Origin: a phage
DNA: 64,000 bases
Sequence record: PZ445429.1
Reading direction: 5' to 3' (one strand)
The position numbers were made by a program, and so were the translations under genes. This document shows, piece after piece, positions 1 to 64,000 of the stretch. The notes under the pieces are model-generated. The model did no database searches and was not told the origin of the DNA. It worked only from the letters and a program-made list of their open reading frames with translations. Positions within the stretch are counted from its first letter, which is position 1, and every line of letters begins with the position of its first letter.

Positions 1-1531
1 CATAGGAAATGCACCCACCAGAAGCAATAGGAGTAAAGTTAGACTCATAATCAAACTTCACATTTGGAGCAACCTTACGTTCTACATCAAGGTGATGGGA
101 ATTAGTGTAATATCCTTTAGCCAGAATATCTTCATGCTCTGGGAAATACTCACGGTCTAGGCGACAGAAGCGATCACATAGAGATTCAGATGGTGTAGCA
201 TACAGACTATACCCTAATTGAGTCTCTTCCTTCTTCTGATCAGCACGATCACGCATGTATTGTAGCACACGTTGAACGAACTTGATACAAGACTCAGACA
301 TTGTATCTACATCTTTACCAAACATGAGTTGCAACATTTCGTGGCAGCCAATATATCCTAGGGATACAGAAGCACGCTTGTAGAAATGATCAAATACATA
401 TTCATCTGGCCCCAGACGTAATCCAAAGGCTCCTGACATATAGAGGATGGGCGCAGCTTTAGCTTGAATGTATTTTAAGCGATCAACTCTCCACTCCAAT
501 GCTTTTAACGCGGTATCCACACGCAGCTCAAGCAGATCGAAGAATAGATCAATATTTCCTTCCGCTTCGATAGCGATTCGAGGAAGGTTTACGGAAACAA
601 CGCCTAAGTTGTTACGACCAGAAGTTTCACCATCTTCCGCAGCAGCCAGGAATGAACGACAGCCCATAGAGACTTTGTAGCCCCCCGTAACTTCTACAAC
701 CTTATCATAACTGATGTAGTCAGGATACATACGTTCAGCAGTACATTTCATAGCTAACTTCTTGATATCATAGTTAACATCACCAGGTTTCATGTTTACG
801 CCCTCACGCAAAACAAATACCAGTTTAGGGAAGATAGCTGTACGTTTATTGATACCCAAACCATCCATACGTACTTCTAGTATTGCTTTCTGTACAAGAC
901 GTGCTTCCCAAGAAGTTCCTAGACCAAAACCAAAGGTAATAAACGGACTTTGACCATTAGAGTTGAACATCGTATTGATTTCATACTCCAGGCCCTGACA
1001 GGCATCGTAAACTTCTTTCTCAGTCATTTCCGTAGCCATTACAGATGCTTTAGCTTCATCCTTAGTCCAGCGCTTTGCAAACGCATGATTCTTATCATAA
1101 GACTTACGAACATAAGGAGCCAATACTTCATCTAATCGGTCCACAGAAGTACCCCCATATTGATGTGAACTAACCTGAGTGATAATCTGAGCTGTGATAG
1201 CAGCCGCAGTAGTAATAGAGTTTGGTGTACTGATTTCAGCATTACCAACCTTCATACCATTCTTCAACATATCTTCCAAAGCAACCAGGCAACAGTTAGT
1301 CATACCTAACGCAGCGTAATCAGCATCATGGAAGTGAATATCACCAATCATGTGAGCATTTCGAATCTGGATTGGCATTTCTTCCAGAATCAGATATTTA
1401 CTCAATTCCCCTGCAAGCATATCCCTTTGTGTAGGGAAACGTTCTGAGGGCTTATTGGCATTATTAAACAGCAGCTCTTCATCTGCTGAACCTTCGATAA
1501 TTTCTTTGCAGTTTCGAATCAAGGACTGCAT
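1..1531 (-). CDS. nrdD: anaerobic ribonucleoside-triphosphate reductase (class III RNR), N-terminal ~510 codons; 3' end runs off the window
   Basis: Minus-strand translation from ATG at 1531 gives NANKPSERFPTQRD, GDIHFHD, HQYGGT, NLGVVSVNLPRIA, SMGCRSFL, SLGYIG, GYYTNS motifs; frame open to position 1. Confidence 0.85.
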   Translation of the reverse strand, partial: MQSLIRNCKEIIEGSADEELLFNNANKPSERFPTQRDMLAGELSKYLILEEMPIQIRNAHMIGDIHFHDADYAALGMTNCCLVALEDMLKNGMKVGNAEISTPNSITTAAAITAQIITQVSSHQYGGTSVDRLDEVLAPYVRKSYDKNHAFAKRWTKDEAKASVMATEMTEKEVYDACQGLEYEINTMFNSNGQSPFITFGFGLGTSWEARLVQKAILEVRMDGLGINKRTAIFPKLVFVLREGVNMKPGDVNYDIKKLAMKCTAERMYPDYISYDKVVEVTGGYKVSMGCRSFLAAAEDGETSGRNNLGVVSVNLPRIAIEAEGNIDLFFDLLELRVDTALKALEWRVDRLKYIQAKAAPILYMSGAFGLRLGPDEYVFDHFYKRASVSLGYIGCHEMLQLMFGKDVDTMSESCIKFVQRVLQYMRDRADQKKEETQLGYSLYATPSESLCDRFCRLDREYFPEHEDILAKGYYTNSHHLDVERKVAPNVKFDYESNFTPIASGGCISY

Positions 1532-1813
1532 TCCTTTATACTTTAGTTCTTCATTGCGATTCATTATACCCTCCTTCTCTAACTAAGACTACTATTATAA
1601 CTCATTCGAAGGCGGATGTCAACAATATTTTACTATAAAGTTCTGTAACATGATCTGAGTCAAAAAATTTTATTTGCCAACCTCTACTAAAAATAGTATA
1701 ATCACGCATCCGTGTACGCGATATAAAATGATTATCTAGTACCATACATCTCCCAATAAAAGCAAGCAAATTTTTTATTTAAATGCAATATCATAGGCTT
1801 ATTTAAAATTGTA

Positions 1814-1842
1814 GTTGCTTTCTCCCGTATATATTGGTATAA
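1814..1842 (+). promoter_or_regulatory. early promoter, TTGCTT-N17-TATAAT family (phoH)
   Basis: TTGCTT ... GGTATAATA upstream of phoH; divergent nrdD promoter region 1563-1800 is AT-rich. Confidence 0.5.
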
Positions 1843-1916
1843 TATATTTGTAAGTTGATAAACAAGATCTTTTTGTTGATCCTCTGTTAGCGAAGTACAC
1901 TATAGGAGTGTTATTT

Positions 1917-2669
1917 ATGGGAAAAGCACGTCAAAAAAGAGAGAACCGCAATGGTTCAAGAAAGCGTGGCAACAAGTATGAGAGTAACGTAATTCAAGCA
2001 GATTTCTCTGGTGATTACGCCAATCCAGTTGCTAAATCCCTAGTTGGTAAAAACCGTGAGCAAAAATCATATATCAATATGATCAAGAACAACACAGTGA
2101 CTGTGGGTATTGGTGAACCAGGTACTGGTAAAACCTTTATTCCGTCCGTTCTTGCAGCTCAGGAACTCGTAGACATTCACTCAGATATTGAGCAAGTGAT
2201 CCTCGTGCGTCCGAACGAACCTCTAGGTAAATCTCTTGGTATGCTCCCAGGTGATCTGGCAGAAAAGCTAGAGCCTTGGTTGGAACCAATAGCCGATGGC
2301 ATGAAATGGGCAATCGGTGATCACGCCTACAAAGGATATGTCGAACGTCAGAAAATTAAATTCCTGGCTATCGAACATGCCCGTGGCCGAACTTTCAACA
2401 ACTCCTATGTAATTGTCGATGAAGCTCAGAATATCTCCGTTGAAGCAATGATCTGTCTTTTGACCCGTGTAGGACAAGATTGTCGTTTAATTATCTGTGG
2501 AGATATAGCTCAGAAAGACATCAAGGGTGATTCAGGTCTAGCACTTCTTATGGAAGTCTATGAGAAGTACGAAAACTCTCCTTTCTCTATGATCGAACTG
2601 ATCGACAACGTTCGCTCACCAGAGTCTAAAGCATTCTACGATATCTTTAAGGATATGGGGAAGGTGTAA
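1917..2669 (+). CDS. phoH: PhoH-like ATPase
   Basis: Walker A GIGEPGTGKTF, Walker B VIVDEAQN; RBS AGGAG before ATG 1917 (track ORF starts at GTG 1908). Confidence 0.85.
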   Translation: MGKARQKRENRNGSRKRGNKYESNVIQADFSGDYANPVAKSLVGKNREQKSYINMIKNNTVTVGIGEPGTGKTFIPSVLAAQELVDIHSDIEQVILVRPNEPLGKSLGMLPGDLAEKLEPWLEPIADGMKWAIGDHAYKGYVERQKIKFLAIEHARGRTFNNSYVIVDEAQNISVEAMICLLTRVGQDCRLIICGDIAQKDIKGDSGLALLMEVYEKYENSPFSMIELIDNVRSPESKAFYDIFKDMGKV

Positions 2670-2670
2670 T

Positions 2671-2913
2671 ATGGGAAACGTCGTACATCTGCACCGCAAA
2701 ACTAAGATCCACCGTACTTCATTGAGTGCTGCTAATATGATTACACGTAAGGAAGGGGAAGAAAGTCCTAAGACTACCCTAGCGTGGAAAATTGTAGCCT
2801 CTAATCCAAATCGGCCTTTCAACTATAATGAACTGAGTACTTCTATAGACATTCTTATGGCTAAGGAAATACGACAGAAACTAACTGATATGACCGATAA
2901 ACTTAAATGGTAA
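2671..2913 (+). CDS. hypothetical protein (80 aa)
   Basis: ORF directly after phoH, followed by hairpin terminator. Confidence 0.5.
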   Translation: MGNVVHLHRKTKIHRTSLSAANMITRKEGEESPKTTLAWKIVASNPNRPFNYNELSTSIDILMAKEIRQKLTDMTDKLKW

Positions 2914-2919
2914 GACAGA

Positions 2920-2955
2920 CGAGCCTGGGTATGAAAATATCCGGGCTCTTTTTAT
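2920..2955 (+). terminator. rho-independent terminator
   Basis: hairpin GAGCCTGGG...CCGGGCTC then TTTTTAT. Confidence 0.55.
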
Positions 2956-3036
2956 CTGTAAAATTGTACTTGCTAAATGACTGAGAATAAAGTAAACTAT
3001 TTCCTAAATCCTGATAACTACAAAAAGGAAAGCCAA

Positions 3037-5367
3037 ATGAGCCATCGCATCGAAAAAGTAATTAAACGTGACGGTACTGTTCAGGACTTTGCTCCTGAAA
3101 AACTCAATGATTGGGCTGCATGGGCATGTAAAGATACTGACGTAAGTTGGTCTGCCGTAGTTATGGCTGCCCTGAAAAATCTACCCAAAGGTGTTGTAGA
3201 TTCCGATACACTCCAAGATGTGTTAATTAAAGCTGCTGAAGGTCTTATCAAAGACAATCCAGCATATGATACTGTAGCAAAGGAATTACGTCTTGCGCAG
3301 ATGCGTAAACGCCTCTATGATTCCTTCGAACCACCTTCTCTACGTTTCTTCCACGATCATATGGTTCGTGTCGGCGCTTGGGAAGACATGAGTGCATGGA
3401 TTAGCGATGATCAGTTTGACGCTCTGAACCAAGTTATTGATCATGATCGCGATCGTTTATTCACCAGTGGTGGACTGAAACAGTTCTTCGACAAGTATTC
3501 CCGTCGTAATATTGCAACTGGTGAAATTTATGAAACCCCGCAGTTTGCCTACATGGGTATGGCAATGGCGATGCTATCTCAACCTAACTGGACAATTCTC
3601 GATGCAATCGACCTCTACAACGCAATGTCACTCCATAAAATCAACGTGCCGACTCCACCTCTCGTGGGTCTTAGGAGCAGCGACCGCGGTTTTGCTTCTT
3701 GTTGTCTTGTTGATAGTACTGATACCCTCGATTCAATCGACACAGCCGAGCACATCGTCTTCAAAATGGTCGCAGCCAGAGCGGGAATCGGGTATCATCT
3801 TGAAAGCCGATCAATTGCTGATCCGGTGCGAAATGGGGCATTCCCGCATTCCGGAAAACTGCCATATTATCGACACATTGACCGATCAGTAAAAGCTAAC
3901 ACTCAGCAAACCCGTGGTGGTTCTGCTACTGTGTCTTACCCATACTTCGATCCTGAAATCATTCAGTTGATGCAGGTTAAGCAGCAACGTGCTACAGACG
4001 AGAATAAAATCGATAAGATGGATTACTCTCTGAGCTTTAACAACCTTCTGTTAAAACGTTACCTGAAAAATGAAGATATTACGCTAATGTCCTACTTCTA
4101 CGCACCAGAAGTTCATGAAGCGTTTTATGGCGAAGATGAGGCTAAGTTTGAAGAAATCTACGTGGCAGCGGAGAAACGTGTGGCATCTCTTACAAAGATC
4201 GACCACGAAGGAAAAACAATTCCAGCAGCTCCTAGAATCTCTGCAAAAGAAATCCTAGATACTTGGTTACGTATCCGTATGGAAACAGGGCGTATGTATG
4301 CTCATCACATTGGTGAATCTAACCGTCATGGTAACTTCCTTGACCCGATTCGTATGACCAACCTTTGTGTTGAAATTACTCAGCCAACCCGTCCATTCCA
4401 TCACATTACGGAGCTGTATAAGACCCAAGATCAGTTAGACGATATGCGTCCAGAAGATATTGGTGAAGTATCTCTGTGTAACTTAGGTGGTGTTGTACTA
4501 GGTCGTATGGAATCTCTGGCTGAATGGGAGAAAACTTGCTACATTCTTCTGAAATTCGTTGATACAATCATCGAGATTCAGGATTACCCATTCCCAACTA
4601 TGGAGTACACGGCTAAGAAACGTCGTAACGTTGGTATTGGTCTGATGAACGCAGCAGGTGCAATGGCAGCAGAAGGTTTGGCTTACGAAGGTGTTGAAGC
4701 CCGTAACTGGATTCACCGTGAAGCTGAAAAGCTGTCCTACTTCCTACATAAAGCCTCTGTACGTCTGGCTAAAGAACAAGGTGCATGTGACTGGTTTAAT
4801 CGTACTAAGCCTTCGCAAGGAACTCTGGTAATCGACACGTACAAGAAAACTGTTGATGAACTGGTAACTGTAGGTCTAGAAATGGATTGGGAATCTCTGC
4901 GTGCAGATATTCTGAAATATGGTATGCGCAACTCTGTTCTGACTGCTCAGATGCCAGGTGAAAGTTCCTCTGTACTGCTAGGTGTTACTAACTCTATCGA
5001 ACCGCCCCGTAAGATCGTATCTATCAAGGGTAGTGCAGTGAATAAAGTAATTGCAATTGCTCCAGGTGCAACTGATTGGGATACATTAATGAGCTATAAA
5101 CTGGCTTATGATGTAGATCGTATCGAGTGGATCAAATGGGTAGCAACCATGCAGAAATTCTTCAGCCAGTCTATCAGTACGAATATGTACTATGACTACA
5201 CCAAGTTCGAGAATGAAATCATTCCCGGCCCAGTAGTAGTTCGTGACTTTATGACTGCTGTTAAGTACGGTTGGAAAACTTGGTACTACGCTAACTTCAA
5301 CACTGAAAATGGTGGTGGAGCTGGTGAAGAAGCAGCAGGTTGTGCATCAGGTGGTTGTAACCTATAA
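3037..5367 (+). CDS. nrdA: ribonucleoside-diphosphate reductase alpha subunit (class Ia)
   Basis: ATP-cone VIKRDG at N-terminus, catalytic NLCVEI region, C-terminal Cys pair, 776 aa; start moved to ATG 3037 with RBS AAGGAAAG. Confidence 0.95.
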   Translation: MSHRIEKVIKRDGTVQDFAPEKLNDWAAWACKDTDVSWSAVVMAALKNLPKGVVDSDTLQDVLIKAAEGLIKDNPAYDTVAKELRLAQMRKRLYDSFEPPSLRFFHDHMVRVGAWEDMSAWISDDQFDALNQVIDHDRDRLFTSGGLKQFFDKYSRRNIATGEIYETPQFAYMGMAMAMLSQPNWTILDAIDLYNAMSLHKINVPTPPLVGLRSSDRGFASCCLVDSTDTLDSIDTAEHIVFKMVAARAGIGYHLESRSIADPVRNGAFPHSGKLPYYRHIDRSVKANTQQTRGGSATVSYPYFDPEIIQLMQVKQQRATDENKIDKMDYSLSFNNLLLKRYLKNEDITLMSYFYAPEVHEAFYGEDEAKFEEIYVAAEKRVASLTKIDHEGKTIPAAPRISAKEILDTWLRIRMETGRMYAHHIGESNRHGNFLDPIRMTNLCVEITQPTRPFHHITELYKTQDQLDDMRPEDIGEVSLCNLGGVVLGRMESLAEWEKTCYILLKFVDTIIEIQDYPFPTMEYTAKKRRNVGIGLMNAAGAMAAEGLAYEGVEARNWIHREAEKLSYFLHKASVRLAKEQGACDWFNRTKPSQGTLVIDTYKKTVDELVTVGLEMDWESLRADILKYGMRNSVLTAQMPGESSSVLLGVTNSIEPPRKIVSIKGSAVNKVIAIAPGATDWDTLMSYKLAYDVDRIEWIKWVATMQKFFSQSISTNMYYDYTKFENEIIPGPVVVRDFMTAVKYGWKTWYYANFNTENGGGAGEEAAGCASGGCNL

Positions 5368-5376
5368 TAAAAACAA

Positions 5377-5401
5377 GGAGATCTTCGGGTCTCCTTTTTT
5401 C
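5377..5401 (+). terminator. rho-independent terminator after nrdA
   Basis: GGAGATC-TTCG-GGTCTCC then TTTTTTCTTT. Confidence 0.65.
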
Positions 5402-5414
5402 TTTGAAATTTTAC

Positions 5415-5443
5415 TTGCTAATCGCTACCAGATTTGCTATAAT
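5415..5443 (+). promoter_or_regulatory. early promoter TTGCTA-N17-TATAAT (HNH/nrdB unit)
   Basis: exact -35/-10 hexamers with 17-bp spacer. Confidence 0.6.
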
Positions 5444-5467
5444 ATCTCTATATTAAGGAGATATACT

Positions 5468-5986
5468 GTGAAACCTCAACTAACAAAAGAATTTCTAGAG
5501 AAATATCTAGAACTCAGAGAAGATACTCTCTATTGGAAGCCAAGAGAGACTAATAAAGGTGGATTTAATACTAGATTTGCTGGAAAACCTGTAGGAGCCG
5601 TCAATGGAAATGGCTACCTATGCTTCCGACTTAACGTGGAAGGTTATAGATGGGAATTAAGAAATCATGTAGTAATCTTCTGTCTCTATTATGGATATTA
5701 CCCAACTAAGACAGTAGACCATAAAGATACAAATAAACTTAATAACCATCCTTTAAATCTACGAGAATCAACCGATGCTGGTAATGCCCAAAATAGGGGA
5801 GCCGGTAAAAACAATACCCATGGACATAAAAACCTAGAGCCTCTTAGTTCAGGAAACTGGAGGGTTAGGATAACACACAACGGTACTGTTTACAGATCTT
5901 CCGCAATGCCTCTAGAAAAAGCTCTAGAACATAGAGATATTAAACTTAAAGAATTTCATGGCGAATACGCTAATAATGGAGAATAA
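5468..5986 (+). CDS. HNH homing endonuclease (free-standing, between nrdA and nrdB)
   Basis: YYGYYPTKTVDHKDTNKLNNHPLNLRESTDAGNAQNRG HNH motif; own promoter TTGCTA-N17-TATAAT (5415-5443) and RBS AAGGAG before GTG 5468. Confidence 0.75.
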   Translation: MKPQLTKEFLEKYLELREDTLYWKPRETNKGGFNTRFAGKPVGAVNGNGYLCFRLNVEGYRWELRNHVVIFCLYYGYYPTKTVDHKDTNKLNNHPLNLRESTDAGNAQNRGAGKNNTHGHKNLEPLSSGNWRVRITHNGTVYRSSAMPLEKALEHRDIKLKEFHGEYANNGE

Positions 5987-5989
5987 TTA

Positions 5990-7135
5990 ATGACAACCTT
6001 ACTAAATCTGAACTGGAATCCTGATTCTGAAGAGCTATTTCTCGGAGATGCCCTGGGAGTAGCAGACTATGTTCGTGTTGCTCATCCAGAGCTAGAACGA
6101 CTCGCACTATTACAGAGGAGCCAGTTTTGGACTGAAACTGAAATCAGTCTAGAAAGTGACAAAAAGCAATGGCCTAATCTTCCAAGAGAAATACAAGAAA
6201 TCACTCTGCTGAACTTAGCTTGGCAGGTTCAAACAGATTCTTTCATTAGCCGTGCTCCTGAAGCAGCTATTATGCCGCTTGTAAGCCGTCCTGAATTGGA
6301 GGGTATGCTCAAGCAGTGGAGCTACTTCGAAGATCTGCACAGCCGTGCGTATAGTAATATTATTCGTAACGTTCTGACTGATCCAGCAGAATTTATTGAT
6401 TCTGTAACTAAAAACCAAGAAGCATTTGCACGTATCGCAGATTCTGTTGAACTGTTTGATGAATTGTATCTGTTAGGTCAGTATTTCCTTGCAGTACGTG
6501 ATCATCGTGGTGATAATACTTATCCAGAAACTGAGTTCCCTGAAGTTAAACGTGAAACTCAGGCTAAGCTGTTAGATGCTTACTTTGCAATCTACGGTCT
6601 GGAAGCAATGCAGTTCTACGCATCCTTTGCATGTACCTTTGCTCTAGCAGAGAACGATATTCTGCAAGGTATTGCTAAGAACCTGCAATTAATCGCTAAA
6701 GATGAAGCTCTACATACTCAAATGTCTAAAGCTATCATCCAGATTATGTTTCAGCAATTTGATAAAGATCTGGTAGATGAAGCATTAGCTAAAGCACCAA
6801 CACAACTCCTAAAAACTCTGAAAACTGAGATTGAATGGGGTCATTTTATCTTTAAAGGCCGTAGTCTGATTGGTTTGAACGCAGAACTGCTTGAAGAATA
6901 CCTTTACTTTGTAGGACGTAACGCATTTATGCACATTGGTGTAGAATGGCCAAGCCACTTACCTGTAATTACTAAGAACCCTATTCCGTGGATCATGAAC
7001 TGGTTGGATACTACATCTTTACAACCTGCTCCGCAAGAGATTCAGATTGGCGCAGCATATCGTGTAGGTCAAGTCACAGAAACATCTATGGATACTCTGA
7101 AAGATCTTGGCAACGAATTTGAGGGTATGTTCTAA
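5990..7135 (+). CDS. nrdB: ribonucleoside-diphosphate reductase beta subunit
   Basis: 381 aa, di-iron ligand pattern (ENDILQG...EALHTQ), conserved F/Y region. Confidence 0.9.
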   Translation: MTTLLNLNWNPDSEELFLGDALGVADYVRVAHPELERLALLQRSQFWTETEISLESDKKQWPNLPREIQEITLLNLAWQVQTDSFISRAPEAAIMPLVSRPELEGMLKQWSYFEDLHSRAYSNIIRNVLTDPAEFIDSVTKNQEAFARIADSVELFDELYLLGQYFLAVRDHRGDNTYPETEFPEVKRETQAKLLDAYFAIYGLEAMQFYASFACTFALAENDILQGIAKNLQLIAKDEALHTQMSKAIIQIMFQQFDKDLVDEALAKAPTQLLKTLKTEIEWGHFIFKGRSLIGLNAELLEEYLYFVGRNAFMHIGVEWPSHLPVITKNPIPWIMNWLDTTSLQPAPQEIQIGAAYRVGQVTETSMDTLKDLGNEFEGMF

Positions 7136-7665
7136 TGATAGCAGCAATCTATGCAACTGGGCCGAATGGGGAGTTCGGCCTCAATGGTAAACTCCCTTGG
7201 GGTTCTTTCAAAGAAGAACTAGATATCTTCTATGCTACTTTGGATTCTCTAGCACCTGACAATATTATTGTAGGAGCAGGAACTTGGTTAGCATTCCCTG
7301 AGACTCTGCAAAAAAGAATACTAGGAGATTCTGACCTATTTATTTATGCAAATAGACCACTACCTAACTCTGTAGGATCAGCCACACGCATAAGTAATAT
7401 TGGATATAGTCTGCCTGATTTCCTCAAGGAAGAAGTAACTGTAGTATTAGGAGGAGCAACTCTGCTTCTTGAAATGTACGTCAATAATCATCTAGATATG
7501 GCGTATGTATCTACTATTACTTCAGCCACACCATTATCTGCTGATGTACATCTGCATCATCATATTACTTTAACTAATTCAATGGCAACTAGAATGGACT
7601 ATGTGGCAGGACAGAATGCAGATAAAACGCTTTCATTCTTACAAGAATTGGTGATATTTAAATGA
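7135..7665 (+). CDS. frd: dihydrofolate reductase
   Basis: 176 aa, N-terminal [22 protein letters not shown] resembles DHFR I-A-A...G...LPW signature; sits between nrdB and thyA as in T-phages. Confidence 0.7.
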
Positions 7666-8516
7666 AGCAATATATTGAAACTGGAAAACGTATTCTTGAA
7701 GAGGGTGTATGGGTAACGAATCCTAGAACAGGGGTTCGTTGCCTAACCATTATTGATGCAGACTTTACCTTTAACGTAGGAGCAGGAGAACTGCCGCTAG
7801 TAACTACTCGTAAAGCATTTGCTAAACAAGCAATAATGGAAATGATCGGATATCTCCGTGGGTACGACTCAGCAGCACAATTCCGCGCTATTGGTGTTAA
7901 TACATGGAATGCTAATGCAAATGAAAATATTGCCTGGCTAGGTAATCCATTCCGTAAAGGCGAGGATGATATGGGACGAGTCTATGGTGTTCAAGGACGT
8001 CATTGGACTAATTCTGATGGTATGGTATTTGATCAGTTAGCCAAAGTCTATCATAATTTGAAAAGAGGGATTGACGATCGTGGAGAAATTTTAACTTTTT
8101 GGAACCCTGGGGAATTTCGTAAAGGATGCCTACGTCCGTGTATGCATACCCATCAATTCTCTATTTTAGGTGATACACTATACCTAAACTCTTTCCAGAG
8201 GTCTAATGATTTCTTGCTGGGCCAAGTATTTAATATGGTGCAATGCTATGCACTTCTAGCTATTATGGCACAGATTACAGGTCTTAAGCCAGGTATTGCT
8301 CGTCAAAAGATTATTAATCTTCATATCTATGAAGATCAGTATAATGTTCTGATGGAGCACAAGCAATTCGATCGTGAACCTTTTGCACCTCCTACTTTAG
8401 AAATCAATCCAAATATTAGAACTTTGGATGATGTATTAACGTGGGTAAGTAAGGATGATTTTACTGTTCGTGGCTATGAACACCATCCTGCTATTGCATA
8501 TCCATTTACGGTGTAA
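7662..8516 (+). CDS. thyA: thymidylate synthase
   Basis: 284 aa, catalytic RPCMHTHQF and downstream [10 protein letters not shown] regions of ThyA. Confidence 0.8.
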
Positions 8517-8519
8517 CAT

Positions 8520-8873
8520 ATGTTAATTATACTATTATTTGTCATATTCTTTCTAAAACATTTTATGGCCGATTATCCACTCCAAACACCATATATGCTA
8601 AGAAAGACGCATAAAATAGGGTGGAAACTTCCATTATTAACCCATTCGCTAGTACATGCTGGATTAACATTTGCAATTCTAATCCTATTCACATCACCAG
8701 GAATGTCTATAGCTTTAGCTATTATGGAATTAATTCTACACTTTATTATAGATTATTGGAAAGCACAACGCTGTAAATACGCTATAAGCGATGCTAAGTT
8801 TTGGATAGCTTTAGGATTTGATCAGTTACTGCATTATCTGACATACGCCCTAATAATCTTGATTATAATCTAA
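8520..8873 (+). CDS. small membrane protein (117 aa)
   Basis: 3-4 hydrophobic helices; hairpin terminator at ~8880-8896. Confidence 0.5.
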   Translation: MLIILLFVIFFLKHFMADYPLQTPYMLRKTHKIGWKLPLLTHSLVHAGLTFAILILFTSPGMSIALAIMELILHFIIDYWKAQRCKYAISDAKFWIALGFDQLLHYLTYALIILIII

Positions 8874-8971
8874 TTCAAATAGCCCTTCGGGGCTATTATA
8901 TTTAAATTTCATTTGCTTACTGAGTGAAATTCAAATATAATATACTTCTAATTTGACAGAAGGATTTAATA

Positions 8972-9550
8972 ATGACAGCCATAGTAGCATTTAAATATAA
9001 AGATAAAGTATACTTAGCTGGTGATCGTATGGGTTCTAATGGCTATACGAAACTGCTGGTTAAAAATCCGAAAGTATTCAAAATCTCTGATGATTTGTAC
9101 TTCGGATACACTAGTTCCTTCTACATGGGACAATTACTAGAGCATAGCTTTACTGTACCACCACGTTTAGCAGATATTTCTGATGATAAATATTTATATA
9201 CGGAAATAGTACCTAAATTACGTGATATGTTTAACCAGAAAGATTTTGGCGAAAAGAAAAATGAAAAATATGCTGAACCTAATCTGGGACAATTTATTAT
9301 GCTCTACAAAGGAAGAATCTTTATTTTCCAATCTAATGCTTCTATTCTAGAAGTTGAATATGCCGGTGTAGGCTGTGGAGGAGAAGATGTACTTTCCAGT
9401 ATTCGTACAGGTTTAGCTATTGCGGATTGTCGAGCCACAGATTTAGATGTAGATGATATATTTGAAATCATTGATCTGGCTTTTACGCATTGTGCAGATT
9501 ATATGTGTGGTGTATCTTCTCAACATGATGTTTTAGTAATTGGAGAATAA
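8972..9550 (+). CDS. Ntn-hydrolase, HslV/proteasome-beta-like (putative)
   Basis: N-terminal M-TAIVAFKYKDKVYLAGDRMGS parallels HslV TTIVSVRRNGHVVIAGDGQ (Thr1 nucleophile after Met removal); RBS GAAGGA. Confidence 0.4.
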   Translation: MTAIVAFKYKDKVYLAGDRMGSNGYTKLLVKNPKVFKISDDLYFGYTSSFYMGQLLEHSFTVPPRLADISDDKYLYTEIVPKLRDMFNQKDFGEKKNEKYAEPNLGQFIMLYKGRIFIFQSNASILEVEYAGVGCGGEDVLSSIRTGLAIADCRATDLDVDDIFEIIDLAFTHCADYMCGVSSQHDVLVIGE

Positions 9551-9552
9551 AT

Positions 9553-9822
9553 ATGTCTATTCTTTTATCTGCTTTAGAAGCAAAACAAAATACTATTGCT
9601 AGCATTAAAAAGGAAGTAATTGACCTAGAATCACTTATTGCCGTAGAGATTGACAAAGCTATTAAAGATAAAGAATTTAATTGTCACATCCAGGGATTAA
9701 CTGAATACTCAGAAAACGCTAGAAATAGCGTCATGCAAAAACTTAGCAAACTAGGTTATGTTGTAGAAGCTAAGTATGAACAGCGTGAAGGTTTTTGGCT
9801 TGAAATTGATTGGAGCAAATAA
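9553..9822 (+). CDS. hypothetical protein (89 aa)
   Basis: ORF with RBS, no motif recognised. Confidence 0.45.
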   Translation: MSILLSALEAKQNTIASIKKEVIDLESLIAVEIDKAIKDKEFNCHIQGLTEYSENARNSVMQKLSKLGYVVEAKYEQREGFWLEIDWSK

Positions 9823-10298
9823 TGTCGGTTTTCCACATATATACAGATGGTGCATGTAAAGGCAATCCTGGTTTAGGTGCGTGGGGATTCGTTGTCTATA
9901 ATGATAATGATGATCGTATTGGCTCTAAATCTGGCTTCAGCCCTAAAACTACTAATAACGAAATGGAACTTACTGCAATTGTAGAAGTTCTTCGTTGGTC
10001 TACTAAGAAAGATAATCGTCCAGTAATTATCTACACTGATTCTGCTTACTGCAAAAATGGTATGGAAAGCTGGATGTGGTCTTGGCAGAAGAAAGGCTGG
10101 AAGAAGGGAGATGGTGAAACTCCTCTTAATCTAGAACTCTGGCAAGAAGCATTTAAACTAACTCAACAGTATATTAACTTCCATGATACCAATCCAACCT
10201 TTGTTAAGGTTAAAGGTCACTCAGGTATTCGTGGTAATGAAGAAGTTGATGCTCTATGCAATACTGTAATTACTGAGCAAGAACTTGCTGAGATGTAA
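9822..10298 (+). CDS. rnhA: ribonuclease H
   Basis: YTDGACKGNPGLGAWG ... TNNEMELTAIVEVL ... YTDSAYCKNGM ... VKGHSGIRGNEEVDAL matches RNase HI catalytic DEDD pattern; start at ATG 9822 after RBS GGAG. Confidence 0.85.
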   Translation: MSVFHIYTDGACKGNPGLGAWGFVVYNDNDDRIGSKSGFSPKTTNNEMELTAIVEVLRWSTKKDNRPVIIYTDSAYCKNGMESWMWSWQKKGWKKGDGETPLNLELWQEAFKLTQQYINFHDTNPTFVKVKGHSGIRGNEEVDALCNTVITEQELAEM

Positions 10299-10318
10299 TA
10301 AATAATTTAAAAATTCAC

Positions 10319-10347
10319 TTGCTTAAAGCCCTCGAATTTAGTATAAT
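10319..10347 (+). promoter_or_regulatory. early promoter TTGCTT-N17-TATAAT
   Basis: AAAAATTCACTTGCTT ... GTATAATAT. Confidence 0.65.
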
Positions 10348-10374
10348 ATTCGTATTGAAAGTGAGGAGGGCTTT

Positions 10375-10653
10375 ATGCGAATTTACAACTCAAATTCATT
10401 AGGATTTAAACCTTTGAGAAAACGCGCACAATCTCCGCGTCAGATCAGAAAGGCAAATATTGGTGAGCCAGAAACTAGGCTTCCACCACCTCCGGAGCAG
10501 CGTCTAGTTTATCTAGATGAAGAATTAGCCGAAAGGGAACGCAAAGCTCAAGAAGAAATTGAGCGCAAGAAACTGTGTACTGCTCCTGCATATAACAAGG
10601 GTGGTTATCAGTACGTTTCCAGTGAGGAACAAGCTAAGATGATCGGCAGATAA
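10375..10653 (+). CDS. hypothetical protein (92 aa)
   Basis: promoter 10319-10347, RBS GGAGG. Confidence 0.5.
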   Translation: MRIYNSNSLGFKPLRKRAQSPRQIRKANIGEPETRLPPPPEQRLVYLDEELAERERKAQEEIERKKLCTAPAYNKGGYQYVSSEEQAKMIGR

Positions 10654-10669
10654 TTTTTAAAAAATTCAT

Positions 10670-10698
10670 TTGCTAAACGCTTCAAAATTTCGTATAAT
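10670..10698 (+). promoter_or_regulatory. early promoter TTGCTA-N17-TATAAT
   Basis: AAAAATTCATTTGCTA ... CGTATAATAT. Confidence 0.65.
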
Positions 10699-10736
10699 AT
10701 ATCTCATAAATTGATCAACAAAAAGGAAAACAAATA

Positions 10737-11252
10737 ATGGCTAAGCAGAAAAACGCAAAAACTCAGGCAGCTCCGGCAGTTAAAACTTTCGCTCAGACCG
10801 AAGCCAATCGTAAGGCTCGTCTGGAACGTCATCTGCGTAAGCATCCTACTGATGCTCAGGCTCAGACTGCCCTGAAGTCTGCGGCTCCGGTTCGCCAGAA
10901 GCCGAAGGCCAAGAACTCTACTCGCGCAACTGCTAAGCAGGTTGTGTTCATCAAGGGTGAAGGTCATAAGTCTGTACCGGTAACTCTGAGCTTTAACGGC
11001 GGTGCTGAGATGTTCGCCCGCAACGGTATGGCTCTGAAAGACTACGAAAAAGCAGTCAATCAGAAGCGTAAGCCAATGGCTGACGTAATGCGTGAATCCC
11101 GTGGACAGTTTGGCTCCGTTAAACCGAATATTTTCGGTGTAGAGTATAGCCGTGACAACGTTCGCGCTCTGTGCTACGGTATCGGTATTAAGTTTACTGG
11201 TGCTTCTGATCGTAAATCCGCTAAACCTACTCGTAAGCGTAAAGCGAAGTAA
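10737..11252 (+). CDS. lysine/arginine-rich basic protein, E. coli-optimal codon usage (possible abundant nucleic-acid-binding protein)
   Basis: 171 aa, pI strongly basic, CTG/CGT/CCG-rich codons unlike neighbours; promoter 10670-10698; terminator 11259-11276. Confidence 0.6.
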   Translation: MAKQKNAKTQAAPAVKTFAQTEANRKARLERHLRKHPTDAQAQTALKSAAPVRQKPKAKNSTRATAKQVVFIKGEGHKSVPVTLSFNGGAEMFARNGMALKDYEKAVNQKRKPMADVMRESRGQFGSVKPNIFGVEYSRDNVRALCYGIGIKFTGASDRKSAKPTRKRKAK

Positions 11253-11258
11253 TGATTG

Positions 11259-11280
11259 ATGGGGCGAAAGCCCCATATAC
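11259..11280 (+). terminator. hairpin terminator
   Basis: ATGGGG-CGAAA-GCCCCAT. Confidence 0.5.
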
Positions 11281-11313
11281 TAACTCTTTCTCTGACTAAT
11301 TAAGGATATTTTT

Positions 11314-11529
11314 ATGTTCTCTAAGAAACCACGTTCCGTTACTGAAATCGTTGCTTCCTTTACCACTATTACTGATGAACTTCAAGCTCGTATTGAAGCT
11401 GACCAGAAAACTGCTGCTGATATTCAGAAACAGCAGGAAGAACTCGCTCTGAAACTGGCTGAAACCAATAAGAGTGAAAAATCTGCTCAAACTATTAAGG
11501 AAAATATCCTTAAACTGCTGGGCAAGTAA
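11314..11529 (+). CDS. hypothetical coiled-coil protein (71 aa)
   Basis: ORF with RBS AAGGA, terminator 11538-11554. Confidence 0.5.
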   Translation: MFSKKPRSVTEIVASFTTITDELQARIEADQKTAADIQKQQEELALKLAETNKSEKSAQTIKENILKLLGK

Positions 11530-11537
11530 TTTAAATC

Positions 11538-11560
11538 AGGGGGCGAAAGCCCCTCTTATT
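11538..11560 (+). terminator. hairpin terminator
   Basis: AGGGGG-CGAAA-GCCCCT then CTTATTT. Confidence 0.5.
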
Positions 11561-11570
11561 TGGAGAAACT

Positions 11571-11783
11571 ATGCGTAACTTCGTTGCAAAGAATGATTTT
11601 AACCGTGCTAGCACTCACAAGTCTGCTAGAGACTACACTCGTCTTTCTAAACATGAGCTTCTAGAAGAAATCATGGAAGAAAACTGGGATGTTAGTGAAA
11701 ATGGAACAGACCTGTTTGAAGAAGAGGAACTTCCTCTGAAAGACCCCAAACAGTGGGAGTCTATTAAAGAGACAGCTCTTTAA
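11571..11783 (+). CDS. hypothetical acidic protein (70 aa)
   Basis: ORF with RBS GGAGAAAC. Confidence 0.45.
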   Translation: MRNFVAKNDFNRASTHKSARDYTRLSKHELLEEIMEENWDVSENGTDLFEEEELPLKDPKQWESIKETAL

Positions 11784-11813
11784 TAGTTTTCTACAACAAT
11801 AAAGGACATAATT

Positions 11814-12515
11814 ATGAAATTCAAGCCCTTTGGTATGCTGGACATTGAATCTCTAGGTACTCCAGGAAATTGCGGTACTACTCATATTGCAATGCCTTCT
11901 TTCGCTTTTGTAGCGATGCACGGAATTGATAAAGATCCTGATCTGGTATTCGTTACTCTAGACGTTCAAGATCAGCTTAATGCGGGTGCTAAGGTAACTG
12001 CCTCTACTATTGCATTCTGGATGGATCAAGCTAAAAACAGTCCATCTGCGCTCCATATTATGGAGGCTCTAAATGGTCGTAATCCTAAACTGATTGCCTT
12101 CCGTGATGGTAAGCATCACTGCACTAATGACGTAGGCTCTAATTATGCTGCCTTCTCTATGGCTCAGAACATTATGGAATTGTCTCTAGGAGATAATGCT
12201 CTGTATTACGGCAATGGCCCAGAGTTTGATATGACAATCTACTCTGCAAATACGTTCCATGCCGGAACCCATGAAGAAATAGTTCCGTGGAAATTCTGGA
12301 ACTTAGGTAACGTTCGATCTTTCCGTAATCAGTGGATGCAAGCTGGTTATAGCTATAAAGATCTAGAAGCCGAAGGTGCTAGCTGGGCAAAAGCTAAAAT
12401 GGAAAAGATGGACACCATTCGTTATGGAATCTATCCTGTGAAGCATGATCCAGCATTCGATGCTTTAGTTGAAAGTTATTGTGTAGCCGTCATGATCGAA
12501 AAAATCAAAATTTGA
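11814..12515 (+). CDS. hypothetical protein (233 aa)
   Basis: ORF with RBS AAGGA; no motif recognised. Confidence 0.55.
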   Translation: MKFKPFGMLDIESLGTPGNCGTTHIAMPSFAFVAMHGIDKDPDLVFVTLDVQDQLNAGAKVTASTIAFWMDQAKNSPSALHIMEALNGRNPKLIAFRDGKHHCTNDVGSNYAAFSMAQNIMELSLGDNALYYGNGPEFDMTIYSANTFHAGTHEEIVPWKFWNLGNVRSFRNQWMQAGYSYKDLEAEGASWAKAKMEKMDTIRYGIYPVKHDPAFDALVESYCVAVMIEKIKI

Positions 12516-12517
12516 TT

Positions 12518-12546
12518 TGCTTTCAGCTCCAAAATTCTGTATAATA
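12518..12546 (+). promoter_or_regulatory. early promoter TTGCTT-N17-TATAAT
   Basis: family consensus. Confidence 0.6.
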
Positions 12547-12585
12547 TATTCATAAATTTGAGAGAACAACAAAAGGAAAACAATT

Positions 12586-12768
12586 ATGCCAGTATCTAAA
12601 AACGTCCGTAAAAATGGTAAAGTAGCAAAACGTAACCTGGGTCTGCGTCGTATGGCTGAACGTCAGTCCGGCATCCAGAAAATCTTTAACGTACTGAATC
12701 GCGCCAATCCGAATATTGATAACAGTTCTGATACTGTTCTGCGCACTCTGCTCGCAATCGGTCTGTAA
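12586..12768 (+). CDS. small basic protein (60 aa)
   Basis: promoter 12518-12546, RBS AAAGGAAAA, optimal codons. Confidence 0.5.
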   Translation: MPVSKNVRKNGKVAKRNLGLRRMAERQSGIQKIFNVLNRANPNIDNSSDTVLRTLLAIGL

Positions 12769-12822
12769 TAGACCGTTTTTAAAACAAATTCAAATCTCAA
12801 ACTTCATATAAGGAAGCAAATA

Positions 12823-13461
12823 ATGACTACTCGTATCTCTAAAACTCGTGCTCTGGCAACTATCAAGTCTCTGGAAGCTAAAATCCGTAAAGCTACTGAA
12901 CAACAGCTTTTGATTGCTGTTGGTGAAGGTAAAGACAAGAATCAAGTTGTCGTTGGTGCTGCAATCGAAGTAGATGCTCTGTCTACTCGTATTAAAACTG
13001 ATTTCCAGTCTCTGCTGGATATGATGACCCAGCGTGATCATCTGAAAGCAGCGCTGATCAAGAGCAATGCTGAAACTGTTGTAGAGATCGGTTCCCGCTC
13101 TATGACTGTTGCGGAAGCAATCGAAGCTAAGCGTTCTATGGAACTCAAAGCTCAGTTGCTGGCTAACATGCGTAAGCAGTTCCATGCTGCTACTGTTAAG
13201 TTTAACACTCAAAAGGCTCAGTTTGATGCCAAGTATGAGCGTTTGCAGGATACCATGGCTACCCGTGACAAGAAGACTTCCGAGGATGAAGTTAAGATGC
13301 AGCTTAACCTGCTGGAACTCAAGAACACTCCGTTCCTGATCGATCCGCTGGAGCTGGAAAAGCTGATCAAGCAACACGACGAAGAGTACCAGGACTTTGC
13401 AACCAACGTTGACTTTGTTCTGTCTGAGTCCAACGCCTCTACTTTTATCGAAGTAGAGTAA
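12823..13461 (+). CDS. hypothetical coiled-coil protein (212 aa), high-expression codon usage
   Basis: RBS AAGGAAG; CTG/CGT-rich codons. Confidence 0.55.
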   Translation: MTTRISKTRALATIKSLEAKIRKATEQQLLIAVGEGKDKNQVVVGAAIEVDALSTRIKTDFQSLLDMMTQRDHLKAALIKSNAETVVEIGSRSMTVAEAIEAKRSMELKAQLLANMRKQFHAATVKFNTQKAQFDAKYERLQDTMATRDKKTSEDEVKMQLNLLELKNTPFLIDPLELEKLIKQHDEEYQDFATNVDFVLSESNASTFIEVE

Positions 13462-13846
13462 TAATTTAAAAGACTAGTAAATCGGTAGACGAAAGCCCAA
13501 GCATCTTACCTCGCAGCAGCGGTTGAAATACGAGGTTAAATAAGACCGCTGACCATACTATAAAGTATAATCTATTGGAGATTATGTTTATTACATCAGA
13601 CATTTAATCTGACACGTAAAAACAAAAGGTCGTTGGTAGTACCAACACAACTTCAAAGATCAACGCTCAAGTATGAAAGCTGAAAAGTTAAAAGCACTCA
13701 AACTTCTAACCTTCTAAAGCTAAAAGATGCAAAGTATTCGTTGATGATTCAAACCCTAGATCAAAGGTACATGGCTCATAAGATATGGCCTGTGGCGCCT
13801 CTAGGCTGTTTATCGGTTTACTAGTCTCTCAATTTAAAAATGTATT

Positions 13847-13874
13847 TGCTAATTAGTTTAGTTTTCTGTATAAT
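13847..13874 (+). promoter_or_regulatory. early promoter TTGCTA-N16-TATAAT
   Basis: family consensus. Confidence 0.6.
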
Positions 13875-13904
13875 ATATTTTTAAATTGATGAGACGAGGC
13901 TATT

Positions 13905-14222
13905 ATGATTTTTCATATTCTGATTGATGATGTGCGTAACCTTCATGGAATGGACATTATCATTCGAACCCCCGAAGCCGCTGTTGAGTTTCTGAATAAA
14001 ACCGATACCACCGGACATTTCATTTATATGGATAACGATCTGGCTGTAGATGGTATGGAAGGTTATCAAATTCTTCGATTACTCCTAGAATTTGGTCAGA
14101 GACCCAAGAAAGTGGTACTAGTAACCTCGAACCCAGTAGCTAAAGAGACCATGCGTAATGATCTCTTAGACGAAGGGTATCAAGAAAGCCCTAATCGTAT
14201 TGAGTACGATTGGCCGGAGTAA
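13905..14222 (+). CDS. hypothetical protein (105 aa)
   Basis: promoter 13847-13874, RBS GAGG. Confidence 0.5.
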   Translation: MIFHILIDDVRNLHGMDIIIRTPEAAVEFLNKTDTTGHFIYMDNDLAVDGMEGYQILRLLLEFGQRPKKVVLVTSNPVAKETMRNDLLDEGYQESPNRIEYDWPE

Positions 14223-14677
14223 ATAAAATGAAGGCAGCTTTGCTTTTAATAGCTGCCCTAACCTATAGCTTCAATAGTCATGCGACCTACGACTCAAAGC
14301 AGATTGATTGCATTGCAAAAAATATCTACTTCGAAGCACGAGGTGAGGGCACTAAAGGAATGATCGCAGTTGCACAGGTTACTAAAAACCGTGTTAACTC
14401 TGGTACTTTTCCTGATTCTTACTGTAAAGTAGTATATCAGTCTAACCAGTTCTCTTGGGTGGCCAAGAGACCAAAAGTTGATAAAACCGATGAGGCTTGG
14501 CAAGTTGCTAAGAATTTAGCTAGAGTGATATACTACGTTGATTTACCACAAGATCCAACACATGGAGCGTTATACTTCCATAGTGGTAAAGATAAACCGT
14601 ACTGGACAAAGAAGTTTAAGAAAACAACGAAGATTCAAGGCCATACGTTCTACAAGCCTGTGGTTAAGAAAACTTAA
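14210..14677 (+). CDS. secreted cell-wall hydrolase, SleB/Hydrolase_2-like (putative)
   Basis: signal peptide MKAALLLIAALTYSFNSHA; NIYFEARGEG...AVAQVTKNR...YCKVVYQSNQFSW pattern. Confidence 0.5.
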   Translation: MAGVNKMKAALLLIAALTYSFNSHATYDSKQIDCIAKNIYFEARGEGTKGMIAVAQVTKNRVNSGTFPDSYCKVVYQSNQFSWVAKRPKVDKTDEAWQVAKNLARVIYYVDLPQDPTHGALYFHSGKDKPYWTKKFKKTTKIQGHTFYKPVVKKT

Positions 14678-14686
14678 AAATTCGAT

Positions 14687-14714
14687 TGCTTAAAGCCTTA
14701 AATTTCTGTATAAT
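14687..14714 (+). promoter_or_regulatory. early promoter TTGCTT-N16-TATAAT
   Basis: family consensus. Confidence 0.6.
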
Positions 14715-14746
14715 ACTTTCATAAATTAATGAGAGGAAGCGAAATA

Positions 14747-14917
14747 TGAAATCAGTTGTAATTATTGGTGTTAATACTCGTGGTATCCGTACTACGAAAA
14801 CAGTTAAAACTACTAACGTTGCTGAAATTACTACAAACCCTAAGAAGTTTGATTTCGCCAAAGTCTCAGCAGTTATGACAGAACAATCTTTTAACCAAGC
14901 ACTGGGAATTAAATAAT
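14747..14917 (+). CDS. small ORF (56 aa), not in track
   Basis: promoter 14687-14714 and RBS GAGAGGAAG precede ATG 14747. Confidence 0.4.
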
Positions 14918-15359
14918 GGAAGAGAATATTCTAGATGTTTTGCGTAGGGCTTTGCAGGAATCTAAGGTTGATGGTTCTGATAAAGAAGTAGCTAAAAGCT
15001 ACCAGACCATAATCGGAGATCTTCAGCGTGTTGATAAAGACTTCATTACTTCTGAACAGTTTGTATCTTATCTAAAAGCTCAACTGAAAAGCATTAATCA
15101 GACGAAAGCTAAACTTCACGGTCAAGACCTCGATAATTATAGCTTGCAGTCTGCTCAGTATGAATATATACTGAACAAATGGTTACAGCAGTATTTGCCT
15201 CCTCAGCTATCTGATTCTGAGATTCGCAAATACTTTGCAGAATTAGTTAAGTTGAACCCTGGGATTACAAAAGGTATGCTGATGAAAGCGATTAAGGAAG
15301 AGTTTCCTGGTCGTTACGACGGTGGCATTGCTGCTCAGGTTGCTGGCGAATTTAATTAA
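14916..15359 (+). CDS. hypothetical protein (147 aa)
   Basis: ORF overlapping previous stop (ATGA-type coupling). Confidence 0.5.
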   Translation: MEENILDVLRRALQESKVDGSDKEVAKSYQTIIGDLQRVDKDFITSEQFVSYLKAQLKSINQTKAKLHGQDLDNYSLQSAQYEYILNKWLQQYLPPQLSDSEIRKYFAELVKLNPGITKGMLMKAIKEEFPGRYDGGIAAQVAGEFN

Positions 15360-15367
15360 AAATTGAT

Positions 15368-15396
15368 TTGCTAAACGCCTCAAAATTCTGTATAAT
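15368..15396 (+). promoter_or_regulatory. early promoter TTGCTA-N17-TATAAT
   Basis: family consensus. Confidence 0.6.
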
Positions 15397-15402
15397 AGAT
15401 TC

Positions 15403-15885
15403 ATGAAAAGGAAAGAATACCCTACTAAAGAAATACTTGAAAAATATTTTGTAGCTGATCCTGATAATGGGATACTATATAGGAAAACAAAGAAAGGTTT
15501 GAAAGAGTGTTGTGCCAATAATAAGAAATCACATCCAGATGTGGGATTTCAGGGCGACACCTATCAACTGCATGTCTTATTATTTATTATGTACTATGGA
15601 TATAGGCCTGAAGAAGTAGATCATAAGGATACTAATCCTAGAAATAATAGGAAAAATAATCTAAGGGACGCCTCTAGATCGCAAAATAATGCGAATAGAA
15701 ACCAACAATGCAATAATACTTCTGGGTACAAAGGAGTAAGTTGGGAAGGCTCTTCCTGGAGATACCAAGTAAGACATGAAGGAAAAAATTACAGTAAAAG
15801 AGGGTTTAAAACTGCGGAAGAGGCTTTCGAGGCCTCTAAGATATTAAGAGAATCCTTACATAAAGAATTTACTAACTTTGGTTAG
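15403..15885 (+). CDS. HNH homing endonuclease
   Basis: YYGYRPEEVDHKDTNPRNNRKNNLR...GYKGVSW (HNH plus AP2-like DNA-binding motif); promoter 15368-15396. Confidence 0.7.
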   Translation: MKRKEYPTKEILEKYFVADPDNGILYRKTKKGLKECCANNKKSHPDVGFQGDTYQLHVLLFIMYYGYRPEEVDHKDTNPRNNRKNNLRDASRSQNNANRNQQCNNTSGYKGVSWEGSSWRYQVRHEGKNYSKRGFKTAEEAFEASKILRESLHKEFTNFG

Positions 15886-16513
15886 TAATAGTGGGGTGCC
15901 GAAACCACTTATGTAACAACACTGCCGTCCTAGTATAATAGGTATTATTAGGGCTTCACCGCCTGAAGATGTGGGTTCGAGTCCCACGGTCGGAAAGAGT
16001 TGGATAACTGGTGCTTCTAATGGCGAAGCAATCGCAGGCAGTTGCGCACTGCCAAAACCACGCGGTAGTTGGTTCCAGGCTAACCAACCACTCTTGAAAA
16101 GTATATACTATGGTTTTGCTTGTTCAAGAAGCTTCGCATCGAAAATCGGAGGTGCGATTTTATCCGACCGCGTGGAGGACGTCTCTCCGTTAAGTGACGA
16201 AAAGTGGGACGATTCAGGTAGAGCTGGATATGGAACACCTATACATATGCGGAGTGCGCACAAAGCATATTGCGGTGGTACTAAACGAAATTAGGAGTCA
16301 TGACCTGCACAAGTTTAGTATGTCATAACCGATGTACATTCAGTACAAAAACCACTGAAGCTAAGATAGATAGTCACCTTGACTTAAACTGGAAGATATT
16401 GTCTGACGGAAGGGCTGCAGAGCTTAATCTGAGGGGGCTGACCCTACCTACCGTCGGGTATCTTTAAGAGCTTTTATAAGAGTTCTTAAAAATACCTAAC
16501 AAAAGGAATCAAT
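15886..16513 (+). ncRNA. ~630-nt ORF-poor GC-richer segment with tRNA-like T-arm and hairpins (candidate structured RNA)
   Basis: GUGGG-UUCGAGU-CCCAC T-arm at ~15971-15988, hairpin GGCAGUUGCGCACUGCC, long-range complementarity GGUCGG(15990)/CCGACC(16166); only a low-quality 107-aa ORF. Confidence 0.25.
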
Positions 16514-17023
16514 ATGAATCTAGGAACAACTTGTATCTTTGATCATCAAGAAATGTGTTGCCCTCGTATTCTGCATATAGCACACTTCTCCGAACGATTG
16601 ACGCTTGATCAAGCTCGTGAGAAAATGAGTGAGATTACAGGATACAATCTTCGAGAAGGTGAATACTTTAGCGTAGCTTTGGATTATATCGACAATACTC
16701 GTCTTTATCACTTAGTTCAGCTTGGTGAAGAAACTGAGGAAGTAAAAATGGCGAAAGATACATTACGTCGTTATCGCCCTCAGATTCTAGAGCGTACACT
16801 TCGTGGAGAGCCTAGTGATTACTTCTATATGCGTTGCTATGACGCAGATGCTACTCAATATGTTAATCTAAATCGCTTCTATCATGATGTGAATGATTTT
16901 CTGGACAAGAAATATGATGAATTAATCATAGCATCCAAAGCACAACGTGCCGCTAGAAATGCTGAAAAGGCTGCTAAAGAAGCTGTAGAAAGCCAAACTA
17001 AATTGAACGAAATCATTAAGTAA
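16514..17023 (+). CDS. hypothetical protein (169 aa)
   Basis: ORF with RBS AAAGGAA. Confidence 0.5.
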   Translation: MNLGTTCIFDHQEMCCPRILHIAHFSERLTLDQAREKMSEITGYNLREGEYFSVALDYIDNTRLYHLVQLGEETEEVKMAKDTLRRYRPQILERTLRGEPSDYFYMRCYDADATQYVNLNRFYHDVNDFLDKKYDELIIASKAQRAARNAEKAAKEAVESQTKLNEIIK

Positions 17024-17031
17024 TCAACTTT

Positions 17032-17106
17032 CGGGGTGTAGTCTAAAGGAGAGGCAGGAGTCTTCTAAATTCCTTTATGCAGGTTCGAATCCTGTCACCT
17101 CGGCCA
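17032..17106 (+). tRNA. tRNA-Arg (anticodon UCU)
   Basis: cloverleaf by hand: acceptor CGGGGUG/CACCUCG, anticodon loop CUUCUAA, T-loop UUCGAAU, encoded CCA. Confidence 0.7.
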
Positions 17107-17139
17107 ATTTTATTAACTGTAATTAAACAAAGGAAATAT

Positions 17140-18084
17140 ATGTTTACTAAAAACACTAAAGAACTGACTTCTGAGCAAAAAGTAATTCGCACTATCAAAC
17201 GTTGGGGTGTTGGTGCTGTATTTGGTCTTGGCGCTATTATTCTGGCTCTCAATTCCTACACAGTTGTTCAGGATGGTACTGTTAAGACTCAAACCTTCCT
17301 GGGTAAAGTTAGCCCGAACCCTGTACTGCCCGGCTTCCATATTGTTAACCCATTTGCTTCTTTTGATACTTTTAGTACGAAAGATATTTCTATGAAACTG
17401 GATAAACTTCAGGTTCCTAGCCAGGATAAGTTTAAGTCTACTGTTGACATTACCGTTATGTTGCAGTTTGATGGTGCTAAAGCTCCTATGAACCGTGTTA
17501 ACGCAGGTACTCAGGATCAGGCTCTGAACAAGTACGTTGAAGAGAAGATGCTATCTACGATTCGTGAGTTTGGTAAGTCTGTACCAAAAGCACAAGATCT
17601 GTTCGACGCTAAGATTCAGGCTCAACTGCAAACTGCTATTCAGCAAGAAGTAGAAGAGTATGCGCGTCCTTATGGTTACACCGTTAAGCAAGTATTCCTT
17701 CAGGATATTACTCTGCCACCGGTAATCATGGAACAGGTACAGAACACCAAAGTTCGTGAAGAACAAGTTAACGCTGCAAAAGCTGAACTGGCTCGTGTTG
17801 AACAAGAAGCACAGCAGAAAGTTAAGCAAGCTGAGGCAGATCGTTCCGCTCGTGAAAACATGGCAGTAGCTAACGAACGTGACGCAGATGCTAAACTGTA
17901 CGCAGCTAAGAAAGAAGCTGAAGCTAACGCCGCTCTGCAACGTACCATTACTCCTGAAATGATTCGTTGGAAGCAGCTGGAAGTTGAAATGCTTCGTGCT
18001 GAAAAATACCAAGGTGGTGTACCGCAGACTGTTGTTGGTACTGGCTATGATGGTCAAATGATCATGGATATGCGTAACAAGTAA
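17140..18084 (+). CDS. SPFH/band-7 (prohibitin-like) membrane protein
   Basis: N-terminal TM helix then SPFH-like core and long Ala/Glu/Gln-rich coiled coil; start moved to ATG 17140 because track N-terminus overlaps a tRNA. Confidence 0.55.
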   Translation: MFTKNTKELTSEQKVIRTIKRWGVGAVFGLGAIILALNSYTVVQDGTVKTQTFLGKVSPNPVLPGFHIVNPFASFDTFSTKDISMKLDKLQVPSQDKFKSTVDITVMLQFDGAKAPMNRVNAGTQDQALNKYVEEKMLSTIREFGKSVPKAQDLFDAKIQAQLQTAIQQEVEEYARPYGYTVKQVFLQDITLPPVIMEQVQNTKVREEQVNAAKAELARVEQEAQQKVKQAEADRSARENMAVANERDADAKLYAAKKEAEANAALQRTITPEMIRWKQLEVEMLRAEKYQGGVPQTVVGTGYDGQMIMDMRNK

Positions 18085-18107
18085 TAGTTACACGTAATCT
18101 TCGAACC

Positions 18108-18195
18108 AAGCCCGCGTTTCCTCCGAGAGCGCGGGCTTTTCTGTATTTAAGACAAAAGAAAAGCCCCTTACCTTTCGGCAGGGGCTTTGTTTTTG
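18108..18195. terminator. pair of hairpin terminators between convergent SPFH (+) and Q/M-rich (-) genes
   Basis: AAGCCCGCG...CGCGGGCTTTT and AAAAGCCCCTTACCTTTCGGCAGGGGCTTTGTTTTT. Confidence 0.6.
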
Positions 18196-18401
18196 GTTTA
18201 GAACCATATACTCTTGTTACAGCAACCACCCATACGGGAGACCAATCTTGACTGAAAATCTACTCTAGGGGGCAGGATAAGAGTAGGCTTAAAGGCAAAC
18301 GGATTGAACACCGGTATTTGCGTAAACATTGCTGGAGAGCAACAACGTGCTACAGGCATTGGGCAGCATGACGTAGGTTTTCTACAACACATATAAACTC
18401 C

Positions 18402-18821
18402 TTAGGATTTCTCCCCATTTTGCGCTTTTGCAACTTGACTTTGACAGAAACTGTTAAACTTACCCATAAGTGATACAAGTTGCTTTCCATCCTCTGTTTT
18501 AGCGAAGTCTTCGAAAAGGGCTAGAACAGCCTGTCCTTCCGCAGATACCTGCGGTTGTTGGGTTTGTTGAGTCATCTGCTGCTGTGGTTGCATTTGCTGA
18601 GGCATCATCTGCTGAGGCATCATTTGTTGCATTTGCATTTGCGGCTGCATTTGCATCTGGTTGATGTTTCCCTGCGGGTTTTGCAGGGAATTTTGCATTT
18701 GCTGTGCTTCTGCCAATCTCTGTTGCAACTGTTGTAAGTAGGGGTTATCAAGCCCCGGAACGGGCTGCTGGGAGCCCATACTTTGATTAAATCCGTTGTT
18801 CACAAAACCATATTTACTCAT
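18402..18821 (-). CDS. Gln/Met-rich low-complexity protein (139 aa)
   Basis: minus-strand ORF with RBS GGAGGAG; QMQPQMQMQQMMPQQMMPQQ repeats. Confidence 0.5.
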   Translation of the reverse strand: MSKYGFVNNGFNQSMGSQQPVPGLDNPYLQQLQQRLAEAQQMQNSLQNPQGNINQMQMQPQMQMQQMMPQQMMPQQMQPQQQMTQQTQQPQVSAEGQAVLALFEDFAKTEDGKQLVSLMGKFNSFCQSQVAKAQNGEKS

Positions 18822-18843
18822 GATGGGCTCCTCCCCTTAATTA

Positions 18844-19839
18844 TTAAGCCGGCAGTTTAGCCTGCAGACCAGCCAGAGTCTGAGTGATAGCACCAAGACT
18901 TACAGCGATTTGGTTGATTACCTGACCGTTAGCACCACTACCCTGAGCGATAGCTTCACGCAGACGGCATTCGTTCAGTTCGTCCTGAATACGCGCAGTA
19001 GTTACACCAGCGATTGCAGACTGAAGTTCACAGCAGCATTCAGCGATCTGACGTTCCAGAGCGTTCTGGTTAGCACAAGCCTGAGCAGCTACAGCAGCGA
19101 ACTGGTTGTTAGTCTGGATAGACTGAGCAAACATGATCTGAGCGGTATCGAACTTGTCTTGAGCACGTGCGATCTGGTTAGCAGCGAAAGCTTGATCCAT
19201 CTGGCGAGAAAGATCGAACTGACCCTGAATAACGTTACGAGTTTCCTGACAGATCTGGTTGGACAGGTTAGCACCAGTACCGTAGATCGTAGTCAGAAGC
19301 TGTTGAGTACTAGCAGCTTGAGCAGCTCCTACACCATTTACTGCACTCAGAACAGCACCAGTACCCTGATTAGCTTCAGTACGAGTAGTGTTGATTGCAG
19401 CTAGAATACTTGCAGTATCCTGGTTAGAAAGGATCGCGTCCACAGCAGTTCCCTCAGCGGCAACACCAGCACCGCGGCCAAAACCACCGAAACCACCGAA
19501 TCCACCTGTTAATAGAGCACCGATTAAGATAGCTCCGAATAGACCCATACCTTCACCACCGAAAGCACCGTTAGCAACTGCTGGGTAACCACCCATTAGG
19601 CCAGGGAAGCCACTAGTGAATACGTTTACTGGTTCTTGCATTTTATGTTTTCCATGTTTATGACAATGTTCATCATCGTCATCTTCTTCATCATCTTCAT
19701 CGTGTTCACGATGTTCTTTTTCGTAGGCTTTGACCTTCTCCCACTTTTTCTTGTCTGATTCTTCGTGACGACGCAGTTCTGCTGCTACGCCAGCGACCGT
19801 ATCAGGACTCTTAGCTACTTCTTCTGTCATTTTTGACAC
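18844..19839 (-). CDS. His/acidic N-terminus plus glycine-zipper membrane segment protein (331 aa)
   Basis: minus-strand ORF with RBS GGAGGTG; HREHDEDDEEDDDDEHCHKHGKHK then GGFGGFGGFGRGAG then Ala/Gln-rich domain with CCC motif. Confidence 0.55.
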   Translation of the reverse strand: MSKMTEEVAKSPDTVAGVAAELRRHEESDKKKWEKVKAYEKEHREHDEDDEEDDDDEHCHKHGKHKMQEPVNVFTSGFPGLMGGYPAVANGAFGGEGMGLFGAILIGALLTGGFGGFGGFGRGAGVAAEGTAVDAILSNQDTASILAAINTTRTEANQGTGAVLSAVNGVGAAQAASTQQLLTTIYGTGANLSNQICQETRNVIQGQFDLSRQMDQAFAANQIARAQDKFDTAQIMFAQSIQTNNQFAAVAAQACANQNALERQIAECCCELQSAIAGVTTARIQDELNECRLREAIAQGSGANGQVINQIAVSLGAITQTLAGLQAKLPA

Positions 19840-20036
19840 CTCCTAGTATATAGAAAATGTGTGTCTCTTTGATCACTCATCCATAACATATACTTTACAC
19901 TACCCCAGCGAAAATGTCAAGGGGTCTTTAAAAATTGCCCCCGGATTTTTAGTGGGGTAACAATTTCTGGACCTCACCACTCACCTGCTACCCTTAAGTG
20001 CCCTGCGATTTTCCACTAAAAAGTTTAAAAATTCGA

Positions 20037-20065
20037 TTGCTTGAATGCTAAATTCTCTATATAAT
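20037..20065 (+). promoter_or_regulatory. early promoter TTGCTT-N17-TATAAT (nadR-pnuC)
   Basis: family consensus. Confidence 0.6.
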
Positions 20066-20095
20066 ATATTTATAAATTTGAGAGAGGAATCAAAT

Positions 20096-21151
20096 ATGAT
20101 TAAGACTGGTCTAGTAATTGGTAAGTTCGCACCATTAACGCGTGGTCATATTAACCTAATAAACACAGCAGCAACTATGTGTGAACGAGTTATTGTTGTA
20201 GTTAGTCATGATAATCGTTGGCTGGATAAGCAGAACACACGTGATCAGGAAGTATTACAGTTAAAGAATCGACTTCGTTGGTTAGAACAAACTTACGCGG
20301 ATATTGAGCACATTTCGGTAGAGTACATTATTGAAGATGATATTCCTGAATATCCGAATGGTTGGCCGGAATATGCTAGAATCCTTAATGAAAATTACGG
20401 ACATTTGCCTGAGATCACCATTTTCTCTAGCGAACTAGACTATGATGCAGAATATAAGAAATATCTGCCGAAGTTTGGTCATTATATTGTAGATTCTGAT
20501 CGGACTCGTGTTCCAATCTCAGCTACAATGATTCGTAATGATCTTATGAAGTATTGGGAGTTTCTTCCTAGCGTAGTTCGTAAAGATTACGTGCGTAAGG
20601 TTGTAATCATTGGGACTGAAAGCTCGGGAAAGACTACTTTAACAAAATACCTTGCGAAGCTATACAACACTTCGTGGGTAGAAGAATATGGCCGAACGTA
20701 TTGTGAAGTTGATCTAGTTGGTAACGAAAATCTACTTACCAGTGAAGATTATAGTAAAATTGCGTTCAGACACAAAGAGCTAGAGTTTGAAGCAGAACGT
20801 ACTGCAAATAAGATCATGTTTGTGGATACAAATGCTTTTATTACTGAGTTCTACCACAGACTTTATGAACATCGTAAGAATCCTGTGGTTACAGCAATTG
20901 CAAAAGAAGAACATTACGATTTAGTAATTGTTCTAGCGCCTACTGTTAAGTGGGTAGATGATGGTTTACGTATTAACTCCGATCGTTCAATTACTTCTGA
21001 ACTGTTCGAGCAGATGAAGAAAGAATTTCCAAATCAGTTCCCTGAAGGGCGTACTGTTTACATCGACTCCCCGGACTACAAAGTTCGTATGGACGAAGCA
21101 GTAAACGCAGTAGACTGGCTGATTCATCACTTTAACGTTGGAGAGTTTTAA
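20096..21151 (+). CDS. nadR: NadR-like bifunctional NMN adenylyltransferase / ribosylnicotinamide kinase
   Basis: GKFAPLTRGH nucleotidyltransferase (H/T)xGH motif; second P-loop VIIGTESSGKTTL; promoter 20037-20065. Confidence 0.7.
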   Translation: MIKTGLVIGKFAPLTRGHINLINTAATMCERVIVVVSHDNRWLDKQNTRDQEVLQLKNRLRWLEQTYADIEHISVEYIIEDDIPEYPNGWPEYARILNENYGHLPEITIFSSELDYDAEYKKYLPKFGHYIVDSDRTRVPISATMIRNDLMKYWEFLPSVVRKDYVRKVVIIGTESSGKTTLTKYLAKLYNTSWVEEYGRTYCEVDLVGNENLLTSEDYSKIAFRHKELEFEAERTANKIMFVDTNAFITEFYHRLYEHRKNPVVTAIAKEEHYDLVIVLAPTVKWVDDGLRINSDRSITSELFEQMKKEFPNQFPEGRTVYIDSPDYKVRMDEAVNAVDWLIHHFNVGEF

Positions 21152-21152
21152 T

Positions 21153-21830
21153 ATGACTAACTATCTTGTAAATGACTTTAAAAACTGGAAACCTTTGGAA
21201 TATCTGTGGCTGTTTATAGCAGTCGCCTTTATTAGTTTAGCAAACTATAATGGTACAGCTCTAGATTGGGCTACTGCAATAACCAATGTGGTTTGTGTTA
21301 TTCTGGTTGCAAAAGGACGTGTTTCCAACTATATTTGGGGCTTAGTGGGTGTTCTTACATACGGTATTACAGCTTTAAACGCAGATCTTTATGGTAATGC
21401 TGCACTAAACCTGCTATACTACGTTCCTATGCAGTTTTATGGAATGTACTTATGGCATAAAAATAAGCCAAGTAATCTGCCAGATGTTCCAACTAAGGTT
21501 CTGAATAAAGCCCAAGCTCTGCTGACTCTAGGGATTCTAGCAGTAGCTACTTTAGGTTACGGCAGCTTCCTTGCTACTACCGCTGATCCATTCCCAATGC
21601 TTGACGCATTTACTGCGGTTGGTAGTGTGATTGCTATGTGGCTTATGGTCAAACAATATGCTGAACAATGGCTGATTTGGATTGTTATTAACATTGGTAC
21701 TGTGTACATTTGGCTTGTAACTGCTCAATCTACAGGTGCATCTTACGCAATCCTAGCAATGTGGCTAGTATTCTTAGGCAACTCTATTCTTGGAGCTTAT
21801 AAAGGATACTTTGTACGCGTTAACAAATAA
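21153..21830 (+). CDS. pnuC: PnuC-like nicotinamide riboside transporter
   Basis: multi-TM protein, translationally coupled to nadR, WGLVGVLTYGITAL / Trp-rich PnuC-like helices. Confidence 0.6.
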   Translation: MTNYLVNDFKNWKPLEYLWLFIAVAFISLANYNGTALDWATAITNVVCVILVAKGRVSNYIWGLVGVLTYGITALNADLYGNAALNLLYYVPMQFYGMYLWHKNKPSNLPDVPTKVLNKAQALLTLGILAVATLGYGSFLATTADPFPMLDAFTAVGSVIAMWLMVKQYAEQWLIWIVINIGTVYIWLVTAQSTGASYAILAMWLVFLGNSILGAYKGYFVRVNK

Positions 21831-21837
21831 AGTAGTT

Positions 21838-21862
21838 ATAGCCCTCTAAGCGAGGGCTATTA
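21838..21862 (+). terminator. hairpin terminator after pnuC
   Basis: ATAGCCCTC-TAAGC-GAGGGCTAT. Confidence 0.55.
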
Positions 21863-21940
21863 TACAGAAATTTTCACTTGCTTAATATAGAAAATTTCTG
21901 TATAATATATTTATAAATTCGAGAGAGAGAGGAATCAAAC

Positions 21941-22237
21941 ATGAAACGCATTGTACTTGCATTGACTCTAGTATCTACTTCTGTATTTGCTGCTCCGCAA
22001 CAGGAACTTTGTCAAGTTCAGGTTTGTAATAAGTTAGAACGATTTACTTTGGATATTTGGTCACACATTAAAGATAATATGGGTGAACAGTGTTTTGATA
22101 TTGTTCTGCCAAAAGAGCAGGCTGTTCCTGGTGCTGTTCTTAGCTCAGAGTCACGTTGGTGGCAGGGTTCTTCTATCAACCCAACTAAGAAGTCAGTGAC
22201 ACGTATCAAACAGGTATATCAGTGCAATGTTCAGTAA
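21941..22237 (+). CDS. secreted Cys-containing protein (98 aa)
   Basis: signal peptide MKRIVLALTLVSTSVFA; promoter upstream. Confidence 0.5.
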   Translation: MKRIVLALTLVSTSVFAAPQQELCQVQVCNKLERFTLDIWSHIKDNMGEQCFDIVLPKEQAVPGAVLSSESRWWQGSSINPTKKSVTRIKQVYQCNVQ

Positions 22238-22246
22238 AATTTCACT

Positions 22247-22276
22247 TGCTTAATGCCGAAATTTTCTGTATAATAT
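22247..22276 (+). promoter_or_regulatory. early promoter TTGCTT-N17-TATAAT driving the first tRNA block
   Basis: TTTCACTTGCTT ... CTGTATAATAT immediately upstream of tRNA-Ser. Confidence 0.55.
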
Positions 22277-22288
22277 ATTCATAAATTT

Positions 22289-22382
22289 GGAAGATTAACC
22301 CTAAAGGTAAGGGAGCTGTTTGCTAAACAGCCAGTAACTGTGGATACACGGTGTGCCAGTTCGAATCTGGCATCTTCCTCCA
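22289..22382 (+). tRNA. tRNA-Ser (anticodon GCU), type II
   Basis: acceptor GGAAGAU/AUCUUCC, anticodon loop UUGCUAA, long variable arm, T-loop UUCGAAU, CCA. Confidence 0.65.
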
Positions 22383-22387
22383 AATTT

Positions 22388-22465
22388 GGTTCTCAAGCTC
22401 ATTTGGTATGAGCCGTCGCCTCATAAGCGAAAGGTAGGTAGGTTCGAATCCTCCGGGAGCCACCA
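22388..22465 (+). tRNA. tRNA with CAU anticodon (Met, fMet or Ile-lysidine)
   Basis: anticodon loop CUCAUAA; T-loop UUCGAAU; CCA; 17 nt before ORF start 22483. Confidence 0.6.
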
Positions 22466-22482
22466 ATTAATTAGGAGACTAT

Positions 22483-22668
22483 ATGTCTAGATTCTACGAA
22501 ATGAAGAAAGCATTAGAAGAATGTCGGTGTAAGGACTGTCATGGTGGTGGTAGGCAGGATGATGCAGAACCTGGGGATATTTTCTGTAGAGAATGGGAAT
22601 GTCCTACATGTAAAGGTACTGGTATCAACCCTGAATATGCAATTTGTCTAGACATTGAGCGAGGCTAA
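22483..22668 (+). CDS. zinc-ribbon protein (61 aa)
   Basis: CRCKDC ... CPTCKG Cys pairs; RBS AGGAG. Confidence 0.5.
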   Translation: MSRFYEMKKALEECRCKDCHGGGRQDDAEPGDIFCREWECPTCKGTGINPEYAICLDIERG

Positions 22669-23008
22669 GATGGATATTTTTACTACTCCGGCAATAAACC
22701 TTTTAGGTGTTGGCTTGTTCCAAGCTACGGTGTATCGTACTGATGATTCTACTGATGTGGTAACGTTCATCGTACCTGAGTTCTTCCTAGAAAAGTTCTT
22801 TGAAGAGTTTGAGCAGTTCCGTGAAGAACACAATGCTCATTCCGATATGGAAGATCTAGCAGCTATGTTCCCTGTGGTTTACGGCTATATCTTTGAAGGT
22901 AATGGCCTAGATCTTAATAAATCTGAACTCGTTGAACTTAACTGGGGCATCAATTTTGAAGTTGGCTCTCCATTTCCTCGATATTTCCAGGGTTTAGAGA
23001 TTCGATAA
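22655..23008 (+). CDS. hypothetical protein (117 aa)
   Basis: ORF overlapping previous by 14 nt. Confidence 0.5.
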   Translation: MSEAKMDIFTTPAINLLGVGLFQATVYRTDDSTDVVTFIVPEFFLEKFFEEFEQFREEHNAHSDMEDLAAMFPVVYGYIFEGNGLDLNKSELVELNWGINFEVGSPFPRYFQGLEIR

Positions 23009-23016
23009 GATTACAT

Positions 23017-23093
23017 GGGGGTGTAATCGAATTGGCATAGGTACTGGACTTAAAATTCAGGTTTTGTGGGTTCGAATCCCACCACCCCTACCA
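23017..23093 (+). tRNA. tRNA with UAA anticodon (Leu-decoding by anticodon) but short variable loop
   Basis: acceptor GGGGGUG/CACCCCU, anticodon stem CUGGA/UUCAG loop CUUAAAA, T-loop UUCGAAU, discriminator A, CCA. Confidence 0.5.
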
Positions 23094-23244
23094 AATTAAG
23101 GAAATAAAATGAAAGCTAGTAAGAAAGCACTACGTAAATTTATGTACTGTCGTTTTCATAGCATCAAGACTTCAACTAATGGTACGACTTATGATCGCTA
23201 TGATCCTAAGTTTGGCTTACATTCTAAATAACTGGAGAAAACAA

Positions 23245-23451
23245 ATGGCTAATCCTGAAATTACGGCACAGCGCTTTATGCTAAAAGGTATTATTGCTGA
23301 AGCAGGCGTGACACAAGAAGTGGAAGATTTCCATAAGCAGTTCCTAAATATTCTCACTCAAGCCAAAGAGCTAGGAGAGAAAGAACATGGCGCGGCTATT
23401 ATGGCAATCACATTGGTTGGGCTTGATCTGGCAGAAGAATCAGGAGTTTAA
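23245..23451 (+). CDS. hypothetical protein (68 aa)
   Basis: ATG 23245 after RBS GGAGAAAA (track start 23179 lacks RBS). Confidence 0.45.
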   Translation: MANPEITAQRFMLKGIIAEAGVTQEVEDFHKQFLNILTQAKELGEKEHGAAIMAITLVGLDLAEESGV

Positions 23452-23541
23452 CTCCTCCAAGCAGAAATTTTAAAAATGTACTTGCCTTTTGCTTTAAATT
23501 TCTGGTATAATAGTTATATAAATTGATGAAGGAGTTAACGA

Positions 23542-23817
23542 ATGCAAAATCGTGTTATAGCAACTGGTATTGAAAGTGCAATCTGTAAATCCTGGGAAGG
23601 CTGGGAAGGTGAGATTGAATGGCTTTATTTCTACGATGTAGAACTTCTGCCGGAAGTTAAAGCTAAATGTGTTGAAGCTGGCATGGCTCCAGATGCAAAA
23701 GCTGATATTGATATTTCAATGTCTGAACTTAAAGGTCGTGTAATTACTGTTAGTGATGAGGGCGAAGAAGTTTTCGAACTTCCATTCTCCTTAACTGTCA
23801 CTCCTAAGTTCGATTAA
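23542..23817 (+). CDS. hypothetical protein (91 aa)
   Basis: promoter ~23481-23509, RBS GAAGGAG. Confidence 0.5.
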   Translation: MQNRVIATGIESAICKSWEGWEGEIEWLYFYDVELLPEVKAKCVEAGMAPDAKADIDISMSELKGRVITVSDEGEEVFELPFSLTVTPKFD

Positions 23818-24007
23818 CTAATACAGCACTTAGCAAGTTCTTTAAAATTTGACTTGCTCAGTGCCTTAAAACTTGATATAATAGTTATCTAATTTGGAAA
23901 ACATATCTGAATGAGAAGTAACTAAGCGAGTTGCTTTTAGGGGTAAAGTCAGGATTTCCTGAAATATTCCACTTTGAGTTTAACCGACTTACTTTTCATT
24001 CAAATAT

Positions 24008-24088
24008 GGGGGATTGGCTCAGTGGCGACGGCGCCTGGCTGTAGACCGGGTATATCACGCGGAGGTTCGAGTCCTCCATCCCCCACCA
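24008..24088 (+). tRNA. tRNA-Tyr (anticodon GUA), type II
   Basis: acceptor GGGGGAU/AUCCCCC, anticodon loop CUGUAGA, long variable arm, T-loop UUCGAGU, CCA. Confidence 0.6.
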
Positions 24089-24096
24089 AAATTAAT

Positions 24097-24171
24097 GCAC
24101 CTATCGTCTAATGGTTAGGACATCAGGATTTCAATCTGAGAATCGGAGTTCAATTCTCCGTGGGTGTGCCA
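24097..24171 (+). tRNA. tRNA-Glu (anticodon UUC)
   Basis: D-stem GUCU/GGAC, anticodon stem UCAGG/UCUGA loop AUUUCAA, T-loop UUCAAUU, CCA. Confidence 0.55.
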
Positions 24172-24180
24172 ATTAATAAT

Positions 24181-24251
24181 TGGGGTACGCATAGGTTGCT
24201 AGTGGGCCTCCAAAACCCATGAAAAGGTTTCGAATACCTTTACCCCTGCCA
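24181..24251 (+). tRNA. tRNA-Trp (anticodon CCA), compact
   Basis: anticodon loop CUCCAAA, T-stem AAGGU/ACCUU loop UUCGAAU, discriminator G, CCA; U1:U72 and C31:A39 mismatches. Confidence 0.5.
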
Positions 24252-24257
24252 ATATTT

Positions 24258-24332
24258 GCACCTTTAGCTGAGATGGATTAGCGCTTGCCTGAAGAGCTTG
24301 AGAGGTTGGATCGTTACCAACGGGGTGCACCA
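24258..24332 (+). tRNA. tRNA, anticodon unresolved (non-canonical T-loop AUCGUUA)
   Basis: acceptor GCACCUU/GGGGUGC plus CCA; anticodon arm could not be folded cleanly by hand. Confidence 0.35.
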
Positions 24333-24334
24333 AT

Positions 24335-24622
24335 TTGAAGGAGATGCTGATGCATCCTGAAAACTTCTTTATTTACTGTGCGGATAAGTCATTAAAACGC
24401 AGAATTAATAAAGTCTATCATTATCGTGCCAGTCAACAGCCTTATGTTTATGCTTTTGACGGAGATCACATCCCACTAGAACAATTGGCATGTGATTACA
24501 TGGTATTGAAGAACTTTGACGAGACAAAGATCTCAAGCGTTCATAATCGACAGAACCCGTTAACGTGGAAATATAAGAAGAAAAAGAAAGGCATCATATT
24601 TCTGAAAAATGTAGTTGCTTAA
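24335..24622 (+). CDS. hypothetical protein (95 aa)
   Basis: ORF immediately after tRNA block, RBS AAGGAG. Confidence 0.45.
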   Translation: MKEMLMHPENFFIYCADKSLKRRINKVYHYRASQQPYVYAFDGDHIPLEQLACDYMVLKNFDETKISSVHNRQNPLTWKYKKKKKGIIFLKNVVA

Positions 24623-24672
24623 CCACTTAAAGTTCTGTATAATTATTACATAAGTTGAACTGGAGAAGCAAC

Positions 24673-24897
24673 ATGACAGAACAAGAATTGAAAGAACGTA
24701 AGCTGGTAATGCTTCGCTTACTAAACATTTTCTCTGGTATGGATGGTGGTATTGACTTCATTCAACTACGCACTTTTGTAGAAGAAGCAGAAGGCGAGGC
24801 TATCACTAGGATTCTTAAACATATGGGTTTGTTACTAGATGCTGCTAATGTGGCTACTCAATATAAACTCAAAGATTTACCAGAGCGTGTTAAATGA
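24673..24897 (+). CDS. hypothetical protein (74 aa)
   Basis: ATG 24673 after RBS GGAGAAG. Confidence 0.45.
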   Translation: MTEQELKERKLVMLRLLNIFSGMDGGIDFIQLRTFVEEAEGEAITRILKHMGLLLDAANVATQYKLKDLPERVK

Positions 24898-25085
24898 AAA
24901 TGTTAGTTAAATTTAAGTGTTGTGGTTCTGAACATATTTTCACTCGTTATAGAGAGTTTAAGATGTGTGAGTGTGGTAAGTCAGGCTATGATGCTGGAGA
25001 TGGCTTTTATGCTAGATCTTTAGGACATTCTAAAGATCTAGAGTTTACTAATCTCGAAAAGCAAGATAAATCGACCGTTGGCTGA
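24894..25085 (+). CDS. small Cys-rich protein (63 aa)
   Basis: CCGSEH ... CECGKSG; 3' end overlaps start of tRNA-Cys. Confidence 0.4.
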   Translation: MKMLVKFKCCGSEHIFTRYREFKMCECGKSGYDAGDGFYARSLGHSKDLEFTNLEKQDKSTVG

Positions 25086-25147
25086 ATGGCTTAGGCGGAG
25101 GCCTGCAAAACCTCCTTATGTGAGTTCGAATCTCATGCGGTCGTCCA
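25072..25147 (+). tRNA. tRNA-Cys (anticodon GCA)
   Basis: acceptor CGACCGU/GCGGUCG, anticodon loop CUGCAAA, T-loop UUCGAAU, CCA; 5' end overlaps stop of ORF 24894-25085. Confidence 0.6.
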
Positions 25148-25153
25148 AATTTA

Positions 25154-25239
25154 GGGCCGTTGGCTGAATGGTTTAAGCGCCGGACTGTTAATCCGTATCC
25201 GCAAGGATAAAGTAGGTTCGACTCCTACACGGCCCGCCA
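25154..25239 (+). tRNA. type II-like tRNA, simplest fold gives anticodon GUU (Asn) with a 15-nt variable-arm hairpin
   Basis: acceptor GGGCCGU/ACGGCCC, anticodon loop CUGUUAA, variable hairpin AUCC-GCAA-GGAU, T-loop UUCGACU, CCA. Confidence 0.45.
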
Positions 25240-25266
25240 ATTTCATTAACAACTGAGGAAATAGAT

Positions 25267-25452
25267 ATGACAACTCGTGCAATTGCTCGACTAGAAGCTG
25301 ATCGTGATAATCTGATTAATAATATTAAGGTTCGTGGTAATATTATTAAGGCTCTGAAAGCTGAACTTCTTGAAGAACTTCAAGGTCAAGTAGAGCGTCG
25401 TGAAGCTCTAAAAGAGGTTGAGGAAGCTATCGAAAAACTCAAGGCTGAATAA
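25267..25452 (+). CDS. small coiled-coil protein (61 aa)
   Basis: RBS GAGGAAA. Confidence 0.45.
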   Translation: MTTRAIARLEADRDNLINNIKVRGNIIKALKAELLEELQGQVERREALKEVEEAIEKLKAE

Positions 25453-25455
25453 ATT

Positions 25456-26037
25456 ATGCACGGAATATCCTTACCCATTCCAGGGTTTGAGGAGTACTTA
25501 GTAAGTTTGGATGGGTTAGTATTTAGTATCAAATCAAACAAAATACTAACCCCAATAACCAGTAATTACGGATACTTATCTATACGTCTCCATAAAAATG
25601 GTCAACAGAGAAATACCGGTGTACATAGGATTTTAGCATGTGCATTTAAGAAATTACCAAGTCTAGACTCTGAACTAGAAGTTGACCATATTAACACAGA
25701 CATTACTTATTGGGGTCTTAATAACTTACAAGTGCTCACAAAAGAGCAGCATCTAGAAAAGACTTTAAAAGACAAAGGATTTAGTAAACTAAACCATGAT
25801 AATTGTTGTAAGGATTGTGGTAAAGCTATTTCTTTAAAAGCTGAAAAATGTCAGGAGTGCTCTTCACATAAACCAAAAGATATCTCTATAACTAAAGAAA
25901 TAATCGAGGTTACAGTAAGAGAGCTAGGCTGGTCAGGTGCAGGGAGAAAGTTAAGTTATTCAGATAATGGGTTGCGTAAAAGATACACTTCTTTAGGAGG
26001 CAATCCTAAAGAACTTAAAAAGTTAAAGGTACTATAG
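25456..26037 (+). CDS. HNH homing endonuclease with C-terminal zinc ribbon
   Basis: HRILACAF...EVDHINTD...NNLQVLTKEQH HNH core; CKDCGK...CQEC. Confidence 0.65.
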   Translation: MHGISLPIPGFEEYLVSLDGLVFSIKSNKILTPITSNYGYLSIRLHKNGQQRNTGVHRILACAFKKLPSLDSELEVDHINTDITYWGLNNLQVLTKEQHLEKTLKDKGFSKLNHDNCCKDCGKAISLKAEKCQECSSHKPKDISITKEIIEVTVRELGWSGAGRKLSYSDNGLRKRYTSLGGNPKELKKLKVL

Positions 26038-26102
26038 TCTAACGGTTAGGATACTCCCCTGTCACGGGAGAGGTAGGGTTTCGATTACCCTTAGTACCGC
26101 CA
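26028..26102 (+). tRNA. tRNA-Asp (anticodon GUC)
   Basis: acceptor GGUACUA/UAGUACC, anticodon stem CUCCC/GGGAG loop CUGUCAC, T-loop UUCGAUU, CCA. Confidence 0.7.
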
Positions 26103-26108
26103 AATTAT

Positions 26109-26185
26109 ACATCCATAGCTCAATTGGTTAGAGCTACCGCCTCTTAAGCGGTAGGTTCTAGGTTCAAGTCCTAGTGGGTGTACCA
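26109..26185 (+). tRNA. tRNA-Lys (anticodon CUU)
   Basis: anticodon stem ACCGC/GCGGU loop CUCUUAA, T-loop UUCAAGU, CCA. Confidence 0.65.
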
Positions 26186-26267
26186 AACATCAGAGCAGCG
26201 TGATGTACTGCAAAGACCCAAAGTCCGGGGTGGACTTCTTGATTCAAAGGAGCAGGCATTAATTATC

Positions 26268-26389
26268 ATTCTAGCGTGGTGGAGAGGGGACACCAGCTTG
26301 CCGAGGGTAGAAGCTCGTTCGATTCGAGTGAAAGAATGGTTCTCGTAAATCCGCACAAGTGATAGTAGGTTCAAGTCCTACCTAGATTG
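26268..26389 (+). ncRNA. tRNA-like element with ~45-nt insertion (interrupted or degenerate tRNA)
   Basis: terminal helix AUUCUAG/CUAGAUU (6 of 7 bp) encloses 122 nt ending in canonical T-arm GUAGG-UUCAAGU-CCUAC; no CCA. Confidence 0.25.
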
Positions 26390-26398
26390 ACTCATTAT

Positions 26399-26469
26399 GC
26401 GTTCGTAGTTAAAAGGTATAATTTTTGGTTGCCAACCAGAAGTTGAGGGTTCGATTCCCTCCGACCGCA
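26399..26469 (+). tRNA. tRNA-Gly (anticodon GCC), CCA not encoded
   Basis: D-stem GUUA/UAAU, anticodon stem UUUGG/CCAGA loop UUGCCAA, T-loop UUCGAUU; one acceptor mismatch. Confidence 0.5.
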
Positions 26470-26788
26470 CAAAATCTTTGTAGGTCGCGTCACTTATAGT
26501 GGGACTACAGGGTAAACAAGGCGATGAGTTTCCGGCCGGTTCTAGTCGCTGAAAATCCTCCCGACCAGGTAGGTGTAGGTAAACGAAAGTTTACTTATTG
26601 AGTAGGTTCCGATAGATCGGCGGGTCTATTCTGGCGTTTAAGAGAAGTCTCGCAAACTTCTTTGTCAGCCGTGGGGCTTGAACCCTCCAGGTGGCCTACG
26701 CAATAAGTAAATTTATTAAAAATTCATTTGCTATTTTGCTTAATTCTCTGTATAATATATCTTATAAAGTGTTGAGAAGGAAAGCAAA

Positions 26789-26986
26789 ATGAAAAAAGTT
26801 ATGTTACTATCTGTATTCTTACTCACTGGTTGCTTTAAATTTGATTCAACCATTAACAAGGAGTATGAATTTGCAAAAAATTTCTGTGGTGGAGAGAGTA
26901 AAATACAAAACTTCAGTATACACTCTACAATTCCTAGTACCATTTACTGCATAGATGGACGGAATATTAATATTCCACCACAATAA
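26789..26986 (+). CDS. small lipoprotein (65 aa)
   Basis: signal peptide with lipobox LLTGC; promoter ~26730-26758. Confidence 0.5.
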   Translation: MKKVMLLSVFLLTGCFKFDSTINKEYEFAKNFCGGESKIQNFSIHSTIPSTIYCIDGRNINIPPQ

Positions 26987-26995
26987 AAGAATATT

Positions 26996-27072
26996 CTCCG
27001 ATTAGCTCAATTGGCTAGAGTACACCGTTTGGGGCGGTGGGGTTGAAGGTTCGAGTCCTTCATTGGAGACCA
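26996..27072 (+). tRNA. tRNA-Pro (anticodon UGG)
   Basis: anticodon stem CACCG/CGGUG loop UUUGGGG, T-loop UUCGAGU, CCA. Confidence 0.65.
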
Positions 27073-27078
27073 AACAAT

Positions 27079-27156
27079 TGCGGGTTAGATCTTTGGTAGA
27101 GATCGCTAGTCTCATAAGCTAGAAAGAGGTAGGTTCGATTCCTACACCCGCTTCCA
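27079..27156 (+). tRNA. tRNA with CAU anticodon (second copy; Met/fMet/Ile-lysidine)
   Basis: anticodon stem CUAGU/GCUAG loop CUCAUAA, T-loop UUCGAUU, CCA. Confidence 0.6.
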
Positions 27157-27177
27157 ATTTAATAGAAGGATTTCGAA

Positions 27178-27342
27178 ATGAAATTATTTCGTTTAAAAGT
27201 AAGTGATCTACGTTCTAGCAAAGATCGTAAGAAGTATCCACTAGCCCATTACGGTAAAGATGAAAACGAAGTGATGGCGGAATTTGGTATTAATCATCCT
27301 TACTTAAAAGTCTACTCTATTAAAGAAGTCTATGCTAATTAA
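27178..27342 (+). CDS. small ORF (54 aa), not in track
   Basis: RBS AAGGA before ATG 27178. Confidence 0.35.
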   Translation: MKLFRLKVSDLRSSKDRKKYPLAHYGKDENEVMAEFGINHPYLKVYSIKEVYAN

Positions 27343-27805
27343 TAAAGTTTTAGCTGCCTTAAACCTTCCTGATAACTTCATTATAGATGATAAGCTCATA
27401 AGAGCTTATATGAGCAAATATAACGAAATTTCGGGTAAAGAAGGTAAGTTAAAAACTTCAGAGTTTAGATTCTGTTATCGAATGGCAGCCTTAAATCTCT
27501 TAAAGTATAAAAGGGAGCATAAAATACCTATAACGGAAGGTTTTGTATATGTAATTGGTAATCCAGCATGGCCAGGCATGTATAAAATAGGTATGACTAT
27601 AGATGTGAATGAGAGGTTAGCAAGTTATCAAACTTATTCACCTAATAGAGACTACAAGCTATACCATTTCAGATTTTCGTCGGATAAAAGACGTACAGAG
27701 AAAGAATTACATAATCTTCTTAAAGATTATAGAGTATCTGGAGAATGGTTTGAAGTACCTGTACTAGATGCTTTTAAATTATTAGTAGAAAAATTGGATT
27801 GCTAG
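27332..27805 (+). CDS. T5orf172-type (GIY-YIG-like) domain protein, putative homing endonuclease
   Basis: GFVYVIGNPAWPGMYKIGMT ... EWFEV pattern of GIY-YIG-like/T5orf172 family; 3' end overlaps tRNA start. Confidence 0.55.
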   Translation: MLINKVLAALNLPDNFIIDDKLIRAYMSKYNEISGKEGKLKTSEFRFCYRMAALNLLKYKREHKIPITEGFVYVIGNPAWPGMYKIGMTIDVNERLASYQTYSPNRDYKLYHFRFSSDKRRTEKELHNLLKDYRVSGEWFEVPVLDAFKLLVEKLDC

Positions 27806-27873
27806 CTCAACTGGATAAGAGTAGCGGACCTTTAATCCGTCAGTTCTGGGTTCGAATCCCAGGCAATCCACCA
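27796..27873 (+). tRNA. tRNA-Lys (anticodon UUU), C at position 33
   Basis: anticodon stem GCGGA/UCCGU loop CCUUUAA, T-loop UUCGAAU, CCA; 5' end overlaps stop of ORF 27332-27805. Confidence 0.5.
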
Positions 27874-27877
27874 AATT

Positions 27878-27951
27878 GCTCGGTTAGTTTAATGGGAGAA
27901 CCCCGTCTTTACACGGCGGTTGCGATAGTTCGATTCTATCACCGAGTACCA
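27878..27951 (+). tRNA. tRNA-Val (anticodon UAC)
   Basis: anticodon stem CCGUC/GGCGG loop UUUACAC, T-loop UUCGAUU, CCA. Confidence 0.6.
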
Positions 27952-27970
27952 ATTAACTCAAAATAAGGAA

Positions 27971-28330
27971 TTGCAAATGCAATTATCAAGCAAGGTTCAA
28001 GGCTATTTCGGGCATGTAACAATGGAGTTCGCTATCTCTAAAGGTTGGGACTTCGAACAAGATCTAGCTGAGTTCTACAAAGATATTGATCTGAACGTAC
28101 CATACATGGGACTCTCCACTGGTCAAGAGATCACAGAAGGCGATGTGTTCAAGGCAAGTCAAGGTGAGGTAACACCTAGTTTTGCCAAGTTCTGGTTAGG
28201 TATCACACTGAAAGAAGATGCACCAGAGGATGGTGTGGTTATGCAGAGTATGCACTCTGGAAGCTCTGATTACCTTTTCGTTAGTGACGTTAAGGAAATA
28301 CAAGAAATCGCTAAAAATGTACTTGCTTGA
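27971..28330 (+). CDS. hypothetical protein (119 aa)
   Basis: RBS AAGGAA. Confidence 0.5.
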   Translation: MQMQLSSKVQGYFGHVTMEFAISKGWDFEQDLAEFYKDIDLNVPYMGLSTGQEITEGDVFKASQGEVTPSFAKFWLGITLKEDAPEDGVVMQSMHSGSSDYLFVSDVKEIQEIAKNVLA

Positions 28331-28591
28331 TGCTTAATTTCTTGTTATAATATTTATATAAATTGATGAGGAGAAATCCTCATCAAAGTTCACTAAGGTA
28401 TTAGCTCGACCCAGGACTGGCTGCCAAAAAGCACGATCCCTACGACTCGGGAGAAGTTCTAGATTAGTCCACTAGATTCAGCGGCAACTGAATAGTGTAT
28501 CGGGTTTGTGAAGAGCGGTTATCCTCTACTGGCTAATGTCTGAGGGTAATACGCACACCGAGCTAATAGCCTTAGTAAACTTAAAGATTTT

Positions 28592-28665
28592 GGGGATATA
28601 GTTTAATGGTAGAACATCTGCTTTGCACGCAGAAGACGAGGGTTCAACTCCCTCTTTCTCCACCA
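28592..28665 (+). tRNA. tRNA-Ala (anticodon UGC)
   Basis: G3:U70 pair, anticodon stem UCUGC/GCAGA loop UUUGCAC, T-loop UUCAACU, CCA. Confidence 0.6.
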
Positions 28666-28671
28666 AAATTC

Positions 28672-28747
28672 GGGGTCATAGGTTATTTGGTTAAACTTAC
28701 TGCCTTGCAAGCAGTGGAACTCAGTTCAATTCTGAGTGACTCCACCA
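28672..28747 (+). tRNA. tRNA, anticodon UGC by simplest fold (second Ala-like copy)
   Basis: G3:U70 pair, anticodon stem ACUGC/GCAGU loop CUUGCAA, T-loop UUCAAUU, CCA. Confidence 0.45.
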
Positions 28748-28754
28748 AACAAAT

Positions 28755-28835
28755 GGGGATGTGGCGAAATTGGCAGACGCGCTAGATTTAGGTTCTAGTC
28801 TTCGGGTGTGGGTTCGAGTCCCTCCATCCCTACCA
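28755..28835 (+). tRNA. tRNA-Leu (anticodon UAG), type II
   Basis: anticodon stem CUAGA/UCUAG loop UUUAGGU, long variable arm, T-loop UUCGAGU, discriminator A, CCA. Confidence 0.6.
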
Positions 28836-29009
28836 AACATTGGATTAACTCATGATGAAAACTCCTATAACTGATATCTGGTTAGCTGTTAATACATTAA
28901 CTAAAGAGTATGTGTTTATAGAGTATGGTCAGAGGTATGACCAAAAGATGTATAATCTCATACTTCCAGTATCCGCTAATGAAGTTTATGATTTAATCCT
29001 GAGATCTAC

Positions 29010-29101
29010 GGAAGAGCAAATCGATAGGTGACGAAAACCGCTTGGAAAGTGGCTGACTTGTTAAAGCAGGCTTGAGAGTTCGAATCTCTCTTCTTCCGCC
29101 A
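29010..29101 (+). tRNA. tRNA-Ser (anticodon GGA by best fold), type II, 92 nt
   Basis: acceptor GGAAGAG/UUCUUCC, D-stem UCG/CGA, anticodon loop UUGGAAA, ~20-nt variable arm, T-loop UUCGAAU, CCA. Confidence 0.45.
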
Positions 29102-29108
29102 AACAACT

Positions 29109-29198
29109 GGAAGGTAGGACATAGTGGTATGTAACAGGTCTTGAAAACCTGCCCGCTGTAGCGATATGGTGATGGTTCGACTCCATTACCTTCCTCCA
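29109..29198 (+). tRNA. tRNA-Ser (anticodon UGA), type II
   Basis: acceptor GGAAGGU/ACCUUCC, anticodon stem CAGGU/ACCUG loop CUUGAAA, long variable arm, T-loop UUCGACU, CCA. Confidence 0.65.
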
Positions 29199-29214
29199 AC
29201 TAATAAGGAAAAAT

Positions 29215-29550
29215 ATGAGTAGTTATACTAAAATGTATATTGCAGTACTAGATGAAGCACCCGATTATATGGTACCAACTCTAGTTGCTCACTCTGTTTT
29301 AAACGCTCATATTAAGTTTCAGGATGACCCTAGGTATGGGGATTGGCTTGATAATTCTTTTAAGAAAGTAATTCTTAGGGTTAATAAAAAAGAATTTAAA
29401 AAGATCATATCTACCCTAGAGTGTTACGTAGGTTTTGAGCGCACTATCTGTAATGCAGAACCTAGCTGTTTAGTAGTTATGCCTATGAGTTCTGTTGATA
29501 TGCCAAATGTTTTAAAATTTGCTAGACTTTGGAAACCTAAAGATGTTTAG
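29215..29550 (+). CDS. hypothetical protein (111 aa)
   Basis: RBS AAGGAAAAA. Confidence 0.5.
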   Translation: MSSYTKMYIAVLDEAPDYMVPTLVAHSVLNAHIKFQDDPRYGDWLDNSFKKVILRVNKKEFKKIISTLECYVGFERTICNAEPSCLVVMPMSSVDMPNVLKFARLWKPKDV

Positions 29551-29938
29551 CAACTAGTATTCTTGAAGTATGCCGGAATCGGTAGACGGGGCTTCCTAAA
29601 GGGCGTAAGGGGAACATCCACTCCTCATAAGATACCCGAAAACGAGGCTGAGATAAATGGTCTATCTCATGAAGGTTCAAGTCCTTCTGCTTCTTGATAT
29701 TCAATGGCTCAAAGTGTAACGGTGCTATTTGATGTTCTTAGTAAGACTTTCCCGACATGCGTTCGGGAGTAAGCTGCTAAGGCTAGAGTAGAAGAGTTTC
29801 GGAGAGCCGCCACAATTGAGTATTACTAGAGAGCATTCGCAAGAAAGAATCAGGAGAAAGACCTGTGCGCAGAATGACTAACTTTGGTACCTTAGACGGC
29901 CAAATGGAGGACTGATCATCCCCTAATAGTATTCAATT

Positions 29939-30015
29939 GTGGCTATATCATAATTGGTTAATGATCCTGATTGTGAATCAGGCCTATGTGGATTCGAATT
30001 CCACTAGCCACCCCA
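29939..30015 (+). tRNA. tRNA-His (anticodon GUG)
   Basis: acceptor GUGGCUA/UAGCCAC, anticodon stem CCUGA/UCAGG loop UUGUGAA, T-loop UUCGAAU, discriminator C, CCA. Confidence 0.65.
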
Positions 30016-30021
30016 AATATT

Positions 30022-30096
30022 GCGTCCTTATTTCAACGGAAAGAATGTAAAGCTACGAACTTTACGATCGGGGTTCGATTCCCTGAGGATGCACCA
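30022..30096 (+). tRNA. tRNA-Arg (anticodon ACG)
   Basis: anticodon stem UAAAG/CUUUA loop CUACGAA, T-loop UUCGAUU, CCA. Confidence 0.65.
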
Positions 30097-30120
30097 ATTA
30101 ACTTAAACAGGAAATAAAAT

Positions 30121-30321
30121 ATGGCTGATTTCTGCAAAGAATGCTCTATTGATATGTGGGGAAGAGATACTGGTGATCTTTCTGGTCTGATTACAGAAGC
30201 CGAAGTTAAAGAAGGCTATGGTGCCGTTGTAATCTGTGAAGGTTGTGGCATTATCCGTGTTGATCATAATGGTAAACGTCTAGAAGAGCCTGATCCAATC
30301 GCCACGGTTTCTGTAGAATAA
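30121..30321 (+). CDS. small zinc-binding protein (66 aa)
   Basis: CKEC ... CEGC; RBS CAGGAAA. Confidence 0.45.
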   Translation: MADFCKECSIDMWGRDTGDLSGLITEAEVKEGYGAVVICEGCGIIRVDHNGKRLEEPDPIATVSVE

Positions 30322-30329
30322 AAAATTAT

Positions 30330-30405
30330 TGGAGTGTAGCTCAACTGGCAGAGCGACGGTTTCTGACACCGTAGGTTTCTAGTTCGATCCTAGACATTCC
30401 AGCCA
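30330..30405 (+). tRNA. tRNA-Gln (anticodon CUG)
   Basis: anticodon stem ACGGU/ACCGU loop UUCUGAC, T-loop UUCGAUC, discriminator G, CCA. Confidence 0.6.
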
Positions 30406-30411
30406 AACAAT

Positions 30412-30489
30412 TGGGGATTAGCTTAGCTTGGCCTAAAGCTTCGGCCTTTGAAGTCGAGATCATTGGTTCAAATCCAATATCCCCTGCCA
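30412..30489 (+). tRNA. tRNA-Gln (anticodon UUG)
   Basis: D-stem GCUU/AAGC, anticodon stem UCGGC/GUCGA loop CUUUGAA, T-loop UUCAAAU, discriminator G, CCA; U1:U72. Confidence 0.55.
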
Positions 30490-30497
30490 AACAATAA

Positions 30498-30573
30498 GCG
30501 GTTAAGCACACGGGTTGTGCCGCAGGCCTTCCAAGCCCCGCTGAGTAGGGTTCGATTCCCTCTAGCCGCTCCA
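30498..30573 (+). tRNA. tRNA, possibly Gly (anticodon UCC), weak anticodon stem
   Basis: acceptor GCGGUUA/UAGCCGC, candidate loop CUUCCAA, T-loop UUCGAUU, CCA. Confidence 0.4.
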
Positions 30574-30590
30574 ACTTTAAGGAAACATTT

Positions 30591-30812
30591 ATGCACGTTT
30601 TTGAGTTTCGTGATAAAAGTAACAATAAACGAGTTATTGTTATTGGAGAAACATACCTAGCATACGAACAAACTGACGGCTCTGTTATCTTGAATGATGA
30701 GAAAGCAAATTTTAGCTTTTATCCAGAAGAACCTTATGAAGAGTTTCGTACTAAGTTTCTTTTACCAGACTGGCTAGCAGTAGCCGAGCAACTAGAATCC
30801 GAAGATGGCTGA
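30591..30812 (+). CDS. hypothetical protein (73 aa)
   Basis: RBS AAGGAAA. Confidence 0.45.
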   Translation: MHVFEFRDKSNNKRVIVIGETYLAYEQTDGSVILNDEKANFSFYPEEPYEEFRTKFLLPDWLAVAEQLESEDG

Positions 30813-30969
30813 TAACCTGAAACTAAAGGTTGACAAACAAAAGAAACGTGTAGAGATTGAGCTTGGTGACGAACGCCTAGCACTATCCTTCGAGTTTCTT
30901 CAGCAGTTGGCGATGACAGTAATGTCTGATAAGTCTCCTGTATTTGAAAAAGAAATCCCGTTGAAATGA
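30805..30969 (+). CDS. small ORF (54 aa), not in track
   Basis: ATG overlapping previous stop (ATGGCTGA); ends just before tRNA-Thr. Confidence 0.3.
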   Translation: MADNLKLKVDKQKKRVEIELGDERLALSFEFLQQLAMTVMSDKSPVFEKEIPLK

Positions 30970-30979
30970 CGGGTTTATT

Positions 30980-31054
30980 GCTCCTAAAGCATTGCTGGCG
31001 ATGCAGTTGCCTTGTAAGCATCTGAACTGGGTTCGACTCCTGGTGGGAGCACCA
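30980..31054 (+). tRNA. tRNA-Thr (anticodon UGU)
   Basis: D-stem GCAU/AUGC, anticodon loop CUUGUAA, T-loop UUCGACU, CCA. Confidence 0.6.
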
Positions 31055-31128
31055 AATTTAAAAATTCATTTGCCTTCTCTCTTATTTCTTGTTATAATAT
31101 TTATATAAATTAATGAGAGGGAAACCAA

Positions 31129-31422
31129 ATGAAACGTTATCTTTCTGTCGTATTCCAAACGGGTGGTCAACGCTATACTTACGAATTTCCTGAGTCTTGG
31201 AAAATTAAAGAAGGTGATCAAGTTGTTGTATTAACACCTCGTGAAGGCTTCAAAGTAGTAACGGTTAAACAAGTCTTTCCAAAAGATCACGAACCATCTA
31301 AGTCTATTCAGTACAAGATGATTCACGGTCTGGTACGAAAAGTACCTAGAACAGAAGTCGAAGTAGATAAAACTGGGGAAGCTAAATACCAGTATACTTC
31401 TTACTTGGATGAAATGATGTAA
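31129..31422 (+). CDS. hypothetical protein (97 aa)
   Basis: promoter ~31068-31096, RBS GAGAGGGAAA. Confidence 0.5.
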   Translation: MKRYLSVVFQTGGQRYTYEFPESWKIKEGDQVVVLTPREGFKVVTVKQVFPKDHEPSKSIQYKMIHGLVRKVPRTEVEVDKTGEAKYQYTSYLDEMM

Positions 31423-31423
31423 T

Positions 31424-31499
31424 GCTCTGATAGTTCAACAGGTTAGAACAGGCGACCGATAATCGTCAAATCTTGGTTCGATCCCAAGTCGGAGTACCA
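31424..31499 (+). tRNA. tRNA-Ile (anticodon GAU)
   Basis: D-stem GUUC/GAAC, anticodon stem GGCGA/UCGUC loop CCGAUAA, T-loop UUCGAUC, CCA. Confidence 0.55.
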
Positions 31500-31505
31500 A
31501 ATTAT

Positions 31506-31581
31506 AGTTAGTTGGCAGAGTGGTTATGCACCTCCTTCATACGGAGCGACTACAGTGGTTCAACTCCACTACTAACTACCA
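31506..31581 (+). tRNA. tRNA with CAU anticodon (third copy; Met/fMet/Ile-lysidine)
   Basis: acceptor AGUUAGU/ACUAACU, anticodon loop UUCAUAC, T-loop UUCAACU, CCA. Confidence 0.55.
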
Positions 31582-31764
31582 AAGATAAGATCAGGCCTTT
31601 GTGCCAGATCTCTGTGTTTATTAAACTGAATGGGACTATCAATCCACAAGCCGGACTACGAGCGATTATCGGGTATTCACTTAATAAACAGCCTGCCTCC
31701 CAGTTTTTATCTTGCTTCTGGGTTAACAAAAAGCTGAGCCAAATTCTAACATCAGGGAGATCTA

Positions 31765-32133
31765 ATGAAAGCATATCAAAGTCTTAAGTCTGGCGTAATT
31801 AACCTTGTTCATGATAACCAGATCATTCAGCTATATTCTAAAGATGGTGAACTTAAACAAAAGGTTCTAGTTGAAGATCTAGAGGATATCACACCTCATT
31901 TTGACCCTGAGGCCTTCCGCATTGTAGATGTAGAAGTGGTTCCTCAAGTCGAGGGTGGTCAGCACCTAAATGTCAATGTGTTAAGCCGTGATCAGCTTTT
32001 GGATGCACAGAAACATCCTGAAAAATATCCTCAGTTGACCATCCGTGTCTCTGGCTATGCTGTTCGATTTAACGCATTGACGCGTGAACAACAGAACGAC
32101 GTTATTAGTCGTACATTTACTCAGGCGATATAA
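31765..32133 (+). CDS. hypothetical protein (122 aa)
   Basis: RBS GGGAGA. Confidence 0.5.
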
Positions 32134-32214
32134 TGGGGTTTGGATACGATTTCTCCCAGCTACGCAAGGTAGTCGAGCAAACTCCATTTATCTCCCAAGT
32201 TTTAGGAGAAATGT

Positions 32215-32514
32215 GTGGATCGAGCATTAAGACGCCATCACCGGCAACGTGTGAAAAACAATCGCAAGAAGTATTGGACAGTCTTCCCACACGAAGAAAG
32301 TCCTAAGCGGTTAGGCATTATCACTACCACTCCTTGCATCTGTTCTTGTTGGATGTGTGGGAATCCTCGCAAATACTATAAGAATAGTAAAGCAGGCATG
32401 AAAATCTCGGAGATTAAAAAGATGGATGCAATGATTATGGGCATCACCTTTACAGGTGGTATCTCTGATGAATTCGACGGTTTTGTAAATCAGGATATTG
32501 TCGAAATTATCTAA
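32215..32514 (+). CDS. Cys-rich protein (99 aa)
   Basis: GTG start after RBS AGGAG; CICSCWMCG; terminator 32524-32556. An alternative 57-aa frame from ATG 32134 exists. Confidence 0.4.
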   Translation: MDRALRRHHRQRVKNNRKKYWTVFPHEESPKRLGIITTTPCICSCWMCGNPRKYYKNSKAGMKISEIKKMDAMIMGITFTGGISDEFDGFVNQDIVEII

Positions 32515-32523
32515 TTAATAATA

Positions 32524-32560
32524 AACCCCAGCTATTGAATAAGTAGTCTGGGGTTTTCTT
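32524..32560 (+). terminator. rho-independent terminator
   Basis: AACCCCAG...CTGGGGTTTTCTT. Confidence 0.6.
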
Positions 32561-32578
32561 GTATATAGGATTTTCGAA

Positions 32579-32764
32579 ATGAAAATTTTTAAAGTGAACT
32601 ATAGCGGCCTGTGGTTAGGTGGTACAGCTATTGTTGTTGCGGAAACTGCAGAAGAAGCAATCGAACTGGCTAGAAATCATAGAAGTTCTATAGAATTCGA
32701 GAATGTGACAGTAGAAGAACTCCCTAGCAGTGGGGTAGTATACAACGACAACGGAGATTACTAA
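32579..32764 (+). CDS. hypothetical protein (61 aa)
   Basis: short ORF. Confidence 0.4.
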   Translation: MKIFKVNYSGLWLGGTAIVVAETAEEAIELARNHRSSIEFENVTVEELPSSGVVYNDNGDY

Positions 32765-32822
32765 TGTTATATTTTGAAGTTCGTCCACATTAAGTTAATT
32801 TAAAAGACTTAATGGAGGTAAT

Positions 32823-33218
32823 ATGAGCCGTACATATCGTAAACAATCTGGTGATCGTCACTGGCGTGATGCACATCGTTCTACTTATAATTTTCATAGC
32901 ACTAATATCCGTATTCCGTATATCTACACGGATAGGGATGGTAAGCAGTGGAAATATTATCAAGTTCGATCCAATGAAGCATGGGCTAAAACTTGGGATG
33001 AAATTGAGAAGGAGATTCAGGAAAATATCATTCGTAACGAGAAGAAAGATGGGCACTGGTGGGATTCTATTAGTAGAAGTGTTAAGTGGCATTCTAACAA
33101 AATGGTTCGTCAGGGAAACCGTCGTGAACTTCACCGTGTGATGAAAGATCCAGAAAATTACGACTATAATCGTGATCATGACCTGCGTAAGCGTGGGTTA
33201 TGGTGGGTTTATGACTAA
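32823..33218 (+). CDS. basic Trp/His-rich protein (131 aa)
   Basis: RBS GGAGGTAATATG. Confidence 0.5.
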   Translation: MSRTYRKQSGDRHWRDAHRSTYNFHSTNIRIPYIYTDRDGKQWKYYQVRSNEAWAKTWDEIEKEIQENIIRNEKKDGHWWDSISRSVKWHSNKMVRQGNRRELHRVMKDPENYDYNRDHDLRKRGLWWVYD

Positions 33219-33294
33219 TTTCATAAATAATTCATTTGCTAAAACCCTCTCCTTTTGATATAATATTTATATAAATTGATGAGAGGGCTTTGAA

Positions 33295-33567
33295 ATGAAA
33301 GAAGCAGAAATTAATGAAATGGCTAGAATATTCATCGTTTCCTATATGCAAGGCAGTTGCAATAGTTTATTCGAGTCTGCTATAGTATTTCAGGAAATGT
33401 TAGCCGAGAAAGGCGTACATATGGAAGATACTGAAATTGAAGATCTTCTAATGGAAACTTGTAGTAGTGCTGAAGTCTTCCAGTGTGGTAACTGTAATTG
33501 GTGGTGTCCAGAGCATGATCGTTCTGAAGAAGGTTCCTACTGTTCCGATTGTGAAGGAGAAGAATAA
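33295..33567 (+). CDS. Cys-rich protein (90 aa)
   Basis: CGNCNWWC ... CSDC; promoter ~33235-33263. Confidence 0.5.
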   Translation: MKEAEINEMARIFIVSYMQGSCNSLFESAIVFQEMLAEKGVHMEDTEIEDLLMETCSSAEVFQCGNCNWWCPEHDRSEEGSYCSDCEGEE

Positions 33568-33866
33568 TGAATAAGTTTATTATTGCTCTAGTAATTTCAG
33601 CAGTTAGTTTCGGTTCTCTGGCATCTACCAAAGTTTCTATGAAAAATGGTAATGTTAAAGTTCAGCAGAATGGCATTACCACCGAATATGGTAAAGTACG
33701 TGATGTAAAAGAACGTAATGGCAAAGTAGAAATATATACTAATAAAAACTTCTCTACTCCGGCTGTTACTATTAGTAAACGTGGTGAAATCACTACTCAA
33801 CGTACTAATAGTTCTGATTCTTTTACTTGCCGTTATGACTGCGGCTTTGAAGGTGAAGATGAGTAA
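33567..33866 (+). CDS. secreted protein (99 aa)
   Basis: signal peptide MNKFIIALVISAVSFGSLA. Confidence 0.5.
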   Translation: MNKFIIALVISAVSFGSLASTKVSMKNGNVKVQQNGITTEYGKVRDVKERNGKVEIYTNKNFSTPAVTISKRGEITTQRTNSSDSFTCRYDCGFEGEDE

Positions 33867-34278
33867 TTTAGACCCTAGAATTAAACATGCAGTTGAAGAA
33901 ATCCAAGATCAAATCGATGAGGATTTCACTGTTTGGTCAAGATTTGGTAATGGTGAAGGTTGTCAGCTTTATAGCATGAAAATGGGTATCTCGATTGAAC
34001 TTAGTATCAATCCCGAGGGTAACGTAGAAGCCCAACCCATGTTCAGTGTTCCAGGCTTCTCTGGATTTGTTATGGGCATGAAACTATGTCTACCAAATAA
34101 ACATCTTTACCGTGTTATCTGTCAGCTAGAAACAATTAAACATTTCTTGCCAGAAGATAACATTAATGACTACTATCATGAAGTTGTAGCAGCTTACATG
34201 ATGAAAGAACGCAAACGTCGGAGAGCAGAACGTGAAAGAGCTAAATCTCAACAGTCTAGTACAGATTCCAGCAACTGA
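33859..34278 (+). CDS. hypothetical protein (139 aa)
   Basis: ATG 33859 overlapping previous stop. Confidence 0.45.
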   Translation: MSNLDPRIKHAVEEIQDQIDEDFTVWSRFGNGEGCQLYSMKMGISIELSINPEGNVEAQPMFSVPGFSGFVMGMKLCLPNKHLYRVICQLETIKHFLPEDNINDYYHEVVAAYMMKERKRRRAERERAKSQQSSTDSSN

Positions 34279-34528
34279 TGCTGTACTAGACTTCCTCAAG
34301 CAGGAACATATTAAGTTCTGGACTAACTATGCAGAACAGTACGAAGAAACTTCTAGTGCAATAACATTCGCGGATAAACGAATAGCTGAGTATACAGATC
34401 CTAGAGTTAAAAATGGTATGATTACCTTACCACTTTGGGATGTAATGGAAAAGTTTGGTAAAGATTTGTGCCCAGGTTGTATACCATTGTTTGTTACTAT
34501 TCTAATTGACGAAAAGGATCTTAAATGA
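34232..34528 (+). CDS. hypothetical protein (98 aa)
   Basis: GTG start; start uncertain. Confidence 0.35.
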   Translation: MKELNLNSLVQIPATDAVLDFLKQEHIKFWTNYAEQYEETSSAITFADKRIAEYTDPRVKNGMITLPLWDVMEKFGKDLCPGCIPLFVTILIDEKDLK

Positions 34529-34809
34529 TTATCTCTCCATTTGCTTTGTGGTTTGTTATTGGTGCAGTTGTCGCGATTTACAGTCTGATTGATGATCTGT
34601 ATATCTCTAAAAATAAAGATGTTATTCTTTATGTTATAAACAAATATCGTCCGCCAGAATTAGCAGAATTTGACGATGAAAAGATGTTCAAATTCATTAT
34701 GTCAGGTATGCTTATTATGGACACCTTATTCGGGCCAGTAGCTACTTATTTCTTCTTCCGTAAAACTCGTAAGATGAAAAAGTTCCGTGCTGAAATGCAG
34801 AGCAAGTAA
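34525..34809 (+). CDS. membrane protein (94 aa)
   Basis: two TM helices. Confidence 0.45.
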   Translation: MIISPFALWFVIGAVVAIYSLIDDLYISKNKDVILYVINKYRPPELAEFDDEKMFKFIMSGMLIMDTLFGPVATYFFFRKTRKMKKFRAEMQSK

Positions 34810-34925
34810 AGAACTCGCGTAGGACCGAGTTGCGTCACCTGCAACTGTTACGGATAAGGGAGTCGTGCCCCTTAGTGCGGTAAGTGGTGAGTTGGTCGCT
34901 GACCTCAACTTTAACTGGAGATATC

Positions 34926-35273
34926 ATGAGCTTTATTTTATTCATTGTAGCAGCATGGTTTATTATTGGTTTAGGCTATGCTATTGCAGTTATTCGTCAT
35001 CTGGATGAATATTCTGCTGAATGGTTTATTAAGTACCTACGTTTAGACGATCAAGAACACGAGTTCGACAGTGCTGAGGAAAGACAGGCTGTCCAGTCAA
35101 TGACTCCCAAAGAATGCTTGCTTTACATGCGTGTAATTGGTTTCTTTGGACTGTTGGTAGCGGGGCCGCTAGGTCTTACTATTGCTCCCTACAAAGAAGT
35201 TGTTGACGACATTAAACTATGGAGAACCGCTGGATCGCTACGTCGTGCTAGAGAATTAAGTAAACAAGAGTGA
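34926..35273 (+). CDS. membrane protein (115 aa)
   Basis: ATG 34926 after RBS GGAGATATC; TM helices. Confidence 0.45.
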   Translation: MSFILFIVAAWFIIGLGYAIAVIRHLDEYSAEWFIKYLRLDDQEHEFDSAEERQAVQSMTPKECLLYMRVIGFFGLLVAGPLGLTIAPYKEVVDDIKLWRTAGSLRRARELSKQE

Positions 35274-35307
35274 TGATAATCACCTCCTAGCAAGAATAAT
35301 AATGACA

Positions 35308-35343
35308 AAGCCCAGCCTGCAATTTTGCGACTGGGCTATTTTT
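35308..35343 (+). terminator. rho-independent terminator
   Basis: AGCCCAG...CTGGGCTATTTTTG. Confidence 0.6.
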
Positions 35344-35418
35344 GTAATAAAATTTCAGTTGCTCAGATGCCACAAGTATTGTATAATATGTTTATAGATT
35401 GAGGCAAAAGGATAATTT

Positions 35419-36117
35419 ATGAGAATCATTTCAAAGTTCAATGATGTATACGATTTGCAGAATAGTTTATTTGATCCAGATCGTGTCTGGGAGCGTAAAA
35501 CTGAAGAGCTGCTGGTAAAAGTAACTGACGATGTAGAAAAGAATATCGTTCATAATCGTCAGGTGTTTCGTGAGGGTTCCTTATCCTTCCGTGGTGATTT
35601 CGAATACTCAGTAAATCCGCTATTTATTGCAGGTGAAGTTTACTGGTTACATGAGCTGTCCTGCTGGCATCCGGCATTCAGTTTCAAAACGTTCAACATC
35701 GATGCTGTATTTGATAAAATGGAAGAAATGGGATTACATGCCCGTTCTTACTTACTAGATAAGAATCGTGGTGATGTTCGTGAAACCATGCGAGATATGT
35801 TGGTTGAAGCAAAACCTAAAGCAGAACGTATCTTATCTGAACTGCGCGTACCAATTGCGTATGTGAAAGGTATTAAGAAGAACGATAACGATGATGTTCG
35901 TAACTTCGTAATTCAGACAAACATTCGTTTCCACCAGTCAGATATTCCGTGGCAGGAAATTGAAAGTAACTTATACCGTTTACACCAAGTTCTCGAACAG
36001 TATATCTTCGGTGTATTAGGAACTGGTGAGCCTGATATGATTACCGTATCAGATAAAGACAGGTTAGCAGCACATGGATTTGATACAAAAACTTCTTTCA
36101 GGAATATGGCAAGGTAA
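35419..36117 (+). CDS. hypothetical protein (232 aa)
   Basis: promoter ~35355-35383, RBS AAAGGA. Confidence 0.55.
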   Translation: MRIISKFNDVYDLQNSLFDPDRVWERKTEELLVKVTDDVEKNIVHNRQVFREGSLSFRGDFEYSVNPLFIAGEVYWLHELSCWHPAFSFKTFNIDAVFDKMEEMGLHARSYLLDKNRGDVRETMRDMLVEAKPKAERILSELRVPIAYVKGIKKNDNDDVRNFVIQTNIRFHQSDIPWQEIESNLYRLHQVLEQYIFGVLGTGEPDMITVSDKDRLAAHGFDTKTSFRNMAR

Positions 36118-36523
36118 GTGGTATATCCTGGGAGCTGGTCTTGCGATAGGTATCGGATTCGGTGCTTATCATTTAGTAAATAAGGTTGAAACTTTAGCGG
36201 GAGATCTTGCAGTTGCGACTAAAAAGATCTCCACTCTAGAGACTTCTCTTAATAAAGTGAAAACTGAGAGTGAACTTCGTGAGACTCGAATGAATCAGTA
36301 TTTCACAATGAATAATGTTTCGCAAGCAGATCTAGACAAAAAGATTAAGCAGTTAGATAAAGCTCTTAGTCGTCAAGATGTTATCGCTGCAAAGCCTGGA
36401 TTGGTAACATTAATTGCTAAAAAGCAGAATAAAGAGTTCGAGGAAAGATTAGCATGTTTAACTGGAAACTTGGAGTACTGCTCGCAGCCGCAATCACAAT
36501 CACAGGCTGTGCAGAAGAAATAA
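36074..36523 (+). CDS. putative i-spanin-like protein (N-terminal TM + periplasmic coiled coil)
   Basis: 149 aa, TM helix ILGAGLAIGIGFGAYHLV then coiled coil; 3' end overlapped out of frame by a lipoprotein ORF. Confidence 0.4.
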   Translation: MDLIQKLLSGIWQGKWYILGAGLAIGIGFGAYHLVNKVETLAGDLAVATKKISTLETSLNKVKTESELRETRMNQYFTMNNVSQADLDKKIKQLDKALSRQDVIAAKPGLVTLIAKKQNKEFEERLACLTGNLEYCSQPQSQSQAVQKK

Positions 36524-36807
36524 AACCAGAGCCATCTCATGAGTTAAAGCAAGCTCATGTTGACTGGCCTAAAGGACTTCAGCCGTGTAGCTTTGATTTC
36601 AAATTCGAAAAGAAATTAGCTACAAATGGTGAAGATGGCGTAGTAGTTGTTGTACCTTACAAAGATTGGAATGCAAAAGCAAAATGCGAGGAAGCAGTTT
36701 ACTCTTACATTTCACGACTGACCGGTATGGTTTGCTTCTATCGTCAAGATTTACAAGAAAAACGTTGCTTAGTTTACTATCCACCCATTACAAATAGGAA
36801 AGATTAA
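36454..36807 (+). CDS. putative o-spanin-like lipoprotein
   Basis: 117 aa, signal peptide with lipobox ITGC, several Cys; starts inside previous gene in a different frame. Confidence 0.4.
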   Translation: MFNWKLGVLLAAAITITGCAEEIKPEPSHELKQAHVDWPKGLQPCSFDFKFEKKLATNGEDGVVVVVPYKDWNAKAKCEEAVYSYISRLTGMVCFYRQDLQEKRCLVYYPPITNRKD

Positions 36808-37559
36808 TGTCAGTATTAGTCGGTTTACATGGTGAGGCTGGTGCGGGAAAAGATACCGTTGCAGAATTAATGATTGACTGGTGTAATGACACGTTCCCAA
36901 CGTGTTTATCCCGTCGTTACAGTTTTGCTAAACCCGTTTACGAACTTGCATCCGTAATCCTCGGGGTAACTCCAGAGTTTCTGGGAGAGCGCAGGGGAAA
37001 AGAGATTGACCAATGGTTTACGGTCACACAATCTCAATTGGAGCGAGCTAGAGACGTATGGTTTAAGTATGGTATCGATAAGTTTGAGGACTTCTCGTAC
37101 GTTTGGCCGATTTTTGAAGGAAAATACCTTGATCCTCAGCAGTTAATTGGGCAAGCTGATGATGCGCTGTATAGCGTGTTTATCTCCCCAAGAAAAATGC
37201 TACAGCTTGTAGGTACTGAGTTAGGAAGGCAGCTGGTGCATGAACGCATTTGGCTCATAATTCTGGAGCAATCCATCGATAAAGACGACCCAGACGTCGC
37301 AATCGTTACCGATGTGCGTTTCCCCAATGAGGGAGAGCTAATCATGGAAACCAATACTCTAGATATGGATTCCATGCTTATTAAGGTTGAATCTGGTATT
37401 ACTAATAAGTATCGCATCGAGACAGATCATCCGTCTGAAAGCGGTATTCCTGAAAAATACATTTCTCATAAATTTGAGAATACCTTCAACGGACTTGATG
37501 CACTTCGTACCGATGTGTACCACTTCTGTGACTTAGAGCTAGAACCACTAGTTGGATAA
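36807..37559 (+). CDS. dnk: deoxynucleoside monophosphate kinase (putative)
   Basis: P-loop LVGLHGEAGAGKDTVAE at N-terminus, 250 aa. Confidence 0.55.
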   Translation: MSVLVGLHGEAGAGKDTVAELMIDWCNDTFPTCLSRRYSFAKPVYELASVILGVTPEFLGERRGKEIDQWFTVTQSQLERARDVWFKYGIDKFEDFSYVWPIFEGKYLDPQQLIGQADDALYSVFISPRKMLQLVGTELGRQLVHERIWLIILEQSIDKDDPDVAIVTDVRFPNEGELIMETNTLDMDSMLIKVESGITNKYRIETDHPSESGIPEKYISHKFENTFNGLDALRTDVYHFCDLELEPLVG

Positions 37560-37571
37560 TTAAGGATCACT

Positions 37572-38171
37572 ATGACTAATAAGAAAGAAGAAAAGACTAA
37601 CCTGTTTCACACTGTTCGCCAATCTAACGAATATACCTTTTTCTTTGATGAAGAATTAGGCTCACCGGATGAGTATCGTGACCTATCCATGATACTGATG
37701 CAGGCTGGTGAAGATGATGAAATTAATCTGATGATTAATGGGCCTGGTGGTTACGTTGATACTGCTGCACAACTATCTAACTTAATCGCTAACTGTCGTG
37801 GAACGGTTATTGGACACCTGCTCGGTCCTAGTGCTTCTGCTTACTGCACAATCTTCCTGTCTTGCCACGGTTGGGTTGTACATCCACATGCTACGCTTAT
37901 GGGGCATACGTTCTCTGGCGGATTCTGTGAGAAAGGTCAAGAAATCAAGAAAGCCTATGAATCTTACAACCAGTTTGTAGAAGATATGATGCTAGATGTT
38001 TACTTCCCGTTCTTCTCTATTGACGAGATCGAGGACATGGTAAAAGAGAATAAGAATATCTACCTCAACAGCAAAGAAATCAATAAGCGTATTGAAATTT
38101 TGGCGAATTATCGCAAAGAGCAATATAGTAAAGCTCAAGCTCCGCATCCAGAAGAACATGGAGAAGTGTAA
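37572..38171 (+). CDS. ClpP/S14-like peptidase family protein (putative)
   Basis: INGPGGYV (cf. ClpP INSPGG), 199 aa; terminator 38181-38204. Confidence 0.4.
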   Translation: MTNKKEEKTNLFHTVRQSNEYTFFFDEELGSPDEYRDLSMILMQAGEDDEINLMINGPGGYVDTAAQLSNLIANCRGTVIGHLLGPSASAYCTIFLSCHGWVVHPHATLMGHTFSGGFCEKGQEIKKAYESYNQFVEDMMLDVYFPFFSIDEIEDMVKENKNIYLNSKEINKRIEILANYRKEQYSKAQAPHPEEHGEV

Positions 38172-38180
38172 GTAGTTTTA

Positions 38181-38212
38181 AGCCAGAGTTTAACGACTCT
38201 GGCTTTTCTTTT
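38181..38212 (+). terminator. rho-independent terminator
   Basis: AGCCAGAG-TTTAACGAC-TCTGGCTTTTCTTTTG. Confidence 0.6.
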
Positions 38213-38327
38213 GCCTAAAATTCTTCTTGACAACGACAAAAAATTGTGCTCCAGAAGTGATCTTTAAAAACACATTGTAATTTTCCTCTAGAATTAGTAT
38301 AATGGTAATGGTTAGAGGAGGTTACAA

Positions 38328-38984
38328 GTGGAAAAGTTTCTACAACTATTAACGGTACTGCTCCAAGAAGCGAAAGATCCAGCTTCGCTACTAAAACGTC
38401 TGCTAACTATCTTAGTTGCTGTCATTATTTTCTTGTTTGTAAGTAACACTAGCGAGGTGATGTCATTTTTAAAGACTTTCTCCACGTCTGCGGTTTTACA
38501 GGATGTTCAAACCCAAAGGATAGATAACTTTCCTAATGTAGCACGAGAAAAGAGCATGGTTCTTTTCTCTCAGACGGGTGCGGATGCTGTTTTTGTAGTC
38601 AAGTATAAACCCGATGCTATAAACGATTATTCGAACATTATTGCATGGGAAAGCAATGCGCAATTGGATAGGGCTGACTTGGCCGATAAAGCAGTAAACA
38701 AGACGTCTGAACTTTATAGACGTCACCTGGAAGGCTTTAACTATGCTTCGGATTTAAGTGTAAAAGTAAATAAATATATGGGGTCAAATATACCCGCGTT
38801 TAAGAACGTTACTTTTAATTACGTCTACACTTGTCCGTATTTCAACCTAAATAATATCTATGCTGGATACATAGGTATTGCCTGGAAGGATAAACCCGTA
38901 GATACAGCTGACTCGGAACAATTTAATGAGTACTTAACAAAGCTTTGCTCACCGCAGCAAAGATCATTAGGTAGATCTATATGA
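38328..38984 (+). CDS. holin (T5-type, putative)
   Basis: 218 aa, single N-terminal TM, immediately upstream of and overlapping endolysin. Confidence 0.45.
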   Translation: MEKFLQLLTVLLQEAKDPASLLKRLLTILVAVIIFLFVSNTSEVMSFLKTFSTSAVLQDVQTQRIDNFPNVAREKSMVLFSQTGADAVFVVKYKPDAINDYSNIIAWESNAQLDRADLADKAVNKTSELYRRHLEGFNYASDLSVKVNKYMGSNIPAFKNVTFNYVYTCPYFNLNNIYAGYIGIAWKDKPVDTADSEQFNEYLTKLCSPQQRSLGRSI

Positions 38985-39394
38985 GTTTTAAATTTGGTAA
39001 AAATAGCGAAAAACAATTAGCAACTGTTAAGCCCGAGCTACAGAAGGTAGCTCGTAGGGCTTTAGAATTATCTCCATATGATTTCACAATCGTACAGGGT
39101 ATTCGTACAGTAGCACAAAGTGCCCAAAACATTGCTAATGGTACTTCATTTTTGAAAGACCCTAGCAAGAGTAAGCATGTAACTGGAGACGCTATCGATT
39201 TTGCACCATATATTAATGGAAAGATTGATTGGAAAGATCTGGAAGCATTTTGGGCTGTTAAGAAGGCTTTTGAACAAGCCGGTAAGGAACTTGGTGTCAA
39301 ACTTCGTTTTGGTGCCGACTGGAATAGTTCTGGTGATTATCATGATGAGATCGATCGTGGTACTTACGACGGTGGTCACGTAGAATTAGTCTGA
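38981..39394 (+). CDS. endolysin, L-alanyl-D-glutamate peptidase (M15 family)
   Basis: 137 aa, HVTGDAIDF and DGGHVEL zinc-ligand motifs of M15/VanY peptidases; terminator 39404-39427. Confidence 0.6.
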   Translation: MSFKFGKNSEKQLATVKPELQKVARRALELSPYDFTIVQGIRTVAQSAQNIANGTSFLKDPSKSKHVTGDAIDFAPYINGKIDWKDLEAFWAVKKAFEQAGKELGVKLRFGADWNSSGDYHDEIDRGTYDGGHVELV

Positions 39395-39403
39395 TAATAA
39401 ATC

Positions 39404-39430
39404 AAGGCGGGGTAATTCCCGCCTTTTAAA
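39404..39430 (+). terminator. rho-independent terminator after endolysin
   Basis: AAGGCGGG-GTAATT-CCCGCCTTTT. Confidence 0.65.
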
Positions 39431-39469
39431 GCAAAGGGGGCTTTAAAAACTTAATGATAGGAGAAAGCC

Positions 39470-39886
39470 ATGTTTGCAGAACTATTCACCATGATATTAC
39501 TAGGAATATGGAAAATAAGCCTAGTAATTTTCATCTTAATGATAATTCTCACTGTTGTCACACTAGTTACCCAAAATGATACATTAAAGAAAGTCGTTCA
39601 TGGGCTAGAGTATATAATTATGGGCACATTCGGCGTTTGCAAATGCAACTGCCAGAGGAATACGAAATATTGTTGGCTTTGGATGGAGTTAGAGAACTGC
39701 ATCACAGTAGCCCTGGCTGTCTCATTCGGTATGATTCTTATGGCCCTAACTCTAGCATTGATACCACTAATGTTAGCTGGGGGAGTCACGGCTTATTTCA
39801 CCCTTTTCTCCCCTATACTTATGTATTCAATATATCCAATAACTATGTACTTAGTTAGGAAGAGATTCCCACATCAAGCACACTAA
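39470..39886 (+). CDS. membrane protein (138 aa)
   Basis: 3-4 TM helices, Cys cluster. Confidence 0.45.
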   Translation: MFAELFTMILLGIWKISLVIFILMIILTVVTLVTQNDTLKKVVHGLEYIIMGTFGVCKCNCQRNTKYCWLWMELENCITVALAVSFGMILMALTLALIPLMLAGGVTAYFTLFSPILMYSIYPITMYLVRKRFPHQAH

Positions 39887-39961
39887 TATAAAAAAGTAGT
39901 TGACTTTCCGCTGAAATTTTTATATAATATTTGTATAAATTGAATCAGAGGAGTTTCACAA

Positions 39962-40372
39962 ATGTCAGATCGTTACTATACTCAGATGGCTAACCATTAC
40001 AATATGGCTCCGTATGAATTGAACATCGCATTACGTGACCTCGATTCACCAGAGCGTGCAAAACTTGAGAAAAAGGCGGGAATTCGTATGTCTAGCAAGG
40101 GCAAGAAACTTACTCGTATTGACTTAAATACCATGCTAATGGAAGAGCTTGGCGTGAATATTGAAGGTCAGAAGTTGCCTCTCAATGTTCTTGAAACGAT
40201 GCTGGATAAAGTCAAAAAGAAAACCTATAAGAAAGTACAAGTACCGGAAGGCAGGCTAAAAGCCCCTTATCAGGCTGCTGTATCTGAGTGCTTAGGTGCT
40301 ACCTTAGATCTTAGCACTGCAACTGTTAAAGTGATGAAGGCATTTTTGGAGGCCATTAATAAACATGAGTAA
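39962..40372 (+). CDS. hypothetical protein (136 aa)
   Basis: promoter ~39903-39931, RBS GAGGAG. Confidence 0.5.
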   Translation: MSDRYYTQMANHYNMAPYELNIALRDLDSPERAKLEKKAGIRMSSKGKKLTRIDLNTMLMEELGVNIEGQKLPLNVLETMLDKVKKKTYKKVQVPEGRLKAPYQAAVSECLGATLDLSTATVKVMKAFLEAINKHE

Positions 40373-40655
40373 ATTAGTATATCTATTAAAGGGATCTACC
40401 TGCAATCCGTGCAAAATGTTCGAGCCTGTATTCGATAAAGTAGTACAGGACTACAGTCTAGAAGTTCATAAAGAGACTGATAACACAGAACTTATGCAGA
40501 AATTTGGCGTTCGTCAGGTTCCTGTAGTAGTTCTAGCAGATCGTCTCCCTAATGGTCGTGTGGAAGCCAACCACATTCTGATTGGTCGTCAGCTTCGTAA
40601 AGAAACTATGCACGATGCAATCAAAAACTTCCTGGAAGATAATCCAGAAGATTAA
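40365..40655 (+). CDS. thioredoxin/glutaredoxin-like protein
   Basis: CNPC redox motif near N-terminus, 96 aa. Confidence 0.5.
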   Translation: MSKLVYLLKGSTCNPCKMFEPVFDKVVQDYSLEVHKETDNTELMQKFGVRQVPVVVLADRLPNGRVEANHILIGRQLRKETMHDAIKNFLEDNPED

Positions 40656-40661
40656 TAAATC

Positions 40662-40693
40662 CAACCCAGATCTTAGCTGATCTGGGTTTTTAT
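40662..40693 (+). terminator. rho-independent terminator
   Basis: AACCCAGATC-TTAGCT-GATCTGGGTTTTTATT. Confidence 0.65.
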
Positions 40694-40756
40694 TACTTGC
40701 TTTCTGCTAAAAATTTTGATATAATATATGTATAAATTGATGAGAGGAGTATCACA

Positions 40757-41137
40757 TTGAATTACGCATATCTTATAATACATAACAACGTGGTCTGTGG
40801 TACTCGAGCTGTAGAGATGGGAATCACAGAAGAAAAGTATAACTCTTTGTCTAAATCGGAGCAAGAATACTATGTTGAACAGGCTGCTTGGGAATATGCT
40901 GAGGCTTATCCCGAAGAACGTGAAGGCCGTGTTACTATTGTTGTTACTTTGGGACTGGTGGGCTGTGATACCGAAGTTGATACAGATCTAGAAACACTTG
41001 AAGAATGGGAAGAATTGGATATTGCAGAACAAAATGCTATCATCCGTCAATCTTTCTGGGAAGCAGTAGACTGTCACGTTGTCTTTGAGCCAAATGATAC
41101 AGAAGCTGAAAAACACACTAATTGGATGACTCGATAA
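40757..41137 (+). CDS. hypothetical acidic protein (126 aa)
   Basis: TTG start after RBS GAGAGGAG. Confidence 0.4.
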   Translation: MNYAYLIIHNNVVCGTRAVEMGITEEKYNSLSKSEQEYYVEQAAWEYAEAYPEEREGRVTIVVTLGLVGCDTEVDTDLETLEEWEELDIAEQNAIIRQSFWEAVDCHVVFEPNDTEAEKHTNWMTR

Positions 41138-42000
41138 TGAAAAAAGAATTTAACCTGCACGAAATGTTAGTAGTACCAGACGATGTTAACCTGTTCTTCG
41201 TAGGAGATATTCACGGCTGTAATGATATGCTGGAAGGTGCTCTTAAACTAGCAGGATATAAAGAAAAGCGTGACTATGTTGTCTGTGTTGGCGACTTAAT
41301 TGACCGTGGCCCGCAGAACTTACAGGTTCTAGCCAAATTCTTATATAACCCACGCTTCCGCAGCGTTCGTGGCAACCATGATCAGTTTATGATTGCTGGT
41401 GACTACGCCAACTGGATGTATAATGGTGGAATGTGGGCAATGAATGATCTAGATACCGATACAATTAAAGGTATCGCAGAAGATATGGCAGTTAAAATGC
41501 CAGTATTCATGACTGTACTCCATCGTGGCAAGAAATATGGTGTTGTTCATGGTGGAATACCATTCCGATATAAAGATGCGGGATTAGATGTACATACACC
41601 TAATTGGGACGATATTATTGATCATATCGCTGCAAGTGAAAATGATCCTAATGATCATCCTAGTTATTACATTGAGCCATATCTATGGGATCGTGATGTA
41701 ATTCAGGAAATTGGTTTTCATCTGTCTAAGCAAGGTGCAGAGCACCCCTATTTCCAGCGTTATGCAGGATTTAAAGATGAACTGACTGTGGAAGTGCCAG
41801 AAGTTGAAAGTGTAGATTTCGTATTCCATGGTCACACTGGTGTTCCTTACCCAATTCTGTACAAGAACCGTGTTTATCTCGATACTGGCGGTGTTTTCAA
41901 CGGGCAGTTGACGGTTGCGCAACTTAATGATGAAGCCGGTAAAATCATGACATTTACCACAGATAAAAATGATAGCTGTGGTATACAGAGGATTCTATAA
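41137..42000 (+). CDS. Ser/Thr protein phosphatase (PPP-family metallophosphoesterase)
   Basis: GDIHG ... GDLIDRG ... GNHD motifs. Confidence 0.7.
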   Translation: MKKEFNLHEMLVVPDDVNLFFVGDIHGCNDMLEGALKLAGYKEKRDYVVCVGDLIDRGPQNLQVLAKFLYNPRFRSVRGNHDQFMIAGDYANWMYNGGMWAMNDLDTDTIKGIAEDMAVKMPVFMTVLHRGKKYGVVHGGIPFRYKDAGLDVHTPNWDDIIDHIAASENDPNDHPSYYIEPYLWDRDVIQEIGFHLSKQGAEHPYFQRYAGFKDELTVEVPEVESVDFVFHGHTGVPYPILYKNRVYLDTGGVFNGQLTVAQLNDEAGKIMTFTTDKNDSCGIQRIL

Positions 42001-42368
42001 TGGAACGTGAAGAACGTTATGTAGTTATAAAGCTATCTGATATTGAGAAAGCCATAGAATTAGGGCATATCACTCAAAGTAACTTTACTACTTTGGAGCA
42101 TATCTTGTCCAAACTATGGTATAGTCGAGCACAACGTGGTAAAGAGGATCTTAAAACAGTCGTAGTAGAGCATGATTGGCCAGAGTACGAAGAAGTCTGG
42201 AAGATGCTAGAGAATCGTGTTGAATTTGAACAAGCACGACAGGAAGAGATTGACAAAGGCTACCAAGAAGCGAAAGAGCACCATGAGGTTTATGATGAAA
42301 TATTCAAACTTCGTGGTATTAGTAGTTATTATCAGGGTTGGAATAAATATGCGGAGGAAGTTCTGTAA
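42000..42368 (+). CDS. hypothetical protein (122 aa)
   Basis: translationally coupled ORF. Confidence 0.45.
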   Translation: MEREERYVVIKLSDIEKAIELGHITQSNFTTLEHILSKLWYSRAQRGKEDLKTVVVEHDWPEYEEVWKMLENRVEFEQARQEEIDKGYQEAKEHHEVYDEIFKLRGISSYYQGWNKYAEEVL

Positions 42369-42574
42369 TGAAGAGATTACTACTATTATCAGTACTAATA
42401 CTAGCTGGATGTGATTCCTACGACGATAATGTGAGATTTACTGCAGAAGATACAAAACACTTATGTGATGTAGCTGGAGGTGAGCTAGATTATTCCAGTA
42501 TTCAAATTGGACTCACAAAAGGTATATTCTACGATAGTTATACTATTACATCCACATGTGTAAGGAATAAATAA
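42368..42574 (+). CDS. small lipoprotein (68 aa)
   Basis: signal peptide with lipobox LAGC. Confidence 0.45.
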   Translation: MKRLLLLSVLILAGCDSYDDNVRFTAEDTKHLCDVAGGELDYSSIQIGLTKGIFYDSYTITSTCVRNK

Positions 42575-43164
42575 TGAAAGTTAAATTCTGGAGTGAACTC
42601 CACTTAGACCACCCAGGGATTCTTCGTTTTCGCCCCTGGTTTAAGAACATGAAAGAGCACGATGAGTATATCCTAGATACTTTGTCCAAGCACATTGGCA
42701 AGCGTACAAAACTTGTGCTGCTAGGAGATAGTGCCGTGGGGCGAGAAGGGTTGGCCAAGTTGAAGTCGGTTATCCACAACGTGCCTAACCAACTAATTAT
42801 GGGAAACCACGATGCTGAGCGTCAGGGTCTGCATATTAAAGATCTTGTAGACGTTTATGATGATATTCAGGCTCTAGGTAAGCAAACAGGTGGTGGCAAG
42901 AAGTTTTGGCTGTCACATTGTCCATTGCACGAAGCAGAACTTCGTGGTAGGCTAAACATTCACGGACATGTGCACACTAATTCTGTGCGTGACCCACGTT
43001 ATATCAACGTCTCTTTTGAGATGAGCAAGACTCCTATTCCTCTAGAGGATATTGTGTCTGGCAAATTCACAAGCTATGATAAAGTGGTTAACTGCACTAC
43101 TGGTGAAGTACTCCAAATCGATGAAGATGTGGCAGCGGTATTGAGGGGAGATATCAATGTTTGA
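42574..43164 (+). CDS. calcineurin-like metallophosphoesterase
   Basis: GDSAVG ... GNHD ... HGHVH motifs. Confidence 0.55.
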   Translation: MKVKFWSELHLDHPGILRFRPWFKNMKEHDEYILDTLSKHIGKRTKLVLLGDSAVGREGLAKLKSVIHNVPNQLIMGNHDAERQGLHIKDLVDVYDDIQALGKQTGGGKKFWLSHCPLHEAELRGRLNIHGHVHTNSVRDPRYINVSFEMSKTPIPLEDIVSGKFTSYDKVVNCTTGEVLQIDEDVAAVLRGDINV

Positions 43165-43325
43165 TTTTGATGGCATGGCTCGTGAGATATTTATAGCAAT
43201 AGGGATAGTAGTTCTTATCTCTTTCTTTATAGGCCTAGGCTTAGGCCTTTTATTTTAAAACTTCATTTGCTAAAACTCTTAGTTTTCTGTATAATTACTT
43301 TATAAATTGATGAGAAGGAATCAAA

Positions 43326-43757
43326 ATGCAAAAGATTGATAAAGCACTTTTAATCGCAACAGCAGATAAGTTTGAGCAAGTTAAATCTACTTTTAAGGCA
43401 GTCTTTCAGTCCTATGTTCAAGACAAATCGAACCCGATTTCTGAGCGTTTGATGATGTGGGAATGTTTTGCTTGCAATGCTCTGCTAATTTCCGATTATA
43501 AGGGAGAAGTATCTGAGGAATTGCATGAGATCTTTATTAATGAGGATACTCCACGCTATCAGTTAGTGAACTTCCAAGATCTAGCTGAGCAAGTTATTCC
43601 TGATGATCTTTGGGACAAGTATTACGGTGATCCTGAAGAAGATGGTATGGAACCTGAGAAGTGCATCGAACTGATCTGTAAGGATCATACTGAAATTGCT
43701 GAGAAATTTGAGTTAGTATTTGCTTCTGAGTTCTCAGGTTTCGTTAACGATTGGTAA
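43326..43757 (+). CDS. hypothetical acidic protein (143 aa)
   Basis: promoter ~43269-43297. Confidence 0.5.
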   Translation: MQKIDKALLIATADKFEQVKSTFKAVFQSYVQDKSNPISERLMMWECFACNALLISDYKGEVSEELHEIFINEDTPRYQLVNFQDLAEQVIPDDLWDKYYGDPEEDGMEPEKCIELICKDHTEIAEKFELVFASEFSGFVNDW

Positions 43758-43835
43758 GTAAATAAAAAATTCAGTTGCTTTTAGCTTTAAAATTCTGTAT
43801 AATAAGTTCATAAATTAATGAGAGAGGAAATTCTA

Positions 43836-44087
43836 ATGGAAAACATGACTAAAACTGAAATGGCTAACGTTCTGGCAATTCTCCTCGATATGCAGGGTTT
43901 TGAAGGTCAGCTCATGAAGATGTCTATTCCGGCAATGAAAAAGATGTATGATTCTCTGAACAAGAATGCTATGGCATTCAACCTTGCGAAACAAGAAGCA
44001 CGTTTTGCGAAAGAGCATCAGGCAACTGCCGAACGTCGTGCAGCATCTTTTGAGCGTGAAGTTAAGCAACTGAAAGGTAAGAAATAA
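43836..44087 (+). CDS. hypothetical protein (83 aa)
   Basis: ATG 43836 after RBS GAGAGGAAA. Confidence 0.45.
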   Translation: MENMTKTEMANVLAILLDMQGFEGQLMKMSIPAMKKMYDSLNKNAMAFNLAKQEARFAKEHQATAERRAASFEREVKQLKGKK

Positions 44088-44485
44088 TGACTAATGGAAA
44101 ATTCTTACTTGTACTAGGGCTGAATGCCCTAGTCTCCCTAGCTATCACACTCGGTGTTAGTGACCTCATGCTTAATCAGCATGAGAAGAAAGAAGCTCTT
44201 GAACAAGTGTACATTAGCCCGGAAATCAAAGAACAAGCAAAACGTAATAAAATGCTCGCAGAAGCAAACCTTGTGCTTAATCAAGCAGAGTTTGATATAG
44301 CTCTCTCAAAATATTCCGGTGCTGAAGTAAAAGATGCACACGTTATGAAAGACTTGGAAGAAATAAAGCATCAAATTGAAGAGGCCAAAAGATTTTGTAA
44401 ATCAATTGACCAATCTTTAGAAAAAATCACGTTTTATAGAACTATAAGCCCATATATTGAATGTGGCAACGGAGTATTTAAATGA
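44087..44485 (+). CDS. membrane-anchored coiled-coil protein (132 aa)
   Basis: N-terminal TM helix. Confidence 0.45.
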   Translation: MTNGKFLLVLGLNALVSLAITLGVSDLMLNQHEKKEALEQVYISPEIKEQAKRNKMLAEANLVLNQAEFDIALSKYSGAEVKDAHVMKDLEEIKHQIEEAKRFCKSIDQSLEKITFYRTISPYIECGNGVFK

Positions 44486-44763
44486 TTACAGAAATTTTAA
44501 TTGGATTGCTGGTTCTCACGACTTTAGCAGCAATTGGCGGAATCATTGGCATTATTAATGCTAATAAAAATATGGGTAGGATGCGCCTAACCAATGATGG
44601 GCTAGTTAAACGTCTCGTTGAACAGGAAGAAGATATCGAATTAGCACAAAGACGCTCAGATCTTCTTAAAGAAAAGCTAACGAATATTGAAACTCTTGTT
44701 GGTAACACTAAACTTCCTATTAAAGTCCTGCGCGCTCAGGTAATCACGGAGATTAAGAAATGA
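44482..44763 (+). CDS. membrane protein (93 aa)
   Basis: N-terminal TM helix. Confidence 0.45.
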   Translation: MITEILIGLLVLTTLAAIGGIIGIINANKNMGRMRLTNDGLVKRLVEQEEDIELAQRRSDLLKEKLTNIETLVGNTKLPIKVLRAQVITEIKK

Positions 44764-45005
44764 TGTTAATTATCTTAGCTTTTTATCTGGTTATTGTTGG
44801 TGTTCTGGTTACTAAGTATCATACCTGGACCCCGAAGAACGTTGGTAAAGTAGCACTGTTTGTTCTGCCAGTTCCTATCATCATCGTTGCAATGCTGTTC
44901 ACGATGTTGGCCGGTAAAGTGACAAAAACTGACGTTAAACGCATTGTAGACGAACTACAGCAATCTTCTGACATGATCGAGGATATTCTGAAAGATGAAG
45001 CTTAA
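44760..45005 (+). CDS. membrane protein (81 aa)
   Basis: two TM helices. Confidence 0.45.
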   Translation: MMLIILAFYLVIVGVLVTKYHTWTPKNVGKVALFVLPVPIIIVAMLFTMLAGKVTKTDVKRIVDELQQSSDMIEDILKDEA

Positions 45006-45327
45006 TTTTAGTGAATTAACCCTGCTGGACGAGTTTCTAGGTTTTGTTACTGAACGTGGGTTTATTAATGTAGATCCTCAGACACTAGAAGTCTTGCAAT
45101 CCATCCAGAATAAAACTAAAACAGATCTGGAAGACTTATGGCGACCACTTTCTGAGCTAACTCCTCTTAATATGAAAGTGATTGTTAAAAATATTGAAAC
45201 TGGTGAAGAACGTGAGATGGTTCGTAAAGAACTGGCTAATAGTTATTCTCCAGAGTCCCTAGTGATGCATCATGACGATGAACCAGAAACACTTTGGACA
45301 GCCCATTATATTTGGCGTCTGCCTTGA
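44995..45327 (+). CDS. hypothetical protein (110 aa)
   Basis: coupled ORF. Confidence 0.45.
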   Translation: MKLNFSELTLLDEFLGFVTERGFINVDPQTLEVLQSIQNKTKTDLEDLWRPLSELTPLNMKVIVKNIETGEEREMVRKELANSYSPESLVMHHDDEPETLWTAHYIWRLP

Positions 45328-45427
45328 TTGATTTAACAACTGTTACGGCAATCCTAATCTTCGGCTTAGTGGTTGCCGTTTTCATAATCGTTGAGCAGGC
45401 CAAAGTAATACGGAGACTTAAAAATAG

Positions 45428-45628
45428 ATGATTAATTTTTATAACCCTAACTTGCAGAAAGCAACGTGGGATTACTTTATAATTCTACCAGCTTTTATGT
45501 TAAGTTGTGCAATCATTAACATTATGTATCAAGAAGCTGGTTGGACAGTTCAAGATTTCCACATTTCACAAGTTCTTCCTTTCATGTATGAAGGCGTTAT
45601 CGCAGCAATAAATGGAGTTCGTAAATGA
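45428..45628 (+). CDS. small membrane protein (66 aa)
   Basis: TM helix. Confidence 0.4.
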   Translation: MINFYNPNLQKATWDYFIILPAFMLSCAIINIMYQEAGWTVQDFHISQVLPFMYEGVIAAINGVRK

Positions 45629-46092
45629 CAGCACTGCAAAGATTACAGAATTACTGGTTTGATGGCCAATTTAATGATTTATTCATCCAGTTGTTTGTCG
45701 AAACGAACGGACGTTTTAATTACCGCTTCTTTAATACTTTCCATGAGACGAAGTTCTCGCATACAGAGATTAACGCAGCGATTCAAGATCTCACTGGTTC
45801 TAAGGTAATTCCTTATCGTGATGTAGATTTTGCACCTGACTGTTTTGGTTTTGAACTGTTTAAGAAAGCATATAAGTTCGGTAAGTTCGAAGATGCACGA
45901 CATTGGGTTCATGACTTCTGGTATAATACCGATATCGTCCCTAGCCGTGTACTGATCCTCAACTGGATTGCTAAACAACATCCGCCGAAGGCACAATCGG
46001 CATTCCTTCCAACTGATACAGGAAATCTTTACCATGACACAAAAGAAAAATCCAGTGCTAGAGCAGATGAAGCAGTTGGAGAAGCAGATTGA
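45625..46092 (+). CDS. hypothetical protein (155 aa)
   Basis: coupled ORF; 3' end overlaps next gene. Confidence 0.45.
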   Translation: MTALQRLQNYWFDGQFNDLFIQLFVETNGRFNYRFFNTFHETKFSHTEINAAIQDLTGSKVIPYRDVDFAPDCFGFELFKKAYKFGKFEDARHWVHDFWYNTDIVPSRVLILNWIAKQHPPKAQSAFLPTDTGNLYHDTKEKSSARADEAVGEAD

Positions 46093-46417
46093 GGAAGGAA
46101 GCGTTGATGGACAGTCAATTGTCAATCATGCTTTCGATCTTACAGTAGGATGTGCTAATCCGCTGGTGGCAGGTGAAACAGCAGATATTCTTGGGCTTTT
46201 AATGGCAGTTGGCCAGTTAATTGAGATTACCCAAGAAGAGCTAGACAATAATGAAGAAGTAACTGTTCATGATGTTCTCGGTGCTCTAGATCTGATTGTT
46301 AATGCTTACGCTTATAAACGCCGCCACTCAATTGATGAATATCTAGTTTCTCGTGAGATTACTGAATCTCTTCTGGAAACTGCTGATATGGCCTTAAACG
46401 GCAAGCAACTTCACTAA
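46034..46417 (+). CDS. hypothetical acidic protein (127 aa)
   Basis: ATG 46034; terminator 46425-46452. Confidence 0.45.
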   Translation: MTQKKNPVLEQMKQLEKQIEEGSVDGQSIVNHAFDLTVGCANPLVAGETADILGLLMAVGQLIEITQEELDNNEEVTVHDVLGALDLIVNAYAYKRRHSIDEYLVSREITESLLETADMALNGKQLH

Positions 46418-46461
46418 TCCTAGAGGCCAGGACTTAATTGTTCTGGCCTTTCGTGTATACT

Positions 46462-46980
46462 ATGAGAGATAAAATAAACGAATTACTTTATGAGGAAGCA
46501 TTACAGTTTCCCATAAATAGATTCACTAAATCAGATGGATCTATTAATAGAATTAAACTCAAACAACTTCATCCAGACTTCCAGCAAGATGCACTTAATC
46601 TAATCTTTATCAGGAGAGCTGTAGAAGCACATGGTAAGTTCTTTGGATATGAAAGAGTTAAGTATAGAACTATGCAACAGCAGGTTGAGATCTATTGCCC
46701 AGATCACGATGGTTACTTCTTACAAACTGCACGGTCTCACTTAGAAGGACATGGTTGCCGATTATGTGCTCATAAAGTTGTAACACGCTTAACAGAATAT
46801 GGAGTGTATACCGTACCAGCACCTTTCCACAAATTTGTAGTTGACGGTGAGCACATAATTTGGTATAATAAAGATCAAAAGTTAAAACAGGAGTTAAAGA
46901 AAGATGGAGTACGTAGTCTGGTCAAACCCCTTAGCTCTACTATCCCACAAACTGTTCAAGACGACGTGGGGAAGGAATGA
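46462..46980 (+). CDS. Cys/His-rich protein, possible nuclease-like zinc finger
   Basis: CPDHDG ... HLEGHGCRLCAH; next ORF (46904-47191) overlaps in another frame, possible frameshifted single gene. Confidence 0.35.
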   Translation: MRDKINELLYEEALQFPINRFTKSDGSINRIKLKQLHPDFQQDALNLIFIRRAVEAHGKFFGYERVKYRTMQQQVEIYCPDHDGYFLQTARSHLEGHGCRLCAHKVVTRLTEYGVYTVPAPFHKFVVDGEHIIWYNKDQKLKQELKKDGVRSLVKPLSSTIPQTVQDDVGKE

Positions 46981-47191
46981 GATAACTGTTAATGAGAATC
47001 CCCTTAATCATCAACATCCTTTAGTCCCAATTCTCTACAAGATTACTATAAATGGTACAGAATACCTATTAGATGATTTCGGTAAAGAGTTTGTACAAGA
47101 AGCCATAGACGATAATAACGTTTCTATGGGAGAATTAATTAATAGAGCATCTAATTTTGATAAGAGTTGGATGTTAATTTGGAGTAACTAA
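46904..47191 (+). CDS. hypothetical protein (95 aa), possibly downstream part of frameshifted gene
   Basis: overlaps previous ORF by 77 nt in different frame. Confidence 0.3.
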   Translation: MEYVVWSNPLALLSHKLFKTTWGRNEITVNENPLNHQHPLVPILYKITINGTEYLLDDFGKEFVQEAIDDNNVSMGELINRASNFDKSWMLIWSN

Positions 47192-47424
47192 TGGAAATTG
47201 TAGCAAGCGTCTTAGTAGTTATGTTATTCATAGTAATACTTGTATCTTTCGTTATTATGCGTAGAGCCAGAGAATTAGCAGAGGATCTAACAAAGTTACG
47301 TGGCGAGGTGGCTACTCTTAAACTACAGCGTGAATCTCTCAAGCTATTCGTGGCTCAAGGTAGCCTAGAGCATGCACCAGAAGACTTCATCGTATATCTT
47401 AAACGTTACATGGGAATCAAATAA
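47191..47424 (+). CDS. membrane protein (77 aa)
   Basis: N-terminal TM helix. Confidence 0.4.
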   Translation: MEIVASVLVVMLFIVILVSFVIMRRARELAEDLTKLRGEVATLKLQRESLKLFVAQGSLEHAPEDFIVYLKRYMGIK

Positions 47425-47609
47425 TGGAAACATTACTTCTTATATTACTAGGCGTGTCACTCCTGACAATCCTGGGGCTGATACTGATTTGCAGTCGCCT
47501 TAACGTTAAGAATCTAGAATTAAATAGTGAAAATGAAATTCTTAACCGAGAAATTAAACAACATAATATCGCAGCTCGTAAGCTGTTAGATAAACTGGAG
47601 AATAGATAA
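47424..47609 (+). CDS. membrane protein (61 aa)
   Basis: N-terminal TM helix. Confidence 0.4.
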   Translation: METLLLILLGVSLLTILGLILICSRLNVKNLELNSENEILNREIKQHNIAARKLLDKLENR

Positions 47610-48220
47610 TGTTTACACAACAAACCATTAAAGTAGTAGCAGATCATGAACTCGACACATGGGATTACAGCTTTAAAGATCTGACTGCTACAGTACAGTT
47701 TAAATCTATGCAACTGTCGTTTTTGCACACTGATCTTCAAGGTTGCAAGGAATTTCAGGCTAAGCTCATGAATGCTCGTGCTATCTTTGGCACGGCTCGT
47801 ATCCCGGCTGATAATCTGATTAATACACTAATCGATGCTGGATACAAACTCGTGAAGACTGAGGTGAATCGCCCTAGTACTCCAGTGACTATTCGGGATC
47901 CGTGGCAGTCAGGGCCAATCGCAATGCTGAATAATTCTGATAAAAGATTAATGTCGGATATGCACAATGTTCCTTGTGGTGGCGTGGTAAGCAATACGCA
48001 ATCATATAAGTTTGGGGAAGCATCTAGCGTAGACGAGTGGAATAAAGCTGGCGTTGCAATGATGGGCTTTGCAAAAGATCGCGGAGCACAAGAAGACTCC
48101 GGAGTTTCTAGGAACTCATACACAATTCGTTTGAGCAATCCTAGCAAAGAAGGTGAGCTTGAAGAAATGTTAACGAAAGTATTCGAAGCTATTGATGCAG
48201 ATAAGGCTAGAGGTCGTTAA
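47609..48220 (+). CDS. hypothetical protein (203 aa)
   Basis: coupled ORF. Confidence 0.5.
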   Translation: MFTQQTIKVVADHELDTWDYSFKDLTATVQFKSMQLSFLHTDLQGCKEFQAKLMNARAIFGTARIPADNLINTLIDAGYKLVKTEVNRPSTPVTIRDPWQSGPIAMLNNSDKRLMSDMHNVPCGGVVSNTQSYKFGEASSVDEWNKAGVAMMGFAKDRGAQEDSGVSRNSYTIRLSNPSKEGELEEMLTKVFEAIDADKARGR

Positions 48221-49110
48221 TGGGATTTTATAGTAATAGAAAGCCGAAAGGTGTAGTTGGTAAATTCGCGGTGGAAGAGAGACCTTTTCCACCGGTCGAT
48301 GTAGAGAAACTACGTGAACTTCTAGAAATGCTAGAAGGTTGCCATGAACGTTGTTACTCTGAGCTTTCTTTAAACGAGAAACGTGTTGTTGAGATGTTCT
48401 GTATTCGGTCAGCTAGAACAGTTAGAGGTACTTCTCCAAAAGATGAAGTAAAAGAGTACAGAGTTCTTGTGATGCATGCTTGGGCACAACGTTTTGCAGT
48501 TCATTCACTTCAGGAATGGTTTAATCTTCCAGCATATAAAGATTTCCATGTTTATGAAGATGAAGTTATGAATTATAATGAGTTGTACGGTTTGTCATTT
48601 AAAAAGACAGGCTCACCAATGCATGATGCACTCAACTCATTCCCTGATCATTATCTTCCAGTTCGTGAATACAGAGATCGTGAAGGAAATAAACCTTGCT
48701 TCACTATATGGAATAAGTCTAAGACAATATCTGATCTAGATAATTATTGGTTCCGCACAAAAGAAGGATTCCTAGGAACAGAACCTTTACCTAAGGATCT
48801 CAAGCCTATCCTTCCACCTGTGAAACCTAAGCATGAAGTAACGATTGCTATTAATAGAATAATTCTAGGAGCAGATGATCTTACCAAACAAATCGCCGCA
48901 GTTATTGCAGTTCTGTTTGAAGGTACAAAATCTTCTACACGTTATGAGAAGCTAACTGATAACAAATTGCAGATACCTAACGAGTTGTACGAGAGTTCAT
49001 GTAAGATCTATGATAACTTCAGTAAAGTAGATTACCCTGTGAGATCCCTAGGAGAACTCATGGAGTATGCGGAGATGGGGATGAAAGGAAACCTCATGTT
49101 CGATGAATAA
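48220..49110 (+). CDS. hypothetical protein (296 aa); last early-region gene before repeat field
   Basis: coupled ORF, ATGA overlap with previous. Confidence 0.5.
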   Translation: MGFYSNRKPKGVVGKFAVEERPFPPVDVEKLRELLEMLEGCHERCYSELSLNEKRVVEMFCIRSARTVRGTSPKDEVKEYRVLVMHAWAQRFAVHSLQEWFNLPAYKDFHVYEDEVMNYNELYGLSFKKTGSPMHDALNSFPDHYLPVREYRDREGNKPCFTIWNKSKTISDLDNYWFRTKEGFLGTEPLPKDLKPILPPVKPKHEVTIAINRIILGADDLTKQIAAVIAVLFEGTKSSTRYEKLTDNKLQIPNELYESSCKIYDNFSKVDYPVRSLGELMEYAEMGMKGNLMFDE

Positions 49111-49117
49111 ACTCTAC

Positions 49118-49146
49118 TTGACGTTATGATTTCTGCATGTTATAAT
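49118..49146 (+). promoter_or_regulatory. strong sigma70-type promoter TTGACG-N17-TATAAT with no ORF downstream
   Basis: near-consensus hexamers; next 1.5 kb has no credible ORF. Confidence 0.5.
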
Positions 49147-49505
49147 AACTCTATGAAATAACATAGAATAAAGAGATCCACCCGGATACGGATGGTGGAT
49201 GGGAAACTTCTATTTCCCCCGTAGCTCGTCGGAGGGCTAGGGAAATCTTCAGAAGTTTTGTACCATCTCACGCAATTCGTATCCCAGGGGTGGAACATCT
49301 CTCACAATCCTTGAGGATCTTATACTTAAATTAAAGTTAAAACTTTTGACCACATAATTCACATTCAAGATGATACACTTGTTGCCGCCGCTCTTCCTAG
49401 GATGGCACAACACTTTCTAGTAGACTCCTAAGTTTCTAGGAAAACCCTGTCGTATTTGCCCATGTTATAGGGCAGTTTCTCCTGTTCCTAGAAACTCCAG
49501 CAATA

Positions 49506-49577
49506 GGCGGTTTAATACAGGGCGGTTTAATACAGGGCGGTTTAATACAGGGCGGTTATGGGGAGGGCGGTTATTTC
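49506..49577. repeat. 15-bp tandem direct repeat GGGCGGTTTAATACA x3 plus degenerate copies
   Basis: three exact head-to-tail copies followed by GGGCGGTTATG and GGGAGGGCGGTTAT. Confidence 0.8.
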
Positions 49578-49615
49578 TAGACAACATTTTTCCAAAACAC
49601 ATTTCTGGATTTTAC

Positions 49616-50217
49616 TGTCGGATTTGCACACTATGTTTCTAGAAATTTATGGTCGGATTTGCACATTGATAGGAGTCTCCAAAGTTTTTAGGAACACTGA
49701 AAATAGCAGCATTATTTCGGGCCGAAGGCCCGTATTTGCCTGAGTTTTTAGAGCCACAGGAATTTTCACTTGTCAAGCGATTTTGCCCCATTTTGCTAAT
49801 AAAATTTCGCTTTATCTCCACTAATCTCAATTCTAGCCAAAACATCCCACATTATCCCCAAAAACGCAGCAAACCGGTGCTGAAGCACCACCACAGCTGC
49901 ACCCTCCATAGTTCCTCCAAAAAACCTCGTCGGATTCGCACTTCTCCCCAAACTCACACAATCATACACCCTCTCATCGAAGTCACAAAAATCTTGTCGG
50001 TTTTGCACACCTTAACACTTGTCGTATTTGCACATATTCTAGTAAATCCAGCTGGATTGCATCGCAGTTGTGGATTGCTGGAGTTTTTAGGAAAATTCAT
50101 TGTCGGATTCGCACATATAAAAAATATTTCCCATCGGATTTGCACACTACCAAAAATTGTCGGATTCGCACATGCACACTGGCACGTAATCCGTGGGGGC
50201 AAATGTCGGATTTGCAC
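49616..50217. repeat. iteron array: at least 9 dispersed copies of TGTCGGATT(T/C)GCACA
   Basis: copies near 49616, 49651, 49926, 49994, 50019, 50101, 50132, 50158, 50203, mostly same orientation, irregular spacing. Confidence 0.75.
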
Positions 50218-50259
50218 AAAAGCGCAGGGCAAAAATGAAAATGCCCTGCCTGCCGAAAT

Positions 50260-50440
50260 GCGAATGATAATGAGATTGATTAGCATTTGAGAAGTTGAAT
50301 GCGAATGAGAATGATTCGCGTTTAGAAAGAGGAATGAGAATGGTTATCATTTAGAAAGCGGAATGAGAACAGTTATCATTTATAGAGTTGAATGCGAATG
50401 AGTCGCATAATGAGAATGATTCGCGTTTAGAAATGGAAGT
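50260..50440. repeat. GAATGAGAATG-type direct repeat family
   Basis: TTGAATGCGAATGAG...AATGATTCGCGTTTAGAAA twice and GGAATGAGAA(T/C)(G/A)GTTATCATTTA twice. Confidence 0.7.
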
Positions 50441-50460
50441 GAGAAACACTGTTATTTAAG

Positions 50461-50543
50461 TTATCAACAGGTTTATTAACAGCACGATTTGACTTGACAA
50501 AATCCTAGCGATTTTGAGGCGTTATCAACAGACTTATTAACAG
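50461..50543. promoter_or_regulatory. cluster of four DnaA-box-like 9-mers
   Basis: TTATCAACA x2 and TTATTAACA x2 (1-2 mismatches to TTATCCACA). Confidence 0.4.
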
Positions 50544-50550
50544 GTTATTC

Positions 50551-50570
50551 TACTGTATAAATATACAGTA
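50551..50570. promoter_or_regulatory. LexA (SOS) box, near-consensus
   Basis: TACTGTATAAATATACAGTA (consensus TACTGTATATATATACAGTA, 1 mismatch). Confidence 0.55.
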
Positions 50571-50599
50571 TTCCTATACAGTGAATAATTCTAATATAG

Positions 50600-50630
50600 C
50601 TCTAAAACGCTCTGTAACGCATCCTAACGC
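50600..50630. repeat. 31-bp direct-repeat motif TCTAAAACGCTCTGTAACGCAT(C/T)CTAA(C/G)CGC, copy 1
   Basis: second copy at 54886-54916, both preceded by TTATTAACAGG. Confidence 0.6.
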
Positions 50631-50715
50631 GTTTATTTTTGGAGGAGGTATTTTAATAAGGGGAAATTTGTTTGCAGGCAGAAAAGGCGGGGCCGATAGT
50701 TGCGCCCCGTTATTA

Positions 50716-50955
50716 TTAGTCTGCTATGTATTCCTTCTCGTAGTCGTCAAAGATCTGGACGGTTTCGGCTGGCGTATATCCGTATGAATCAAAATGCGTA
50801 CATGTTGAAACTGAATTGATCCACGCCCCTAGCGCCGCCGTACTAGCTCCGCTTTTCTGCATTTCTAAAAATTGCGCATATTGCGCATCAGTTAAATGAT
50901 GCTGCATAATATCGGTTTCTTTACGTTCTACATATCGTAAAATTCTTACAGCCAT
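50716..50955 (-). CDS. pre-early cassette protein (79 aa)
   Basis: minus-strand ORF with RBS AGGAG; last gene of IR-bracketed cassette. Confidence 0.45.
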   Translation of the reverse strand: MAVRILRYVERKETDIMQHHLTDAQYAQFLEMQKSGASTAALGAWINSVSTCTHFDSYGYTPAETVQIFDDYEKEYIAD

Positions 50956-51078
50956 GCCATTGCTCCTAGAATGAGAATGATTATCAATATCATTGTAAAG
51001 CCATTACCAAATCGTAAACGCTGGGAATGTTTCCCAGCGGTATTATTAGATTTATGGCTTTGTGTTTTTCGCCACCAG

Positions 51079-51279
51079 CTATTCACGGTAAACGCTCCAA
51101 CCGTCTAGCTTCCATTCCTCCCCCTTGCGAATATTGAAAAACCAATCATTAAAATTGTAACCATCTTCCGACATGATCACGCCGTTTTCTTTCATGTACA
51201 AAAATTCATCGCTAGTAAAATATTGATTACTAACTTTGAAACCTTGTTTCATTTTTTCTAACGCTTCATCTTTAGTCAT
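51079..51279 (-). CDS. pre-early cassette protein (66 aa)
   Basis: minus-strand ORF, coupled to upstream gene. Confidence 0.45.
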   Translation of the reverse strand: MTKDEALEKMKQGFKVSNQYFTSDEFLYMKENGVIMSEDGYNFNDWFFNIRKGEEWKLDGWSVYRE

Positions 51280-51620
51280 TGCGCCACCTTTCGAAACGCT
51301 GTTTCGATACTTTCAGCGGTTGATTGAATATATGCGCCTTTCATAATCAGGCGCTCTGTACATACTTTGCGGAAAATGTCAATAAATTCATTTTCATTTT
51401 CTGCTACTAATGGCTCACCCATAACCTGTACATCACATGCGCCAAAAGTAAGAAACTGGAAGGCAAGCTCGCGAGCAACAACGGCATTAATCTTATAATG
51501 TGCTTTGCCTTCATAGATATTAACCACGCCTTTATAAACTGGTGAAAGCTGATTTAAATAGCTTGCTAATAATGCCGGACGGCAATTAGTAACAAAACGA
51601 TTACCCTCGTATATAACCAT
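51276..51620 (-). CDS. pre-early cassette protein (114 aa)
   Basis: minus-strand ORF with RBS. Confidence 0.5.
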   Translation of the reverse strand: MVIYEGNRFVTNCRPALLASYLNQLSPVYKGVVNIYEGKAHYKINAVVARELAFQFLTFGACDVQVMGEPLVAENENEFIDIFRKVCTERLIMKGAYIQSTAESIETAFRKVAQ

Positions 51621-51729
51621 TTGTCAAGCTCCTAAAGCTGGGAAAATATCAGGTACATTTTTAAAACAAATGCAGCGAATGAGCAAACAACGCCAACGGT
51701 AGCAAACGCTAGAGCAATATATAAGGATC

Positions 51730-51948
51730 TCATAATACCCCCCGAAAAGCAGCGTAAAAGGTGGCAAAGTGTTTAACCGTTTCGGCTACCAAATTTCCGC
51801 GCTTGTCAAATTTCTTTTCAGTAACACGAAACGCGTTTTTGTTGCGTGCTACATATTCGATTTTACAATCTGGACGCTCAAACGTGTTAACATCCACCAG
51901 CTTAAAACCTTTAGAACGGGCAAGGGAAACATTCTTTAACATTTGCAT
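51730..51948 (-). CDS. pre-early cassette protein (~72 aa)
   Basis: start set at ATG after RBS AGGAG (track ORF 51730-52035 overlaps neighbour). Confidence 0.4.
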   Translation of the reverse strand: MQMLKNVSLARSKGFKLVDVNTFERPDCKIEYVARNKNAFRVTEKKFDKRGNLVAETVKHFATFYAAFRGVL

Positions 51949-51995
51949 GACTCCTAGTAAGGGAATGAGGGGCGAAAGTAACGCCCCGTTATTAT

Positions 51996-52226
51996 TTACA
52001 TTAAAACAATTTTCGCCGCTTGCTTTTTGGTGCAATGTTCTGATTTCAACGTGTCCAGCAAAAATCCGGCGGTTTGCTGGTCAATCTTATCATTATCATA
52101 AAGCGCCTGAATGGTAACATAAGTTTTACCAATCCCAAATTCAGAAACCATCTGATCAATAATCCAGCGATTAGACACCCAACCTTTACCAGTGAAAAGA
52201 GAGTCAGAAGAAGAGAAAGCAACCAT
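51996..52226 (-). CDS. pre-early cassette protein (76 aa)
   Basis: minus-strand ORF with RBS GGAGG. Confidence 0.45.
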   Translation of the reverse strand: MVAFSSSDSLFTGKGWVSNRWIIDQMVSEFGIGKTYVTIQALYDNDKIDQQTAGFLLDTLKSEHCTKKQAAKIVLM

Positions 52227-52333
52227 TTTAACGCCTCCTAGAAATCAGGGAAAATTTTCAATCCACCGTTTCGGTGTAAAGGCATTATAACAAAAAAGGC
52301 CGCCGATTAAGGCGACCTTTACAAAACTTTACA

Positions 52334-52828
52334 TTAGACTATTTCTAATGCTTCCACGCCGAAACAGCGTTTTAGTTCTTTCTGTAAAACGGCATATTCA
52401 CCCCAACGGGAATTATCAGGAATATAAACAAGCTGTTTTAATCGATTTGCATATAATAACGCCTTGTTACCAACTATTTCCGCGCCACCGTGTTTAATAA
52501 TTAGTTTCATAACGGTATTAATAGGATCGCCGCCATTTACATAAGTACCGGACTTACTCAATTGATAATGATAAAGACTCGCATATACATTATCATTTTC
52601 AATCCATTCCCCTGTTTCTTCATTTTCTTCCCCATCGCTACCGAAACGAGAAGCATTATCATATGCGTGTTCGTTTGCGAAAGCGTCCAGATCACAGCCA
52701 GCGGGAACAAAATGTTCTTCCGTCCAGCCCTCCCCACAATAGCCAGTATGACAATCAACTAAAACGATCATATCGTGTTTAGCTTCATTCACACTTTCTA
52801 GCGAAAAGCCATATTTTTCTTCTGACAT
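52334..52828 (-). CDS. pre-early cassette acidic protein (164 aa)
   Basis: minus-strand ORF with RBS GGAGACTAATTATG. Confidence 0.5.
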   Translation of the reverse strand: MSEEKYGFSLESVNEAKHDMIVLVDCHTGYCGEGWTEEHFVPAGCDLDAFANEHAYDNASRFGSDGEENEETGEWIENDNVYASLYHYQLSKSGTYVNGGDPINTVMKLIIKHGGAEIVGNKALLYANRLKQLVYIPDNSRWGEYAVLQKELKRCFGVEALEIV

Positions 52829-52841
52829 AATTAGTCTCCTA

Positions 52842-53150
52842 TTAATTAGTAGGGAAATAAAGAGAATTTGCTACACCGTAAAATCCTTTATTCAAGAAAA
52901 TTACGTCATCACGGACTATTTCATCCATTCCATAATCCAGCAAAGTTTCATCTACAAAAATACATAGCCAGCCATAACCACGATCAAAGAAAGCATGATA
53001 ATTATTCGCGCTTTCTACATGTTCCCATAAAAAGGGACGCCCTTGCTTTTCCCATATAGGAATATTGCTTTGATCGTCCGAATAATTAACATGTGGGCTA
53101 TTCGGCATTTTTTCGGCTAATTGCGCTAACATGATTTGATTTAGTTGCAT
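52842..53150 (-). CDS. pre-early cassette protein (102 aa)
   Basis: minus-strand ORF with RBS AGGAGACTAG. Confidence 0.5.
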   Translation of the reverse strand: MQLNQIMLAQLAEKMPNSPHVNYSDDQSNIPIWEKQGRPFLWEHVESANNYHAFFDRGYGWLCIFVDETLLDYGMDEIVRDDVIFLNKGFYGVANSLYFPTN

Positions 53151-53188
53151 AATAACTAGTCTCCTAACAATTAACAGGGAAATAGTAA

Positions 53189-53208
53189 AGCGGGGAATAA
53201 TCCCCGCT
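53189..53208. terminator. palindrome AGCGGGGAATAATCCCCGCT (family of three) downstream of minus-strand gene
   Basis: perfect GC-rich inverted repeat after stop of 53217-54212. Confidence 0.5.
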
Positions 53209-53216
53209 AGTAATTA

Positions 53217-54212
53217 TTACTCTGTTTCGGCGCTTTGAGTAAAGGTAGAAATGTCAATGCCTTTTACCATTTCATCGATCATTTCCGCAATGTTGAAACT
53301 CTGTACCATTTCCAACATTGCCGCTTCCATTGCCGCGCCTGCTACCGCTTTAGCTTTCGCATTAGTCGGGGCGTACTGGTCAACCGCTACGCTTAACAGG
53401 TTAGCGATCACTACGCGACCGATCGGCGTATCGATATAACCTTTAATCATAAACGGCGCTTTTTTCGCCGCTACTTTTGTGATTTGAATCAGTGCAATTT
53501 TACCCGCTTCCAATTTAGCAGCGTTTACAACGGCGGATTTATTAGCGGCAACGATAGAAGATACTTTAGACATAATATTTCCTTTATTTTCAGTAGTTTG
53601 CGCATTTGCGCTTGAAGTTTGAGATTGTACAGCCTGTTTTGTTACATTGTCAAGCGGTAAAAGTGTAAATCCAGCGTTTGCAACGTTTGATTCATTCCCA
53701 TACTCTAAATAATCGTTAGGGATCAACATGTTACCGCTAGCGCGTTCAAAACACAATACGCCAGTTGTTTCGATTGCGTCACTATCAGCACCTTTATAAC
53801 TGGATGATAATTCACGCCAGATACTAGATAGTAAATCTTCTACATCGCTGGAATTAATACCATTTACGCGAGTAGCGAAAACCATTTCTTTTTCTTGTAC
53901 ATTGTAACCACGGGCAATATAGCTTTTTTCGTCGTGACCTACAATGATAAAATCAATATCGCTTCCCCGCTGATTTCGCATGATGTGATAGTCACGGTTG
54001 TAAAGCACTAGAACGCGGGTAGGGTCTAGTAATTGTGTGAAATCACTTAAACAATAATGAGTATCATTATTATCTAAAATTTCATCGTGAATCTTTTCGA
54101 TAATAGTAGCCGTATGTTGTACGCTTGCCGCACTACTACCATCTAGCAGGTTGCGCAAACTACCCTTAATAATAGTGGCGTTTGCTGGTACTGCAATTCT
54201 TACAGTAGACAT
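53217..54212 (-). CDS. pre-early cassette protein (331 aa), first gene of minus-strand operon
   Basis: RBS GAGGGGGACAAAGAAATG; palindromic terminator downstream at 53189-53208. Confidence 0.55.
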   Translation of the reverse strand: MSTVRIAVPANATIIKGSLRNLLDGSSAASVQHTATIIEKIHDEILDNNDTHYCLSDFTQLLDPTRVLVLYNRDYHIMRNQRGSDIDFIIVGHDEKSYIARGYNVQEKEMVFATRVNGINSSDVEDLLSSIWRELSSSYKGADSDAIETTGVLCFERASGNMLIPNDYLEYGNESNVANAGFTLLPLDNVTKQAVQSQTSSANAQTTENKGNIMSKVSSIVAANKSAVVNAAKLEAGKIALIQITKVAAKKAPFMIKGYIDTPIGRVVIANLLSVAVDQYAPTNAKAKAVAGAAMEAAMLEMVQSFNIAEMIDEMVKGIDISTFTQSAETE

Positions 54213-54460
54213 TTCTTTGTCCCCCTCGTTAATCGGTGAGTGAATGATATAGATAATTGTTCGCTAGGGGCAAGAAAAAAGAAAAGGTTTTTTATTCCTT
54301 GCCTACTGCCTGTTTTTATGATAGCCGCGCGTTTTCTATTTCTAGCTCTCTGTATGCGTACACAAGGCTTTATTATAATAAGGGTAGCAGCGAGAAAACC
54401 GTTTAGAATGCGTTCTAGGCCGCTTAAATTTGATTGCGGTTGTTACTGCTACCATTCTAC

Positions 54461-54480
54461 CCTGTATATTTATACAGTAG
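54461..54480. promoter_or_regulatory. LexA (SOS) box
   Basis: CCTGTATATTTATACAGTAG, CTGT-N8-ACAG core; ~250 bp upstream of minus-strand operon start 54212. Confidence 0.5.
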
Positions 54481-54487
54481 GATAACC

Positions 54488-54569
54488 TGTGAATAAGTCT
54501 GTGGATAAGTCGCCAAAACGTCGCCTATTGCGTCAAGTTATTTTGTGCTGTGGATAACTTTGTGAATAA
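54488..54569. promoter_or_regulatory. cluster of four DnaA-box-like 9-mers
   Basis: TGTGGATAA x2 (perfect complement of TTATCCACA) and TGTGAATAA x2. Confidence 0.5.
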
Positions 54570-54885
54570 CCTAAATGATAGTGGTTCTCACTTAGCCGAT
54601 AGTTTCTTATAGTTATTATTTCTCTTTAATTTATAAGTATATAATATAATATGAAATAGTTAGTTGGCTAATAGGTTTTTAGAGTATTAATAGTCTGCTA
54701 ACTGTTTCGGCTGTTACAATCCACCAGCGTGATTATTATCCTAGCGATTGTTAGTATGCTAACCAATCAATGCACGTCTAAACTTATTTGTCAATGAAAA
54801 ATAACAGCAGAAAATACTTTTTTGAAAAATCAAGTGGATAACTCATTAAATTTCATTTTTGCTTTTTGTATAAGTTATTAACAGG

Positions 54886-54916
54886 GTCTAAAACGCTCTG
54901 TAACGCATTCTAAGCG
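54886..54916. repeat. 31-bp direct-repeat motif, copy 2
   Basis: see copy 1. Confidence 0.6.
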
Positions 54917-55303
54917 CCTCAAAGGAAAAGATAGGCAATCATAAGGGGTACACCGAGAAAACCTCACCACGAGGATTTTAGATTTTGTCAAGTACCCTAG
55001 AGCAGATATAAATGAAAAAATTACTTGCTAAAATGGTTGTTTTGGTGTTATTCGCGCGCCCGTTTCATTAAATTTAGTGCGCCGCTGGACGTGGTGCGGT
55101 GGCGTTTGTCTTTACGTTTCTTTACAAAAATACGCTTGCGCCATTTTCGGGAATAACCTATTATTTATCTCGTAGGACGGCAAGACGGAAACGAAAGGCC
55201 AGACTACAACGGCGGGGAAGTTTACCGCCATGCTCTTTAAAAACTAGGGAACATCTTAAAGCCTATCGGCGGTAAACTTATATAATATAAGGAATCGACG
55301 ATA

Positions 55304-55522
55304 ATGATCAAATCAAAAAACGCTTTAGTGATTAGTGCGAAACCTGCTAGCGCATTAGATAGCAGAACAAAAAATTTGTTGACAGTAGCGCAAAGATCTG
55401 TAAAATACAGATTCAAGCAATACAAGAAAGGCAAGCAACAAGGGCTGGAAATGGTGTGGCGTAATATAATGATTGATTTATATAACTCACATCAAATCGA
55501 AAAAAGTTTAAAAAACGCTTGA
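55304..55522 (+). CDS. small basic protein (72 aa)
   Basis: RBS AAGGAATCGACGATAATG. Confidence 0.4.
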   Translation: MIKSKNALVISAKPASALDSRTKNLLTVAQRSVKYRFKQYKKGKQQGLEMVWRNIMIDLYNSHQIEKSLKNA

Positions 55523-55686
55523 CACGCTAGCCGATAGGTTTTAAGATGTTCCCCGTAGTAACTGCTCTTTAAAAATTTGGATAACGGTAATGTTTAGGCT
55601 AACTCCTAGCGGATTATAATCTAATAGCGTTTCAAAGTATCGAGGCGCTATTGTGGAATAATCCCCAATAAACCGGAGTATTAAAA

Positions 55687-55938
55687 ATGCAAAACGTTAT
55701 TACCGCGCCGAAAGTAGGTCAATCTGTTTTCATTCCTTTTGTAACTAAAACTGATGAATTAACCGGAAAAGCCGAACGTATCAAAGGTGCGGCGCTTGAT
55801 CCTTTCGATAAAATCGAAGCGGTTTACGCGGAAACGGAACGTAGCAACAACGGCAAGCCGATTTATACCGTCCGTGTTAAATCTGGCGACGTTGTAAAGG
55901 TCATTCAGAAAGATGATAAATGGCAAGCTATCGCCTAA
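55687..55938 (+). CDS. hypothetical protein (83 aa)
   Basis: RBS ACCGGAGTATTAAAAATG. Confidence 0.45.
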   Translation: MQNVITAPKVGQSVFIPFVTKTDELTGKAERIKGAALDPFDKIEAVYAETERSNNGKPIYTVRVKSGDVVKVIQKDDKWQAIA

Positions 55939-56163
55939 TAGCTTATTATTAACCCGCGCCTTTAATCGGCGTAAATAAATAAGGCTAGCGCCTCATGTTA
56001 GATTTTCGATATATTAACCATGTAGTGTGAACAATGTTATGGCACACAATTTAAACTTATATGATTAGTGTTACTTTTATATTCCCCTGAAATATGGGGA
56101 ATATATGGATTAACATTAGTTAATCATAATCCCTTAATTAATAATTGAATGGAGTATTAAATT

Positions 56164-56580
56164 ATGTCTAACGTTAAAACCGAAAAAACCGCAAAATTTT
56201 CTTGGAACGAAGAAAACACCGAAAAAGCTGTTTCTATGTATTCTGAAATGGTCGCTAAAAGCGGGATTGAATTTGCAAACAGTGACGGCCTGAAAGAAAT
56301 TGCCGCCGCCGTTGGTGCTGCTAGTCCGGTGTCTGTACGTTCTAAATTGACCAGTGCAAAAGCCTACCAGAAAAGCGACAAGCCGCGTAAAGTTGGCGGC
56401 GGGTCTAGTGTCCGTAAAGCTCACTATGTGCGCGTCATTGCTAAACATGCCATTGATAGCGGCATTGTAAAAGACGCTGACGATCTGGCAAGTCTGGAAA
56501 GTGCAAAACTTGAAACGCTGGAAGCCGTGGCGCAATTGTTAGGCGTAGCGGAGGAAGTGAAACAGGCCGCAGGTGAATAA
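56164..56580 (+). CDS. hypothetical protein (138 aa)
   Basis: RBS GGAGTATTAAATTATG; palindrome terminator 56590-56609. Confidence 0.5.
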   Translation: MSNVKTEKTAKFSWNEENTEKAVSMYSEMVAKSGIEFANSDGLKEIAAAVGAASPVSVRSKLTSAKAYQKSDKPRKVGGGSSVRKAHYVRVIAKHAIDSGIVKDADDLASLESAKLETLEAVAQLLGVAEEVKQAAGE

Positions 56581-56589
56581 ATTTTAATT

Positions 56590-56609
56590 AGCGGGGAATA
56601 TTCCCCGCT
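56590..56609. terminator. palindrome AGCGGGGAATATTCCCCGCT
   Basis: 10 bp after stop of 56164-56580. Confidence 0.5.
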
Positions 56610-56638
56610 ATAATTTCCCTTTGACCGGAGTTATTAAA

Positions 56639-56866
56639 ATGATTTTCTTTCCTAGTGAAGCGTTTATTTTAGGTTTATTTATAGTTGCCGCTATATTTAT
56701 ATTTAATTACGGCAAATATATAATCTCTATTATCGGCATTAATTCAGCTTATGCCGCTGATATGTTTAAACGTCAAGCTAATAAACAAAAATATCTGGCG
56801 ATTATATTTTTAACGCTGGCTATTAGTTGCGGGTTTAGTTCTAGTCTTATGCCAATTCTAGAATAA
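56639..56866 (+). CDS. small membrane protein (75 aa)
   Basis: ATG 56639 after RBS CCGGAGTTATTAAAATG; two TM helices. Confidence 0.4.
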   Translation: MIFFPSEAFILGLFIVAAIFIFNYGKYIISIIGINSAYAADMFKRQANKQKYLAIIFLTLAISCGFSSSLMPILE

Positions 56867-56974
56867 TATTGCAAATTATAACGCCTTTTAAATTGTCCTC
56901 ACTTCAGGCAAGGCGTTATATTTGGCAATATTGCCAGTATTAATATTTATCCCTTTATAGGAGTTGATTTAGTT

Positions 56975-58639
56975 ATGAATATTTCCGCAGAAAAACAAGC
57001 TCAAATTCTGAAAATGGCCGCAGATTTTAACTTCTACGGTAAGCGTTTACGCGCTACTAAATTGGAAGTTTGCGACGATATTTCAAAAGCTGTTTATGAT
57101 ACGCCGAAACATTCAACCGCAATTTGTGACTGGCTGGAAGCAAATAAGCCAGCGAAACCGAAAGCGGCAAAAGCTGAAAAGGCGATTAAAAATGATGATC
57201 GCCCCGAAGCGGCGGGAATTGTTTCTAGTACCGTTGAACAATGGGAAGTTAAATCCGGTCGCCGTTTTATTCTAACGTCGATTCAAAATAATACTTTCCC
57301 GCATAAAAACTTTTTAGCAAGTCTGGAAAAATTCGCTGAATATTGCGGCGCTGAATTGCTGATTAGTAAATTCATTTATAATAAAAATGGATTCCAGAAC
57401 GGGGAAGGGGCAAACGGTATTAAATACGATCCCGCATTTGATAAATATGTTTGTGATAAAAACGTATTTTTAAATAACCGCCGCTTTGCTTTCATGGCTG
57501 AAATTAACGTTTTACCAACGGCAGATTATCCGCTTTCAGGATTCGCAGAAACCGCCACGGCTTTAAATATCGAAGGTCTGGCAATTGGTCACGCAAAAAT
57601 TACCGCTGAAAGTGTTCCCGCGCTTAAAGGTGAAGTAGTGCGCCGTATGTATTCAACCGGAACGGCTACGCTTAAAAACTACATTCAGCAGAAAGCAGGT
57701 CAAAAAGCTGAGGCTTTACATAATTACGGCGCTTTGCTGGTGGAGTTCGACGACGACGGAGAATTTTATTGCCGCCAGCTTGAAACAATGGATGAAAGCG
57801 GAATGTTCTATGATTTGAATGTTTGCGCTATGCCTACCGGATGTTTTGAAACGTCCGATCATGTTCTAGGCTTGCAATATGGCGATATTCACGCCGAAAA
57901 ACTAGATGATGATTGCGCCGTCGCTTCATGGGCTAGTGAAAACAGCTTGCTTGATATTCTTAAACCGAAATATCAATTTATTCATGATGTGCATGATTTT
58001 ACATCCCGCAATCACCATAACCGCGCAAGTGGTGTATTCCTTGCTAAACAATACGCCGCCGGACGTGATAAAGTTATTGATGATCTTATCGATACGGGTC
58101 GCGTATTAGAGTCTATGGAGCGTGATTTCTCTCAAACAATCATTGTGGAATCTAACCATGATTTAGCTCTTTCACGCTGGCTTGATGATCGTAACGCTAA
58201 CATTAAAGATGATCCCGCAAACGCGGAATTGTATCACCGTCTAAACGCTGCGATTTACGCCGCTATTGCTGAAAAGGATGATACCTTTAACGTGCTAGAT
58301 TACGCCTTGCGGAACGTCGCAGGTTGTGAATTTAACGCTATTTTCCTGACTACTGACCAATCATTTAAAATCGCTGGCATTGAATGCGGCGTACATGGTC
58401 ACAATGGCATTAACGGCAGTCGGGGCAATCCTAAGCAGTTTAAAAAGTTGGGACGCCTTAACACTGGTCACACTCACACGGCTAGCATTTACGGCGGCGT
58501 TTATACCGCTGGCGTTGCTGGTAGTCTCGATATGGGTTACAACGTTGGCGCGTCAAGCTGGACGCAAACGCATTTAATTACATATGCAAACGGTCAACGT
58601 ACCTTGATTGATTTCAAAAATGGCAAATTCTTTGCCTAA
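56975..58639 (+). CDS. A1: A1-like pre-early protein with calcineurin-type metallophosphoesterase/nuclease motifs
   Basis: 554 aa (T5 A1 is ~556 aa); GDIHAEKLD, ESNHDL, GHNG, GHTHTA motifs; followed by A2-like and dmp-like genes. Confidence 0.55.
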   Translation: MNISAEKQAQILKMAADFNFYGKRLRATKLEVCDDISKAVYDTPKHSTAICDWLEANKPAKPKAAKAEKAIKNDDRPEAAGIVSSTVEQWEVKSGRRFILTSIQNNTFPHKNFLASLEKFAEYCGAELLISKFIYNKNGFQNGEGANGIKYDPAFDKYVCDKNVFLNNRRFAFMAEINVLPTADYPLSGFAETATALNIEGLAIGHAKITAESVPALKGEVVRRMYSTGTATLKNYIQQKAGQKAEALHNYGALLVEFDDDGEFYCRQLETMDESGMFYDLNVCAMPTGCFETSDHVLGLQYGDIHAEKLDDDCAVASWASENSLLDILKPKYQFIHDVHDFTSRNHHNRASGVFLAKQYAAGRDKVIDDLIDTGRVLESMERDFSQTIIVESNHDLALSRWLDDRNANIKDDPANAELYHRLNAAIYAAIAEKDDTFNVLDYALRNVAGCEFNAIFLTTDQSFKIAGIECGVHGHNGINGSRGNPKQFKKLGRLNTGHTHTASIYGGVYTAGVAGSLDMGYNVGASSWTQTHLITYANGQRTLIDFKNGKFFA

Positions 58640-58651
58640 TTAAATTTAATC

Positions 58652-58671
58652 AGCGGGGAATATTCCCCGCT
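58652..58671. terminator. palindrome AGCGGGGAATATTCCCCGCT
   Basis: 13 bp after stop of A1-like gene. Confidence 0.5.
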
Positions 58672-58714
58672 TATATTCCCGAAAAAGTTAATTAAATAAT
58701 CTGGAGTTTTAAAC

Positions 58715-59107
58715 ATGAAAAACCAAAACATTCCTTTTGATCGCGCTACTTCTTCCATCGTTCTAGTTTATTCTAATGGCGAGCGTTATCACGTTGAATC
58801 GGGTCATATTATTGATGAACTGCTAGACTTTAACGAGGCGCTACAGGTAACAACATTTGCATATATTACCGGTAAAGCGTCAAGCCATACAAAAGCAAAA
58901 GGCGTTTATATTGATACCGTAAAAGAGCAAACTGTTATTATTGACGCTGTAAAATCAGGTCTAGCGTTTGCAGTTGTCGCGCCATGCCCCGCTTGCCTTG
59001 ATAATGCTCTTATGTCTGCAAAGGTCTACACTTGCGCGGGGATTCGTTCCAGCGTATCAGGTGAGGATATTAGTTTTATCGCTGATGCTCTTGCTTTTGG
59101 TCTTTAA
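58715..59107 (+). CDS. A2-like pre-early protein (130 aa)
   Basis: size and position downstream of A1-like gene; hairpin terminator 59121-59147. Confidence 0.3.
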   Translation: MKNQNIPFDRATSSIVLVYSNGERYHVESGHIIDELLDFNEALQVTTFAYITGKASSHTKAKGVYIDTVKEQTVIIDAVKSGLAFAVVAPCPACLDNALMSAKVYTCAGIRSSVSGEDISFIADALAFGL

Positions 59108-59120
59108 TAGCTAACTTATT

Positions 59121-59147
59121 ATTGCCCGCTTATAAATAGCGGGCAAT
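59121..59147 (+). terminator. hairpin terminator after A2-like gene
   Basis: ATTGCCCGCT-TATAAAT-AGCGGGCAAT. Confidence 0.55.
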
Positions 59148-59186
59148 GCTGAATTAACTATACCCTTAAATGGAGAACGTAACAAA

Positions 59187-59921
59187 ATGAATCAAGTTAA
59201 AATGAATATTACCCATAATTTCCCGCATATTTCCCGCGTCATGATTTGGGATCTGGACGGCACAATCATTAATTCTTTCCATCGTGTAGCGCCTTGCTTT
59301 GATGATAACGGGAATTTAAATTTAAATAAGTATTCCCGCGAAGCCTGTAAACATGAATTAATTATGCAGGATTCTTTATTGCCGTTGGTTGAATATATGC
59401 GCCAATGTATGAGTGACGCAAATACATTAAACATTATTTGTACCGCTCGCCTTATGTCTAAAAGCGATTATTTTTATTTACGCAAACAAGGCCTGCGAGG
59501 GCGCGGAAATAGTAATATCCGCGTATTTTCCCGCGATACACTGCATAAATACTTTGAAGCTGATAAGGTTAGCGAAATATACCACAGCAAAGACGCTGTA
59601 TACAAAAGCTATTACTTTGAACTATTTAAACAGCTATATCCGAACGCTGATTTTACGATGATTGATGATCATAAAGGCGTATTATCGGCGGCGGCAAGTG
59701 CTGGGTTCAAAACACTGGACGCCCAAGCCGTTAACGATATCCTATCAATCGGCGTAGCATTGATCGGTGAAACCTTTATTGATGAATCGTTAGATGATGA
59801 TAATGATTATCAATTCCTAGCCGAACGTTTAAAAATGTGTTGGGAAGGTATGACCGAGGAAGAACGCGCGGAATATAGTACCACACCGCAACAATTCATT
59901 GATAAATTAAAAGTTGCATAA
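59187..59921 (+). CDS. dmp: HAD-family 5'-deoxyribonucleotidase (dmp-like)
   Basis: 244 aa; HAD motif I MIWDLDGTIINS; later DD motif. Confidence 0.55.
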   Translation: MNQVKMNITHNFPHISRVMIWDLDGTIINSFHRVAPCFDDNGNLNLNKYSREACKHELIMQDSLLPLVEYMRQCMSDANTLNIICTARLMSKSDYFYLRKQGLRGRGNSNIRVFSRDTLHKYFEADKVSEIYHSKDAVYKSYYFELFKQLYPNADFTMIDDHKGVLSAAASAGFKTLDAQAVNDILSIGVALIGETFIDESLDDDNDYQFLAERLKMCWEGMTEEERAEYSTTPQQFIDKLKVA

Positions 59922-59938
59922 CAATTAAAAATAAAATA

Positions 59939-59976
59939 GTTTCATCCTGTAATTAAAAAATGGTTACAGGATGAAA
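59939..59976. terminator. bidirectional hairpin between dmp-like (+) and HNH (-)
   Basis: TTTCATCCTGTAA-TTAAAAAATGG-TTACAGGATGAAA. Confidence 0.6.
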
Positions 59977-60094
59977 CAGTTAGCATGGTAATAGTAACAC
60001 AGGGGGATTATTAGACTACTAACTATCCCCAGTCCCACTGAGCACATCTGCATGTGTAATCTTATGAAATTTCAAGATTTTCAAATTAGCGCTA

Positions 60095-60568
60095 TTAACC
60101 GTGGTTTGTGAACTCACCACATACTTTCTCACGTGCTTCCCTTATCGCACTTTCAGCTTCCTCAAGACTCTCGAAATAGGCCGAGATAAAATATTTGCCT
60201 TGGTGTCTACCGCGTGCTCTCCACTTCTTACGAGTGTTATCCCAGTATACTCCCTTAACTCCCGAGATATTGTTCTTAGATAGACGCTGATTCGCTAAGT
60301 TCTGCTCATGTGATGCTTTACGAAGATTATTCTTTCTATTATCTAGTCCCTCACAGTTTTTATGGTCTATGAGAGATTCTCCGGGATCTTCTCCGTAGAT
60401 GCACCACCAAGCTAGGCGATGCACTCTAAACTCTCCGAACTGTGGGTGACGATATATGAGATAACCTTCACTTTCCTTAGTATATCCTATAATAGGCAGG
60501 AATCGCCCCGTATCTGGATCGTATGAAAAACTACCAGCTATTTCATCAGGGATTTTCTTAAATATCAT
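60095..60568 (-). CDS. HNH homing endonuclease
   Basis: HRLAWWCIYGEDPGESLIDHKNCEGLDNRKNNLR ... GVKGVYW, paralogous to the 15403 HNH. Confidence 0.7.
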   Translation of the reverse strand: MIFKKIPDEIAGSFSYDPDTGRFLPIIGYTKESEGYLIYRHPQFGEFRVHRLAWWCIYGEDPGESLIDHKNCEGLDNRKNNLRKASHEQNLANQRLSKNNISGVKGVYWDNTRKKWRARGRHQGKYFISAYFESLEEAESAIREAREKVCGEFTNHG

Positions 60569-60810
60569 GAACTTCTCCTATCTACTGGCTTATCTCCCGA
60601 TTCTGACATACGAAACCTCCTCCGCGACGCCCGAGATCCATCAGACCATTCTCGCTCAAACTCCGCACGTTTCTCCGCAAACTTCCGCTCTCTTTCCGAA
60701 AGCTCTCGCGATACTCCCGCAATATATTCACGATGCTTATTAATCGCCCCGAGTGTTCCGAAGATTCCCGCAAGTACCCCGATAATGAAGATAGCTACAA
60801 AACTAAACAT
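60565..60810 (-). CDS. small membrane protein (81 aa)
   Basis: N-terminal TM helix, basic tail. Confidence 0.4.
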   Translation of the reverse strand: MFSFVAIFIIGVLAGIFGTLGAINKHREYIAGVSRELSERERKFAEKRAEFEREWSDGSRASRRRFRMSESGDKPVDRRSS

Positions 60811-60913
60811 TACTTGTCTCCACGCAGCTTACGTTCGATACGAGCTAAGTGGTTATCTAAGATGCACTGCCCTATAATTACCACAACTAGTAAAGCAATA
60901 ATTACTACTTCCA

Positions 60914-61099
60914 TTATAACCACCCCGCCATAGCTGCTAACCAAAAGAGTACAAAGATAAAGAATAACACAGTCCCGAATCCGAAACTATTTATCCAACT
61001 TTCGTACACTTCCCCGCGTCTGTTCTTTCTTCTGTTGTCGTCTGACATCTCTTTGCTTCTCCTGTAGTCTTGGTATTTGGAATACCATAGCAATTGCAT
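60914..61099 (-). CDS. small membrane protein (61 aa)
   Basis: C-terminal TM helix. Confidence 0.35.
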   Translation of the reverse strand: MQLLWYSKYQDYRRSKEMSDDNRRKNRRGEVYESWINSFGFGTVLFFIFVLFWLAAMAGWL

Positions 61100-61376
61100 G
61101 AACCATTATGACTGTCCCGATAAGATCCATTACTTCGTCGAAGCCGGATTCTTCTAGTAAGAAGGATGTTCCATCACGTCTTCTACTGTATCTTCTATGA
61201 CATCTTGAATGATTTCATCAATTGCATCATGTATTGCTTTTTATTCCTGGGATTTATTTCAAAGTTAACAGGTTCCTGAAAGGACTTTTCTTCATCTTGC
61301 ATTGTGTTTGCTACCTGTACCTCATCCCAGAAATAAAAATTTTTGTTTACTTCGAGATCTTTTTACTTTATACTAA

Positions 61377-61643
61377 TTACAAGTGACCAGATTGTTCTAG
61401 TTTAAATTTGCAATCACCATATTTGAGATCAAACTGTGACAAATCCCACCACCCAAACTTAGTGCGTAACTGAGTTTTAGGGAATCGGTAGCCCACAGTA
61501 CGTGCTTCTCTAATATCTAAAGCGTAGTGTTCTTCACCAACATGTCCATAAGACTTCACGTATGCCTTACAGAATGGCTCGGGAGCTGGTACACAACCAG
61601 TCAACACTACTGCTGCAACTACGATAGCTAGTAACTTTTTCAT
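61377..61643 (-). CDS. llp: Llp-like lipoprotein (receptor-blocking lytic-conversion lipoprotein, putative)
   Basis: 88 aa, signal peptide with lipobox LTGC; divergent from adjacent receptor-binding protein gene as for T5 llp/oad. Confidence 0.5.
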   Translation of the reverse strand: MKKLLAIVVAAVVLTGCVPAPEPFCKAYVKSYGHVGEEHYALDIREARTVGYRFPKTQLRTKFGWWDLSQFDLKYGDCKFKLEQSGHL

Positions 61644-61726
61644 AATCGTTCCTCTGTTTAATTTATAAATATATTATAGCAAAATAGAGGGATTTAAGCA
61701 AATACATTTTTAAAGAAGGAGATTGT

Positions 61727-63508
61727 ATGAGTTTTTTCGCAGGAAAATTTAGTGATGGTAAAACTGTATTATCTCTAAACGCTGCTAATGGTGGTGATAC
61801 TGGTGAGCACTATTCTCCAAATACTAATAGTATCTTCCACTCCGATATGCCTTTCGTCCTGGTTGATGGGACTTATGAAGCAGCCCTAGGTAATGCAGGT
61901 AATGGATACTTTGTTACTCAGATGCCTTGGGATATTATAAATATTAAATCCAATGATCCAGGTAGAGTTATATTAACTGCTATTGAGATAAACGGTACTC
62001 ATAGAGGATTCCTCAATGGTACTCAATCTCAGGTTGGCCAGTTCTTATCATTTTTTGAAGACCCACCACGTGCTGGTGCTGAATTATCTGTAACATCTGC
62101 TTTTGCGATCGGGGATAGTTTAGCTCATGGTACTTATATCTATAATGGTGGTCTTGGTCATGAGGAATCTATTGCTAGGCAAGGTTCTGGAGGCAGTTTA
62201 CTACAGTCCTCTGGTTTCCAGATCTTTAGACCTGGTGGTGTTCCTGCTGGTGAAGCCATTGCCAGAGCCTGGAGTCTTATGGGTTTTCCAACTGGTGTCT
62301 CTACTGTTCCTTTAAATGGTGGTAACGCTGATTATTGGGATCCTAACTGGCAGGCGCCTATTGGTTCTGCTGGTAGAGGCCATGATTGGTTTTATGTTTG
62401 TAGTTCTAATATTCGTGGCTTCGCAGGTAAAAAAGGCGTACTACCAGATAACGTAAACATTAACTACCAATCCCCCTCCTTTCCTACTAAAGTATACGTT
62501 TGCAGGGGTTCTACAACTAATATGGCTGCGCAAGCCACTAGAAAGGTATATGTACAGGACTGGTACAACGTTACGCCAACTAAGGTTATTTGGTATGTAC
62601 TAAATCTGCGCTATTCTAATGGTAGTATGGGAGTTTCTGGTAATCCATTTACCGGTTCAGATATCTTAATATCTCCATCTAACTTTACTATTAAAGGTGT
62701 TAGCCTACCAAATACAGGCTATAAATTTATTAACCAGAATGCTTTCGGAAACTTAGGCTATCGCCCTGATATGGAGTATGTTGGTAATAACGCTGCGTAT
62801 ACCGGAGTTTTTGGTGATAATACTGCACGATGTGAATTTATCGGCTCTAGTAATGGCGGATTGTGGTCTCCTGTTAACTATGGGGGTGCAGCTTCTCAAA
62901 TTAGCTTATATAAATTTGGTGTAGGTAAACAATGGTATGTAGATACTAATACCAACTCCATTGGTAATGAACATGGACCTGTATGGAGTCCTAGTACTGT
63001 ACCCCTCAGGTTATTCCCAGGCAACGTTGCAAGTACTTATGTAGGGGATGATATAACTCCATCCTACCCTGGTGCTGGTGACTTCTACACACCTTTGGCC
63101 ACAGTTTGGTTGGGATTACCAAATGCTCACTCTACTGTTATATTAACTACTGAAGTTATTATGGGTAATCTTAATACTGCTGGAATGCCCGTGCGTACTT
63201 ATGGTGGTAGTGCTTGGCAGGTACAAGGTAGACGTCAACAAAGTTATACAGCTGGTGATGGTGTATTCCATCAGATTCTTACTCTGCCACCTGGCTATCT
63301 AGTACCATATCACAGTACAACTTCCTATAGCTATACCCAAACGTGGGCTAGTAGGCCTGATGAGTTTGCTTTCCGTAGGAACGGATATATTTATACTATT
63401 AAAAACCTTGGTAATGGCAACGTTGAATTGGGTGTTATCATTCACGCTGCGGAAGCGGCGGCTGTTTTCTTGCCAAGACTACGTGTAACAGTTCAACGCC
63501 TAACCTAA
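61727..63508 (+). CDS. receptor-binding tail protein (pb5/Oad-like, putative)
   Basis: 593 aa Gly/Asn/Ser/Thr/Tyr-rich beta-type protein adjacent to llp-like gene; RBS AAGGAG. Confidence 0.45.
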
Positions 63509-63518
63509 AGGAGGATAT

Positions 63519-64000
63519 ATGGCAAATGATGTATTAGTTCCCGATCTCATGTCTCCTGAGGGCATGGATGTTATTGAAGCCTATTTACAGTGCAGTAGTG
63601 ATGTTCCTGCCGCCGCTCGTAGTCTTGGAATGTCCGAGATTGCATTTCGTGATATAATGAATCGTGGGGAAGTTAAAAACTATCTCAACGATATCTTTAT
63701 GGAAAGTGGCTTCCGTAATCGTGACCGCTTATTCGGAGTTCTTGATGAAGTTATCAAGCGCAAGTTGGAAGAACTCGAAGAAACTGGCATGGGTTCTGAC
63801 CAGGATATCATGGATATTCTCTGGAAGGCGCACAAGATGAAAATGGAAGAAATGAAAATGATGGTAGAACTGGAGAAAGTGAAGGCAGCAGCCCGTACTC
63901 CAGCTAACCAGACTAACATTCAGAATAATATTATTGCTGGAAGTGGTGACGAAAACTATATGAATCTTATTACCGCTCTAGCAGGAGGAGGTAAGAGATA
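63519..64000 (+). CDS. hypothetical protein with N-terminal helix-turn-helix (possible terminase small subunit); 5' part only
   Basis: RBS AAGGAGG then ATG 63519; frame open to window end. Confidence 0.3.

Follow-up and report, generated by a model that had tools for sequence, protein, structure and literature searches.

Predicted degenerate and active metallophosphoesterase domains in tandem in the A1 protein of a T5-like phage

For decades it was an open question what destroys the chromosome of E. coli within minutes of its infection by T5. The genetic answer to which T5 factor is responsible is A1, an essential protein of T5 that is needed for second-step transfer and is both necessary and sufficient in vivo for the breakdown of host DNA; when A1 alone is expressed in E. 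coli F or DH5alpha, the chromosomal DNA is degraded and rRNA is left intact, and A1 also interacts with the host RNA polymerase and affects transcription (10.64898/2026.04.02.716235). In that preprint (Annor, Ramirez-Chamorro et al., 2026 bioRxiv, 10.64898/2026.04.02.716235) A1 is called a "predicted metallo-phosphatase", and the escape of unmodified T5 DNA from a non-specific DNase is left unexplained and counts against a direct-DNase view; domains, motifs and a tandem arrangement are not mentioned in its main text. Davison (bioRxiv 10.1101/866236), in whose article a phosphoesterase is not mentioned, noted a single preliminary report, and no other, of nuclease activity for A1 and put forward a restriction-enzyme model; the A1 fold is not discussed in Ramirez-Chamorro 2021 or in the 2026 PNAS daunorubicin paper, and a literature search for an in-vitro A1 DNase report returned nothing relevant. 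The nuclease/metallophosphoesterase hypothesis for A1 is, then, already known from the 2026 preprint (Rossier and Boulanger groups), and the present analysis of this idea is a confirmation, not a discovery. The premises on which a sequence-only reading of the DNA studied here had proceeded, namely that A1 is required for host DNA degradation and second-step transfer, and that its catalytic activity has never been well defined, hold for T5 in the first case and are still true in the second, the in-vitro nuclease test having been deferred to future work (10.64898/2026.04.02.716235).

The window analysed here, a stretch of 64,000 nucleotides of phage DNA (PZ445429.1), carries an A1 gene with the following features around it.

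56164..56580, + strand: A2 gene, 138 aa (CPT_Stitch6 'A2 protein'; T5.006 by gene order)
56621..56866, + strand: small ORF of 81 aa with hydrophobic stretches, positional equivalent of the T5.005 'membrane protein' and of Stitch5
56959..56963, + strand: AGGAG ribosome-binding site, from reading of the sequence, 11 nt upstream of the A1 ATG
56975..58639, + strand: A1 gene, 554 aa plus stop, ATG start, from the ORF list; ortholog of T5 A1 (T5.004)
59187..59921, + strand: dmp, deoxynucleoside-5'-monophosphatase, 244 aa, in position and length as CPT_Stitch1 and T5.001 dmp

The A1 protein matched PHROG 1745 'DNA transfer protein' with an E-value of 3.6e-244 (residues 5-553 aligned to positions 5-540 of the 542 in the profile), and megablast with the gene matched 455 phage records, the best DNA matches being those of the Salmonella phages INF11 (98.8%), Stitch and EH2-5 (98.2% each), where the matched genes carry the annotation 'A1 protein' or 'DNA transfer protein'. 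Identity to T5 A1 (YP_006832.1) reaches 90% over the full length of the protein and every motif is the same; T5 A1 has an Ala where the window protein has H206, and there is no functional difference between the two to report. The 'A1-like' identity assigned in the sequence-only reading is borne out by the PHROG match, the 98% DNA identity to annotated A1 genes and the identity to the T5 protein, and the gene is, by its sequence, an ortholog of the T5 pre-early gene A1. The gene order A2, small membrane ORF, A1, T5.002-like ORF, dmp is that of Stitch and T5, and within this single window it reproduces the pre-early neighbourhood of the terminal-repeat region; in Stitch a ribosome-binding site is annotated at the same place as the AGGAG before A1, the T5.002-like ORF of 130 aa sits between A1 and dmp, and the translation of dmp shows a DLDGT motif. 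In difference from T5, no homolog of T5.003 lies in the window between A1 and the T5.002-like ORF. The identity of A1 and its T5-like neighbourhood mark the window as DNA of an Epseptimavirus-like phage within the Demerecviridae, so that T5 genetics are directly applicable. The A2 product, the DNA-binding partner required together with A1 for second-step transfer, gave neither a Pfam nor a PADLOC match.

In the AF2 model (pLDDT 89.3, pTM 0.81), the A1 chain is laid out as follows, MPE standing for metallophosphoesterase.

56975..57145, + strand: N-terminal three-helix HTH-like domain, aa 1-57 (AF2 helices 5-17, 26-41 and 44-56, pLDDT 82-93)
57146..57244, + strand: Lys/Ala/Pro-rich linker of low confidence, aa 58-90 (pLDDT <50 at residues 63-71)
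57245..57862, + strand: predicted degenerate N-terminal MPE-fold domain, aa 91-296, without metal-ligand motifs
57863..58636, + strand: predicted catalytic C-terminal MPE domain, aa 297-554, bearing motifs I-V

The alpha/beta-sandwich MPE fold is present in the predicted structure; structure prediction had been named beforehand, in the sequence-only reading, as a possible source of refutation, and the fold was found, not absent. Structural comparisons were run on the full-length model and on residues 88-297 alone. The full-length model matched best the 3'-5' exonuclease DP1 of PolD (score 12.2), followed by Vps29 (10.6), the Pol delta B-subunit, YfcE and MJ0936 (10.4 each), LpxH (10.0), SbcD (9.4) and Mre11 (9.1), and its close structural neighbours thus include the non-nucleases YfcE, MJ0936, LpxH and Vps29. 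With the 88-297 domain alone, the score fell to 8.3 for DP1, to 7.0 for SbcD (130 aligned residues against 163 for the full length), to 7.3 for Mre11 (133 against 156), to 8.2 for YfcE (123 against 152) and to 7.7 for LpxH (122 against 155). These higher scores of nuclease-type and active MPEs with the full-length protein point to an MPE fold in the C-terminal domain as well, and to one closer to the nucleases, and some of the full-length matches (Vps29, SapH, PP5) may be due to the modelled middle domain. Foldseek against the PDB gave no match at E<=0.001, the best plausible matches being MPEs. At the level of the superfamily, the assignment of the C-terminal half of A1 to the calcineurin-like metallophosphoesterases is supported.

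The active-site motifs of this half were located as listed below; the conservation counts come from 146 aligned cluster representatives, whose median identity to the query is 35%.

57881..57892, + strand: motif I, G303-D304-I-H306 (DxH), D304 and H306 in 146/146, after strand 297-304
57983..57997, + strand: motif II, H337-D338-V-H-D341, D338 in 146/146, H337 in 139/146, D341 in 127/146, after strand 333-337
58148..58162, + strand: motif III, E-S393-N394-H395-D396, N394 and H395 in 146/146, S393 in 140/146, D396 in 132/146, after strand 386-391
58391..58402, + strand: motif IV, V-H474-G-H476, H474 in 146/146, position 476 His in 105 and Asp in 41
58466..58477, + strand: motif V, G498-H499-T-H501 (GHxH), H501 in 146/146, position 499 His in 138 and Asp in 8, after strand 495-497

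The superfamily pattern DxH...GDxxD...GNH(D/E)...H...GHxH can be followed through A1 in this order, with an atypical motif II, in which HDxxD replaces the usual GDxxD (His for Gly), and with SNHD in place of GNHD/E (Ser for the usual Gly) in motif III. D304, H306, D338, N394, H395, H474 and H501 are each invariant (146/146); D304, H306, D338, N394, H474, H499 and H501 are what we take to be the seven metal ligands, and H395 the catalytic His, of the calcineurin-like superfamily. In an MPE fold the motifs are expected at the C-terminal ends of beta-strands, and every A1 motif is at such an end in the AF2 model. The motif strings named in the sequence-only reading were all recovered, GDIHAEKLD at aa 303-311 (nt 57881-57907), ESNHDL at aa 392-397 (nt 58148-58165), GHNG at aa 475-478 (nt 58397-58408) and GHTHTA at aa 498-503 (nt 58466-58483), although for GHNG the invariant His of motif IV is H474, one residue upstream; the set had been called complete without motif II being listed, and the finding of the latter at H337-D338-V-H-D341 makes it so. 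An ordered five-motif regular expression matched in 0/20,000 shuffles of the A1 protein, and A1 was its sole match when the window was translated in all six frames.

Family models are silent on this domain. Pfam gave 0 matches to A1 at E<=10, neither Metallophos PF00149 nor Metallophos_2 PF12850 being found, and among the families that it reported for 44 homologs there was no MPE but only an N-terminal HTH in distant members; as a positive control, the window ORF at 41122-41997 was recognized as PF00149 (E 3.1e-16). NCBIfam gave one spurious short match to A1 and no MPE family, phmmer and profile hmmsearch against PDB sequences found no MPE, and PADLOC returned no match. The PDB matches to 3-dehydroquinate dehydratase (E 0.0022) and to designed TPR-like proteins extend over no more than a helical insert (aa ~370-445), and we set them aside as chance. 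This silence of Pfam, NCBIfam and HMMER against the PDB, together with an hhalign comparison with the SbcD family that was not significant, would fit a chance resemblance of the motif strings in a region that is not an MPE, a reading that is barely credible and effectively refuted by the shuffles, by the structural matches and by ligand residues that are 100% invariant among 146 divergent homologs; the same prediction has, moreover, been published independently.

The more specific part of the earlier assignment, a signature of the Mre11/SbcD type, was upheld as far as the calcineurin-like superfamily motifs are concerned and failed as to Mre11/SbcD specificity, in tests of sequence and of architecture alike. 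The hhalign comparison of the A1 C-domain profile (146 sequences) with 120 T5-type SbcD homologs plus E. coli SbcD gave a probability of 0.26%; with E. coli SbcD alone, there was a local match across motif V only (48%), and with the window's own two MPE-like ORFs nothing was found. Most of the T5-type SbcD homologs (D13-like 'exonuclease subunit 1') carry PF00149 or PF12850, whereas A1 carries neither, and the HDxxD of motif II and the SNHD of motif III also separate A1 from Mre11/SbcD. The A1 chain ends about 50 residues past motif V, inside the last core beta-strands, and the conserved core of the family stops at ~residue 553; with the protein ending at 554, there is no room for the capping domain and the Rad50/SbcC-binding region of Mre11/SbcD. 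A second MPE domain, predicted to be degenerate, is provided in A1 by the same chain and not by homodimerisation. No Rad50/SbcC-type partner gene lies beside A1, the neighbours being A2, the 81-aa ORF, the 130-aa ORF and dmp, and in the T5-like Providencia phage PR1 a true SbcD-like gene is located elsewhere in the genome, followed by 'exonuclease subunit 2'. On these sequence comparisons, A1 is a predicted MPE of nuclease-like type that is not a member of the Mre11/SbcD sequence family.

Differences also separate A1 from its other structural neighbours. DP1 and the B-subunits of the eukaryotic polymerases have one phosphodiesterase domain and an OB fold, and are bound to the polymerase catalytic subunit. 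In A1, by contrast, an MPE fold and not an OB fold precedes the predicted catalytic MPE domain, no polymerase gene adjoins A1 in T5-like phages, and sequence identity to DP1 and to the B-subunits of Pol alpha, delta and epsilon is only 9-15%. DP1 (PDB 5ihe), the small subunit of PolD, is an Mre11-like 3'-5' proofreading exonuclease, and the B-subunits of Pol alpha, delta and epsilon are inactive. Vps29, MJ0936 and YfcE, at 8-13% identity, are without sequence relationship to A1, which differs from Vps29 and the minimal MPEs by the fusion of a degenerate domain to a predicted active MPE and by conserved residues of its own (Q104, Y135, P181, P186, H249).

The middle domain (about aa 91-296) lacks every ligand motif, its strands being followed instead by Q104-N-N-T, Y135-N and P181-T; Q104, Y135, P181, P186, T228, G229, G242 and H249 are conserved at 97% or more. 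As modelled, residues 88-297 are a second, degenerate MPE fold, predicted to have lost the metal ligands and kept conserved residues of its own. A recent tandem duplication of MPE domains was considered and rejected, hhalign of the middle against the C-terminal domain giving a probability of 0.6%, with no internal repeat. By analogy with the inactive MPE folds of Vps29 and the polymerase B-subunits, the degenerate domain would most likely be a non-catalytic scaffold or binding surface, with DNA, A2 or RNA polymerase as candidate partners. A search of the literature on tandem MPE proteins found nothing relevant, and this architecture of a degenerate and a predicted active MPE may be new to the field.

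Clustered at 50% identity, the A1 family comprises at least 1,969 clusters (E<=1e-3), of which 854 have E<=1e-30, and tblastn found it in 1,133 phage records; in addition to T5-like siphophages, these include the large Caulobacter phage phiCbK, the jumbo phage Marchewka of Brevundimonas, phages of Flavobacterium and Vibrio, and the Autographiviridae Rhizobium phage RHph_I40, a T7-like podophage. This range extends the statement that A1 is 'predominantly associated' with the Demerecviridae (10.64898/2026.04.02.716235). In homologs from outside that family, the alignment to A1 starts only at ~residue 93, and the N-terminal HTH-like domain is the variable module of the A1 family, replaced or missing in many members: in A1 itself it has no Pfam match, and in four distant homologs (P0070, P0071, P0073 and P0104) residues ~6-46 match HTH_23, CENP-B_N or HTH_38. 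The gene contexts read DnaB-like helicase, A1, ligase, PolA in RHph_I40; methyltransferases, A1, PolA in phiCbK; SNF2 or DnaB helicase, A1, PolA, RNase T in Rhizobium and Pannonibacter chromosomes; and in metagenomic phages they include ClpP, PhoH, beta-clamp and ligase. Exonuclease genes are also among the neighbours, and for some distant homologs a family A polymerase gene is found 1-3 kb away. These contexts are replication or DNA-metabolism modules and therefore support a DNA-directed role; they argue for a DNA-directed ancestral function and offer simpler systems for study. That the modelled two-domain core is common well outside the Demerecviridae, usually in replication modules, may likewise be new to the field.

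The reading favoured here, with a probability of roughly 0.7, is that this ortholog of T5 A1 joins an HTH-like module, a degenerate MPE and an intact MPE that acts as a direct, metal-dependent DNase. Two metal ions would be held by D304 and H306 (motif I), D338 (II), N394 (III), H474 (IV), and H499 and H501 (V), with H395 as the putative catalytic histidine of the C-terminal domain, which would itself be the DNase, probably with Mn2+ or Mg2+, and the HTH-like module (aa 1-57) would sit on a flexible linker. The host chromosomal DNA would be hydrolysed by A1 within minutes of first-step transfer, and the dmp product would then, downstream of DNA breakdown, turn nucleotides into nucleosides. Direct action on DNA, the need for a metal and the function assigned to the degenerate domain are inferences; the first draws on the degradation of DNA by A1 alone, on the location of homologs in replication modules and on the N-terminal HTH of four relatives. 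The map of D304, H306, D338, N394, H395, H474, H499 and H501 is a basis for designing catalytic-dead mutants, with which the DNase role of A1 would be told apart from the parts it plays in second-step DNA transfer and in the shut-off of transcription.

A different substrate would also be compatible with an active MPE. A1 could act on a nucleotide, a cyclic or dinucleotide signal or a phosphoprotein, with the DNA being destroyed indirectly by a host nuclease that is activated or released from repression; the activation of a host nuclease is named as an alternative in the preprint (10.64898/2026.04.02.716235), and the interaction of A1 with the host RNA polymerase and its effect on transcription are non-nuclease activities. 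This indirect action, the chief rival of the favoured reading, is nonetheless judged unlikely, since an exonuclease, DP1, heads the structural matches, since SbcD and Mre11 fit the catalytic domain better than the degenerate one, and since homologs are found within replication modules of unrelated phage families, some relatives having HTH domains. Degradation of DNA by A1 alone in DH5alpha argues in the same direction; the genotype of this strain is endA1 recA1, so that endonuclease I and RecA are not needed for it.

More improbable still is that A1, alone or with A2, is a site-specific restriction-like endonuclease whose cut sites are found in host DNA and are absent from the first-step-transfer DNA, RecBCD completing the degradation, as in the model proposed by Davison (bioRxiv 10.1101/866236). 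It would account for the survival of the T5 first-step-transfer DNA, and the N-terminal HTH-like module could in principle give sequence preference, but this module is variable, being absent or replaced in most distant homologs, while the two-MPE core is constant. The predicted catalytic fold is also that of a binuclear MPE, whereas the known restriction endonucleases have, to our knowledge, folds such as PD-(D/E)xK, HNH and GIY-YIG, and not MPE.

Direct cleavage of DNA by A1, the preferred reading, leaves room for a broader and more tentative proposal, for which the odds are somewhat less than even, that the modelled A1 core is a single-chain 'pseudo-dimer', in which a degenerate MPE fold is paired with a catalytic one, and defines a large, hitherto unclassified family of phage nucleases invisible to Pfam. 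The dead domain would then form the other half of a DNA-binding cleft, by analogy with the second protomer in Mre11/SbcD dimers, or would alternatively serve in the docking of A2 or RNA polymerase. If this were true, an older nuclease associated with replication would have become specialised in T5 for the destruction of the host chromosome and for second-step transfer. A1 homologs occur, in addition, on megabase-scale contigs of Alphaproteobacteria, where the chromosomal copies are apparently integrated elements.

Besides A1 (56975-58639, +), the window holds two further genes whose products resemble metallophosphoesterases (MPEs):

41122-41997, +, MPE-like gene for a 292-aa protein clearly matching Pfam Metallophos (PF00149, E 3.1e-16)
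42571-43161, +, MPE-like ORF of 197 aa with a weak, sub-threshold match to Pfam Metallophos_2 (E 0.0022)

The 292-aa product carries the PPP-type strings GDIHG, GDLIDRG, GNHD and VHGG, and among the MPE-like proteins of this phage A1 is the only one lacking a Pfam match. The phage therefore encodes at least two, and possibly three, proteins of the MPE fold, A1 included.

The pre-early region upstream of A1 contains the following ORFs:

53220-54263, -, ORF matching DUF7566 (E 1.5e-136)
55687-55938, +, ORF matching DUF7177 (E 5.6e-44)
56621-56866, +, 81-aa ORF with hydrophobic stretches, by position the counterpart of the T5.005 'membrane protein'

The first two match only domains of unknown function. 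The counterpart of the 81-aa ORF in Salmonella phage Stitch is labelled 'A1 protein precursor', and this label looks wrong, since by position the window ORF corresponds to the T5.005 'membrane protein'. On the 3' side, A1 is followed after a gap of only 75 bp (58640-58714) by an ORF homologous to T5.002/Stitch2. No counterpart of T5.003/Stitch3, a gene of both T5 and Stitch, lies between the two in the window, which fits the description of gene 003 as among the least conserved of the pre-early genes (bioRxiv 10.64898/2026.04.02.716235).

The genomes of Stitch and T5 have their left end about 110-125 bp past dmp, whereas in the window dmp (59187-59921) is followed by:

60095-60568, -, homing-endonuclease-like ORF with HNH_3 and AP2 domains

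The window therefore appears to derive from a permuted assembly in which the terminal repeat has been collapsed, as in the ~113-kb records of INF11 and KKP 3953.

Homologs of A1 also occur in other settings. Two unrelated metagenomic phages (L002, 9623-10297; L003, 7405-7986) carry one of about 45% identity, in both cases adjoining a ClpP-like protease gene and lying within about 3 kb of PhoH; of the two contigs, one (153 kb) has baseplate genes of the T4 type and the other (80 kb) has Prim-Pol and a beta-clamp. In Rhizobium phage RHph_I40 (Autographiviridae; L009 / L050, 6948-9736), the first 26 kb of which bear no primase annotation, the stop codon of the DnaB-like helicase gene and the A1 homolog overlap, and this tight coupling to the helicase hints at a replication-linked role of the A1 core. 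Alphaproteobacterial contigs of 0.4-5 Mb (L030, L047, L016, L022 and others), from Rhizobium rosettiformans, Pannonibacter, Lichenicola and Acidisoma, bear homologs of 36-42% identity flanked by genes for a SNF2 or DnaB-like helicase, a family A polymerase and RNase T; this setting suggests prophage-like elements bearing a putative host-DNA-degrading nuclease.

Follow-up and report, generated by a model that had tools for sequence, protein, structure and literature searches.

Host-recognition modules of the BtuB type have been described since BF23 (Mondigler 1996, 2006) and EPS7 (Hong 2008), as cited in PMC8624392 and PMC10644984, the BF23 module (Hrs/Oad with Llp; Mondigler et al. 1996, 2006) being the founding one. 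BtuB users comprise EPS7, SPC35, DT57C, BF23 and phiR2-01 (PMC8624392; PMC10644984), the dependence of EPS7 being cited second-hand (PMC8624392, PMC8594841), and S114, S133, S126 and S116 are listed as BtuB binders (PMC12980165). Among the receptor-binding proteins (RBPs) of the Markadamsvirinae there are three clusters, from which the terminal receptor (BtuB, FhuA or FepA) can be predicted; nearly all of these proteins target BtuB, and this is the commonest type among T5-like phages (PMC8594841). For the BASEL phage TrudiRoth (Bas30), dependence on btuB has been shown by knockout and was fully complemented (PMC8594841). The second element of the module, the lipoprotein Llp, has been studied in DT57C, where its gene differs from that of BF23 by one residue of the product; with DT57C llp expressed from a plasmid, BF23 and DT57C plate more than 100-fold less well whereas T5 is unaffected, and an exclusion of more than 10^6-fold by BF23 llp was obtained by Mondigler et al. 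2006, as reported in PMC4728585, the source of the DT57C results also.

In T5, both elements have been placed in a structural framework (PDB 8B14, 8A8C, 8A60), with FhuA as the receptor. T5 Llp acting on FhuA is the only case in which the mechanism, jamming of the transporter's plug by the lipoprotein, has been solved, and the authors of that structure argue that it should extend to other TonB-dependent transporters (PMC9586334). The Cor lipoproteins of T1, phi80 and relatives, which belong to phrog_1119, are likewise lipoproteins of small size in the outer membrane and inactivate the TonB-dependent receptor that the phage itself uses; they act on FhuA and come from siphoviruses unrelated to the T5-like phages.

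We analysed a locus near the end of a 64,000-nucleotide stretch of phage DNA (sequence record PZ445429.1; hereafter the window). The features of the locus are as follows.

61377..61643, minus strand: llp, gene for an 88-residue lipoprotein precursor (open reading frame list, ATG start)
61644..61726: divergent intergenic region of 83 bp (reading of the sequence)
61727..63508, plus strand: gene for a 593-residue pb5-type (Oad/Hrs) receptor-binding protein of the BtuB clade (open reading frame list, ATG start)
63519..64000, plus strand: 5' part of the gene for the small terminase subunit, which runs out of the end of the window (its own AAGGAGG; layout of relatives)

We regard this locus, with high confidence, as an ordinary BtuB-type host-recognition module of a T5-like Salmonella/E. 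coli phage, made up of a BtuB-binding RBP and a BtuB-blocking lipoprotein. The module is an already known one, of the standard and commonest class in T5-like phages, and is annotated in many GenBank records; about 220 database phages carry it at high identity, many of them with the two products annotated as receptor-binding and receptor-blocking protein.

The arrangement given by the initial annotation, an 88-residue lipoprotein gene on the minus strand head-to-head with a 593-residue gene on the plus strand, is borne out by both open reading frames and the 83-bp spacer. That the two are real genes and not chance open reading frames is evident from the 218 records in the phage collection that cover at least 80% of 61200-63600, together with the matches of the products to phrog_1119 and phrog_4815. 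Within the spacer, each gene has a Shine-Dalgarno site that can be read from the sequence: AAGGAG, 5 nt ahead of the ATG of the RBP gene, and GAGGA, 6 nt ahead of that of llp. Many T5-like phages of Salmonella and Escherichia match the DNA of 61200-63600 at 98-99.8% identity, and in their records the genes are annotated as 'receptor-binding tail protein', 'receptor-blocking protein' and 'terminase small subunit'.

The window comes from the genome of a T5-like phage: A1 and dmp, which are pre-early genes, occupy 56975..59921, just upstream of the module, and 28 tRNA genes form a block at 15.9-31.6 kb. The last 24 kb of the window show about 94-96% identity to Salmonella and Escherichia phages of the Epseptimavirus type, and the best database match to the whole window reaches only about 96% identity over 24 kb. 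Downstream of the module, the small terminase gene starts 10 bp past the stop of the RBP gene. It gave no match in a Pfam search. The order of the RBP, small terminase and large terminase genes is annotated alike in bombadil, BF23, T5 and DT57C. The placement of the RBP gene upstream of both terminase genes and divergent from a small lipoprotein gene is the same in these four phages and in phiR2-01.

Among the described systems, Escherichia phage TrudiRoth and Salmonella phage bombadil (Epseptimavirus) are the nearest, with gene order and orientation alike and a lipoprotein identical to that of the window in both. BF23 shares the module, its orientation, a conserved intergenic region and the terminase neighbours, and its receptor is BtuB, which its Llp blocks (PMC10644984, PMC4728585). 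It differs in its backbone, which is that of a Tequintavirus whereas the one here is of the Epseptimavirus type, in the length of its RBP (595 against 593 residues) and in its Llp, which diverges from the window protein in the N-terminal half but hardly at all in the last 30 residues. T5 has the same RBP fold, divergent llp and RBP genes beside the terminase genes and a three-cysteine lipoprotein; however, its receptor is FhuA, not BtuB, and its mature Llp is without significant sequence similarity to the mature protein of the window.

Similarity to T5 pb5 in both sequence and predicted fold identifies the product of 593 residues as an RBP of the pb5 type. Its entire length is covered by the match to phrog_4815 ('receptor binding tail protein'; E=3e-281), and a phmmer search of the PDB finds the T5 pb5 chains 8b14_B/8a8c_B with E=6.4e-46, the match falling into two stretches that cover residues 1-187 and 273-593 of the RBP. 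An AF2 model based on an alignment with 30 homologues has a pLDDT of 90.7 and a pTM of 0.90. When this model is compared with the PDB by Foldseek, pb5 is the sole significant match (E=3.5e-31 and 1.6e-27, prob 1.00, TM 0.62-0.69), the next one having E=0.012. With the RBP itself, a search of a Pfam copy that lacks PF26860 returned chance matches only; PF26860 is assigned to every RBP homologue in precomputed tables. The initial annotation had taken the gene pair to mirror llp/oad of T5, a view that it would have given up had the protein been unlike any pb5-type RBP; the resemblance is found in sequence, in fold and in the shared divergent layout. Its description of the protein as rich in Gly, Asn and Tyr also holds, clearly for Gly (12.6%) and to a moderate degree for Asn (7.4%) and Tyr (5.2%). 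The length of about 640 residues that it gave for T5 pb5 is correct (640 residues), which makes pb5 47 residues longer than the RBP of the window. The BtuB-clade RBPs have 586-595 residues, and this shortness relative to T5 pb5 is a real hallmark of the clade.

The RBP clusters with those of BtuB-dependent phages, apart from the FhuA and FepA types. Its global identity is 97.1% to TrudiRoth (BtuB, tested), 75.6% to BF23 Hrs (BtuB), 64.9% to DT57C (BtuB) and 59.4% to phiR2-01 (BtuB), the BtuB-dependent phages thus spanning 59.4-97.1%, as against 29.7-31.1% for T5 (31.1%; FhuA), S131 (30.9%; FhuA, proposed) and S124 (29.7%; FepA, proposed). EPS7 (BtuB) stands at 94.2%, a tblastn value assembled from three pieces and used in place of a global one because the EPS7 record contains frame breaks, direct translation of its RBP giving an artefactual 52%. 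The RBP of S116 is 95.8% identical. The window protein is moreover a common allele: bombadil, whose receptor is not stated, has it at 100% identity, and several further phages at 99.8%. Membership of the BtuB cluster, 97.1% identity of the RBP to that of the BtuB-dependent TrudiRoth and full identity of the two lipoproteins together allow BtuB to be named with good confidence, and at high probability, as the predicted receptor of the window phage. [quoted passage not shown] The signal peptide comprises residues 1-16, MKKLLAIVVAAVVLTG, followed by C17, and G16 and C17 are invariant in 11 homologues. A weak match to the Pfam family LPAM_1 (E=0.0025, 18.6 bits, under the 20-bit cut-off) accompanies this motif, and Pfam gave nothing else for the protein apart from chance matches. 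C17, C25 and C78 are all invariant in the 11 homologues; C25 and C78, which are residues 9 and 62 in the mature numbering, are placed such that they are predicted to form an intramolecular disulphide, as in T5 Llp. Proteins 100% identical to it occur in bombadil, TrudiRoth, GreteKellenberger, Stitch, S133 and many others, where they are annotated as 'receptor-blocking' or 'superinfection exclusion', and over the full length it is 68.2% identical to Llp of BF23 and 67.0% identical to Llp of DT57C. These relationships indicate that its assignment as a receptor-blocking (superinfection exclusion) lipoprotein, of the BtuB-specific family tested in close relatives, is essentially right, as is the earlier suggestion of a blocking lipoprotein matched to the receptor.

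It also matches phrog_1119 ('Cor superinfection exclusion protein') with E=1.2e-23. This is a remote-homology cluster that evidently includes BtuB-type sequences too, and the match does not prove close kinship to Cor. The BtuB-type Llp family is narrow, as 1.84 billion representative proteins, searched with its profile, yielded only the family itself, three long repetitive proteins that appear to be chance matches and one marginal match, an 86-residue lipoprotein with the same cysteine pattern (E=5.5e-4).

The window phage would be expected to behave as its tested close relatives do. As an RBP of the pb5/Hrs type, the 593-residue protein, a late product, would form the end of the central, straight tail fibre, attached there to pb4, and bind BtuB, the TonB-dependent vitamin B12 transporter, and this binding would commit the phage to DNA ejection. 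By analogy to T5 and BF23, llp would be expressed from a divergent promoter active early. Its 88-residue product would be exported, lipidated at Cys17 and anchored in the inner leaflet of the outer membrane. According to the sorting rule of E. coli, Asp at the +2 position, after the lipidated cysteine, leads to retention in the inner membrane. In the window protein this residue is Val and not Asp, so the lipoprotein would not be retained there. Binding of the lipoprotein to BtuB would render the transporter unusable by the window phage and by other BtuB-dependent phages, which would prevent superinfection and shield progeny from inactivation on cell debris. If T5 Llp with FhuA is a guide, the BtuB-type lipoprotein may act from the periplasmic side, with the plug jammed and the extracellular loops refolded.

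How far this guide can be followed depends on the relationship between the two lipoproteins, which have been called non-homologous in the literature (PMC10644984, PMC4728585). One possibility is that they are true but very diverged homologues, small SH3-like beta-barrels, each tied by a disulphide that links its two terminal regions, with the same periplasmic plug-jamming and reverse allostery, in this case on BtuB; in our judgement the case for this is evenly poised. The other is that the lipoprotein blocks BtuB in a manner unlike that of T5 Llp, by surface occlusion or by interference with insertion, and that the two proteins are unrelated analogues, which we consider doubtful, though by no means negligible. 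Sequence comparison of the mature domains gives the latter reading some room, as hhalign of the BtuB-type against T5 Llp is not significant (E=0.13 local, E=0.86 global). A full-length hhalign had returned a probability of 93%, but this was rejected as a sign of homology, the alignment comprising residues 1-29 only, that is, the signal peptide and the first cysteine. Since the match vanishes once the signal peptides are removed, no sequence homology is claimed for the mature proteins. Searches of the PDB with the window lipoprotein by phmmer and hmmsearch likewise gave no match at E<=10.

Other observations speak against unrelated analogues. Both lipoproteins have the same colinear architecture, with the lipidated cysteine, a second cysteine 8-10 residues further on, a third close to the C-terminal end, as well as a conserved Trp, and in T5 Llp the disulphide Cys11-Cys58 ties the termini together (PMC9586334). 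In the comparison of the AF2 model of the window lipoprotein (pLDDT 82.7) with the PDB, T5 Llp ranks first among the fold matches. Of the viral fold matches, the second best is to the superinfection exclusion protein from a different coliphage (E=2e-3). Both proteins also match phrog_1119 over their full length, which lends weak support since the profile probably includes both types. The generality among TonB-dependent transporters that the authors of the FhuA-Llp structure expect points in the same direction (PMC9586334). Taken at this level, a shared fold and origin of the two types of Llp is plausible but unproven.

The RBP of the window differs from that of TrudiRoth at 17 positions, with clusters at residues 25-27 and 245-271, the latter holding 9 of the 17. 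In a block-wise comparison, the part that varies most among RBPs of the BtuB clade is residues 151-270, where the majority of the 17 differences lie. It is conceivable that these substitutions have switched the specificity of a pb5/Llp-type module to another TonB-dependent transporter, whether FhuA, FepA or an undescribed one, given that more than half of them fall at 245-271 in this most variable block and that the RBP sequences of the BtuB clade are mosaic (PMC4728585). However, such a switch is highly improbable, because far greater divergence of the RBP is compatible with the use of BtuB, as in DT57C (65%) and phiR2-01 (59%), and it is further opposed by the identity of only about 30% to FhuA- and FepA-type RBPs, by a lipoprotein that is the same as that of a phage shown to depend on BtuB and by the wide occurrence of the same RBP allele. 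With BtuB retained as the receptor, the differences at 245-271 may instead alter the fine specificity, for instance toward variants of the BtuB loops in particular hosts.

The N-terminal part of the RBP presents a different pattern. Over its first 60 residues, identity is 67-77% even with the FepA-type S124, a phage of the same genus, against only 33-53% with T5. On the strength of this greater closeness to S124 than to T5, the N-terminus of the RBP is seen to follow the phage backbone and the remainder to follow the receptor type. The N-terminus presumably attaches to the tail fibre.

That the 88-residue lipoprotein is no receptor blocker at all, but an o-spanin-like factor in lysis or a moron with no connection to BtuB that lies beside the RBP gene by chance, is barely credible: o-spanins do occur among small phage lipoproteins, and the phiR2-01 homologue was undetected by proteomics (PMC8624392) and weakly matches an Rz-like spanin PHROG (E=0.014), yet this match is limited to residues 1-17, the signal peptide alone, whereas full-length identity is 67-68% to Llp of BF23 and DT57C, which excludes BtuB phages specifically when cloned, and the divergent place beside the RBP gene is kept in T5, BF23, DT57C, phiR2-01 and TrudiRoth, so that a spanin role was rejected.

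With the lipoprotein taken as the blocker of BtuB, the two halves of the module can be compared across relatives. In vB_STy-RN29 and BD13 the RBP is 84-91% identical to that of the window and the lipoprotein 99-100%, whereas in NBSal003 the RBP is 82% identical and the lipoprotein only 67%. These patterns of identity indicate that recombination occurs between the llp and RBP genes, as has already been noted for DT57C (PMC4728585). Such swapping would work since every BtuB blocker is compatible with every BtuB binder. If the two types of Llp are indeed diverged homologues, the pattern seen in RN29, BD13 and NBSal003 would be explained by a blocker aimed at the periplasmic side of BtuB, which is conserved, and an RBP that keeps pace with the extracellular loops, which vary.

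The terminal receptor of this phage is predictable as BtuB from sequence alone. For the design of phage cocktails this matters in that the resistance of btuB mutants would extend to every phage of the BtuB class. The lipoprotein may in turn serve as a ready reagent for blocking BtuB.

The 83-bp spacer between the two genes is visibly conserved with the intergenic regions of BF23 and T5 in an alignment made by eye. The T5 record carries divergent promoters in the spacer as unqualified promoter features; in the BF23 record the divergent promoters are predictions by Sigma70Pred, with a hypothetical early promoter toward llp and a hypothetical late one toward the RBP gene. On the llp strand of the window, a -35 element TTGCTT (61701..61696) is followed after a 17-nt spacer by the extended -10 element TGCTATAAT (TATAAT at 61678..61673). 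The extended -10 element is perfect, and the -35 element is weak, matching the consensus at 3 of 6 positions. This weak -35 element can account for a strict consensus promoter scan of the 83 bp in which none was called. We infer from the reading by eye and from conservation with the promoters annotated in T5 and BF23 that the spacer contains a promoter for llp. On the other side of llp, about 0.8 kb beyond it, the window carries an extra HNH endonuclease gene that is absent from bombadil.

The N-terminal 60 residues of the 593-aa receptor-binding protein (RBP; window 61727..61906) are 67–77% identical to the RBP of Salmonella phage S124, a phage of the same genus proposed to be of the FepA type, but show just 33–53% identity with T5 pb5, whereas beyond residue 60 the identity with both proteins is only ∼20–30%. 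It appears that the N-terminus of the RBP travels with the phage backbone and the remaining protein with receptor specificity.

Inspection of S124 (MH370375, 800..1500) did not reveal a lipoprotein ORF adjoining the RBP gene. This phage has a 103-aa product annotated as 'receptor blocking protein', which possesses neither a lipobox nor a signal peptide, and the homologous stretch of the window (60987..61302, minus strand) is broken up into two small ORFs:

61195..61302, minus strand, small ORF of 35 aa
60987..61130, minus strand, small ORF of 47 aa

Either the FepA-type module has no adjacent receptor-blocking lipoprotein (Llp), or S124 has been annotated incorrectly. For the BtuB-type Llp, the sole remote relative found among 1.84 billion representatives is P0056, an 86-aa library protein (E = 5.5e-4), which is itself a lipoprotein and has the same three-cysteine pattern as the BtuB-type Llp (MKAIMVATVLLLAGC...PIC...GTC in P0056).

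Between dmp and the gene for an 81-aa membrane protein lies a further ORF, already named HNH endonuclease in some RefSeq records:

60095..60568, minus strand, homing-endonuclease-like ORF of 157 aa with HNH_3 and AP2 domains

This gene is absent from bombadil, the Salmonella phage whose RBP and Llp are identical to those of the window. BF23 and T5 have their terminal repeat boundary at the corresponding position. At least 80% of window 59900–61400 is covered in just 13 of the 278 matching phage records, and the ORF looks like a sporadic mobile insertion.

The coding sequence of the RBP contains a hairpin motif in its final 60 bp, shortly before the terminase gene begins:

63445..63470, plus strand, GC-rich hairpin followed by a T-run (CGCTGCGGAAGCGGCG GCTGTTTTCT)

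The match could have arisen by chance, or the hairpin could act as an attenuator between the RBP gene and terS. Elsewhere in the window, the tRNA genes form a cluster typical for T5-like phages:

15923..31581, plus strand, cluster of 28 tRNA genes

To one of the 28 (15923..15996), ARAGORN assigned the identity tRNA-SeC with anticodon TCA; this tRNA could be suppressor-like, or the call could be wrong.

The RBP gene of phage EPS7 (CP000917, 1453..3234) contains frame breaks in the deposited sequence, as seen from a tblastn match in three pieces and from stops in the direct translation, and no CDS is annotated in this interval; sequencing errors in this record, the reference for the type phage of the genus, probably account for the breaks. 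In the records for SE3 (MK770410) and SE8 (MK972716), the homologue of the 593-aa RBP carries the label 'receptor-blocking protein', its annotation having been swapped with that of the adjacent lipoprotein gene. The module of the Salmonella/E. coli type is also found in several entries whose names assign them to Listeria, Campylobacter or Klebsiella phages, suggesting that these are mislabelled or contaminated deposits.
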